Numbered from the stretch's first letter, positions 1 through 32,000 are shown. The stretch is 32,000 bases of DNA from Candidatus Saccharimonadota bacterium (GCA_001897305.1 MKSO01000001.1:1-32000); one strand, 5' to 3'. The notes: generated from the letters alone by a model not told the origin. Made by a program: numbers and translations.

Positions 1-174
1 AGCGGCTCCATAGCTCGTAACTCCGCAGATGTAGGTATTAACCCTTCTATTACCAGCTTTGGCGATTCTCTCCAGCTCTACTACTACGACAAGTCTAATG
101 GCAACTTACGTCATGCTTGGGCAGACTCCACCGGATGGCATTTTAAGGTTCCCAGTGGTACAATATTCTACTAG
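1..174 (+). CDS. 3' end of a CDS that starts upstream of the window (partial); Tyr/Trp/Gly-rich repeat-type C-terminus, function unknown
   Basis: Frame 1 is open from base 1 to TAG at 172-174. My translation is SGSIARNSADVGINPSITSFGDSLQLYYYDKSNGNLRHAWADSTGWHFKVPSGTIFY*. It is absent from the ORF track because there is no in-window start. The stop abuts the next ATG (TAGATG). Confidence 0.5.
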   Translation, partial: SGSIARNSADVGINPSITSFGDSLQLYYYDKSNGNLRHAWADSTGWHFKVPSGTIFY

Positions 175-1953
175 ATGCGTTTTTACAAAACCACTCTTCA
201 ATGGCTAAAAAAGAATAAGCTCTGGGCCTTTTTTGCCGGCTTATTTCTGATTGCTCTATGGGAAGTACCCTACATTTTCGTTGGTAATCGTATTGAATGG
301 GGTGACTTCAGTATGTTTATGCAAGGATACGAAGCTATTCGTATTACCGTTCTCCAGTACGGACAATTCCCATGGTTTAACCCCTGGATGGCAGCTGGAA
401 CACCCTTATATGCAAATCCGCAAATTGGCGTCTTCTCACTACAAACTCTGTTAGTTTTTATCTTTGGTACATCTGCAGGAATTAAGCTATCGGTTGCACT
501 CTACACCCTTATTGGCTACTCGTCTATGTGTCTTCTCCTTCGCAGATATTTCAAAGCCGATTGGGTTATTACTGGGTTATTAAGTCTTGCCTGGGTCCTC
601 AACTCTTTTTTCATCGCTCACATCCCCTCGCACTACACATTCATCTGGTATATGATAACACCACTGTTTATCTATTTAGCCTTAACTTTCGATCGTAAAA
701 AATATGGCGGTCTACTTTTAGGTGGCGCTTTTGCTGCTATGGCACTTTCACAAGTACACAACCCTTTCTTCCACATATCTTTACTCACCGCCGTTATTAT
801 TCTTATACGCCTAGTACGTAACTATAAAAAACCCAAGGCTATACTATTACAACTCGTCGTTGCCGCTGGTACTTTTGTAATACTTGCAGGACACAGGGTG
901 CTTTTCACAGCACAAAACGCGCTTGAATTTCCACGAATACTAGTTGATCAAGCAGCAACTATTACCCAGTCTGTTCTTGCGTTCATTGTTCCCTATCGGG
1001 TACCCCCCTACACTTTCATTGTTTACCCTAATACTCCTTTTGGCTGGCAAGAGATTACCGCCTATATCGGTATCGGCACGCTGGTTGCCTTTGCAATTGC
1101 TGTCATATGCACCGTTGCTATTACCAGTAAAAATAAGAAACTTCCACTCAAATTAACCGGTTTCCAACTGTCAATTATTATTATTGGGATTGTTGGAACA
1201 TTCTTAATTGGACTAGGAGCAGTTTCTGATTTTGCCCCCTATAATGCACTTAAGCAGCTTCCTATTATAAGTGGGATGCGAGTGTCATCACGTTGGTTTA
1301 TATTTACACTATTCGGAATCATCATTGCATTAGCAATTATATACAGTCGTTTACCGAAGAATATTGGTCGGACGTTAATTGTTATTTTTCTAGCATTTGG
1401 TGTTGGCGAACTCTATGTTGCGAATTTCGGATACCAAAAACATATTCTATCCCACATAACCATACCGTCTACACAACAAGCAAAAAGCTATCCCTTCGAA
1501 TTATCAAGACAATTTGGTTCAACTCGTACCTTTGAAGACGGCACCCGCATCACAGAAGACGACGGTAATTTGCCTCATTTCTATCGAGAATACGAGGCAA
1601 CTACCTATAATATTGGTACAATCCAGGCAAATGACTCATTTATTGACCTTAATACCATTGAGCATCCGCAATGTGGATACGAAGATGGCTGTTCGTTTGT
1701 ATTATCCGGTAATGCTAGGGTTATATCTTGGTCGCCAAATAAGATAGTGCTGAAAAGAACATCACCAGGGGCTATCGCGCTTAATATGAATAATTCTCGC
1801 TACTTTGAAATAAATGGCAAAAGAGACGCTTCAATACGCGTTGTTGAAGCTTACAGGCGGTTTACTATTGACGATCCGTCGTCAACCATAACAATAGAAG
1901 CCGCACCATCCCTGTCTCCATTTACAGTGAAGGTTAAAGACCCGCACTCTTAG
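175..1953 (+). CDS. Polytopic integral membrane protein with a C-terminal soluble domain; possible GT-C/YfhO-like extracytoplasmic glycosyltransferase
   Basis: 592-aa ORF. Many hydrophobic segments span roughly the first 430 aa, followed by a hydrophilic tail of about 160 aa. The early loop motif YGQFPWFNPWMAAGTPLYANPQ resembles, from memory, the conserved first external loop of YfhO-type GT-C enzymes. The functional call is weak; the CDS call is solid. Confidence 0.6.
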   Translation: MRFYKTTLQWLKKNKLWAFFAGLFLIALWEVPYIFVGNRIEWGDFSMFMQGYEAIRITVLQYGQFPWFNPWMAAGTPLYANPQIGVFSLQTLLVFIFGTSAGIKLSVALYTLIGYSSMCLLLRRYFKADWVITGLLSLAWVLNSFFIAHIPSHYTFIWYMITPLFIYLALTFDRKKYGGLLLGGAFAAMALSQVHNPFFHISLLTAVIILIRLVRNYKKPKAILLQLVVAAGTFVILAGHRVLFTAQNALEFPRILVDQAATITQSVLAFIVPYRVPPYTFIVYPNTPFGWQEITAYIGIGTLVAFAIAVICTVAITSKNKKLPLKLTGFQLSIIIIGIVGTFLIGLGAVSDFAPYNALKQLPIISGMRVSSRWFIFTLFGIIIALAIIYSRLPKNIGRTLIVIFLAFGVGELYVANFGYQKHILSHITIPSTQQAKSYPFELSRQFGSTRTFEDGTRITEDDGNLPHFYREYEATTYNIGTIQANDSFIDLNTIEHPQCGYEDGCSFVLSGNARVISWSPNKIVLKRTSPGAIALNMNNSRYFEINGKRDASIRVVEAYRRFTIDDPSSTITIEAAPSLSPFTVKVKDPHS

Positions 1954-1959
1954 CTTACT

Positions 1960-3297
1960 CTATGAAATAATAGATCGTAATGTTTCGTACGACTGATCCC
2001 AGGTGTACGGTTGGTATTTCTGGGTCTTTTTCGTAATAGCCGCTAAATTATTGAGAGTTTCAGTTATCTTTTCAAGGAATTCATTCGCATCATACCCAGA
2101 AGCGTATCCAGCCATAGTCCCACCGGCCTCGGGAAGAGATGACCGTTTAGTAGTAATGCAGTATTTACCATAGGCAAACGATTCTCGCACCGGCAGCCCC
2201 CAGCCTTCGTAAATTGATGGATATACCGTAAATAAACAATTTTGGTATAGCCACTTTAGAGCCGTATCAGAAACACCAGATTTAAACACTATCGTGTCCT
2301 TTGTTTCATCGTCATGCTCTACCATAAAACGCATATTTTCGGTTAACCAGCCATTTCCACCAACTACAACAAGCTTAGGGAGGGTAACCCCTCTCTCACG
2401 AGCTAGTTTGTATACAGAGTAAAGAAGCTGATGGTTCTTGCGAACTTCAACCGTACCAACTGTTAATAAAAACTTTTCTTTATCTGAAACAAAATCGGGC
2501 TTTGTAGCTTCTGCTGTGATTTGAGGAGTATCGCCAAGTTGAATTCTTTTAATAGCAAGTTCTTTTTGAATGCCAATGTCTTTTGCAAAAAAACGTACAT
2601 CCGCGGCCGTTGAATCGGAAATACATATTAACTCATCCGCACCACTGACAGCTTCAAATAGGAAATTACTAAACGGCTCAAACAGGCCATCACCAAATAA
2701 ATGGCGTTGATAGACTGGTATTATATCGTGAATTAATTGAATATAACGAAACCCAACCTTCTGTTTTAATACCGAAAGAAGATCTACGTATTCAGGATAG
2801 TCCCACAATTTCCCAACAATAAGGACGGTATCCTGATCTGTTAATGTAACCGCTTTATACGATGAGGGTTGCACGTTCCTTACAAGCCTATGTTTTAACA
2901 CCGCTGCGCCATGTTTAGCCTTTTGAGCACCTCGATACACCTTCTTGGCAACCTGTTTTAGCTTCTTTTTGCGATCTTGGGTTAACTGCTCCTGAAGGAA
3001 TGGCGGTAAAGAACCAGAAACTCTTATGAGCTGCTGTTTAATACGGTCTTTTACGTCCATGTGTACCCCCTCTACTTGGGTGGGGTGAGTATCGTTCTCG
3101 TTAGAAAAAACATCTTCATATCTAATTTCTTTAATGTCCTTGTGGTACTGATTAAATCGCAGAAAGCGTACGTTTAGTGATTTATCTGATACTAATCGAG
3201 TGGCGTACTCGAAAACAACTCGCTGTACACCCGTAAAATGCCCCGACCATTCTTGTAGGTCTGTTAAGTCAAGCCAAACTGTACCATTACGCTTCAT
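1960..3297 (-). CDS. Glycosyltransferase, GT-B fold / family 4-like
   Basis: 445-aa ORF. The N-terminus VWLDLTDL..FTGVQRV and the C-terminal motif YEGWGLPVRESFAYGK (E-x7-E type) are typical of GT4 enzymes. A GGAGG Shine-Dalgarno lies 10 nt upstream, inside the preceding gene. Confidence 0.85.
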   Translation of the reverse strand: MKRNGTVWLDLTDLQEWSGHFTGVQRVVFEYATRLVSDKSLNVRFLRFNQYHKDIKEIRYEDVFSNENDTHPTQVEGVHMDVKDRIKQQLIRVSGSLPPFLQEQLTQDRKKKLKQVAKKVYRGAQKAKHGAAVLKHRLVRNVQPSSYKAVTLTDQDTVLIVGKLWDYPEYVDLLSVLKQKVGFRYIQLIHDIIPVYQRHLFGDGLFEPFSNFLFEAVSGADELICISDSTAADVRFFAKDIGIQKELAIKRIQLGDTPQITAEATKPDFVSDKEKFLLTVGTVEVRKNHQLLYSVYKLARERGVTLPKLVVVGGNGWLTENMRFMVEHDDETKDTIVFKSGVSDTALKWLYQNCLFTVYPSIYEGWGLPVRESFAYGKYCITTKRSSLPEAGGTMAGYASGYDANEFLEKITETLNNLAAITKKTQKYQPYTWDQSYETLRSIIS

Positions 3298-3298
3298 G

Positions 3299-4510
3299 CT
3301 ATATTTCCTCCAACTTTTGACTCATCGGCTGTAGACATACACTCCATAAAACCGAATTAACATCTACTTTTGAATCTAATTTTGTCACGTTATTCTCTTC
3401 AAACGAGCGGCTAATACTGTCTTTAAACTTCTGCCGCGTGTCCGCCAAGAGTACTTGTGGAGCATCTTTAAATTCATCAAAAGACCTATAGGCTTTAGTG
3501 GTTGCTACCACTGGCTTACGGGACGCTATTGCTTCGGCTGTTTTAAGATTAGATCCACCCCCCTCTGTGATTGGGAGTAAAATGGTGTGAGCATACGAGA
3601 GAAGACCTTGTAGCCGCGGGTGACTTAGTCTTCCAACTGATATAAGTCGGCGAAGCGAAGTAAACTGCTGAGCATCCTGTCTATCTAGATTATCCATAAT
3701 ATTCGTACCGACATCTCCAGCAAGGACTATTGCTTGGTTCCTTTTTAAGAAACCTAGACCAAAACCAATCATTTCCTTGAAGCCTTGAATATTAGGTGGA
3801 TGAGCAGAACCAATAAAGACCGCTATTTGCTCAATCCCCCTCTGTGCAAAATAAGCTCGCCAGTATTCTATATCTTTCTCTTGTGCATTCAAAGGAAAAA
3901 CACCGTTGCGAGCCAGGGTATAAGATTTCGCGCCCATCGCCACGAGTGATTCGCCATCAGCCTTAGTTACCGCAAATACGGCACTTGCTTTTGATGCAAG
4001 ATCATACTCAGCACTCTTTATGTCCTCAATCATTTGAGCTATATCTTCACGTTTATACCCTAAGCCATCGAGTAATTCTTTTTTCATGCTCCACTCAATA
4101 TTATGTGAGCTATAAGTGATCTGAGGACTGTACGATAAATCTTTAATGGCGTCCTTAAGCCCTATCCAACAAAACATTTGCTCAATTTGAATAATATCAG
4201 GGTGTAATTGCTCTATATACGCAATAACTCGTGCACGCAATTCTTTATCAGTGGCAATTGCTTTGCCAATTAAGTAGTCGCTTGTATCAGGGGCGTACCG
4301 AGTTGCCTGGGCTAGATCCCCCCTTACAGCAATATCTGTAGGTTCATAACCTGCAGGATGATGGTAGCGTGAGAAAACCGCAACATGTGAAACACTTTTA
4401 AAGTGCTTTTTATATTCTTCAAGAATAGCTTTAACGCGCAGTGGCCCACCCGTCAAAGCACCCTTAATAGGATACGTACTCATTAACAAGACTTTTTTAC
4501 TACTTTTCAT
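3299..4510 (-). CDS. Glycosyltransferase, GT-B fold (divergent GT4-like)
   Basis: 403-aa ORF. The N-terminus is VLLMSTYPIKGALTGGPLRV and the C-terminal motif is TEGGGSNLKTAEAIASRKPVVAT. An AAGGAG Shine-Dalgarno lies 5 nt upstream. It overlaps the upstream gene by 11 nt. Confidence 0.75.
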   Translation of the reverse strand: MKSSKKVLLMSTYPIKGALTGGPLRVKAILEEYKKHFKSVSHVAVFSRYHHPAGYEPTDIAVRGDLAQATRYAPDTSDYLIGKAIATDKELRARVIAYIEQLHPDIIQIEQMFCWIGLKDAIKDLSYSPQITYSSHNIEWSMKKELLDGLGYKREDIAQMIEDIKSAEYDLASKASAVFAVTKADGESLVAMGAKSYTLARNGVFPLNAQEKDIEYWRAYFAQRGIEQIAVFIGSAHPPNIQGFKEMIGFGLGFLKRNQAIVLAGDVGTNIMDNLDRQDAQQFTSLRRLISVGRLSHPRLQGLLSYAHTILLPITEGGGSNLKTAEAIASRKPVVATTKAYRSFDEFKDAPQVLLADTRQKFKDSISRSFEENNVTKLDSKVDVNSVLWSVCLQPMSQKLEEI

Positions 4511-6335
4511 ATGCGCTCCTTACAAAATCAAGCACAGACTCCATAGTCTTTTGTACCGATTCACTTTGAGCGTACTGTTCAAGTGTAAAATCATAATTAC
4601 CAATGTTTAGAATAGGAATGTCTTTTTTCATTCTTGCAAGCGTATCTCTCACTACCTTATCTGTTTTATCGGTTGTAATAACTGCTCGAGCCAAAGATAG
4701 AATTAATGGCGCTCCGTAAAGTGATTCTGCTTCCATGAGCTTATGAGCATCACTCTCGGCCCGAGCAATCTCTTGGTTAACAATGCCAATTTCATTAAAC
4801 ACATTGTAAATCGTATTGTCGGTGAACCCTGATATAGAGACAACTGCCCCATCAATAGCGCGTGCTTGTAGTTCTATTTGAGGATAGTTGGTACCTTCAG
4901 ACAAGAACAATAGAGCTGGTTGTGTTGAGTAGAACTTTTCCGTGTCACCCGCATCATAGGTTTGAACGATAGATCGAATATAATCAACACCTCGTGCATC
5001 GTACCGTACTGTCTGTAGACCGGGGTCTATAAATCCCTCAACTGCAATTGAATGTCTTTTACAAAAAGCTGCAAATGCTTGTGCAAAATAGCCTTCGTAC
5101 TGGTTTACGAGTGGATCGGGGCTAAAAATAGCCAAACGCTCTATACCCGGCTCCTGGAGTGTTGGTATGTATGTCATCTCGATCAGCTCTTGAAACTGAC
5201 TCGCTGTTACCCTCCAGGTATACTTATCATTAATAATGGCGTATGCTTTCTTTTTATTTTCAAAGTCTTCACCTGAAAGCGCCGCCAAAAGAGCATCACG
5301 AATAGAAAATACGTCTTTCGGATTAAAGGTATAAAGGGCGTCTGTTCCATTGCTAATCTCAGAAAAGACAGGAATATCCGAACATGCAACTGGTTTTCCA
5401 AGTGTAATTGCGTTCATTAGCGGCAGACCTAGACCTTCTGCTAATGACGGCATAAGTACCGTATCCGCACACATATATAAAGCTTGTATAGTTCGGTGGT
5501 CGACATTACCCGTAAACTGTATATCATCAACGTACAATCTTAGCTCGTCTTTTTCAAAAGACTCATATCGTGATGTTGCAATTAGGTTAAAGTGTGTACT
5601 AAGGTCCCGTCGTAACACCCCAGCCGCTTGGACTGCGCGTAGATTATTTTTATGATGCATATGGCCACCACCTGTTGGCAAAAGAACATACGGATGGGTA
5701 ATACCTAGTTGAGCGACTATTTCTTCAGCCTCTTGGCTATCCAAGATAAATCGTTCACCAGCCCCATTTGCCACTGCTATCTTTGCCGCATCCACCCCTA
5801 GTAGTCGAGTTAGTTCATTTTTTGTGTTGTAGGAATTTGCAAGAATCTTATCAACCTCGTAAATAGTATGAAAACGTTCAAAATATACATTACCAGGAAA
5901 GATGTTCTTTAAATATTCCCACATCACAATAGGGATAAGGTCATGGAAAAACAGGATTGTAGTTGCATTATTTGGAACAACTGCGAAATAGTCAAACAAA
6001 AAAAGGGCGGGTATAAAATAAACAGCTTCTTCATTTTTATGTGTGTTTCGTTCTATAAACGATTCAAGTTGTTGTTTTGCTTTTATTTCAAGCCCGGTAT
6101 TAGGAATATCTAGCGGTACCTGTTTGACATCGATACCTTTCAAAGCTGACCCCATTCGCTCTATGTGTGCTGAGGTCATAGATATATTAGGGTTGATAAT
6201 AACCGTCACTCTAGCATCATATTCTGCAATGTAGCTTCGCACTATTTCTAAGGTAAGAATACCCATACCCCTCTCAAGAGCACCGGTTTGGAATATTTGC
6301 CCATCTATATAAATATGTTTCTTTTTTTGAGTCAT
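4500..6335 (-). CDS. Glycosyltransferase family 4-like with an extra C-terminal domain of about 225 aa and unknown function
   Basis: 611-aa ORF. It shows the motifs IYIDGQIF..GMGILT and AEGLGLPLMNAITLGKPVACSD within the first ~385 aa. The remainder (ERLAIFSPDPLVNQYEGYF...) has no motif I recognise. Confidence 0.8.
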   Translation of the reverse strand: MTQKKKHIYIDGQIFQTGALERGMGILTLEIVRSYIAEYDARVTVIINPNISMTSAHIERMGSALKGIDVKQVPLDIPNTGLEIKAKQQLESFIERNTHKNEEAVYFIPALFLFDYFAVVPNNATTILFFHDLIPIVMWEYLKNIFPGNVYFERFHTIYEVDKILANSYNTKNELTRLLGVDAAKIAVANGAGERFILDSQEAEEIVAQLGITHPYVLLPTGGGHMHHKNNLRAVQAAGVLRRDLSTHFNLIATSRYESFEKDELRLYVDDIQFTGNVDHRTIQALYMCADTVLMPSLAEGLGLPLMNAITLGKPVACSDIPVFSEISNGTDALYTFNPKDVFSIRDALLAALSGEDFENKKKAYAIINDKYTWRVTASQFQELIEMTYIPTLQEPGIERLAIFSPDPLVNQYEGYFAQAFAAFCKRHSIAVEGFIDPGLQTVRYDARGVDYIRSIVQTYDAGDTEKFYSTQPALLFLSEGTNYPQIELQARAIDGAVVSISGFTDNTIYNVFNEIGIVNQEIARAESDAHKLMEAESLYGAPLILSLARAVITTDKTDKVVRDTLARMKKDIPILNIGNYDFTLEQYAQSESVQKTMESVLDFVRSAYEK

Positions 6336-7249
6336 CGAGACAGCCTCCGACGCACCACCCGAACGCCCTCGTTAAATAATAGCTTCGGCACTTTTATACC
6401 TAACAATGACAGCTTATTTATAACCCGTATATGTTTAGGAGGACGATACGATGACTGCTCATAGTATGATAGTGATGATTTCTTATAGTATTCACCACTT
6501 TGAATTATTACACGATCGATAACATCATCAATAGATGTAGCTGGCTTTATAGTTCCCTCAGGACTATGGACCACCTTGTCCGCGTCAGATTTGCCCGCAA
6601 GATAGATCAGTTCCTGAAGGGCATGCTTAGCATTTTCTTTAAAAGAAATAATGCTAGGCGCGTGACGTTCTTGACTTGTGTAATTGGTTCTTTTAGCGTT
6701 CTGCTCATCAAGCCATACAAAGTTACGTAGATCAGACTCGATTATATCGCCGTCACCTATTTCTAATACATTACTAGTTTTAGGCCCCTTTTGGTATATA
6801 GTGTACTGGTCATAGATATGTGTTTTTTCATATCCAGATATAGTATTTCCGATACCTTTAAGCACAATAATTCGAGGAGTGTGACTTTTTAAAACATCAA
6901 TTATCGTAGTGTAGTAAGAGCTGTCGTTATCGCCTACTGATACTACATCCACGGTCAGCTTATGTTGATTAGTAAGCCATTCTTTAAAATCTTTAATTGA
7001 TGAAAAAAACTCTGCATTGTTTTTTCTATCGAATTCCACCATTTTATTAACAGGACCATCAGGGTTAACGTGCACCCCCTTCCATCCATTAATAAAAAGA
7101 TTTTTTGTCAAAGAGTGCGTAAACGGAAGGTTACTTCCAACCTCAATATACGTTCCATTATAGTTCTTTGGAAATAGGTTCTTAATAGCAATATCGACAC
7201 CAAATGGTGTATATGACACTTTTTTAGTGTGTATTACGGAGTGTATCAT
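6332..7249 (-). CDS. Hypothetical protein; possible FkbM-family (class I SAM) methyltransferase
   Basis: 305-aa ORF with an ATGA overlap to the upstream gene. The segment YIEVGSNLPFTHSLTKNLFINGWKGVHVNPD resembles the (V/I)E(I/V)GAN..S.T..L...GW.G..IEP start of FkbM-type methyltransferases. This is a by-eye comparison only. Confidence 0.45.
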   Translation of the reverse strand: MIHSVIHTKKVSYTPFGVDIAIKNLFPKNYNGTYIEVGSNLPFTHSLTKNLFINGWKGVHVNPDGPVNKMVEFDRKNNAEFFSSIKDFKEWLTNQHKLTVDVVSVGDNDSSYYTTIIDVLKSHTPRIIVLKGIGNTISGYEKTHIYDQYTIYQKGPKTSNVLEIGDGDIIESDLRNFVWLDEQNAKRTNYTSQERHAPSIISFKENAKHALQELIYLAGKSDADKVVHSPEGTIKPATSIDDVIDRVIIQSGEYYKKSSLSYYEQSSYRPPKHIRVINKLSLLGIKVPKLLFNEGVRVVRRRLSR

Positions 7250-7263
7250 TATCTCTCTTTAGT

Positions 7264-8361
7264 TTATCGTATCTTGGCAGATCTTGCCACCTCTATTAGC
7301 GACGTTGCTGCTGCGTTTGGTCGCACAATTAAATGAGCCGTTTGAGGGCTTACCGTATAACCTTTCATTGAAAGTAAAGATGAATCATTCCTTTTTTCTA
7401 CAAGCTTAATCTGTTTTACCACTTCCCGTAGAGCGGCTGCGTTTGATATATAAGCATCTGTTTCACAAGAAGCCGCTTCTAACACAGGAACACCATATCC
7501 TTCGTAAAGTGACGGCATAATAATGGCAGATGCTCTCGAATAAAAGGCGGCGAGATCATTATCCTCAACATACCCATTTGGACGCAGAATGTAGGTATTT
7601 TCTTTATTAATACTATCAATTAGCAGAAGTATTTCTTCGTTACGCCATCCACCACCCCCAACGATAATAAGTGGGTGAGCTCGTTTCCATACGTCAGAAT
7701 AATTACTGTATGCTCTCAACATCACATCGAGCCCTTTGCGAGGCTCTAAGTTTCCCACATACAATAAGAAATCTTCAATTGTTATACCGTACTTTTTTAA
7801 TACTTTTTTTGATTCAATGTGAGGTTTTTTGGAAAAGAGAGATTTATCAACAGAGTTGGGAATAATAGAGACTTGCTTACGCTTTCCAAAAATATCTTCA
7901 ATTTCCTTTTTTGAAAATTCAGATACCGTCGCTATTTCCGTCGCTCTTCGATACCATCGTTTGTAAAAAGTCCTTAAAAAAAACAGATTCTTTTTTTCAA
8001 TCGTTTCAGGCATTCGTATAAAGGCCATGTCGTGAAAACAAGTTAATGAGCGTGAGTCTTTCGTTAGTGGCCAGTTTTCATAATTGCCAAAAAAATAAAA
8101 ACCCTTCCCTACTGTTTTATCTATCTTCGGAGCTAAGCCAAATATATCAAGAAGCTGCATAGTGCGATGACGGTAAGGCAATTCTTTGATTTCTAAATCA
8201 GGGTAACGACCCTGTAGTAAACTTGCTTTTCCTTTAGGCACCACAAGGATGGTTTTATGGTTCAATTCTTGTAAACCATGTACGATATTTTGAACATAGT
8301 GCCCAATACCGCTCATTTTTTTTGGTAAAAGTGGTAAAGCATCTATATAGAGCGGGTTCAT
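7264..8361 (-). CDS. Glycosyltransferase family 4-like
   Basis: 365-aa ORF with the motifs LYIDALPL..MSGIGHYV and YEGYGVPVLEAASCETDAYISN. Its start immediately follows the stop of the ABC ATPase gene. Confidence 0.85.
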   Translation of the reverse strand: MNPLYIDALPLLPKKMSGIGHYVQNIVHGLQELNHKTILVVPKGKASLLQGRYPDLEIKELPYRHRTMQLLDIFGLAPKIDKTVGKGFYFFGNYENWPLTKDSRSLTCFHDMAFIRMPETIEKKNLFFLRTFYKRWYRRATEIATVSEFSKKEIEDIFGKRKQVSIIPNSVDKSLFSKKPHIESKKVLKKYGITIEDFLLYVGNLEPRKGLDVMLRAYSNYSDVWKRAHPLIIVGGGGWRNEEILLLIDSINKENTYILRPNGYVEDNDLAAFYSRASAIIMPSLYEGYGVPVLEAASCETDAYISNAAALREVVKQIKLVEKRNDSSLLSMKGYTVSPQTAHLIVRPNAAATSLIEVARSAKIR

Positions 8362-9573
8362 TTATTTAATCGTAAAGTCAATATTAGGTGTAATTGGGTA
8401 GGGTGTTCTTGCCTCTTTGAAAACAACAAACTGTGCAGCGTCTTCCCACCAATCATATATAGTTGTATCTGGGTGAATAACAGTGGCGTCGATACCATAC
8501 GTTCCGTCGTTGAATACATTTGGAAAACGCCAAGCAAATTTTACGGTTTGGCCTTTTTTCAATGGAGGTAAATCAACTTTTAAGATTTTTGAATTACTTC
8601 CCATTATTTGACCGCCGGTTGCATTCCTAATAGAGAACCCTATGACATATTCATCTGATGCTAGGTCTTGGTTAGCAACAATCTCACCCTCAATATCAAT
8701 ATACTGGTCTTCCTTGTATTCAGTCTTTTGAGCGCTAACTGTTTTAACTTTTACAATACCGTTACCCCAACGATCAGGCTGCTCTTCTTTGGGGTTAATT
8801 TCCTTAGATTGCTCTTTCATGAACATTTTAGTGTATTTATCTGCAACTGTGTTAACGTCACCTTCAGCGACGACCTTGCTTTTTTCGATCATAATGGCAC
8901 GATCGCAATATTCACGAATAGCGCCCATATCATGACTTACAAAAACAACGGTCTTTTTATCTTTTTTAAGTTTTCTAAAATGGTTATAACACTTTCGCTG
9001 AAAAGCAGCATCGCCTACAGCTAATACCTCGTCTACTAGAAGAATATCCGCTTCAGCACGAGTCGCAACCGAAAAAGCCAGGCGAACTTGCATACCTGAA
9101 GAGTAATTTTTCAGCTTCTGATCCATAAACTTCTCAAGTTCGGCGAACTTAACGATCTCATCGTACATACTATCGACTTGTTTTGTCGTAAAGCCCAAAA
9201 GAGCACCATTTAAATAAACATTTTCTCGGCCTGTGAGCTCTGGATTAAAACCAACTCCTAGCTCAATAAATGGTACAAGCCTACCATCGCGCTGCACAGA
9301 ACCCTTACTCGGTGCATAAATTTCGGCGAGTATCTTTAAAAGTGTACTTTTTCCACTTCCATTTCGTCCAACAATCCCAAAAAATTCACCCTTTTTAATA
9401 TCAAAATTAATATTACTTAGAGCATGTTGCGTTTCCCCTGGCTGCCGACTTTTTTTCTTTAGTATATTAAGTGCTGCTGACTTAATAGAGTTACTTTTAT
9501 CGTGGGGAAGATAAAAGTCTTTATATACGTGGTCAACTTTAATGGCGGTTGTATCATCAGCCGTTTTATTCAT
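8362..9573 (-). CDS. Polysaccharide/teichoic-acid ABC exporter ATP-binding protein (Wzt/TagH type) with a C-terminal glycan-binding-type beta-sandwich extension
   Basis: 403-aa ORF. Walker A is GRNGSGKSTLLK, the ABC signature is YSSGMQVRLAFS, Walker B is ILLVDEVLAVGD and the H-loop is VFVSHDM. About 140 aa lie beyond the NBD (GNGIVKV...GTYGIDATV...FVVF), in the style of Wzt C-terminal domains. Confidence 0.9.
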   Translation of the reverse strand: MNKTADDTTAIKVDHVYKDFYLPHDKSNSIKSAALNILKKKSRQPGETQHALSNINFDIKKGEFFGIVGRNGSGKSTLLKILAEIYAPSKGSVQRDGRLVPFIELGVGFNPELTGRENVYLNGALLGFTTKQVDSMYDEIVKFAELEKFMDQKLKNYSSGMQVRLAFSVATRAEADILLVDEVLAVGDAAFQRKCYNHFRKLKKDKKTVVFVSHDMGAIREYCDRAIMIEKSKVVAEGDVNTVADKYTKMFMKEQSKEINPKEEQPDRWGNGIVKVKTVSAQKTEYKEDQYIDIEGEIVANQDLASDEYVIGFSIRNATGGQIMGSNSKILKVDLPPLKKGQTVKFAWRFPNVFNDGTYGIDATVIHPDTTIYDWWEDAAQFVVFKEARTPYPITPNIDFTIK

Positions 9574-10388
9574 TACACATTCTCCGCAAAATAAGGTGAC
9601 TGCTTTTTAAAGTACCAAGCACCTAATAATAGAACTACTACCGACAGAACAACAGGTATTAAAGCGATCACCCAGTTACCGCTTATAGATAAGAGCGTAT
9701 CAGCCTCACCACTGACCATTGCTTGTCGGACGTTTTGAATAACCTGCGCAACAGGGTTTAAAAGAAGAAGTTCAGCGAATTCCCGACCCCTACTTAGCAG
9801 CATAGTTATAGGATAGATAACAATGGAAGCATAGAACAATCCTTGCATAACAATTTCCCATATGTAGTTTATGTCTCTCAACTTCACAAATAAAGCACTC
9901 ATAAAGAACGCCAATCCAAGCGCAAAAGCTGTTAACTCAAGGATATACACTGGTGCCAATAGCATCTCAAATCGAAATTCTACACCCGATACAAGCATAA
10001 AGATAATAACAACCACCAGGTTAATAAGGAAGTTGATACCAGCAGATATTGTACTTGCGAGTACGATAATATACTTTGGAAAGTTAATTTTTCGCATAAT
10101 ATCACCGCGACTTACCACTGCAACTACTCCATTGTTTGTGACCTCGGCAAAAAAGTTCCAAATAACTATACCTAGTAACAATTGTACAGGCCAATGCGGC
10201 ACCCCATCACCAACACGAAGGAAGTATACAAATACAACATACATGATCAAGAAAAGGAAAAGTGGTTTCATTAACGACCAGAGGTATCCCAATGCAGACC
10301 CTTGATACCGTAGTTTAAACTCAGTAATAACAAGTTGCCTCAGCAAGATAAGAGAGTATCGGTATTTAGATAGAAGATTTTTGTACAT
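9573..10388 (-). CDS. ABC-2 type polysaccharide exporter permease (Wzm/TagG type)
   Basis: 271-aa ORF with about six hydrophobic helices. The N-terminal ELKLRYQGSALGYLW-type motif (here EFKLRYQGSALGYLWSL) is typical of ABC-2 permeases. It overlaps the ATPase gene by 1 nt. Confidence 0.85.
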   Translation of the reverse strand: MYKNLLSKYRYSLILLRQLVITEFKLRYQGSALGYLWSLMKPLFLFLIMYVVFVYFLRVGDGVPHWPVQLLLGIVIWNFFAEVTNNGVVAVVSRGDIMRKINFPKYIIVLASTISAGINFLINLVVVIIFMLVSGVEFRFEMLLAPVYILELTAFALGLAFFMSALFVKLRDINYIWEIVMQGLFYASIVIYPITMLLSRGREFAELLLLNPVAQVIQNVRQAMVSGEADTLLSISGNWVIALIPVVLSVVVLLLGAWYFKKQSPYFAENV

Positions 10389-10401
10389 AGTAATTACCTT
10401 A

Positions 10402-10407
10402 ATTATA
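10402..10407 (-). promoter_or_regulatory. Candidate -10 hexamer (TATAAT on the minus strand) for the exporter/GT operon
   Basis: The minus strand reads ...TTGTAAACTATCTCTGCTATAATTAAGGTAATTACTATG. A perfect TATAAT lies 13 nt before the ATG at 10388, and no well-spaced -35 is present. Confidence 0.35.
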
Positions 10408-10450
10408 GCAGAGATAGTTTACAACCCTTCATGTTTTTACAAACACCCAA

Positions 10451-10459
10451 TGGTATACT
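10451..10459 (+). promoter_or_regulatory. Candidate extended -10 promoter (TGgTATACT) for the GT2-gtrA-GT4 operon; predicts a leaderless mRNA
   Basis: TGG is at 10451-10453 and TATACT at 10454-10459. Seven nt (gtaaaca) then lead to the ATG at 10467. There is no Shine-Dalgarno in between. Confidence 0.4.
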
Positions 10460-10466
10460 GTAAACA

Positions 10467-11426
10467 ATGAAGACTATATCCGTTCTTATCCCCGCCTACA
10501 ACGAAGAGCCCGTCCTCGAAAAGCTTTTCACCCGGCTTGCAAACCTTGCCAACGAGGTAAAAGAGTACGACTTCGAATTTCTATTCGTTAATGACGGGAG
10601 TAAAGATAATACCCTGGGTATTATTAAAGATTTTGCCGAAAAAGATAGCCGAGTAAGTTATATTAATTTATCACGAAACTTTGGGAAAGAGATTGGTATG
10701 ATCGCCGGCCTTGATTACGTACAAGGTGACGCAACCGTTATTATTGATGCCGACCTTCAAGACCCGCCAGAACTCATACCAGAAATGATCAAGCTCTGGG
10801 AGGAAGGCTACGATGACGTCTATGCGAAGCGTCGCAGCCGCGAAGGCGAGTCATGGCTTAAAAAGTACACCTCAAAAATGTATTACCGTACCCTTCAAAA
10901 AATTACTCACATACCCATTCAAGAGGATACCGGTGACTTTCGACTTCTGGACAAACGGGTTGTTGAAGCGATTCGTCAATTCCGAGACACGCAGCGTAAC
11001 GCCAAGGCTATTTTTAGCTGGGTTGGTTTTCATAAGAAAGAAATCCTTTACGACCGCGATGAACGTGCGGCTGGTATGACAAAATGGAGTTATCCAAAAC
11101 TCGTAAACCTCGCCATTGACGGCATTACTTCGTTTACTACTGCACCATTACGTATTTCAACCTACGTTGGGGCTGGTGTTTCAATACTAGCTTTTCTCTA
11201 TCTTCTCTTTTTAGTTATCCGTACAACATTCTTCGGAACTGATCTTGCCGGGTATCCTTCAATGATGGCGGTCATTCTGTTTCTTGGGGGTGTACAGCTA
11301 TTGTTCCTTGGTATAATTGGGGAGTATGTTGGCCGTATCTTTAACGAAACAAAACAACGTCCACTGTATTTAATAGAGGAATATCATAATGGAAAAACTC
11401 CTAAAAAAACACGGTCAAAAAATTAG
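10467..11426 (+). CDS. GT2 polyprenyl-phosphate sugar synthase (GtrB/CsbB/ArnC/DPM1-like)
   Basis: 319-aa ORF with the N-terminus ISVLIPAYNEE and DxD region IIDADLQDPPE. Two C-terminal hydrophobic helices follow the catalytic domain, which is the typical architecture of bactoprenol-phosphate glycosyltransferases. Confidence 0.85.
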   Translation: MKTISVLIPAYNEEPVLEKLFTRLANLANEVKEYDFEFLFVNDGSKDNTLGIIKDFAEKDSRVSYINLSRNFGKEIGMIAGLDYVQGDATVIIDADLQDPPELIPEMIKLWEEGYDDVYAKRRSREGESWLKKYTSKMYYRTLQKITHIPIQEDTGDFRLLDKRVVEAIRQFRDTQRNAKAIFSWVGFHKKEILYDRDERAAGMTKWSYPKLVNLAIDGITSFTTAPLRISTYVGAGVSILAFLYLLFLVIRTTFFGTDLAGYPSMMAVILFLGGVQLLFLGIIGEYVGRIFNETKQRPLYLIEEYHNGKTPKKTRSKN

Positions 11427-11817
11427 ATTTGCAATTGTTGGTGGGGCAAACACTGCCCTCGACTTCGCAATTCTATTTATCCTTACCTTCTCGGGTATGA
11501 ACCAGATTGTCGCTAACTACTTCTCTACTGGCATCTCTCTTATATTTAGCTTTTTTGCTAATAAATCGTTCACCTTCAAGCACAAGAGTGGTAACGCAAA
11601 AAAGCAGTTTATCGCCTTCCTTGTCATTACTCTGATCGGTCTTTGGGTGATCCAACCTTTGATTATTTGGATCAGCACTTCGAGTCTCGCCCCCTATATC
11701 CATAACGAAGCTATTAACTTATTTATTGCCAAGCTTATCGCAACGGTAGCCTCGCTTATTTGGAATTACCTTCTCTACTCTCGTTTAGTATTTAAGAAAC
11801 CAGAAAGCGAAAAATAG
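11389..11817 (+). CDS. GtrA-family small membrane protein (putative lipid-linked sugar flippase component)
   Basis: 142-aa ORF with four hydrophobic helices. The N-terminal motif RFAIVGGANTALDF is typical of the GtrA family. An AGAGGAA Shine-Dalgarno lies 8 nt upstream. It overlaps the GT2 gene by 38 nt. Confidence 0.8.
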   Translation: MEKLLKKHGQKIRFAIVGGANTALDFAILFILTFSGMNQIVANYFSTGISLIFSFFANKSFTFKHKSGNAKKQFIAFLVITLIGLWVIQPLIIWISTSSLAPYIHNEAINLFIAKLIATVASLIWNYLLYSRLVFKKPESEK

Positions 11818-12908
11818 TGGCACACATTGCCATTGATGCGCGTATTATAAACTCTAGTACTGGCCGCTATGTCGAGCGCCTTGTTACCTATTTACAAGAC
11901 GTGGATACAAAAAATAACTACACGATTCTTGTTCGCCAAAAAGATGAAACCTACTGGAAACCCCGCAATGCAAACTTTTCGGTTAAAGTTGCTGACTTCG
12001 ACAACTACTCTTTTAACGAACAGATTGGCTTTCATCGCTTTCTAAAAAAGCTTAACGCTGACCTGGTGCACTTTTGTATGCCTCAGCAACCCCTTGGATA
12101 CAAGGGTAAGAAGGTTACTACTTTTCACGACCTTACACTCCTCAAAACCTATAACTCGGACAAAAACTGGTTCGTTTTTCATGCCAAACAAAAGGTAGGT
12201 CGGTATGTGTTTCGACGGGTAGCTAACGAAAACAATCATATTATTGCTATCAGTCAGTTTACAAAACAGGAGCTTCAAGCCTTCACTCCCATTAACGATG
12301 AGAAAATATCGGTTATATACGAAGCCTCCGACGTCTCTGCTATTACCCCCAAACACTACAAGCTACCATTTAAAAAGTATCTGTTGTACGTTGGACAACA
12401 GTCTGACTATAAAAACATTAAACGGCTTGGCGATGCCCACCAACTACTGTTGGCAAAATACCCTGACCTCGGCCTTGTATTAGTAGGAAAAAAGAATGCG
12501 TCAGCACTAGCAAATGAAACGTATTTCAATGAACGAGGCTATAAAAATATCCTCTTTACCGACTTTGTTGAAGATAATCAGTTAAGTTGGCTTTACACAC
12601 ACGCAAGCGCGTATACTTTTCCCTCTCTTATGGAGGGGTTTGGGCTACCTGGCCTTGAAGCGATGGGGTATGGCGTGCCTGTAGTTAGTAGTAATGCCAC
12701 CTGCCTGCCCGAAGTATACGGGCCAGCCGCACACTATTTTAACCCCCTCGATACAAGTGATATAGCTGAGGCGATTGACCAAGTTTTAAGCGACGATAAG
12801 CTTCGTATTCGCCTTGCTAAAGCCGGCTTTAAACAGATCAAGAAATATTCTTGGAAGAAACAGGCTCAAGAAACGTATAAGGTGTATATGAAAGTTTTAG
12901 GCTCTTAA
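11817..12908 (+). CDS. Glycosyltransferase family 4-like
   Basis: 363-aa ORF. Its GTG start overlaps the gtrA-like stop by 1 nt (TAGTG). Motifs are IAIDARII..STGRYV and MEGFGLPGLEAMGYGVPVVSSN. Confidence 0.85.
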   Translation: MAHIAIDARIINSSTGRYVERLVTYLQDVDTKNNYTILVRQKDETYWKPRNANFSVKVADFDNYSFNEQIGFHRFLKKLNADLVHFCMPQQPLGYKGKKVTTFHDLTLLKTYNSDKNWFVFHAKQKVGRYVFRRVANENNHIIAISQFTKQELQAFTPINDEKISVIYEASDVSAITPKHYKLPFKKYLLYVGQQSDYKNIKRLGDAHQLLLAKYPDLGLVLVGKKNASALANETYFNERGYKNILFTDFVEDNQLSWLYTHASAYTFPSLMEGFGLPGLEAMGYGVPVVSSNATCLPEVYGPAAHYFNPLDTSDIAEAIDQVLSDDKLRIRLAKAGFKQIKKYSWKKQAQETYKVYMKVLGS

Positions 12909-12909
12909 T

Positions 12910-13371
12910 TTAAGAACTTGCCTGGGCAATGGTAATACGGCGCTCAACACCATCACCTTCCGAAAAGGTTCGAATATCAGAATACTCAGCCGCCACTTGG
13001 TGAACAATTCGACGATCAGCCGCATTTAGCGTCTCAACATGAGAGGTGCCCGTTTTACGTACTTCTTCAATCCAACCGCGAGCTTTTTCCGCTAAACGAT
13101 CTGCTCGTTGTCTCTTATAGTCGGCAATGTCTAAGTTTACTCGTGTAATCGCCGCGTCTTTATTACGAAGAACTGTTGATACGAGAAATTGTAGGCTGCG
13201 AAGCGTTTCAGCACCGCGACCGATAAGAAGACTGTTCACTTCCGACGAAGAAACCGATAATTCCAAGATATCATCTTGTACTACACCCGTTACCTCAACG
13301 TTAACACCGAAAAAACTTAATAAGTCAGCCACGTATTGACGTGCAAATACTACTGATTCTTCAACGTTCAT
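12910..13371 (-). CDS. jag: Jag/KhpB-type RNA-binding protein (KH-like plus R3H domains)
   Basis: 153-aa ORF with an ATGA overlap to yidC, the conserved yidC-jag pairing. The C-terminal R3H-type motif is LNAADRRIVHQVAAEY..IRTFSEGDG..RRITI. Confidence 0.8.
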   Translation of the reverse strand: MNVEESVVFARQYVADLLSFFGVNVEVTGVVQDDILELSVSSSEVNSLLIGRGAETLRSLQFLVSTVLRNKDAAITRVNLDIADYKRQRADRLAEKARGWIEEVRKTGTSHVETLNAADRRIVHQVAAEYSDIRTFSEGDGVERRITIAQASS

Positions 13372-14342
13372 GCATCCTCCTTTTTACGAGGAGTGTCTTT
13401 TGCAGTAATACGCGTAATAGTTGTTTTCGTTTTCGAGGGTGTCGCCACCTCTGCTTCACGAGCTTCGCGAGCTCGTGCTTTGGCGGTGGCCTTTTTACCA
13501 GATTTCTTAATCGCCTGGTCGGCAAGCGTATCCATCTCTTCAGCGTCACGTTTTAATAGGTAGTGTTGCTGAACGGCTGCAAACAGGTTTGACGTTACGT
13601 AGTACAGCGCAAGTGCCCCCGGAAGACTGAGCATAATAAAGAACATGAAGAGGGGAAGGATTTTAATCATCTTACTCGTCATGACGGCATTTAGTTCAGC
13701 CTGGTCTGGTTGCTTGCCCTCACCAGCTTCTGCTAGTACATCGCGTAGTCGTTTTGTACTACTTGTTGGAGAAGTTTGTTTTGAAATAATATACTGAGAA
13801 AGTGCTGCTACACCCGCCAAAATAACCAAAAACCAATCAACACCAGTAGCTGAAAAAGCGTGATGAGTGAGGTCTATAAAACCAAGAAACATTTGGTTGA
13901 ACTGGTCTGGGTGAGCAATCAAGTTTTTCACTGCCTCAAGGTTTGTCATAAACCCGTAGGTAAACTTTTCAATATTTTCACGGTGAGTGGTGAATATTTG
14001 AATCACTTGAAAAAGGGCGATGAAAATTGGAAGCTGAATAAGCAAAATAAGAATAGATCGGAACGGTTTTACCTCGTGCTTCTTATAAAGCTCGAGCATT
14101 TGCATACTCTCTAGCTGTCGATTACCTTTGGTTGCTTTTTTAATGCGAGCAAGCTCTGGTTGGAGTTTGCGCATCGCCTTTACTTGATGGAGTTGCTTTA
14201 CCACTAGCGGCCACATAGCAAAACGGACAATAACCGTAAAGATAATAACGGCTACACCAAAGTCAGCGTAGGGGACAATGCTGTAAATAAAAAGCAGCAG
14301 GTTAAAAATAGGTTGAACAATTAAAACTTCAAAGATGTTCAT
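13368..14342 (-). CDS. yidC: Membrane protein insertase YidC (short, Gram-positive/Oxa1-like form with a basic C-terminal tail)
   Basis: 324-aa ORF with about five TM helices. Conserved segments include PLVVKQ..S...M..LQPE...IKK and LP..QLPIFIALF. It sits in the rnpA-yidC-jag context. The tail is Lys/Arg-rich. Confidence 0.9.
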   Translation of the reverse strand: MNIFEVLIVQPIFNLLLFIYSIVPYADFGVAVIIFTVIVRFAMWPLVVKQLHQVKAMRKLQPELARIKKATKGNRQLESMQMLELYKKHEVKPFRSILILLIQLPIFIALFQVIQIFTTHRENIEKFTYGFMTNLEAVKNLIAHPDQFNQMFLGFIDLTHHAFSATGVDWFLVILAGVAALSQYIISKQTSPTSSTKRLRDVLAEAGEGKQPDQAELNAVMTSKMIKILPLFMFFIMLSLPGALALYYVTSNLFAAVQQHYLLKRDAEEMDTLADQAIKKSGKKATAKARAREAREAEVATPSKTKTTITRITAKDTPRKKEDA

Positions 14343-14377
14343 TACAGCCTCTCGTGTGTTTACTAGAGAATAGTATA

Positions 14378-14737
14378 TCAGTTTTCGACCGGTATATACA
14401 GGGTGGCTTTATGAAAAAGCTGGTCGAGTTGATCCGTTATCTGGCTGTATGGCATTGTACGAATTTCAGCCGAGGTACAAATAATAACTATGTCGTATGT
14501 TTCAGTAAGTCTATCTGTATGGGTACGCAGGTATTCGTAAAGGCGACGGCGAATACGATTACGCCCAACAGCTGATTTAATTACCTTCTTACTTACAACA
14601 ACCGAAAAGCGAGGGTGTGAACGATGACTATTAGGTACATATTTAATAGTAAAGCACTGTGAGCGCACCGCTTTTCCCTTAGAGTACACGTAGCGTAAGC
14701 TATTGTGCCCATGAAATCGAAATACAGATGAAATCAT
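14378..14737 (-). CDS. rnpA: Ribonuclease P protein component
   Basis: The basic RnpA-type sequence (FSVVVSKKV.KSAVGRNRIRRRLYE) lies directly downstream of rpmH. The ORF track starts at GTG 14755. I prefer the ATG at 14737 (119 aa) because it is preceded by TATAAT plus 7 nt. The start choice remains uncertain. Confidence 0.85.
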   Translation of the reverse strand: MISSVFRFHGHNSLRYVYSKGKAVRSQCFTIKYVPNSHRSHPRFSVVVSKKVIKSAVGRNRIRRRLYEYLRTHTDRLTETYDIVIICTSAEIRTMPYSQITDQLDQLFHKATLYIPVEN

Positions 14738-14770
14738 TTCTTCTATTATAGCCACAAGGAGACAAAAACT

Positions 14771-14801
14771 AAAAAATCACCCCGTATGAGGTGATTTTTT
14801 T
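14771..14801 (-). terminator. Hairpin with flanking A and T tracts between rpmH and rnpA (possible weak or bidirectional intrinsic terminator or attenuator)
   Basis: AAAAAATCACC (14771-14781) pairs perfectly with GGTGATTTTTT (14790-14800) around an 8-nt loop, CCGTATGA. On the minus strand the stem is followed by TTTTTTAGTTTTTG. Only the 5-bp TCACC/GGTGA core contains G:C pairs. Confidence 0.45.
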
Positions 14802-14815
14802 AAGTAAGACGTTGT

Positions 14816-14953
14816 CTAAACAGTTAAACGTGCGCGTCCTTTAAGACGGCGACGCTTTAGAACCTGACGTCCAGTCTTAGACGAAACACGTGCGCGGAAC
14901 CCGTGGGTACGAGCACGGTGACGAGTGTGTGGTTGGTGCGTTCGTTTTGGCAT
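14816..14953 (-). CDS. rpmH: 50S ribosomal protein L34
   Basis: Not in the ORF track because it is too short. Hand translation of the minus strand from ATG 14953 gives [45 protein letters not shown], with the stop at 14816-14818. This is the classic L34 sequence in the classic position upstream of rnpA. Confidence 0.9.
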
Positions 14954-14962
14954 ATCTTGGTT

Positions 14963-14991
14963 ATTATACCTTACTCACCCCTTTAAATCAA
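14963..14991 (-). promoter_or_regulatory. Candidate sigma-70-type promoter of rpmH (-35 TTGATT, 17-nt spacer, -10 TATAAT)
   Basis: The minus strand reads TTGATTtaaaggggtgagtaaggTATAATaaccaagatATG. The -10 is at 14963-14968 and the -35 at 14986-14991. Only 9 nt separate the -10 from the ATG, and there is no Shine-Dalgarno. Confidence 0.5.
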
Positions 14992-15059
14992 TCATAAGTA
15001 CTTGCTTTTTGAATAAATAGTGCCGTGGTATATAAAAACTATCCCCTCTTTCTGTTCTT

Positions 15060-15164
15060 TTTTCCACAGGTTAACAGGGGTAGTTGTTAAATGTGGATAA
15101 CTAGACCCCTATACACGGGTGGCGATACTTATTTTATTTATAACCCCTTTATGGTTGTGGAAAA
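15060..15164. promoter_or_regulatory. DnaA-box cluster in the rpmH-dnaA intergenic region (oriC part and/or dnaA autoregulation)
   Basis: TTTTCCACA at 15060-15068 matches 8/9 of TTATCCACA. TGTGGATAA at 15092-15100 is a perfect box in reverse orientation. TGTGGAAAA at 15156-15164 matches 8/9 in reverse orientation. An AT-rich run, TACTTATTTTATTTATAA, lies at about 15126-15143. Confidence 0.7.
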
Positions 15165-15184
15165 CTCTCACTCTATCGTATAGT
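15155..15184 (+). promoter_or_regulatory. Candidate dnaA promoter (-35 TTGTGG, 18-nt spacer, -10 TATAGT) overlapping a DnaA box
   Basis: TTGTGG is at 15155-15160 and TATAGT at 15179-15184. The ATG at 15223 is preceded by a GAGGGG Shine-Dalgarno. An alternative extended -10 (TGgTATATA) lies at 15026-15034. Confidence 0.35.
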
Positions 15185-15222
15185 AGAAGTAATAGATTCA
15201 ATCAAACAATATTGAGGGGAAG

Positions 15223-16617
15223 ATGCAGAAAGATTTGCATGCAATCTGGCAAGGTATATTAGGTGAAGTCGAACTTACTCTTTCGACTGGTAACTACACT
15301 GTGTTTTGGTCTAAAACAAAGCCGCTCTCTTTCGATGGTAATGAGATGGTGTTTGAAGTACCTAATATTTACGTACAGAAAAACCTTCAAACAAAATTTG
15401 ATAAACAAATCAGAGATCTATTAGCCAAGAACGAACTCTCCCCTGCAACTTTGACATACATTGTTGCATCCACTAATAAAAAACCTCGCATTAGTCGTGA
15501 GACAACCGCAACAAGCTTACCGCTAATGGAGGCTTCGTCTATAGCCAGTCCAGCGGCGGCGTCTGTGGGATATAAAGCCACACCTTCCCCACTAAGCGCT
15601 CGAGGAAACCTTAACCCTCGCTATACTTTTGATAATTTTATTGTTGGTTCTAGTAACGATCTCGCCTATTCTGCAAGTCAGGCTGTTGCCGCTAACCCAG
15701 GTGTAAAATATAACCCTATTTATTTCTACGGGGGTGTTGGTTTAGGTAAAACTCACCTCATGCAGGCTATTGGTAATGAAATTCTTAAAAATACCCCTGA
15801 CAGCCGGGTACTATATGTTAGTTCAGAAACTTTCGTGAACGAATTCCTTGATTATATTCGCTTTAAGAAAAAAGGTTTCTCCGATAAGTACCGTAATGTT
15901 GACGTGTTAATTGTTGATGACATGCAATTTATTGCAAATAAAGAAAAGACTCAGGAAGAATTTTTCCATACTTTTAATTTCCTTCATCAGAATAATAAAC
16001 AAATCATTATCTCAAGTGATAAGCCACCAAAGAGTATCCCAACCCTTACCGAACGTCTCCGTAGCCGTTTCGAAATGGGGATGAGTATTGATATTCAGAT
16101 GCCTGACTTTGAAACCCGTTGTGCCATCATTAACGCAAAAGCAGGTATTTCTGGCGTTACTCTTAACAGTGAGACGGTTGAATTTTTGGCTAATAACATT
16201 AAGACGAATATTCGTGAGTTAGAGGGGGCACTAAACCAACTCTTAGCTTACGCAGAATTGCACCATATCGAACCAGATGTCACTACTGCCGAAGGACTAC
16301 TTGGTAATGTCCGAATTTCTCGACCACAACACTTAACGAGTAAGCAAATTATTGATAAAACCGCTCGGCACTTCCAATTAAGGGTCGAGGAGATATGCGG
16401 CAGTCAACGGGATAAACATATTGTCGTACCCCGCCAGATTGCTATGTACTTATTACGAAGCGAGCTTCATTTGAGCTTTCCTAAAATCGCCGGTGAATTA
16501 GGCCGTAAGGATCACACGACCGCTATACACTCAGTTGAAAAGATTGAAAAAGCCATAAAGCTCGACTATATGATTCGCGAACAAGTAAATGCTATTCGGG
16601 AGCGTCTTTATGCGTAA
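15223..16617 (+). CDS. dnaA: Chromosomal replication initiator protein DnaA
   Basis: 464-aa ORF. Walker A is GGVGLGKTHLMQAIG and Walker B is DVLIVDDMQF. It carries the sensor and arginine motifs and the C-terminal DNA-binding helix KDHTTAIHSVEKI. Confidence 0.95.
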   Translation: MQKDLHAIWQGILGEVELTLSTGNYTVFWSKTKPLSFDGNEMVFEVPNIYVQKNLQTKFDKQIRDLLAKNELSPATLTYIVASTNKKPRISRETTATSLPLMEASSIASPAAASVGYKATPSPLSARGNLNPRYTFDNFIVGSSNDLAYSASQAVAANPGVKYNPIYFYGGVGLGKTHLMQAIGNEILKNTPDSRVLYVSSETFVNEFLDYIRFKKKGFSDKYRNVDVLIVDDMQFIANKEKTQEEFFHTFNFLHQNNKQIIISSDKPPKSIPTLTERLRSRFEMGMSIDIQMPDFETRCAIINAKAGISGVTLNSETVEFLANNIKTNIRELEGALNQLLAYAELHHIEPDVTTAEGLLGNVRISRPQHLTSKQIIDKTARHFQLRVEEICGSQRDKHIVVPRQIAMYLLRSELHLSFPKIAGELGRKDHTTAIHSVEKIEKAIKLDYMIREQVNAIRERLYA

Positions 16618-16624
16618 TACTTCC

Positions 16625-16849
16625 CTATTCACAGCCTGGGTAAAAAATGTGTACAGCTTGTGTGTTGATAGTGCTGTAAGTAGTGCACATCTATACACAG
16701 GTACTTATTTTGACCAATACAGTACCTATGAAAAGCGTGTACAACCAGCCTTTTTCACCCATTCTTTAGACAGTTTTGCACCACGTATATACACACCCAT
16801 TTTTGCTTATTTACCCCTGTTACATAGTGGGTTATTCACAGTATACACA
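16625..16849 (+). promoter_or_regulatory. Cluster of five co-oriented degenerate DnaA-box-like 9-mers in the dnaA-dnaN spacer (candidate oriC core)
   Basis: The 9-mers are CTATTCACA 16625-16633, CTATACACA 16691-16699, ATATACACA 16787-16795, TTATTCACA 16832-16840 (8/9) and GTATACACA 16841-16849. The last two abut each other and are followed by an AT-rich stretch running to dnaN. Confidence 0.5.
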
Positions 16850-16902
16850 TACCCTACTATTAACAAGGTGAAAGAAATATAAAGAAAGGACTCATAATAA
16901 CA

Positions 16903-18003
16903 ATGGAACTCTCAATTACACAAGAAAACTTTGCTAGAGCCCTTTCATCTGTTGGACGAGTAGCTAGTTCAAAGACACAATTACCTATACTAAGTAACAT
17001 TCTTCTTAGAACAGATGGTAATCGCTTACTTGTTGCCGCAACCAACTTAGAGATTGCTACAACGCAGTATATAGGTGCAAAAATTGTAAAACCTGGTTCA
17101 ATTACTGTTCCAGCCCGTCTTATTTCAGAATTTGTCTCTAGTCTTCCTAAATCTACTATTGAACTAAAAGTTGTGGGAGAAAATATCCACATTAGTAGTG
17201 GAAAATATAAATCTATTATCAATGGGGTGGTAGCTGATGAATTCCCTGAACTCCCTACAATTAACGAGAATAACTCAGTAAGCTATTCAATAAACACTGA
17301 AGAATTTAAGCAAGCCGTTTCGCAGACAGTTATTACTGCAAGCTCAGATTCTACCCGCCCTGTACTTACCGGTGTCTATTGGCACTCACACGAAGGTTGG
17401 ATTTACCTTGCGGCCACAGATGGCTACCGCTTATCGGAACGCCGACTTGTTGAAACTAAGAGTGAAGTAGCAGCTATTATCCCTACACAAACCCTTCAAG
17501 AAGTATTGCGAACAATTGTGGATGACTCAGAGACTATAGATGTACTATTCGATGAAAGCCAAGTTCGTTTCCGTATTAATGATGCGGAAGTAATTAGTCG
17601 CCTCATTGATGGTAATTTCCCTGACTATCGCCAACTCATTCCTGCTCAGTCTGATATTACCGCGACAATGAATAAAACCGAATTCACCCGCGTAACAAAG
17701 ATAGCCGGTTTATTTGCCCGTGAATCAGGTGGAAGTGTGACAGTAACAATCGATAGTGATAAAAAAAGTGTCTCACTCCACTCTATTGCATCTGAATTAG
17801 GTGAAAACACTTCTGAGCTTGAGGCTGAAATTGTCGGTGACGGCCAAGTAACGCTCAATTCACGATACTTAACCGAGGCACTTGGAGTAATTGATGCCGA
17901 GACAATTTCATTCAGCTTTAGTGGTAAACTCTCGCCTGTTATTTTGCAATCTACTGCTAAAGATACGAATTACTATCACGTTATTATGCCCCTTAAAAGC
18001 TAA
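16903..18003 (+). CDS. dnaN: DNA polymerase III beta sliding clamp
   Basis: 366-aa ORF immediately downstream of dnaA. The sequence is typical of DnaN (LATDGYRLS, NFPDYRQLIP, and the C-terminal MPLK ending). Confidence 0.95.
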   Translation: MELSITQENFARALSSVGRVASSKTQLPILSNILLRTDGNRLLVAATNLEIATTQYIGAKIVKPGSITVPARLISEFVSSLPKSTIELKVVGENIHISSGKYKSIINGVVADEFPELPTINENNSVSYSINTEEFKQAVSQTVITASSDSTRPVLTGVYWHSHEGWIYLAATDGYRLSERRLVETKSEVAAIIPTQTLQEVLRTIVDDSETIDVLFDESQVRFRINDAEVISRLIDGNFPDYRQLIPAQSDITATMNKTEFTRVTKIAGLFARESGGSVTVTIDSDKKSVSLHSIASELGENTSELEAEIVGDGQVTLNSRYLTEALGVIDAETISFSFSGKLSPVILQSTAKDTNYYHVIMPLKS

Positions 18004-18014
18004 AAGGGAAATAT

Positions 18015-19055
18015 ATGACCGCGGTCAAACGACTCAAAGTAGCCCATATTCGCTCTCACGACGAGTATAGACTAGACCTTTCCCCGGAAGTAACGATTAT
18101 TACCGGTGCTAATGGTAGTGGAAAGACGAGTTTGCTTGAAGCGGTATATATAAGCCTGCAAGGCGGTTCTTTTAGAGGGAGTGATGGCGATATCCTTCAA
18201 AAAGAAAGCCCTTGGTGGCGTATTGACGTTACATTAGATGATGACCAAGAGCGTGTTATTAAATTTGACCCAACCAAAACTACTAGTCGTAAGCAGTTTA
18301 CAATCGATAATAAAACAACTGCTCGTATACCGGCTAAATTAAAACATCCAGTAGTATTATTTGAGCCTGAAGACCTGCGCTTGCTTCACGGCTCCCCTGC
18401 TCGTCGTCGCCAATTTATCGATCGCTTTATTACCCAATTAAATCCTCTTTACGGCACTTCACTGCGTAAATACGAACGAGCTCTTAAACAACGCAATAAC
18501 CTACTCAAAAGCGCTCATATAAGTGATGACCAGCTCTTTGCGTGGAATGTCGCCTTGGCTGAACACGGTAGCTATATTATTGAGCAGCGCATCGCTTTTA
18601 TTGAACAAATAAACCAGAATCTGGCTGAACTTTACAGGTCTATTGCTGGTACGCACGATGACGTATCAATTCATTACTCACACACCTATATTGGCGATAT
18701 TAAGCAAAAGTTATTAAATGACCTCCATCTTCATCTTGAACGTGACCGTTATCTTGGGAGTACTTCCGTTGGTCCTCACCGACACGATGTGTTGTTTGAA
18801 ATTAACACCTCCCCTGCCCTATCTGTTGCCTCTCGTGGTGAAGCACGTACAATCGTGTTAGCTTTGAAGTTTTTGGAAGTCGATATTATTGAACAACTTA
18901 CCGATAAAACACCTATTATCCTACTCGACGACGTCTTCTCTGAATTAGATGCCAGTCGTCAGCAATTACTTACCAGCCAATTAAAAGGCCACCAAATTAT
19001 TATTACTTCCGCAACAAGCCATGCGGGTGAACACTTACGCCACGTTAAGCTTTAA
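18015..19055 (+). CDS. recF: DNA replication and repair protein RecF
   Basis: 346-aa ORF. Walker A is ITGANGSGKTSLLEAV, the SMC-type signature region is present, and Walker B is ILLLDDVFSELD. It follows the dnaA-dnaN-recF order. Confidence 0.9.
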   Translation: MTAVKRLKVAHIRSHDEYRLDLSPEVTIITGANGSGKTSLLEAVYISLQGGSFRGSDGDILQKESPWWRIDVTLDDDQERVIKFDPTKTTSRKQFTIDNKTTARIPAKLKHPVVLFEPEDLRLLHGSPARRRQFIDRFITQLNPLYGTSLRKYERALKQRNNLLKSAHISDDQLFAWNVALAEHGSYIIEQRIAFIEQINQNLAELYRSIAGTHDDVSIHYSHTYIGDIKQKLLNDLHLHLERDRYLGSTSVGPHRHDVLFEINTSPALSVASRGEARTIVLALKFLEVDIIEQLTDKTPIILLDDVFSELDASRQQLLTSQLKGHQIIITSATSHAGEHLRHVKL

Positions 19056-19681
19056 CGGCCACCGTAGTGATATTCAATAGTATAATCGTCGGGGTTGAAG
19101 CCAAGTGAACGGATTTTTTCTAGAGCTTTTATTTTACCCGTGCCCTCCTGGTCGTAATAAACAACCGAGATGCCCTTAAGATCGTTTGTTTTTGCGGCAA
19201 TAATATAATCTGAAGTATTAAGCGGTAGGTACGCTTGAAGAACAGGTTTTGTATTAATCTGATCAGAGAATGATAAACACTCCCCTGTATTACATGTAAC
19301 TGATATATCACCATTAATAACACCATTATCTATTGTTTGAAGTTTTATTTTCCACGATACATCGCTATTATTTAGCTTAACTATAAATTCAGAAAACCAA
19401 GACGTCGATGAGTAGGTATATGAACCATCGGCAATAGTCGCATGGTAGACACTTTCGCTCGGGTCTTTAATAAATCTATAAAGGTAATTACCCAGATTGC
19501 CGAATGAGTCTGAAGAGATGTGATCTGTGTATTTAGAATAGTTATCAATAACAACCGTTTCTTTTGATTTTTGAGTTCCCGGCCCCTTATTTACGACTAA
19601 TGCAACAACAATGAGGGTGACACATAGTGCTATAAAAACAACTGTAGAGAGAATAATTATTTTTCTGGTTCGTGTATCCAT
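19052..19681 (-). CDS. Bitopic membrane protein (N-terminal TM anchor plus ~170-aa external domain), last gene of the T4SS-like operon; function unknown
   Basis: 209-aa ORF. A single hydrophobic helix, IIILSTVVFIALCVTLIVVALVV, follows a short basic N-terminus. It starts 1 nt after the hydrolase gene's stop. Its stop overlaps the recF stop (shared TTAA). Confidence 0.65.
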   Translation of the reverse strand: MDTRTRKIIILSTVVFIALCVTLIVVALVVNKGPGTQKSKETVVIDNYSKYTDHISSDSFGNLGNYLYRFIKDPSESVYHATIADGSYTYSSTSWFSEFIVKLNNSDVSWKIKLQTIDNGVINGDISVTCNTGECLSFSDQINTKPVLQAYLPLNTSDYIIAAKTNDLKGISVVYYDQEGTGKIKALEKIRSLGFNPDDYTIEYHYGGR

Positions 19682-19682
19682 A

Positions 19683-21059
19683 CTAGTTACCTATAAATTT
19701 AGCCATCTTTTTTGCCATTTCTCCAGCAATAGAGCTATCCTTTGGCGTCGCCATATTATTATATACGTAGCCATTATGGCTATTCTTGAATGCTTCAAAC
19801 GAAGGGAATTGATACACAGCTACGCGATGACCTGAATTATAAGTAAACTCTTTTGTGGAGCCAGGTACACTCCCGCTCCAGTTTGTTTCAAGACTTATAA
19901 GTGAGCCGTCCGTCCCGACTCCGACAATTGTTCCTGTGTGGCCAGGTTCGCCCGATATACTACCATCTCCAAATGACCATATTGAGAATGGCTGAATGTT
20001 AGATCCATCAGGTTTTGCGTTTGCGTAAACATCGAAATTAATAGCGGTTAATGTATTCGCAACATTAACACCATCCGGTATACCAGGTACTGCAAATGGT
20101 TGCGGTGCGGTTGTAACGGCCATCCAAGCCGCACCGGCCGTACAATACCCACTATCCCAATCACAATAAAAGCCGCTTTTTATAGAGTCACCACCACAGT
20201 AAATAGTACTCCAGTCGTCAGATAACTTCTTTGCCACAATCACTGCTTGATCCCAACTTAGTCCACCACCACTCACGCCACACCTAGAACTAGTGCTACC
20301 ACTCGCCCCGCCGCTATATTTCTCTAAGAAACCCTTAGCATTGTCGATACGATGAGTGAGCACTCCATGTCCAGGAATACGATCTGCCTCAGTAGGAACA
20401 TCACCCGACCTTTCTATGAGTGCGTGAAATACCATAGTTGAGCCATTTCCAGCCTGTGACTCTGACCTATTGTTGTTGAAAGATCCCCAGAAACTCGCTT
20501 TAGTGGTATCCCCCTCTACGGTTGTCTCGGCATTTACCTGTTCTTGCCAAGTCATTGCCCCGTACTCACCATCCCACAAGTAGTTTAATTGGAATAATAG
20601 AGCGGCATCATTATCGGATAGGTTTACTCCAGCGGCTGCAGCGGCACTCTCGAGTTTAGTTCGTCGATCATACGACCACTGAATAATCCCAAGACCAACC
20701 CCATTACTCTCAACCGCAGAGGCTCTAAAACCACTTTCGGCTTCAATATTCCCCATCGTCCCAGCGGCTGCTACTGGTGTTAAACCCCGGGCTGTGAAAT
20801 AATTCCAGGCTTTCTCTTCGTTATCGGCGCCAGTTAATGAAGTAGGTGCTGGGCCGGTTAAGTTACCACCAGCAGCAGAACAGACTGACCCACTACAGGG
20901 GTCATAAAAGAAGACGTCATTATTACTATAGAAATCTTTATCACACTTTTTAGCATAAGTATCTTGGGTGCTAGTAAGAGGAATAGAGGAAATGATAAAA
21001 ACAAGGCTAAAAATAGCTACAACAAAGGGTTTAATAGTCATTTTTATGGTGTGCTTCAT
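19683..21059 (-). CDS. Secreted or membrane-anchored peptidoglycan hydrolase: phage-tail-lysozyme-like domain plus C-terminal CHAP-like domain
   Basis: The motif AAAGTMGNIEAESGF...GLGIIQWSYDRR..L matches the 'phage tail lysozyme' family pattern. The C-terminus has a Cys...His pair in CHAP-like context (YCTAGAAWM ... EPGHTGTIVGV). The N-terminus carries a signal or anchor sequence. I place the start at ATG 21059 (458 aa), 5 nt after an AGGAG Shine-Dalgarno, rather than at the track's 21095. Confidence 0.8.
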   Translation of the reverse strand: MKHTIKMTIKPFVVAIFSLVFIISSIPLTSTQDTYAKKCDKDFYSNNDVFFYDPCSGSVCSAAGGNLTGPAPTSLTGADNEEKAWNYFTARGLTPVAAAGTMGNIEAESGFRASAVESNGVGLGIIQWSYDRRTKLESAAAAAGVNLSDNDAALLFQLNYLWDGEYGAMTWQEQVNAETTVEGDTTKASFWGSFNNNRSESQAGNGSTMVFHALIERSGDVPTEADRIPGHGVLTHRIDNAKGFLEKYSGGASGSTSSRCGVSGGGLSWDQAVIVAKKLSDDWSTIYCGGDSIKSGFYCDWDSGYCTAGAAWMAVTTAPQPFAVPGIPDGVNVANTLTAINFDVYANAKPDGSNIQPFSIWSFGDGSISGEPGHTGTIVGVGTDGSLISLETNWSGSVPGSTKEFTYNSGHRVAVYQFPSFEAFKNSHNGYVYNNMATPKDSSIAGEMAKKMAKFIGN

Positions 21060-21067
21060 CTCTACTC

Positions 21068-24000
21068 CTATTGTCCACTTGCCGACCAGTGCCATGGCTC
21101 AACCTCGTAATTATAAAAACCATATTGAGCTGCATTTGCCTGTAACCATTTATAAGCTTTATATTGAGCACCACCGATTCGACTACATTCCGACTCTGCA
21201 TTTGCGGCTGATCCCCATCCGGTTACACTATCGGCGCCAGCGCGACAGATGGTATCTTCACCAACCACCCCAATATCCGCTGCAACCCCTGTGGTGTGTT
21301 GAGATACATACCCATTACTAAATTCTAAACGTAACCCGTCTTTCAGTTCAAGGTTGACACCCTCACTGCGAGCAGTATCCATCATATTCATAATATTCGT
21401 TGAAACAACCGATGCTAATAAACTACTTCCGTTTTTGTGATCACCAGTGTAGTAAGGGATTTGACAGGTTCGTATTATTGCGCCTGTTGCAGGGCTATTG
21501 TTACTATCGGCTGTGATTGTAAACGCACCATTAGCTTCAGGTGTTCTGGCATCGCAGGCGTACTTTGAGTAGTCAACTCCTGGTGCTAATGTCCAGCCAT
21601 TCTTTGCACTTATTGCTCCATCGGGAGCACTGGTTGAGGGTGTGGTACTAGCGGCTTTATCTTCGTCGTCGTTGCCGCTTAGCATATTTTCAATTTGGTG
21701 ATCCATGTAATAAATACGCTGAGCTGCGCTTTGTTGGGCGCTACGATCACCCTCAACAGTTACGGTTGAAGAATTAGACTTATCATTCTTTGACTTATCT
21801 TTATCATCATTCGCAGCACAGTTCGAACCTTCATTTCCACATGTCGAGACGGTATCAGCTACAGTGGTGCTCGAAGACTCTACTGTACAGCCACTTATTG
21901 TCTCGAGGTCAGCATCTGCGCATTCTGATATTGTCGTGGAGAGCTCGGAATTTTTACCTAGCCCAAAGTTATCAAGGAGTGCATTTGGTTCGTAGGCTTC
22001 ACCGGTGTTTGGGTCTACTTGATCAGAAACAAGGTCGTACGCCGTATCTGGAGCCATATCTAAATATTCGGCAGGCATGCCAACCGCAGGTGTCCCAGCA
22101 ATAGTTACTGCAATATCGTCATCAATACCTAACATAGAGGCGTACCCATATTTAGCTTCAACTGGATCAATATCTGCTGATACTGAATTACCCAGCATAC
22201 TAAATGGTGAACTAAGAATTGATCCTATAGTTTTAAGGCTAGATGATATCATATTAGTTGAACCGGCTGTACTGATAGCAAGTTTAGACACTATACTTCC
22301 AAGGAAAGTGTATTGGCTTGATGTATCAAACGGACTGAGCGTGGCTATATCCTCTTCTTTATACTCATTATTAACGTCATCCATTGCAACCTTAAAGCCC
22401 TTTACTTGGCTTTTCTTTAACACAGCACCACCGCCACCAAGCGCCGTTAGTGAGAATGCTGCGAATAAGCCAACACCAAGTGCATCTCCAAGCTCGATAC
22501 CCTGTGCGTCGCCATATATATCGCCCAATGCATTTACTGCAAGGTCGTAAGCGCCGTTACCTATCGCATCGACTACACCCGTCTGTTCAAGTAGATTCAT
22601 AAGTCCATCGATGGCACCGAAGGTAATCGCAACCTTACCAACTGCCTGAAGAGCCTTTAGTGCCGCTGCGCCGATACCACCACTGGCCGCGCCGATTGCA
22701 GCGGTGATACCTGCGGATGCTATAGCTGCTTGTGGGCTATTAATGAGGTTACACGTTTCTTTTGTGCTAGCATTTAACTTCGAAGCTCCCTGTATAAAAT
22801 CTGTACTATACATTGAATATCCGGGAATATACTTGCTTGGTTTAAGTATAGAACCTGTACCGGCGCCGATTGCGGCGAGTAATATTGGTGAATCAAGTGC
22901 TGATTTCGTATCTTCTGCACCATCAACCTTATATTCATCCGTTAGAGATTTACCAAGAGCCGATACTTGTTCTGGCTTAGCGTCACCACTTCGTATCATT
23001 CCTCCAGCCGAGAGTATGAAGCCACTCGCTAATCCCACGGCTTGTGCTAATTGGATAGCTCGCTGAGTACCAGCAACAAAGGTTGGGATTCCAATCATCA
23101 TACATGCTCCAGATCCAATAGCAAGGATAGGATCTCCACCAGTCTTTTTTACCTTATCGGCACTCCGCTTTAATAATAGACGAACCCTATCTTTAAAAGT
23201 TTTCTTGACAGCTCCTTCTGATGTATCAGCCGCACCAACTTTTGTCGCTTCCGAAACCTTTTCTTTAACGTTGCTTTCTTTGAAGTCAGTATCAGCAGCT
23301 TTACCACCATCCTTCTTCATCCCCCACTTATCCATAATGCCCTTAATAAAGCGACCAGAATATGACAGATAACGCATATTATAGGCGGTCTTAAATAACT
23401 TTCTGAAAGCTGGGTTAGACTTATATTCGTTTACAAACTCGGATGCTGGTATGATTTTTTCGGTTGAGCCATTTGTAAATTTGTAATGGGTTGGATTTTC
23501 GGTCATATATCCGGTTCCCTTAATATCGACCGGATCCCCGCTTGCATTCACAGCTACGATTCCTTTGCCATCTTTAGCCATAGACTGTAGCATAATTTTC
23601 GGCATCTTTTTGTCGCGGCAAAGTGACAGCTTTGTATCGCAAGGCCCAGAGTCACTCATCTTAAGCTTAAGCTTCGCAATAAGACGCCGCTCCAGCATGG
23701 TGCCGCGACTATCGTTTTCGGCAGTTGCCCCTTGCTCGAGGCTTGGTATGAGCATCGTTGGCAGCCATCCGCCAAGAAGAAAGATGATAATTCCAATAAT
23801 TCCACCAACCCCGAGTATTGGGGATGACCGCTTAAGGTTAGCAACCGAAAGAAATTTAATTTTTGGCTTAGAACTTTCTGGAGTAGTGTTATCCTGCCAA
23901 GGGGTAGCCGGGGATCCTTCTGACTCTGCTTTTCGAGCTTTCTCTATGTTTTTATCTTCTTCTGAGCTATCGGCATTTTCCTGAAAGTTTCGCTCAAAAT

Positions 24001-24118
24001 CATCCATATTAATCGTGCCGCGCTGCTCGGAACCTAAAAGCTGGTCAGCGGCTTGCTGACTGCGGTTTAACTCTTCGTCCTGCTTCTGATCACCAGGTGT
24101 AAAAGTGGAAGTGGGCAT
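21068..24118 (-). CDS. Large polytopic membrane protein with a C-terminal M15 (VanY/LAS-type) zinc peptidase domain
   Basis: 1016-aa ORF. An acidic N-terminus is followed by TM segments such as ILGVGGIIGIIIFLLGGWLPTMLI and by Gly/Ala-rich hydrophobic segments around residues 330-560. The C-terminus carries SQHTTGVAAD (S-x-H-x-x-G-x-A-x-D) and EPWHW (E-x-x-H), the M15B signature. A GGAAGG Shine-Dalgarno lies 5 nt upstream. Confidence 0.8.
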   Translation of the reverse strand: MPTSTFTPGDQKQDEELNRSQQAADQLLGSEQRGTINMDDFERNFQENADSSEEDKNIEKARKAESEGSPATPWQDNTTPESSKPKIKFLSVANLKRSSPILGVGGIIGIIIFLLGGWLPTMLIPSLEQGATAENDSRGTMLERRLIAKLKLKMSDSGPCDTKLSLCRDKKMPKIMLQSMAKDGKGIVAVNASGDPVDIKGTGYMTENPTHYKFTNGSTEKIIPASEFVNEYKSNPAFRKLFKTAYNMRYLSYSGRFIKGIMDKWGMKKDGGKAADTDFKESNVKEKVSEATKVGAADTSEGAVKKTFKDRVRLLLKRSADKVKKTGGDPILAIGSGACMMIGIPTFVAGTQRAIQLAQAVGLASGFILSAGGMIRSGDAKPEQVSALGKSLTDEYKVDGAEDTKSALDSPILLAAIGAGTGSILKPSKYIPGYSMYSTDFIQGASKLNASTKETCNLINSPQAAIASAGITAAIGAASGGIGAAALKALQAVGKVAITFGAIDGLMNLLEQTGVVDAIGNGAYDLAVNALGDIYGDAQGIELGDALGVGLFAAFSLTALGGGGAVLKKSQVKGFKVAMDDVNNEYKEEDIATLSPFDTSSQYTFLGSIVSKLAISTAGSTNMISSSLKTIGSILSSPFSMLGNSVSADIDPVEAKYGYASMLGIDDDIAVTIAGTPAVGMPAEYLDMAPDTAYDLVSDQVDPNTGEAYEPNALLDNFGLGKNSELSTTISECADADLETISGCTVESSSTTVADTVSTCGNEGSNCAANDDKDKSKNDKSNSSTVTVEGDRSAQQSAAQRIYYMDHQIENMLSGNDDEDKAASTTPSTSAPDGAISAKNGWTLAPGVDYSKYACDARTPEANGAFTITADSNNSPATGAIIRTCQIPYYTGDHKNGSSLLASVVSTNIMNMMDTARSEGVNLELKDGLRLEFSNGYVSQHTTGVAADIGVVGEDTICRAGADSVTGWGSAANAESECSRIGGAQYKAYKWLQANAAQYGFYNYEVEPWHWSASGQ

Positions 24119-24151
24119 ATATACCTTCCATTATACCCCTAAAGGGGCCTT

Positions 24152-25987
24152 TTAGACCCCTGTTCCTGCTTGTTGAGATAAAGCTTGGGGATTAGTGTTA
24201 ATGAGTTGAGTTTCAGTTGGTGACGCCTGAATTTGAATATGCACATGGCTTTGCCCAGCAAAGAATAATCCTTGCCCAATTGGGAAGTTAGCGAGACGCT
24301 TCTTCTCCTCTTCGGTGAGCTTGAATACGTCAGACAATACATCGACAGCACTTGAAGACTGTTTCAAAAGAAGCTGCATGGACGTGTTTGATACAATTGC
24401 CCGCCCCATCTTACTACTCATGAAGTCTTCAACATCTTGCGTGATAGTAGTCAGCCCAAGGTAATATTTACGCGCACGCTTAGCAAGGCTAAACAAGAAG
24501 TTTGCCGAGTCGTCGTATTTCATCAGTTGCCAGGCCTCATCCACGATAAGCATGCGCTTTTTTTGTTCGGTGCGGGTAATATTCCAAATGTGGCTCAATA
24601 CAATATACATGGCAACCGGGCGAAGCTCATCTTCGAGGTCGCGAATATTAAACACGACCATTGGGTTGTTGATATCAATATTTGATTGCTGACTAAAAAT
24701 ACCGGCAAATGTACCCGTAGTGTATTTACGCAGGCGCTGCGCAAGTGAAGGGCCGCTCCCACCCATATGCACGAGCGTGTCGTAAAGGTCAGCGATGGTT
24801 GGTGGTGGTGAGTTGTGTGTGAGGGGGTCGCTGGTAATGCCAACGCGAGCATAGGTATCAATAAGCGCTTGGTCAAGGTCGGCCTCTTCAACGGGAGTAA
24901 GGGCGGCGACCTGTTGCCCTGTGGCGGCTACCTGGGTTCCACCCAACATTAACCTAAATAGTCCGTGGAGTGTCACAAGGTTAGCGCGCAGGGCGTCGTC
25001 TGCTTCCTCGGTGTCGATGACGCGCGGAAGATCAAATGGATTAATACGCGTTTGCGAATTAAGACTTAGGCGAATATAGGCCCCACCTACTGCGTCGGCT
25101 AATTTCTGGTATTCATTTTCTGGGTCGATGATGATAACTTCCGTGCCGGTCATCATACTGCGTAGCGCCTCGAGCTTCACAGTAAATGACTTACCTGCAC
25201 CGGACTTTGCAAATACCGCCATATTAGCGTTCTCAAGTTTAAAGCGGTCGAAAATAACCAAGCCGTTGTTGTGCATGTTGATACCATACAAAATGCCTTG
25301 GTTGTCGGTAAGGTCAGCACTGGTGAATGGGAAGCTGGTACTAATAGCACCCGTATTCATATTGCGGCGAATTTGAAGTTGGTCGGACATTTGCGGAATG
25401 GAACTATTAAGTCCTTGCTCTTGTTGTGATGAAGCAACCTTACTAAATACCATTTGCTGGCCAAAGATTGTTTCTACTTTTTGTTGCACAAAGTTAAGTT
25501 CATCCATGCTGTCTGCCCACAAGGTTACATACAGACCAAAACGGAAGAAACGCTCGGCACCAACCTGAATTTGGTCACGCAGTTCCTCGGCGTCGTTAAT
25601 AGCTGCCTCAAGGGCTGGGTCACGAACACGTCCCTTCTCACTGTTAATAGCCGCCGAGGCTTCGAGTTGAGTCACTTTTTTACGAAGGTTATTGAGGACT
25701 ACCTGACTTTCAACTGGGTATATGTACATACTAATATCGAGTACCTCATCGATATTCACAAGTGGACTAAGCCAACCAGTGTAGATAGAACGAGGATAGC
25801 CATATACGTATATCGTTCGGCCATATTTTGTGCCAAGCCTAAAATATGAAGCATGAATTTCAATACTACTTGGGGCAATAAGGTCACGAAGTGTAGAAAC
25901 ACCTTTAAGGAATGCCTGCTCAACTTCAGCCTGCTCGCGTGCGCGCTGCTCGGCGGCAATATCGACGGCGGATTTTTGCTTCGCCAT
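24152..25987 (-). CDS. virB4: VirB4-family type IV secretion ATPase (Gram-positive TraE/TcpF/PrgJ/ConE type)
   Basis: 611-aa ORF. Walker A is FAKSGAGKSFTVK and Walker B is RMLIVDEAWQLM. The N-terminal segment YGRTIYVYGYPRSIYTGWLSPL is typical of this family. The start overlaps the upstream stop (TAATG). Confidence 0.9.
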   Translation of the reverse strand: MAKQKSAVDIAAEQRAREQAEVEQAFLKGVSTLRDLIAPSSIEIHASYFRLGTKYGRTIYVYGYPRSIYTGWLSPLVNIDEVLDISMYIYPVESQVVLNNLRKKVTQLEASAAINSEKGRVRDPALEAAINDAEELRDQIQVGAERFFRFGLYVTLWADSMDELNFVQQKVETIFGQQMVFSKVASSQQEQGLNSSIPQMSDQLQIRRNMNTGAISTSFPFTSADLTDNQGILYGINMHNNGLVIFDRFKLENANMAVFAKSGAGKSFTVKLEALRSMMTGTEVIIIDPENEYQKLADAVGGAYIRLSLNSQTRINPFDLPRVIDTEEADDALRANLVTLHGLFRLMLGGTQVAATGQQVAALTPVEEADLDQALIDTYARVGITSDPLTHNSPPPTIADLYDTLVHMGGSGPSLAQRLRKYTTGTFAGIFSQQSNIDINNPMVVFNIRDLEDELRPVAMYIVLSHIWNITRTEQKKRMLIVDEAWQLMKYDDSANFLFSLAKRARKYYLGLTTITQDVEDFMSSKMGRAIVSNTSMQLLLKQSSSAVDVLSDVFKLTEEEKKRLANFPIGQGLFFAGQSHVHIQIQASPTETQLINTNPQALSQQAGTGV

Positions 25988-26895
25988 TATTGCAGCCCTC
26001 CAGTGGGAGCTGGCCCTGGTGCTTTTTTAACAAAAGTAGTTGCTAGGTTGTCAAAATCGCCCAATGGCTGACGCAGTGCAGTATCGGGGTTGTAGTAGTT
26101 ATAGTACAGCTCCCCTAGTGATTTAGTGTCAAGCTGAACACACTGCACGCCGATCTGGAAAAGCCCAGCCATCACCGAATCAACTCGGTTTTTAATTTCA
26201 TCTTTGGCTTTTTGGTAGGTCGAGGCGTCAATATGGGTAATATTGTTTTGAGGACGAGCAAAGAGCTTACCGAAGAAACCCTTCCCCTGCTCTAATAGTT
26301 TGGCTGCGTCTCCGTTGGGGAAATAGGGAATAACAATGTAAAAAGATTTCTCCATAATGTTCGCCTCTTGTGATAGGGCATCAATAAAGCTGATGTAATC
26401 GTCCATAAGAACACCAAGAAGCATATTATCTTGTGAGCGTCGGGTATCAACGAGCTTGTCGATATATGGACCGATATCAACGCGTTGTGAACGAACCAGG
26501 ATTTGCACTGGGAAATTCAACGAGTTTAGGAAGTTTTGGTAACTATACTCTACCCCCTCCCTTTCGCGGTCGCTCATAAGGTCGAAATTGATTGATTTAC
26601 AAGCTACTACAGCTCTGAATGTACCATCATTCATAATAACCATACTGTCGCGCAGCTCTGATAGCTGTAACGTGCTTTGGGTTGAACTGGTGTTTTTTGG
26701 TGTTGGCTTGACGTTGGGATCGGCACTCCCAAGAGGGCCTGCAGTTTGAGGCATGACCTGAGGGGCTGGTTGGCCGGGTGCTTGCATGGCTTGACCTGGA
26801 ACAGAATAAGCCTGTTGCTGAGCAGGCTGAGGAACACCCGGTTGGGGTTGATTATACGGAGAATTATTAGGCGGCATACCCTCTGAAAATCCCAC
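25987..26895 (-). CDS. Hypothetical protein with a Pro/Gln-rich N-terminus and a ~220-aa globular domain, translationally coupled to the VirB4-like gene
   Basis: 302-aa ORF. Residues 1-75 are low-complexity (P/Q/A). No TM segment is obvious. The position between the PrgI-like and VirB4-like genes is fixed by tight spacing. Confidence 0.7.
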   Translation of the reverse strand: MGFSEGMPPNNSPYNQPQPGVPQPAQQQAYSVPGQAMQAPGQPAPQVMPQTAGPLGSADPNVKPTPKNTSSTQSTLQLSELRDSMVIMNDGTFRAVVACKSINFDLMSDREREGVEYSYQNFLNSLNFPVQILVRSQRVDIGPYIDKLVDTRRSQDNMLLGVLMDDYISFIDALSQEANIMEKSFYIVIPYFPNGDAAKLLEQGKGFFGKLFARPQNNITHIDASTYQKAKDEIKNRVDSVMAGLFQIGVQCVQLDTKSLGELYYNYYNPDTALRQPLGDFDNLATTFVKKAPGPAPTGGLQ

Positions 26896-26921
26896 TCCTT
26901 TAGGCGATACTATCTATCAAA

Positions 26922-27968
26922 TTATCGAAGCGAAATGACCACTTCACCAGATTCCTCTTCGGCCTTCTTCTTTAAGCGGTTGGCCTCGTGAGCAATCGTT
27001 TCGATAGATAAATCGGCGTTGTTTGCAAGGTTAATTATACCAGCAGAGGGTACAGAATCGCTAGTGGTTGTAGTAGTTTCTTTTGTTTCAGTAGGCACGG
27101 GAGTATCAATCTCCGCCTGATGAGCCGTATCGTTAAGGGGTTGAATGACGCTTTGCTGGAACTCTGGGTATGGATTAAAGTGTGGCTGTGGCGCAAGTTG
27201 CTGGGCCATTTGTGTTAGGAGCGGATCCTCGGCGGTTGGTTGTGTTACCGTTTGTACCGGCGCAGCGGGCTGGGCAAAGGCCGCAGGTGTAGTAACTTGG
27301 GGCTCGGGTTGTGTGGGTACTACTTGCTGTGCAGGAGTTACAGGTACCACCACGGGTACCGGTGCTGGTACTTGTGTCGCTTGTAGCATCCTTTGGCGGG
27401 CTTCTTCATGCATTCTCTCGGTACTTTGTGACATCATTTGGTCGAAGTTTTGGGCAATTGAGGTTGAAGTATCAAGGATATCGGTGGCCCCTTGTGCCTC
27501 AAGGTAAGCGTCGTTGTTCATAGCAGTACCTACCCCACCAGCCACACCTCTAATAGCCCAGCCTTGAGTGTCAACGATATTGGCGAGGTAATTCAAGCGT
27601 TGAGCGGCTTCGTTTTGTGATAAATCTTTTGTTCGCTTCACCTCGATTGTTTTTGGAGCGGTAATTTCAATAAGAGTCTCTACGCCCTCACCGTCCCATA
27701 TACGACGGTGGGGTTTTAAGTAAAATGAGACGATAGCTGCTAGATATATTTCCATTGGCTGATCTTTGCGTAGGGGTAAAGCCAAGGCGCCGAAGAAAAT
27801 AATAATAGGTAGTGGAATAATGGCTAGCCCAATAAACAACTGAGCAAGCCCCCAAGCTATTAAAATGAACCCAGCCACAATAATTAGGTAGATGAATTGA
27901 CGAAAGCTAAACGGACCGATGAGTTTATCATCTGCTTCGACATCTTGAGGGACTTTATAGGTTGCCAT
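26922..27968 (-). CDS. PrgI-family (VirB3-like) T4SS membrane protein with a long C-terminal extension
   Basis: 348-aa ORF. The N-terminus ATYKVPQDVEADDKLIGPFSFRQFIYL is followed by two TM helices, which matches the PrgI/TcpE-type pattern. Residues ~190-300 are a P/Q/V/T/A-rich low-complexity region. Confidence 0.7.
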   Translation of the reverse strand: MATYKVPQDVEADDKLIGPFSFRQFIYLIIVAGFILIAWGLAQLFIGLAIIPLPIIIFFGALALPLRKDQPMEIYLAAIVSFYLKPHRRIWDGEGVETLIEITAPKTIEVKRTKDLSQNEAAQRLNYLANIVDTQGWAIRGVAGGVGTAMNNDAYLEAQGATDILDTSTSIAQNFDQMMSQSTERMHEEARQRMLQATQVPAPVPVVVPVTPAQQVVPTQPEPQVTTPAAFAQPAAPVQTVTQPTAEDPLLTQMAQQLAPQPHFNPYPEFQQSVIQPLNDTAHQAEIDTPVPTETKETTTTTSDSVPSAGIINLANNADLSIETIAHEANRLKKKAEEESGEVVISLR

Positions 27969-27989
27969 AAATTAAGTATATCAGTCTAG

Positions 27990-30521
27990 TTATGGGTGTC
28001 TTGATATGTTTATTATACTTGGGCTATTCTTGCCGATTTTCTTATTGAGTACTTCATCGGAAAGAGCGTCCTGGGCATTTGATATAGTTTGTGCTCTTTC
28101 ACTTGCGCTAACGTTTGCAAGCTGGTCATGTATAAATGAAAGCTCGTCTTTGTCTCCAGTTGCAATTTTTTCTGCTGAGTATGCTCCAGCTTTAATCGCC
28201 TCTTGTGCAAGCGTTTCGGTGTTAACCGCCTTACCTTCTCTTATTGCACCCAGTGCCGCCCCACCAACGTAGCCCGGTCTATTAGATGATGAAGCAAGTG
28301 AATCTGCTAAGTGTGCTCGAATTGAGGTGTCTGATGAATTCCCGACAGTGTCAATAAGTGAGCGTGTGCTGTTGTGATCACCTGTTTGGATGATCGAACT
28401 GATGGCCGCTTTCTGAGTGGCCGTATCTGATTTTATTGTCTTTCCGTTATGTAAAACAGAACCACCTTTTGCAAGTTGAGTCATTTGATCTAAAGATAGG
28501 CCCAGTTTGTCTATAGTAGCCTTGGCTGCTGTAACTTCTTCAGCTTCTATTTTTGCATTAATACGCTCACCTAACCTGCTTTGCTCTGTACCAAACTTAC
28601 CCGTTCTGTCGTTGAGTCGACTATTGAGTGCTGAACTGGCGTTACGCCCCCAGTTAAGGGGGTTTCTGTTTGAGCCTTTATAGGTACCACCTAATATCTG
28701 GGCACGTCTGATCTTCGCTTGCTGACCCCTAAATTGTTGTAATTGACCAAGCTTGGATGTATCTTTAACCTTACCCCCAATGCGGCCAGTTGCTTTGGAG
28801 CTAAGATTTGAAATCTTAGCTCCAATACTCCCAGCGGCACTTAAAGAACCCTTCAAGAGACTAGGTACGACAAACAAAGGGAGAGCTGCCACGCCAACGG
28901 CAACAATTTGCATCATTACATTATCTCCAGAAGCGTCTTTTATAACATTAGCAGCGAGTGTTGATGCGCCAAATACCACAGCAATGATTGGGAATACCAT
29001 AAGCAGAGCGAAATACATCTTATACCACTTCTTAAACCATTGTTCGGTATTTGGTAGAAGAAACGCCACAAATGCTAGCGGAGAAATAATGGTAAGTAAT
29101 ACGATAAGCGCCGTACGGGCTACTAGAATAAGTACGATAAGAATCAAAGCAAGTAGTACAGCAAGTAGTACGGGCATCGTTACGGCCATAGCAACACCAA
29201 TAGCACCCGCAACAACACTCGCAACTAAAACTGCAATACCAAGCCCATTTGAACTTGCATCTCCTTTGCCTGAAATATCTCCTGCAATTTGAACGTAAGA
29301 GTTGCTCAGAAGACTATTGAGTGAATATCCAAGAATATTACTAAGGTCTACCGCTATTTGACATATAAAGAACGATACGTTCACTAGTATTGCCGCAATC
29401 ACCAACCTTGGTAGCATTTTCTTTACGCCATAGTTTGTAACACCCTGTCCTGTTAGCTGTGAAAATATAATAATAAGAAAAGCAATAACAAATGCTACGT
29501 TTGCAATATTACGCATTGTTGACCAAGCTGCTCTAATAGCACTATTGCTAAGTACGTCACTCTTCGTCTCTAGAAAAGTCTCCGATAGAAAAGAAAAGGC
29601 ATTGTCTGCAACGCTCCCTAGGAAGTTCATAACTGGGCAAACCAACCAACCAATACCCTCTACCCCACAGGACGTTGTTGGCTCGGCTGTAGTTGGTGTC
29701 GGGGTAGCAGCTTCTTCGGCTTTATCTCCCGCTGCGGTAACGGAGGCGGCGATATTGGTGAGACTTACGCCCTTTGCCTCGAGTAGTGTTACTACTGCGT
29801 CCTTAGTTACACCGTTGCCGATCTTTGAGGACATACAGGTTGCAAACCCAGTTTTCATGGTTTTCTCGTACTCTTCGGGCGATGCTGATGCTGTATTTAC
29901 ATTTGCGGTACTTGTTCTCTTTCCCCAACATTCGTACACCAAATTTTTCCATCCGGCTTCACCACACGAAGATTGCACCTCTACTCCACCAACGCCACTC
30001 GGACAATTATAAGCAACCCATTTGTTCTTGAGTGGATCAAGGGTATCGCCAAATTGAGAGTACAATTCAGTAGCCTCCGCGCTAGCACCAGCTTGTTCAA
30101 CGGCATTTTTGCCGCTCCATCCCTTAATATCTATAGTACTAGTTGTGGTTCCATCAACACATCTGGGTCGAGAATCGCTACTTACATTCTGTTTTGTTAA
30201 CTTAGCGGTGCCGCCCGATAAAACTATTTTATTTGTTCCATCGTGACAAACGGAAGCGGCGGCTTGTCCACCGCCGGTTTTAATTTGTGGGCCATTGTAC
30301 GTAATACCCCCGTCGGTACTGGTGTAGCTGTAGGTTACGCCAGATTTGTCGCAATCTGGACTCACGTACTCAATCTTTGTGGAGTCTATATAGCGATAAC
30401 AAGAGCTCGCCGCATTTGCTGGCTTTGTTATAGAGGTAGCTAGAAAAACGGAAGCAATTAGTGCAAGAAAAAGCAAACCTACGAAATGACGAACTTTTAT
30501 ATGACGAATAAAATAAGGCAT
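27990..30521 (-). CDS. VirB6/TrbL/TcpH-like polytopic T4SS channel protein with an N-terminal Cys-rich ectodomain and a C-terminal hydrophilic domain
   Basis: 843-aa ORF. It has a signal peptide (VGLLFLALIASVFLATSITKPANA) and a ~260-aa region with 10 Cys. About 6-7 TM helices span residues ~285-560, and the tail is ~280 aa and hydrophilic. Size and layout resemble TcpH/PrgH-class proteins. Assignment is by architecture and context, not by a motif. Confidence 0.65.
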   Translation of the reverse strand: MPYFIRHIKVRHFVGLLFLALIASVFLATSITKPANAASSCYRYIDSTKIEYVSPDCDKSGVTYSYTSTDGGITYNGPQIKTGGGQAAASVCHDGTNKIVLSGGTAKLTKQNVSSDSRPRCVDGTTTSTIDIKGWSGKNAVEQAGASAEATELYSQFGDTLDPLKNKWVAYNCPSGVGGVEVQSSCGEAGWKNLVYECWGKRTSTANVNTASASPEEYEKTMKTGFATCMSSKIGNGVTKDAVVTLLEAKGVSLTNIAASVTAAGDKAEEAATPTPTTAEPTTSCGVEGIGWLVCPVMNFLGSVADNAFSFLSETFLETKSDVLSNSAIRAAWSTMRNIANVAFVIAFLIIIFSQLTGQGVTNYGVKKMLPRLVIAAILVNVSFFICQIAVDLSNILGYSLNSLLSNSYVQIAGDISGKGDASSNGLGIAVLVASVVAGAIGVAMAVTMPVLLAVLLALILIVLILVARTALIVLLTIISPLAFVAFLLPNTEQWFKKWYKMYFALLMVFPIIAVVFGASTLAANVIKDASGDNVMMQIVAVGVAALPLFVVPSLLKGSLSAAGSIGAKISNLSSKATGRIGGKVKDTSKLGQLQQFRGQQAKIRRAQILGGTYKGSNRNPLNWGRNASSALNSRLNDRTGKFGTEQSRLGERINAKIEAEEVTAAKATIDKLGLSLDQMTQLAKGGSVLHNGKTIKSDTATQKAAISSIIQTGDHNSTRSLIDTVGNSSDTSIRAHLADSLASSSNRPGYVGGAALGAIREGKAVNTETLAQEAIKAGAYSAEKIATGDKDELSFIHDQLANVSASERAQTISNAQDALSDEVLNKKIGKNSPSIINISRHP

Positions 30522-30544
30522 AATCTGATCAAATTATGCCTTAT
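30513..30544 (-). promoter_or_regulatory. Perfect 12-bp inverted repeat (8-nt loop) that contains the start codon of the VirB6-like gene
   Basis: Plus-strand ATAAGGCATAAT (30513-30524) and ATTATGCCTTAT (30533-30544) are exact reverse complements. In the minus-strand mRNA the 3' arm is ATT-ATG-CCT-TAT (Met-Pro-Tyr), and the 5' arm carries the only AAGG in the 48-nt spacer. Confidence 0.45.
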
Positions 30545-30569
30545 TTGTGCAGATAAATAAAGGTTATGC

Positions 30570-31739
30570 TTAACCTAAGTTGTATGGAGCGTCTGCACGA
30601 CTAGGGTCTAGAACTTGGGGTGCTTGCCTGCCAAATGCTACGACGTCATCACTGCCCGCTATAAGATTATAGAGGCCAACTATTCTGAAGTCGTTTTGTT
30701 TGGTCCATTCGTATGTAATAACTGGATATGACGTGTCGCCGAATATGTCCTTCCCTTGAAACTCAACAGAAGCTTCGTTGTAGGTGCCATTTGACCACAC
30801 AGTACCAGAGGTCTCACGTGTGATATGGTCTAGATCTCCAAGTATTGGAATTGATGGCGTAGTCGCTCCATCGAAAAGCTCAGACAAGATAGTGTGTGCA
30901 TCGTGTGTAGTATTACCCGATGTATCGAGTCGTTGAGATGTCATACATGTAAGCATATCTTTTGCAATTTGAACGTATTGAGGATTAGACTTGTCGGTAT
31001 ATAGTTTGTATACAAGATTTAACCGATTCATAACAAAGTCATTAATCTTTTGTCCATCCCAAAGTTCCATTACTTCACGACGCTCAATAGGGGCTATACC
31101 GTTTGCAACGAACGTTTGCTCACACGCATATTCTTTAGTATCTGGGTCAGTATATGCGTCATTTGGGTTAACGGGGACTTTCTTGTTCTCCCAGTTGTCA
31201 AATAATGCGGTGTCAACGATAACGTTTGATGTTTGTGCCTCAGGAGTCTTTAATGGTGTACTATCAGGGGTTGGCGCGACGGCTTCAGGAGTTGTGCTTG
31301 GTGCCACAGACGCCTCACTTGTTGCTTTAGGGTCGGTTTTTGGAGGTTCATTATCTTTATTATCAGCTGCAACCTTTACTCCCACTAACGTACCACCTAC
31401 AGCTAATGCAAGTCCTGCAACACCTGCAATGATACCGTTACGTACACGGTTACTTTTTGGTGCACTTTCACCATTGGTTTTTGGTTCTGTAACAGGAGGG
31501 ATAATTGGTGGTTCGGCTACTTTAGAATCTACAACATCGTCGATTGACGGCATGTTCTCGGGAAGGGTCGCTGGACTATGAGGAATGTTATCGAGTTGAA
31601 TATCTTCGAAAGCGCGAAGAGGGGTCTCACTAAATTCTGTAGGCGGAGTTTCGCGCATCGGCTTGTCGACATTACCACTATGGCCTGCTGTTACTTCAGG
31701 TGCTTGAGAATTTTGTGGTGTTGGGTACTCTTTGTCCAT
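30570..31739 (-). CDS. Bitopic membrane protein (Pro-rich cytoplasmic N-terminus, one TM, Pro/Thr-rich linker, ~220-aa external domain); first gene of the T4SS-like operon
   Basis: 389-aa ORF. The single TM helix is GIIAGVAGLALAVGGTLVGV, at about residue 102. An AAGGAAC Shine-Dalgarno lies 8 nt upstream. About 260 bp of AT-rich non-coding DNA lie upstream (31740-32000). Confidence 0.7.
   Translation of the reverse strand: MDKEYPTPQNSQAPEVTAGHSGNVDKPMRETPPTEFSETPLRAFEDIQLDNIPHSPATLPENMPSIDDVVDSKVAEPPIIPPVTEPKTNGESAPKSNRVRNGIIAGVAGLALAVGGTLVGVKVAADNKDNEPPKTDPKATSEASVAPSTTPEAVAPTPDSTPLKTPEAQTSNVIVDTALFDNWENKKVPVNPNDAYTDPDTKEYACEQTFVANGIAPIERREVMELWDGQKINDFVMNRLNLVYKLYTDKSNPQYVQIAKDMLTCMTSQRLDTSGNTTHDAHTILSELFDGATTPSIPILGDLDHITRETSGTVWSNGTYNEASVEFQGKDIFGDTSYPVITYEWTKQNDFRIVGLYNLIAGSDDVVAFGRQAPQVLDPSRADAPYNLG

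Positions 31740-32000: not shown

Follow-up and report, generated by a model that had tools for sequence, protein, structure and literature searches.

Known relatives of the locus

The closest described system to the locus reported here is the T4SS of Southlakia epibionticum ML1, which was found by Tn-seq to be essential for epibiotic growth, with essential pilins, and whose gene cluster lacks a relaxase or coupling protein in cis (Wang 2023, PMC10633639). A Patescibacteria-wide clade has also been described, characterized by TrsD, PrgI, VirB6, pilin arrays, rare relaxases and proximity to dnaA (Quinonero-Coronel 2025, PMC12102498). In the 32,000-nt window analyzed here (by window we mean the whole stretch of DNA), eight minus-strand genes between positions 31739 and 19052 very probably represent the conserved chromosomal, origin-proximal T4SS of Saccharibacteria, which would belong to the Patescibacteria VirB4 clade, derive from MPF-FATA and be orthologous to SEML1_0005-0019, an orthology that rests on synteny, sizes and shared family matches. 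The system is already known. Specifically, the T4SS, the absence of a relaxase and the proximity to dnaA have been published (PMC12102498; reviewed in PMC12857230), and the first-pass annotation of this DNA overestimated their novelty. Its proposal of a Gram-positive-type T4SS core beside the origin stands, as VirB4, PrgI, a TrsD-like protein and hydrolases are all found and the literature agrees. What is new here is minor and concerns the conservation of VirB4 compared with DnaA, the family likeness of the pilins, a Bacillota megaplasmid of the same architecture and the actinobacterial relatives of the subunit encoded in the slot upstream of VirB6.

The likeness to ML1 includes the position right after dnaA-dnaN-recF, convergent with those genes, and matching sizes of the PEGA-like protein (211 aa in ML1 and 209 aa here), VirB4 (612 and 611 aa) and the TrsD-like protein (293 and 302 aa) (PMC10633639). 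A protein of ~1100 aa ending in a DD-peptidase fold corresponds to one of 1016 aa here, and ML1 shares with our locus the lysozyme plus Cys-protease protein, PrgI and a candidate VirB6-like protein. Both loci continue with pilin genes in divergent orientation and with Hsp20, ComFC and tRNA-Ser, whose order here matches that of SEML1_0014-0022. ML1 differs in having an extra 249-aa gene adjoining recF, a second VirB6-like gene (0013) and two lysozyme-like domains in its lysozyme protein, and in the slot it encodes a Tat/NTF2-like protein of 278 aa in place of the bitopic 389-aa one found here. There is no essential difference between our locus and the T4SS of the Patescibacteria clade, with which it has in common VirB4, TrsD, PrgI/VirB3, a candidate VirB6 and a VirB2-like array (2-11 genes in the clade, six here), the lack of a relaxase or T4CP near virB4, and the closeness of dnaA, dnaN and rnpA (PMC12102498).

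The locus resembles the MPF-FATA systems (CTn2/CD1110 type, pGO1/pSK41 Trs, pCF10 Prg and pIP501 Tra) in its CD1110-family VirB4, its PrgI and TrsD homologues, its multi-domain wall hydrolases and its lack of outer-membrane core subunits. Among such hydrolases, PrgK of pCF10 combines LytM, SLT and CHAP domains. However, VirB4 identity to these systems is just 30-38%, and in the conjugative ones genes for a relaxase and for a VirD4-like T4CP adjoin virB4, neither of which our locus has. In addition, here and unlike in MPF-FATA, VirB4 is split, two proteins share the hydrolase functions, pilins are encoded in an array, and the genes are chromosomal, fixed beside oriC and vertically inherited. 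H. pylori ComB, Bordetella Ptl and Brucella VirB are also driven by VirB4 without a T4CP in cis and provide precedents for both import and export (PMC12102498, PMC12857230, PMC11665869). These are diderm systems with VirB7/VirB9/VirB10 cores, related to our locus only in VirB4, VirB3, VirB6 and VirB2, and they are coupling-protein-free, whereas Saccharibacteria genomes probably have a T4CP homologue elsewhere, the distant T4CP of S. epibionticum being SEML1_0142 (PMC10633639).

Gene layout and origin context

The eight ORFs, reported previously as a tightly packed minus-strand series, are confirmed in coordinates, lengths and spacing, with intergenic gaps in gene order of 48, 21, 26, -1, 33, -28 and 1 nt. 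The TAATG stop/start overlap at 25987, between the genes for the 302-aa and 611-aa proteins, reads ...CAATAATGGCG... directly in the sequence. Because promoter and terminator scans of the locus gave nothing above chance, it is solely from gene spacing that we infer a single operon. The cluster does lie directly after recF (18015-19055, plus strand), as had been claimed, and its last gene, that of the 209-aa protein, shares 4 nt with recF at their 3' ends. Together with dnaA (15223-16617) and dnaN (16903-18003), both also on the plus strand and, like recF, identified by Pfam, recF forms a block that is convergent with the T4SS genes and has rnpA, yidC and jag upstream. Three DnaA-box-like sites, one perfect and two with one mismatch, fall within 105 nt at 15060-15164; the DnaA-box count over the whole window is not above chance.

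At the other end, the window cuts a gene for a 305-aa soluble protein (ORF L001 8890-9807), of which the 3' end is included (31933-32000, minus strand). With its TAG stop at 31935-31933, this gene is 193 nt away from the downstream 389-aa gene and shares its strand. Its product matches nothing in Pfam or PHROGs and, among the related Saccharibacteria loci, has a relative in just one other species, and we therefore do not regard it as a core part of the T4SS. The contigs with the locus are Saccharibacteria contigs of 0.9-1.05 Mb. Synteny of the recF-adjacent region is kept across 80 Saccharibacteria species (the best 80 of at least 590), in the order pilins, slot gene, VirB6, PrgI, TrsD, VirB4, peptidase, lysozyme and PEGA-like protein, followed by recF, dnaN and dnaA; one species departs from this, its VirB6 part being in the opposite orientation to its VirB4 part.

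The VirB4 motor and its TrsD-like partner

The 611-aa protein (24152-25987, minus strand) matches the NCBIfam CD1110-family VirB4 model with an E-value of 1e-112 and 377.7 bits (cutoff 325 bits) over model positions 176-744, and it matches the VirB4 C-terminal domain of PDB 4AG5 with an E-value of 2.4e-52. Both the Walker A (AKSGAGKS) and Walker B (MLIVDEAW) motifs are intact. Judged from these matches, the protein is a true VirB4, with a predicted linker and C-terminal motor domain, and is the signature energizer of a T4SS. An FtsK/HerA identity, the alternative that the first-pass annotation had set against its own assignment, is rejected by the CD1110-family profile and the 4AG5 match.

The 302-aa protein (25987-26895, minus strand, GTG start) had been listed as unknown. 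It matches NCBIfam TrsD (E 3e-4, below the family cutoff) and positions 18-178 of the NCBIfam VirB4_CagE model (E 7e-4), and has a precomputed match to PF26593, TraC-like. When it is fused in silico to the 611-aa protein, VirB4_CagE matches the fusion in a single colinear stretch (model positions 19-728) scoring 130 bits, compared with 115 bits for the ATPase alone. By profile evidence, therefore, the 302-aa protein is TrsD-like, a predicted detached N-terminal domain of VirB4, which is split here into two genes that are translationally coupled via the TAATG overlap. The TrsD-like protein has a median identity of 62% across 75 species. VirB4 itself shows 81-92% identity in the best 80 of at least 590 Saccharibacteria species matches and 36-38% to the nearest plasmid VirB4, and from these identities (plasmid-borne at most 38%) we would place it in the Patescibacteria clade. 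In all 44 comparable loci VirB4 identity is above that of both DnaA and DnaN. VirB4 is more conserved than DnaA, a minor addition to the known picture.

Membrane subunits

Directly upstream of the TrsD-like gene, and thus two genes upstream of virB4, lies the gene for a 348-aa PrgI/VirB3-like membrane protein (26922-27968, minus strand), which matches Pfam PrgI over residues 5-90 (E 2.3e-11, 44.5 bits versus a cutoff of 27) and has two predicted TM segments and a long low-complexity C-terminal extension. A PrgI-like gene is found in 73 of the 80 loci (the best 80 of at least 590), where TrsD and VirB4 follow immediately. The 843-aa protein (27990-30521, minus strand) is a candidate extended VirB6-like channel subunit. 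It matches Pfam TrbL below threshold (E 5.8e-5, 23.4 bits versus a cutoff of 25.9, profile positions 24-210 of 215), and TrbL_3 is a precomputed match that is absent from our own profile scan. TM prediction gives an N-terminal signal anchor followed by a Cys-rich extracytoplasmic domain, a five-helix TM bundle at residues 339-553, whose topology fits a VirB6-like channel, and a C-terminal cytoplasmic domain of ~290 aa. VirB6-like homologues are present, often in two copies, in 60 of the same 80 species loci (again the best of at least 590).

The slot upstream of VirB6 is occupied by the gene for the 389-aa bitopic protein (30570-31739, minus strand), for which TM prediction gives a cytoplasmic tail of ~100 aa, a TM segment at residues 103-121 and a Pro/Thr-rich linker leading to an extracytoplasmic C-terminal domain of ~220 aa with two invariant Cys. 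The protein has no Pfam or PDB sequence match and only 3-4 homologues in a search of 5.8e9 proteins; its C-terminal domain has 17 matches among 1.84e9 representatives by HMMER, mostly lipoproteins of 270-304 aa. Three of the 17 are encoded in the corresponding place, ahead of VirB6, in T4SS loci of other Saccharibacteria, and we propose that the protein belongs to a recurring but variable subunit family. Actinobacterial relatives of the slot subunit exist as well. Overall confidence in its AF2 model is low (mean pLDDT 53); residues 173-360 of the C-terminal domain have block means of ~50-86, mostly 65-86, and contain helices and then a four-stranded sheet. The model, examined for a VirB8-like NTF2 fold as in the bitopic subunit of monoderm T4SSs, has no significant Foldseek match (best E 0.058, with scattered NTF2-like folds at E 0.5-0.9). 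The positional equivalent in ML1, SEML1_0012, is NTF2/TraM-like, with a match to pIP501 TraM, and is non-essential (PMC10633639).

At the recF end of the cluster, the 209-aa bitopic protein (19052-19681, minus strand) has a predicted TM segment at residues 8-26 and an extracytoplasmic beta-sandwich domain. An iterated HMM recovers full-length relatives at the same position in 45 species loci, of which 13 match PEGA (best E 1e-7) and 11 CarboxypepD_reg, and the counterpart SEML1_0005 is described as a 'PEGA domain' protein and is essential (PMC10633639). Of the five proteins initially left without a family, three can now be assigned, as TrsD-like, as PEGA-like and to the recurring family upstream of VirB6.

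Cell-wall hydrolases

The 1016-aa membrane-anchored protein (21068-24118, minus strand) has a weak Pfam VanY match (E 1.9e-5) and contains the SxHxxGxAxD and ExxH zinc motifs. Its AF2 model (mean pLDDT 70) matches only LdcB 4MPH by Foldseek (probability 1.0, E 0.05), and nothing in BFVD or PHROGs. Motifs and model together indicate that the C-terminus is an M15 (VanY/LAS) peptidoglycan peptidase domain; of 28 homologues, some end in VanY, others in M23, and others lack the C-terminal domain. Ahead of it come a cytoplasmic N-terminus that is disordered, a TM segment (101-119) and an all-helical region of ~650 aa of unassigned fold that includes two weaker hydrophobic, Gly/Ala-rich segments, so that one strong and two weak hydrophobic segments replace the polytopic topology first attributed to the protein. 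Its counterpart SEML1_0007 is essential (PMC10633639).

The 470-aa protein (19683-21095, minus strand) matches Pfam Phage_lysozyme2 (E 2e-20) and, weakly and below threshold, CHAP (E 5.6e-3). In PHROGs it matches the lysozyme modules of tape-measure proteins and endolysins, and an internal ATG at 21041 offers an alternative start that would give 452 aa. It is predicted to be a secreted or anchored peptidoglycan hydrolase and may be a functional analogue of VirB1; its counterpart is SEML1_0006 (PMC10633639). It should be noted that, of the families named in the first-pass annotation, PrgI, VirB4 and lysozyme are strong, and TrbL/VirB6, CHAP and VanY are weak by Pfam, M15 being backed by Foldseek and the motifs.

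Pilins and neighbors beyond the window

It had been noted that no pilin-sized ORF and no tRNA accompany the cluster, and both statements hold inside the window but not beyond it. Six VirB2-like pilin genes lie 1.3-5.2 kb past the window end, divergent from the T4SS genes, and tRNA-Ser genes lie 5-5.7 kb past it. The pilins match PF18895 (E 7e-13 to 3e-3), share 23-59% pairwise identity and resemble the Mycoplasma-ICE pilin-like family. Pilin co-option from other T4SS classes has been considered for the Patescibacteria clade (PMC12102498), whereas the family match found here suggests that these pilins are not foreign to MPF-FATA. The 10 kb past the window contain the pilin, Hsp20, ComFC, Crp, HIT and SPOUT genes, with ComFC inside the pilin region.

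Proposed mechanism and alternative functions

We put forward a hypothetical mechanism in which a VirB4 hexamer, composed of the TrsD-like N-domain and the ATPase from the two coupled genes, would dock on PrgI/VirB3 and the extended VirB6 channel at the cytoplasmic membrane. The M15 peptidase and lysozyme+CHAP proteins would open the cell wall locally, and the slot subunit and the PEGA-like protein, as bitopic proteins of the wall zone, may scaffold or target the apparatus. The VirB2-like pilins from the divergent six-gene array would form an extracellular tube reaching the host bacterium, and the machine would serve the epibiont-host interface. To our knowledge, a pilus has been demonstrated for no Saccharibacteria T4SS. 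By analogy with Tn-seq in one cultured relative, S. epibionticum, growth on the host probably requires the T4SS, and the essentiality of the orthologue for epibiotic growth (PMC10633639) bears out the earlier view that host interaction is more likely than conjugation in this reduced, host-dependent genome. As for the substrate, we slightly favor, as a tentative choice, export of proteins that would breach or manipulate the host envelope over import.

A rival reading is that of an ordinary ICE, or its decayed remnant, with a relaxase, coupling protein and integrase beyond the window. The core genes have their origin in conjugation systems of monoderms, the G+C of the cluster (0.449) is above that of the left part of the window (0.407), and the nearby tRNA-Ser genes would suit such an element. 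However, as stated at first for the window, no relaxase, T4CP or integrase is found within it (including 19 kb on the origin side), and this extends to the 10 kb past its end and to the 25 best of the 33 Pfam families matched in related loci (unannotated ORFs no more than 10 kb from virB4 in 80 species, reduced to 59 cluster representatives). Where the nearest plasmid VirB4s belong to genuinely conjugative loci, a relaxase and T4CP adjoin virB4, and therefore such genes would have been seen here. Similarly, att-like repeats are absent, as the recF side and the far side, even with the tRNA genes counted in, share no direct repeat of ≥12 nt, and the G+C past the window end (0.447) is the same as that of the cluster. 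Relaxases occur in only 103 Patescibacteria genomes (PMC12102498). Moreover, the identical position, from recF to the pilin/Hsp20 block, in dozens of species with ~63% DnaA identity argues that the locus is ancient and vertically inherited. Given the window and the 10 kb past its end, the ICE reading is largely refuted and highly improbable, and the locus very probably cannot transfer itself by conjugation. A DNA-uptake system of ComB type, serving natural transformation, would, as in H. pylori, be a T4SS without a T4CP in cis, and the locus lies beside ComFC, but transformation of S. epibionticum needs ComEC and type IV pili, and a comEC mutant loses competence and grows normally while the T4SS is essential for growth (PMC10633639, PMC12857230). 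The essential role is therefore not transformation, and we consider this function very unlikely.

Possible, if rather unlikely, is that the machine is an import conduit or 'feeding tube', in which the VirB4 channel and VirB2-like pilus pull in host RNA, DNA or other macromolecules. ComEC is dispensable for S. epibionticum growth, and nucleotides must therefore enter another way, for which the T4SS has been proposed as the route (PMC11665869; PMC12102498). According to a 2026 preprint, a Patescibacterium feeds on host RNA, and tubular structures 'that may be T4SS pili' are found at the interface. The epibiont cannot make nucleotides, the absence of a T4CP or relaxase in cis parallels T4CP-less uptake systems, ComFC sits inside the pilin region, and VirB4 weakly matches the CedB and CedD DNA-import ATPases. 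These Ced matches, however, are far below the family cutoffs and cover the P-loop region only, the cluster has no nuclease or nucleic-acid-binding subunit, and we know of no T4SS that imports RNA or draws material from another living cell. The T4CP homologue elsewhere in S. epibionticum was also scored essential by Tn-seq, which fits export (PMC10633639). If import were nevertheless true, this T4SS would be the first whose dedicated task is to obtain nutrients from another living cell, and host range would be determined by the hypervariable subunits, namely the slot, PEGA-like and pilin proteins.

A Bacillota megaplasmid with the same architecture

The same architecture is found outside Patescibacteria on the megaplasmid of Pontibacillus sp. 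ALD_SL1 (NZ_CP062975.1, 351.8-361.4 kb), where two pilin-like genes and VirB6-like, PrgI-like and TrsD-like (E 3e-29) genes accompany a 621-aa VirB4 (E 8e-123, 36% identity) and a 1050-aa protein with an M23 peptidase at its C-terminus, with no relaxase or T4CP within 12 kb. The N-terminal part of this large peptidase protein has no detectable homology to the 1016-aa protein. The setting also differs, in that the Pontibacillus cluster is carried by a Bacillota replicon of 898 kb and adjoins flagellar genes rather than oriC.

Subunit composition of the T4SS cluster

The T4SS cluster consists of eight minus-strand ORFs that run from 31739 down to 19052, at exactly the positions read in the first-pass annotation. 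They are separated by 48, 21, 26, -1, 33, -28, and 1 nt, and the TAATG stop/start overlap reported at 25987 is visible in the sequence. With the CD1110-family model of NCBIfam, the 611-aa protein reaches 377.7 bits, which is over the curated cutoff, and the alignment is confined to model positions 176–744. It also matches the crystallised VirB4 C-terminal domain 4AG5 (E 2.4e-52) and has intact Walker A and B motifs. These features place it with VirB4 rather than with the FtsK/HerA-type enzymes, and, as judged from its sequence, it is a genuine VirB4. The 302-aa protein had been listed as an unknown; the gene itself is indeed present, but its product is the N-terminal part of VirB4 that is absent from the ATPase gene. 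It matches TrsD and VirB4_CagE model positions 18–178 (NCBIfam), and a fusion made in silico from the 302-aa and 611-aa proteins aligns with VirB4 in one colinear match (model positions 19–728). VirB4 is therefore encoded here by two translationally coupled genes. Profile searches bore out the PrgI/VirB3-like assignment of the 348-aa protein. The 843-aa protein is predicted to be an extended VirB6, with a TrbL match that is near full-length but just under threshold, a precomputed TrbL_3 match, and a five-helix bundle.

Two proteins of the cluster carry wall-hydrolase domains. The 1016-aa protein (21068–24118) has a C-terminal M15/VanY peptidase domain in which both zinc-ligand motifs are present, and in 28 homologues this C-terminal module is VanY, M23, or none. 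Its N-terminal ~800 residues are helical, are retained among homologues, and have no match in PDB, BFVD, Pfam, or PHROGs. A phage tape-measure-like identity for this region was considered and rejected, as no match outside the peptidase was obtained in PDB, by Foldseek against PDB and BFVD, or in PHROGs, and a VirB6-like identity was rejected on the same absence of matches. The 470-aa protein combines a lysozyme-like domain with a weak CHAP domain (Pfam). In pCF10, PrgK holds metallopeptidase, glycosidase, and CHAP domains within one protein; here this trio would be split over the M15 peptidase protein and the lysozyme+CHAP protein. The family of the 209-aa protein is present at the same position in 45 species, with a match to PEGA in 13 of the 45 and to a related beta-sandwich family in 11.

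The variable slot subunit

The 389-aa protein (30570–31739, minus strand), which occupies a slot just upstream of VirB6, has only a handful of homologues among 5.8 billion proteins. When its C-terminal 220 residues were searched exhaustively with HMMER, 17 relatives were recovered, mostly lipoproteins of 270–304 aa with two invariant cysteines, and this C-terminal domain (30573–31232) defines a small unannotated family. Three of the relatives are encoded at the corresponding place, ahead of VirB6, in T4SS loci of other Saccharibacteria. Across species, slot proteins are mostly singletons by BLAST and jackhmmer, with the C-terminal domain from the window linked to one of 80 loci, and a grouping of seven loci is driven by the N-terminal tail and transmembrane segment. 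A profile of 14 family members searched against PDB sequences and Pfam matched signal or linker regions and no family. The AF2 model, built on four homologues, has a pLDDT of 53 and is a weak basis for fold comparison; Foldseek against PDB with this low-confidence model gave nothing significant, a VirB8/TraM-like fold included. An NTF2/VirB8-like fold has been reported for the slot counterpart of Southlakia epibionticum (PMC10633639).

Some members of the slot family lie in a different setting. One relative (37% identity) comes from a contig of 64% G+C (L084) with Lsr2, DUF6907, and a T4CP-like gene, which looks like an actinobacterial mobile element, and another is encoded in the chromosome of Zhihengliuella halotolerans. 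The Actinobacteria are the host phylum of cultured Saccharibacteria, and these relatives could stem from a common MPF-FATA ancestry or from gene flow between host and epibiont. A further contig (L091; 49% G+C, 32.6 kb) has a slot-family gene upstream of a VirB6 that closely resembles the one in the window (E 2e-121), together with HTH_31, DUF6907 (as in L084), and a 799-aa beta-rich protein, with no VirB4 visible. This contig may represent a Saccharibacteria mobile element or an incomplete second T4SS module.

Pilin genes beyond the window

The 10 kb past the window end were read from exact-match records, in which the locus lies on contigs of 0.92 and 1.05 Mb, and coordinates above 32000 continue the window numbering. 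The earlier statement that no pilin-sized ORF is present proved to be an artefact of the window edge, because six VirB2-like pilin genes lie just past it (4494–8429 in the extended locus record L001, equivalent to 33311–37246), encoding proteins of 133, 146, 96, 126, 137, and 134 aa with 23–59% pairwise identity. Five of them form a divergent array (~33311–35322) that begins 1.3 kb past the window end, and this is followed by Hsp20, a ComFC-like gene, tRNA-Ser, the sixth pilin gene, and a second tRNA-Ser. The same order of pilin, Hsp20, ComFC-like, and tRNA-Ser genes is found in S. epibionticum (SEML1_0014–0022). Between the pilin genes and the cluster, on the operon strand and 193 nt upstream of the first T4SS gene, is a gene for a 305-aa soluble protein (L001 8890–9807; stop at 31933–31935) that has no family match and a relative in one other species only.

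Among the NCBIfam models, ‘Mbov_0395 family pilin-like conjugal transfer protein’, a family of Mycoplasma ICEs, is matched by five of the six pilins; the matches fall short of the threshold, at E values of 4e-9 to 4e-4. The same architecture as that of the T4SS in the window is seen on the 898-kb megaplasmid of Pontibacillus sp. ALD_SL1 (NZ_CP062975.1, 351.8–361.4 kb; L092), where two pilin-like genes accompany VirB6-like, PrgI-like, and TrsD-like genes and the genes for a VirB4 of 621 aa and an M23 peptidase protein of 1050 aa. Neither a relaxase nor a T4CP is encoded within 12 kb of them. In a profile comparison of the 1016-aa protein with its Pontibacillus counterpart, the peptidase domain alone aligned. 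Judging by the Pontibacillus cluster and the Mbov_0395 matches, monoderm T4SSs other than those of Patescibacteria seem to have VirB2-like pilins as well. This suggests that the pilin-bearing, TrsD-split architecture is not confined to that phylum, and the likeness to Pontibacillus and Mycoplasma ICEs would qualify the view in the literature that VirB2-like pilins are missing from MPF-FATA systems.

Conservation among related loci and absence of nearby transfer genes

A VirB4 scan with one genome per species gave at least 590 relatives. The best 80, which were kept, are 81–92% identical, and almost all of them carry the label Saccharibacteria or Saccharimonadales, with generic or other MAG labels on a few. 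Their common gene order is pilins, the variable slot gene, VirB6 (often duplicated), PrgI, TrsD, and VirB4, followed by the large peptidase protein, lysozyme, one or two PEGA-like genes, recF, dnaN, and dnaA. Median identity is 84% for VirB4, 62% for TrsD, 46–47% for PrgI, 31–38% for VirB6, and 27% for the peptidase protein, while the PEGA-like protein is detectable by profile only and the slot protein is hardly detectable across loci. In each of the 44 comparable loci VirB4 is more conserved than DnaA (median 63%) and DnaN (median 61%), a margin somewhat inflated because the loci were picked by VirB4 similarity. The steep drop in conservation between the cytoplasmic motor and the exposed subunits fits a constant motor combined with host-facing parts under diversifying pressure. 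In another Saccharibacteria species (L088 and L089) the part with the slot gene, VirB6, and pilins has the opposite orientation to the PrgI-TrsD-VirB4-peptidase-lysozyme part, so the eight genes are not one transcription unit in every species.

Neither relaxase, coupling protein, nor integrase is encoded in the 10 kb past the window end. For the 80 species, unannotated ORFs that lie no more than 10 kb from virB4 and encode 250 aa or more were clustered, and the same three are not among the best 25 of the 33 Pfam families matched by 59 cluster representatives. The nearest plasmid-borne VirB4s are only 30–38% identical, and in two genuine conjugative loci a relaxase and a VirD4-like T4CP directly adjoin virB4, which argues that such genes would have been recognised here. 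Of the tRNA boundary that had been described as lacking, it is correct that no tRNA gene lies inside the window, but tRNA-Ser genes lie beyond its end. No direct repeat of at least 12 nt is shared between the recF side and the 10 kb on the far side, and the G+C content of the T4SS cluster (0.449) equals that of the region beyond (0.447); these tRNA genes thus do not mark an element. An ICE reading was rejected, with no fitting tRNA, att repeat, integrase, relaxase, or T4CP in the window, the 10 kb beyond it, or the related loci.

Relation to described systems and proposed mechanism

The T4SS interpretation made in the first-pass annotation is supported and the system has already been described, so the view that most subunits still await assignment, or that the locus has gone unremarked, is out of date. 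An ‘apparent T4SS’ (SEML1_0006–0019) lies directly after dnaA-dnaN-recF in S. epibionticum and is essential for epibiotic growth by Tn-seq, with a Gram-positive-like composition, an essential pilin array, and no coupling or relaxase proteins (PMC10633639; Wang et al., 2023). Almost every gene here has a counterpart in that organism, with similar sizes and fold assignments (PMC10633639 supplementary tables). A Patescibacteria-wide VirB4 clade related to MPF-FATA has TrsD, PrgI/VirB3, VirB6, and arrays of 2–11 VirB2-like pilins; relaxases occur in only 103 genomes, and the system is often near dnaA, dnaN, and rnpA (PMC12102498; Quinonero-Coronel et al., 2025). A 2025 review treats the system as a new T4SS type (PMC12857230). 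The locus in the window is one more orthologue of a cluster already known from Tn-seq, a phylum-wide study, and a review. Few machines are known that the epibiotic way of life in the candidate phyla radiation cannot do without; the Saccharibacteria T4SS is one of them, which makes it biologically important. The present locus raises no new question and adds small comparative points. As a clean and complete example for comparison, it has VirB4 split between two genes, a pair of wall hydrolases, an array of six pilins, and a variable slot subunit in a bitopic form.

The observed parts list, synteny, and nearby absence of DNA-processing genes form the basis of a hypothetical mechanism, every step of which we infer. 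The split VirB4 hexamer would dock on PrgI/VirB3 and on the VirB6 channel, the M15 peptidase protein and the lysozyme+CHAP protein would cut the wall locally, the slot and PEGA-like bitopic proteins may act in the wall zone, and the pilins would form an extracellular tube towards the host. A 2024 perspective calls the role of the system ‘completely unknown’ (PMC11665869), and a 2026 preprint on a patescibacterium that feeds on RNA of its host describes possible T4SS pili where the two cells meet. We tentatively entertain the export of effectors as a possible function, and consider the import of host macromolecules slightly less likely. S. epibionticum has a distant T4CP homologue, SEML1_0142, which lies three genes from gyrB and bears on the choice between these two models: it is scored ES/ES/ES in the Tn-seq data of PMC10633639 Table S1, while PMC12102498 says that it did not come out as essential. 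Transformation-type DNA uptake appears highly improbable. Conjugation, against which stands the lack of a relaxase, T4CP, integrase, or att repeat in the window and the 10 kb beyond, can hardly be credited at all.

Likely replication origin and neighbouring genes

Scans for sigma-70 promoters and intrinsic terminators were not above shuffled expectation. In the left half of the window, positions 1–12908 hold a surface-polysaccharide cluster with five GT4-type and one GT2 glycosyltransferases, GtrA, and a Wzm/Wzt ABC exporter, in which the 592-aa (175–1953) and 305-aa (6332–7249) proteins have no family match. The T4SS genes converge on recF, beyond which are dnaN, dnaA, a DnaA-box-like cluster, an apparent rpmH (~14820–14955, minus strand, read by eye only, with no search confirmation), rnpA, yidC, and jag. 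Three DnaA-box-like sites, one of them perfect, lie within 105 nt upstream of dnaA (15060–15164). The DnaA-box count across the whole window is not above chance, and this local cluster is the sole, suggestive DnaA-box signal of interest; it is likely to be oriC, ~3.9 kb from the last T4SS gene. The spacer between dnaA and dnaN is taken up by a 97-aa plus-strand ORF (16589–16882), which has no Pfam match and shares 29 nt with the end of dnaA. Many related loci have an ORF of 85–105 aa in this spacer, and three of these ORFs are detectable by BLAST at ~37% identity. The 97-aa ORF could be a conserved small gene, or it could have persisted merely as an open frame in a spacer associated with the origin.

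Follow-up and report, generated by a model that had tools for sequence, protein, structure and literature searches.

Saccharibacteria and other Patescibacteria do not grow without a host bacterium, and the T4SS of the Saccharibacteria is the first to be described as essential for the survival of its bearer (review PMC12857230). Such a machine must cross two Gram-positive-type walls. The locus analysed here, in a window of 32,000 nucleotides (the whole stretch of DNA that was analysed), encodes a 1016-aa protein ending in a VanY-type peptidase inside a T4SS operon, and it raises the question of what this enzyme does on such a large protein and which wall it would open. The epibiont setting considered in the preliminary description, which was made from the sequence alone, is correct: the source organism is a Saccharibacterium, i.e. 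a member of an epibiont lineage, and the operon is a T4SS operon of Saccharibacteria.

Gene order of the T4SS operon

The 1016-aa open reading frame is located on the minus strand (Table 1), with a ribosome-binding site (GGAAGG) 5 nt before the ATG at 24118, and its neighbours, as identified with Pfam and NCBIfam, place it within a T4SS operon, as had been claimed. The operon is chromosomal and of the Gram-positive type, containing VirB6, PrgI and a split VirB4 in addition to the target and a lysozyme/CHAP gene, and lies near dnaA. That is, the order is VirB6-like, PrgI, TrsD-like, VirB4, target and lysozyme/CHAP gene, with tight junctions, beside recF-dnaN-dnaA. An identical order was found in locus L001 and in nearly all of 82 related loci, and also appears in the Southlakia gene table. 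The lysozyme/CHAP gene likely starts at 21059 (GGAG-N5-ATG), 8 nt past the target stop codon; its product carries a hydrophobic N-terminal anchor and matches the lysozyme modules of tape-measure proteins in PHROG. The VirB6-like protein has six strongly hydrophobic segments and a marginal one. No coupling protein is encoded in the portion of the cluster within the window, and no VirB8 homolog was found in these Saccharibacteria T4SSs.

Table 1. Features of the T4SS operon and of the 1016-aa target protein, in window coordinates
Feature	Position	Strand	Basis
VirB6/TrbL-like polytopic protein, 843 aa	27990..30521	-	Pfam TrbL 23.4 bits; TrbL_3 in ortholog
PrgI (VirB3-like), 348 aa	26922..27968	-	Pfam PF12666, 44.5 bits
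TrsD/TraC-like protein (VirB4 N-terminal-domain homolog), 302 aa	25987..26895	-	PF26593 in ortholog
VirB4 ATPase, CD1110 family, 611 aa	24152..25987	-	NCBIfam NF045971 377.7 bits; Pfam P-loop_TraG
Target gene, T4SS scaffold-peptidase protein, 1016 aa	21068..24118	-	ORF, RBS, homologs; operon position of SEML1_0007
Acidic disordered N-terminal tail, aa 1-95, predicted cytoplasmic	23834..24118	-	Charge, pLDDT, consensus
TM1, aa 101-119, N-in signal-anchor	23762..23818	-	KD 2.42; insertion score -1.7
Conserved, mainly helical scaffold body, aa 120-745	21884..23761	-	Invariant columns
Low-complexity Cys/Ser/Asp/Lys linker, aa 746-826	21641..21883	-	pLDDT below 50 at 750-790
Exchangeable C-terminal module, aa 827-1016, predicted M15B (VanY/LdcB-like) Zn peptidase	21071..21640	-	Pfam, AF2, Foldseek, PDB profile search
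SQHTTGVAAD, aa 939-948, SxHxxGxAxD motif	21275..21304	-	Predicted Zn ligands H941, D948
EVEPWHW, aa 1005-1011, ExxH motif	21086..21106	-	Predicted catalytic E1007 and Zn ligand H1010
Membrane-anchored glycosidase/peptidase, co-transcribed with target	19683..21059	-	Phage_lysozyme2 73.8 bits; weak CHAP 17.6 bits (Pfam)
Small N-terminally anchored protein, 209 aa, last in cassette, adjoins recF	19052..19681	-	Insertion score -4.7 at aa 8

The C-terminal M15B peptidase domain

The exact M15B/LAS signature reported for the C-terminus is present, and Pfam, the PDB profile search and Foldseek agree on it, identifying the domain, as judged from sequence and model, as a genuine M15B/LAS peptidase with an intact catalytic set. 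With the whole target as query, the Pfam VanY family (PF02557) gave a borderline 24.9 bits (E 1.9e-5; gathering cut-off 25), and with the isolated domain (aa 831-1016) 31.7 bits (E 1.5e-7), above the cut-off. A domain profile built from 16 species matched LdcB/YodJ (4ox3) in the PDB at E 8e-21 and VanY_B at 7e-19, with the Arg, SxHxxGxAxD and ExWH positions aligned with those of 4ox3, 5hnm, 5zhf and 6a6a; the assignment is therefore far beyond chance. R930, S939, H941, G944, A946, D948, E1007 and H1010 are all present in the target, and the corresponding R, S-H-G-A-D and E-W-H positions do not vary among 14 family proteins or among the M15-type orthologs of 16 species.

A comparison with VanY and phage M15 endolysins had been proposed. 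With the AF2 model of the domain (pLDDT 87.9, pTM 0.87) as query, among the top 12 Foldseek matches in the PDB BaLdcB, VanY_B, BsLdcB and Ply500 were found at probability 1.00, followed by Shh, MepA and VanX. All PDB matches had the LAS fold. The TM-scores were modest (0.38-0.46) because the domain carries a small N-terminal beta subdomain (~70 aa) and a Cys-containing insertion between D948 and W991, both extra relative to LdcB and VanY_B. Taken together, the domain is probably enzymatically active. A tblastn search of the M15 module against 50,697 phage genomes returned no match.

Membrane anchor, scaffold body and linker

The acidic head, transmembrane (TM) helix, Gly/Ala-rich helices and Cys-containing linker that had been described upstream of the peptidase were all seen. 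The N-terminal tail (19 D+E versus 11 K+R; pLDDT below 50) holds a motif conserved in the family consensus, MPxTxTPGDxKQ..LNPxQ, and a K/R cluster lies directly before TM1. TM1 is the only robust transmembrane helix of the target, and over 155 family members it has a mean KD hydropathy of 1.94, with an average of 6.0 K+R before and 0.7 after it. By contrast, the helices after TM1 have a family mean hydropathy of only 0.9-1.4 (155 members), and a Hessa-type insertion scale gives +2.0 to +3.9 kcal/mol for those of the target, compared with -5.1 to +0.4 for six out of seven candidate segments in the VirB6-like protein (the seventh, +3.6). The word 'polytopic' in the preliminary description is thus not well supported, although both scores are heuristic scales and not a dedicated predictor.

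Two helices, 331-349 and 549-567 (+2.0 to +2.2 kcal/mol), could be marginal TM segments, the former preceded by a K/R-rich flank (311-330), and the topology beyond TM1 is therefore ambiguous. If the chain crossed the membrane an even number of times, the enzyme would lie in the cytoplasm. However, the C-terminal modules of the orthologs are wall hydrolases, which could work only outside the membrane, and for this reason the enzyme end very probably faces outward. In other words, the expected outward orientation agrees with a single robust N-in helix, and it is the marginal helices that leave room for doubt.

The scaffold body contains Gly/Ala-rich helices at 331-375, 464-510 and 549-567 and invariant cysteines at 160/167, 339/456 and 733/744. 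It had no Pfam match even at E<=10 and no fold match in the PDB or BFVD. Likewise, no SLT or CHAP match was obtained with Pfam for the target, the glycosidase/CHAP being located instead on the adjoining gene. In the linker, a conserved helix (792-813) is followed by an acidic junction of the 'NGEDE' type.

Homology searches with the N-terminal scaffold revealed a large and highly conserved family of ~700-aa scaffolds, comprising 1178 cluster representatives, for which no relative was found in Pfam or the PDB, or among VirB6 proteins, plasmids or phages. The architecture is thus common, occurring in at least 117 species genomes, and the novelty that had been suggested for it is not supported. 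Orthologs in cultivated Nanosynbacter/TM7 strains share 27-29% identity with the target over aa 10-1011. In some lineages the scaffold is retained without any peptidase while the lysozyme gene is still present. This, together with the high conservation over 1178 representatives, indicates that the scaffold has a role of its own, apart from the peptidase.

Exchange of the C-terminal module and its muralytic cassette

Across the orthologs the scaffold ends in an M15 module, an M23 module, a third LAS type, an NlpC/P60, C39-like or CHAP-like module, or none, i.e. up to six kinds of module, two of which were counted by motif only. M23 versions retain HxxxD and HxH, and NlpC/P60 versions retain their Cys and His motifs. 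Mixed module types were contained in 8 of the 21 clusters formed at >=60% scaffold identity. The C-terminal enzyme is therefore an exchangeable cassette, and the M15 domain is not special to the target but one among several modules.

Along with the module, the hydrolase genes downstream of it change as well, and one such exchange separates scaffolds sharing 93-95% identity. The two genomes of this pair show ~95% identity across flanking DNA of more than 16 kb, and yet the whole muralytic cassette has been replaced, one containing M15 with lysozyme/GDSL and the other NlpC/P60 with glucosaminidase/C39. The C-terminal module, the hydrolase gene that follows and small anchored proteins together make up the cassette, whose 5′ recombination breakpoint is at the conserved helix/acidic junction of the linker (L010/L065 pair). 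In the target operon, the gene at 19683..21059 belongs to this variable cassette. The 209-aa protein at its end is poorly conserved between cassettes, and the gene at the same position in Southlakia, SEML1_0005, encodes an 'exported protein' with a PEGA domain.

A tentative and rather unlikely extension of these observations would be that the operon has, at its 3′ end, a hypervariable cassette for breaching the wall, recombining at the conserved helix/acidic linker and suited to the host's peptidoglycan chemistry, with the scaffold serving as a tethered arm by which a host-specific enzyme reaches the contact site. On this view, the small proteins that vary along with the cassette might act as cognate immunity factors or as adaptors. 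Should the cassette be matched to the host wall, it would be a genetic determinant of epibiont host range.

Relation to known proteins and systems

The gene family has already been catalogued, and its counterpart by operon position is essential in cultured Southlakia. SEML1_0007 of Ca. Southlakia epibionticum ML1 (1113 aa) is tabulated with a Hedgehog/DD-peptidase domain and has Foldseek matches to both M15B- and M23-domain proteins; SEML1_0007 and SEML1_0006 have Tn-seq scores of GD/ES/ES and are essential for epibiotic growth (Wang et al. 2023, Cell, PMC10633639). An essential 'peptidase homologue immediately downstream of virB4' and a lysozyme homologue were also reported by Quinonero-Coronel et al. 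(2025, PMC12102498). Both the target and SEML1_0007 are located 3′ of virB4 and 5′ of a lysozyme/CHAP gene (SEML1_0006 being the counterpart of the gene at 19683..21059), beside recF-dnaN-dnaA, and both have a C-terminal peptidase on an unannotated N-terminal body. This correspondence between different species is set by synteny, size and domain annotation. In the literature searched, SEML1_0007 is covered by a table entry and one sentence, in which the scaffold family, its topology and the swapping of cassettes are not described. What is new relative to that literature is the scaffold as a large family without relatives and the C-terminal enzyme as a swapped cassette.

The wall hydrolases PrgK (pCF10), TraG (pIP501), TcpG (pCW3) and CwlT (ICEBs1) are encoded in T4SS operons, N-terminally anchored, extracytoplasmic and needed for T4SS function, and unite in a single chain a glycosidase, either SLT or muramidase, with CHAP or NlpC/P60. 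To our knowledge, none of them has a conserved non-catalytic body of ~625 aa. The target resembles these VirB1-like proteins in being operon-encoded, in its single N-in anchor and in its wall hydrolase, which would likewise be oriented outward, but differs in that the glycosidase is on the adjoining gene and the peptidase is M15B. The preliminary description was thus right in assigning the canonical hydrolases of Gram-positive T4SSs to other enzyme classes. PrgK also has a LytM/M23 metallopeptidase domain (PMC11323569).

With LdcB (4ox3, 4mph, 4ox5) and VanY_B (5hnm, 5zhf) the target shares the fold, the R...SxHxxGxAxD...ExxH set and, presumably, extracytoplasmic action. LdcB and VanY_B are small, stand-alone, anchored or secreted housekeeping or resistance carboxypeptidases, whereas the target domain forms the distal end of a 1016-aa T4SS protein. 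The nearest solved relatives, LdcB and VanY, trim stem peptides as carboxypeptidases without opening the mesh, which speaks against a wall-breaching role of the target.

Two further likenesses are more distant. Phage tape-measure proteins (e.g. T5 pb2) have ~1000 aa, are mostly helical with hydrophobic helices and end in an exchangeable wall hydrolase that serves to cross the wall of another cell, and the target resembles those with M23 or lysozyme ends in layout; this is an analogy only, and searches gave no PHROG match and a best BFVD match of E 0.43 (prob 0.04). The X-Tfes of Xanthomonadales are T4SS peptidoglycan hydrolases acting against the wall of another bacterium, with cognate immunity proteins; these soluble substrates of a diderm VirB/D4 system are injected via a coupling protein. 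Unlike these, the target enzyme is fused to a membrane-anchored subunit of the machine, in a monoderm system.

Proposed function and alternatives

The best explanation of the whole is that the target is a lineage-specific, T4SS-tethered and outward-facing envelope subunit that breaches the wall, to which we assign a probability of roughly 0.7. The acidic tail and the signal-anchor helix would fix it in the epibiont membrane, the helical body of ~625 aa would project outward, and the conserved helix with the flexible acidic linker would present the peptidase distally. In the active site, H941, D948 and H1010 would bind zinc, with E1007 as general base and R930 binding the substrate. The M15B peptidase and the co-transcribed lysozyme/CHAP protein, which are the only wall-facing enzymatic parts of the machine, would then cut peptide and glycan where the T4SS and its pilus must pass. 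The scaffold would position the enzyme and, as a family without known relative, may also replace the missing wall-spanning subunit of the VirB8 type, a role that we regard as possible but somewhat doubtful. Chances are about even that the epibiont's own wall is the main substrate, this being the first wall that the tethered enzyme meets; that the host wall is cut as well, or is the main substrate, appears somewhat less probable.

The most serious alternative, itself tentative, is that the enzyme is directed at the host: the scaffold would carry the peptidase through the epibiont's own wall, and together with the partner glycosidase it would cut host peptidoglycan at the contact site, opening the way to the host membrane for the pilus or channel of the T4SS, with a cassette type that fits the host wall and helps to set host range. 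Replacement of the whole cassette between nearly identical genomes, and the mixing of modules within clusters, argue for this, such turnover being typical of proteins that face another organism, as does the fact that epibiotic growth requires the T4SS and that the T4SS cluster is without recognisable relaxase and coupling proteins. About 900 extracytoplasmic residues and a disordered linker of ~85 residues would provide the reach. On the other hand, the target is fixed in the membrane of the epibiont itself and showed no signal for cleavage or release, the swapping could be neutral if any cut suffices, some lineages do without the module, and in the characterised Gram-positive T4SSs (PrgK, TraG-pIP501, CwlT) the hydrolase acts on the donor wall. 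With an enzyme cassette that has been exchanged recently and repeatedly on a strongly conserved scaffold, the choice between self and host wall becomes experimentally approachable in the transformable Southlakia.

It is improbable that the M15B domain edits stem peptides, i.e. that it is an LD- or DD-carboxypeptidase removing terminal D-Ala, and thereby blocks re-crosslinking of the hole made by the lysozyme or frees D-Ala or peptides for uptake. The domain profile does match LdcB and VanY_B far better than the L-Ala-D-Glu endopeptidases LysB4 (8.5e-10) and Ply500 (2e-9), with the same ranking in Foldseek; however, these endopeptidases are among the matches, and Pfam VanY also includes lytic endolysin domains. 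Moreover, close relatives carry M23, NlpC/P60, CHAP-like or C39-like modules instead, and since M23, NlpC/P60 and CHAP enzymes as a rule act as endopeptidases or amidases, the selected function would be the cutting of stems or cross-links.

Still more improbable is a polytopic VirB6-like channel with a peptidase, in which five or six membrane helices would contribute to a translocation pore. The several hydrophobic Gly/Ala-rich helices, the two near +2 kcal/mol in the marginal range and the K/R-rich flank before residue 331 would fit such a channel, but the low hydropathy of the later helices compared with TM1 and with the six VirB6 segments does not, no Pfam TrbL/VirB6 match was found at E<=10, hhalign against the VirB6 family of the operon gave a probability of 0.2%, and six helices would place a wall hydrolase in the cytoplasm. 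Least probable of all is a catalytically silent peptidase domain with a wall-binding or regulatory role like that of the PrgK LytM and CHAP domains, for which pCF10 PrgK is a precedent (only its SLT domain is described as active; PMC11323569) and with which the lack of the module in some orthologs would agree, because the catalytic residues are invariant throughout the 16 species and 14 family proteins and the M23 and NlpC/P60 versions, too, keep their catalytic motifs.

The target protein and its operon

The 1016-aa protein (hereafter the target) is encoded where the preliminary description had placed it, by an ORF with an ATG start and a ribosome-binding site (GGAAGG) 5 nt upstream. Every gene of the surrounding block lies on the minus strand, and together they form a Gram-positive-type T4SS cluster in which the target gene sits between those of VirB4 and a lysozyme. 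The cluster adjoins recF-dnaN-dnaA and rnpA-yidC-jag, and is therefore chromosomal and located beside the replication origin. VirB4 is split over two genes, as in all related loci, with base 25987 common to the stop of the TrsD/TraC-like gene and the start of the ATPase gene. The start assigned to the lysozyme gene by the ORF finder (ATG 21095) overlaps the last codons of the target; the more likely start is ATG 21059, 8 nt past the target stop, which is preceded by GGAG-N5 and followed by MKHTIK... and then a hydrophobic anchor.

Coordinates of the features discussed, in the window and in related loci of other genomes
Feature	Locus	Position	Strand	Size	Remark
T4SS cluster	window	19052-31739	-
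389-aa protein	window		-	389 aa
VirB6/TrbL-like polytopic protein	window		-	843 aa
PrgI (VirB3-like)	window		-
TrsD/TraC-like protein	window		-	302 aa	homolog of VirB4 N-terminal domain
VirB4 ATPase	window		-	611 aa	CD1110 family, 377.7 bits
Both VirB4 genes	window	24152-26895	-
Target	window	21068..24118	-	1016 aa	between VirB4 and lysozyme gene
Start region of lysozyme gene	window	21057-21095	-
Phage_lysozyme2 protein	window		-		CHAP match weak
Anchored protein	window		-	209 aa
Surface polysaccharide cluster	window	1960-12908
Peptidase-free scaffold	L003	10001-12643		880 aa	Saccharibacteria
Peptidase-free scaffold	L004	9830-12181		783 aa	Saccharibacteria
Swapped block	L010	10808-14941
Swapped block	L065	12165-15080
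Partner gene	L010	11869-13674			Phage_lysozyme2

When one genome per GTDB species was scanned by pattern, 117 species genomes proved to encode a relative of the target, and among the 80 matches listed almost all belonged to Candidatus Saccharibacteria, cultivated Nanosynbacter/TM7 strains included. The gene order was unchanged around a homolog with 72% identity, where four T4SS pilin genes also lie farther upstream, and the order VirB6(x1-2)-PrgI-TrsD-like-VirB4-target-lysozyme was kept in nearly all of 82 loci. The T4SS operon and epibiont setting originally proposed are confirmed.

The architecture had been thought novel, which it is not. Ca. Southlakia epibionticum is naturally transformable. 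Wang et al. 2023 (PMC10633639) showed its T4SS, defined as SEML1_0006-0019, to be essential for growth as an epibiont. The gene directly downstream of virB4 (SEML1_0008), SEML1_0007, has 3342 bp and is listed there as 'hypothetical protein', with Tn-seq calls GD/ES/ES, and Foldseek top matches 'Peptidase M15B domain-containing protein' and 'Peptidase M23 domain-containing protein'; ECOD assigns residues 951-1105 to a Hedgehog/DD-peptidase domain. For SEML1_0006 the same tables give two lysozyme-like domains and a cysteine proteinase domain (PMC10633639). That is, the target architecture is a common Saccharibacteria T4SS component, catalogued before and with a counterpart known to be essential. 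It is not a characterised one, as literature searches found no functional or structural work on it.

The C-terminal domain

The two motifs reported for the C-terminus are present at aa 939-948 (SQHTTGVAAD) and aa 1005-1011 (EVEPWHW). Scanned alone, aa 831-1016 matched Pfam VanY (PF02557) at 31.7 bits (E 1.5e-7), confirming the M15/VanY assignment; on the whole target the score was 24.9 bits, slightly below the 25-bit cut-off. The whole target gave no useful match in a PDB sequence search and none in NCBIfam or PHROG scans, and a word-index search for homologs of just the M15 domain returned only two fragments. A profile built from the last 190 aa of 16 species and searched against solved structures matched B. 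subtilis LdcB/YodJ (4ox3; E 8e-21), VanY_B (5hnm/5zhf/6a6a; E 7e-19), BaLdcB (E 2e-16), SpLdcB (E 2e-12) and VanXY (4f78; E 7e-11), followed by the lytic L-Ala-D-Glu endopeptidases LysB4 (E 8.5e-10) and Ply500 (E 2e-9). In the alignments to solved M15B enzymes the Arg, SxHxxGxAxD and ExWH elements were all in register, and R930, S939, H941, G944, A946, D948, E1007, W1009 and H1010 are invariant in the domain.

AlphaFold modelled the M15 domain alone with confidence (pLDDT 87.9, pTM 0.87). The nearest PDB neighbours of the model were exclusively of the LAS fold (BaLdcB, VanY_B, BsLdcB and Ply500, prob 1.00), with Shh, MepA, VanX, VanXYc and LysB4 next; the TM-scores were modest (0.38-0.46) because the module has an additional beta subdomain at its N-terminus and an insertion that contains Cys. 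The predicted Zn ligands therefore align with those of known enzymes in both sequence profile and fold, and an intact M15B Zn enzyme is the best-supported reading of the target C-terminus.

Membrane topology

The overall layout of the target is as first described, with an acidic head (aa 1-95; D+E 19 vs K+R 11), a hydrophobic helix at 101-119 (TM1), Gly/Ala-rich helices and a low-complexity linker with Cys. The claim that the protein is polytopic is, however, doubtful and not well supported, since three agreeing measures identify TM1 as its sole robust membrane helix. TM1 has a Kyte-Doolittle hydropathy of 2.42 in the target and a mean of 1.94 in 155 family members, and scores -1.7 kcal/mol on a Hessa-type scale with approximate values, so that all insertion energies given here are approximate. 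On average 6.0 K+R residues are found in the 20 residues before TM1 and 0.7 after it, an excess indicating an N-in orientation. The helices at 331-349, 357-375, 469-487 and 549-567 score +2.0 to +3.9 kcal/mol, with family-mean hydropathies of 0.9-1.4. On the same scale, six of seven candidate segments in the VirB6-like protein of the operon range from -5.1 to +0.4 kcal/mol (the seventh, +3.6), and VirB4 has no such candidate segments.

The simplest reading is thus that the target is bitopic and exposes about 900 residues outside the membrane, although some ambiguity remains, as two of the target helices score close to +2 kcal/mol and K/R residues are abundant in the flank at 311-330. The wall peptidase would then probably face outward. 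The strongest argument for an outward C-terminus comes from comparing orthologs, in which up to six kinds of wall hydrolase module occupy this site, none of them with a substrate in the cytoplasm. The scaffold (the conserved non-catalytic body) contains invariant Cys pairs at 160/167, 339/456 and 733/744, which may form extracytoplasmic disulfides.

The scaffold family

The scaffold is an orphan family. A Pfam scan of the scaffold alone (residues ~96-820) gave no match even at E<=10, and no fold match was found in PDB or BFVD; Foldseek of the full model against PDB aligned the scaffold with unrelated transporters at E>0.2, which we regard as noise. A diverged VirB6 paralog was ruled out by hhalign against the VirB6 family of the operon (prob 0.2%), and homology to phage tape-measure proteins by PHROGs and BFVD, so that the latter is kept as an analogy only. 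Moreover, tblastn gave no match for the scaffold in 72,556 plasmids or for the M15 module in 50,697 phages, and at BLAST sensitivity the target therefore has no recognisable conjugative-plasmid or phage counterpart.

When a profile of the scaffold sequences alone was searched exhaustively, 1178 representatives (50% clustering) were recovered, of which 720 reached E<=1e-10 and 329 reached E<=1e-30, and nearly all of the 150 matches listed were 800-1300 aa long and aligned almost end to end. In L003 and L004 the scaffold carries no peptidase at all, and it therefore has a role independent of one; the lysozyme gene is still found downstream in L003. VirB8 and VirB10 are bitopic, N-in proteins with a large outward body. 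A VirB8 homolog is not detectable in these T4SSs (Quinonero-Coronel et al., PMC12102498), and we infer by analogy that the scaffold may fill the VirB8 role.

Two scaffold-like genes (about 1310 aa and 920-1042 aa) are present in divergent lineages (Nanosyncoccaceae and other Saccharibacteria MAGs). In one of these loci, L076, the pair sits between VirB6 and PrgI, an altered operon layout; in another, L081, VirB6 and the two scaffold-like genes are the only T4SS genes detected.

Exchange of modules and cassettes

C-terminal modules were classed in 246 family members by iterated local HMMs with Pfam spot checks, replacing a BLAST classing that under-called them. M15/VanY (96 members) and M23 (63) were the most frequent, followed by a third LAS-like type without Pfam match (SxHxxGxAxD...HxH, assigned by motif only; 25), NlpC/P60 (11), Peptidase_C39_2-like (9) and CHAP-like modules (5, by motif only), and 37 members had no module or a short or other tail. 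The spot checks confirmed Peptidase_C39_2 at 41.5 and 35.3 bits; for NlpC/P60 the match was weak and sub-threshold (21.2 bits vs a cut-off of 23). The tail of one family representative (P0103, 1117 aa) carries 'GPIDHVYASGD', a putative endonuclease/exonuclease/phosphatase-type motif that is unlike those of a wall hydrolase.

Unlike modules are found on closely similar scaffolds. In the trimmed scaffold alignment, the closest such pairs were NlpC/P60 (L065) vs M15 (L010) at 95% identity, M15 vs M23 at 88%, NlpC/P60 vs C39-like at 72%, CHAP-like vs M23 at 68% and the third LAS type vs M15 at 64%, and module types were mixed in 8 of the 21 clusters at >=60% scaffold identity. Judged by these sequences, the exchanges are recent; no description of such C-terminal swapping was found in the searchable literature. 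The L010 and L065 proteins share 92.7% identity up to aa 858 (aa 1-858) and have nothing in common beyond, and their loci share ~95% DNA identity across >16 kb save one block, which extends from the acidic NGEDE linker behind a conserved helix to recF, so that the downstream genes are carried along too.

As the comparison of window 19052-24118 with the L010 and L065 blocks shows, the variable unit is larger than the peptidase domain, extending from the acidic linker in the target gene across the downstream hydrolase gene and one or two small proteins with N-terminal anchors to recF. Besides two small proteins, the L010 cassette encodes a Phage_lysozyme2/GDSL-like protein; in the L065 cassette a glucosaminidase/Peptidase_C39_2 protein accompanies two different small proteins. 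By sequence, each cassette thus combines a glycan cutter with peptide cutters, the families differing between the cassettes. The small proteins, which vary together with the enzymes, all carry a strong anchor at the N-terminus and show no conservation between the two cassettes; they may act as cognate immunity factors or as adaptors. The GDSL-like acylhydrolase match in the L010 partner is sub-threshold (25.5 bits vs a cut-off of 32.9), and this domain could be a peptidoglycan de-O-acetylase readying the wall for the lysozyme.

Proposed role and the wall that is cut

The best-supported reading is that the target is a T4SS envelope subunit placing an exchangeable wall peptidase at the machine; of the original interpretation, a real wall peptidase in a T4SS, probably facing outward, has stood. 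TM1 would anchor the protein N-in, its conserved outward body would hold the peptidoglycan peptidase at the machine, and the M15B Zn enzyme would act together with the co-transcribed anchored lysozyme/CHAP protein. Whether the enzyme cuts the epibiont's own wall or that of the host, both of which had been considered, can be argued either way. The epibiont's own wall is favoured by the anchoring of the enzyme in the epibiont membrane and by what is known of PrgK, TraG and CwlT. The fast replacement of all the muralytic genes as one block instead points to a variable substrate outside the epibiont, for instance the host wall, or to an arms race. A caveat is that the domain may be a stem-trimming carboxypeptidase that leaves the mesh unopened, as are its nearest solved relatives, but its exchange for M23, NlpC/P60 and CHAP modules favours cleavage of stems or cross-links. 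What this analysis adds, namely the pattern of cassette swapping and a defined orphan scaffold family, makes the question of self wall versus host wall experimentally tractable.

Surrounding sequence

The left part of the window holds a large glycosyltransferase and ABC-2/Wzt cluster for cell-surface polysaccharide, which encodes several GT4/GT2 glycosyltransferases, GtrA and an ABC-2 permease together with its Wzt-type ATPase; the origin genes separate it from the T4SS. The G+C content is 0.44-0.49 in the T4SS block (20001-28000) vs 0.37-0.44 elsewhere (1-20000).
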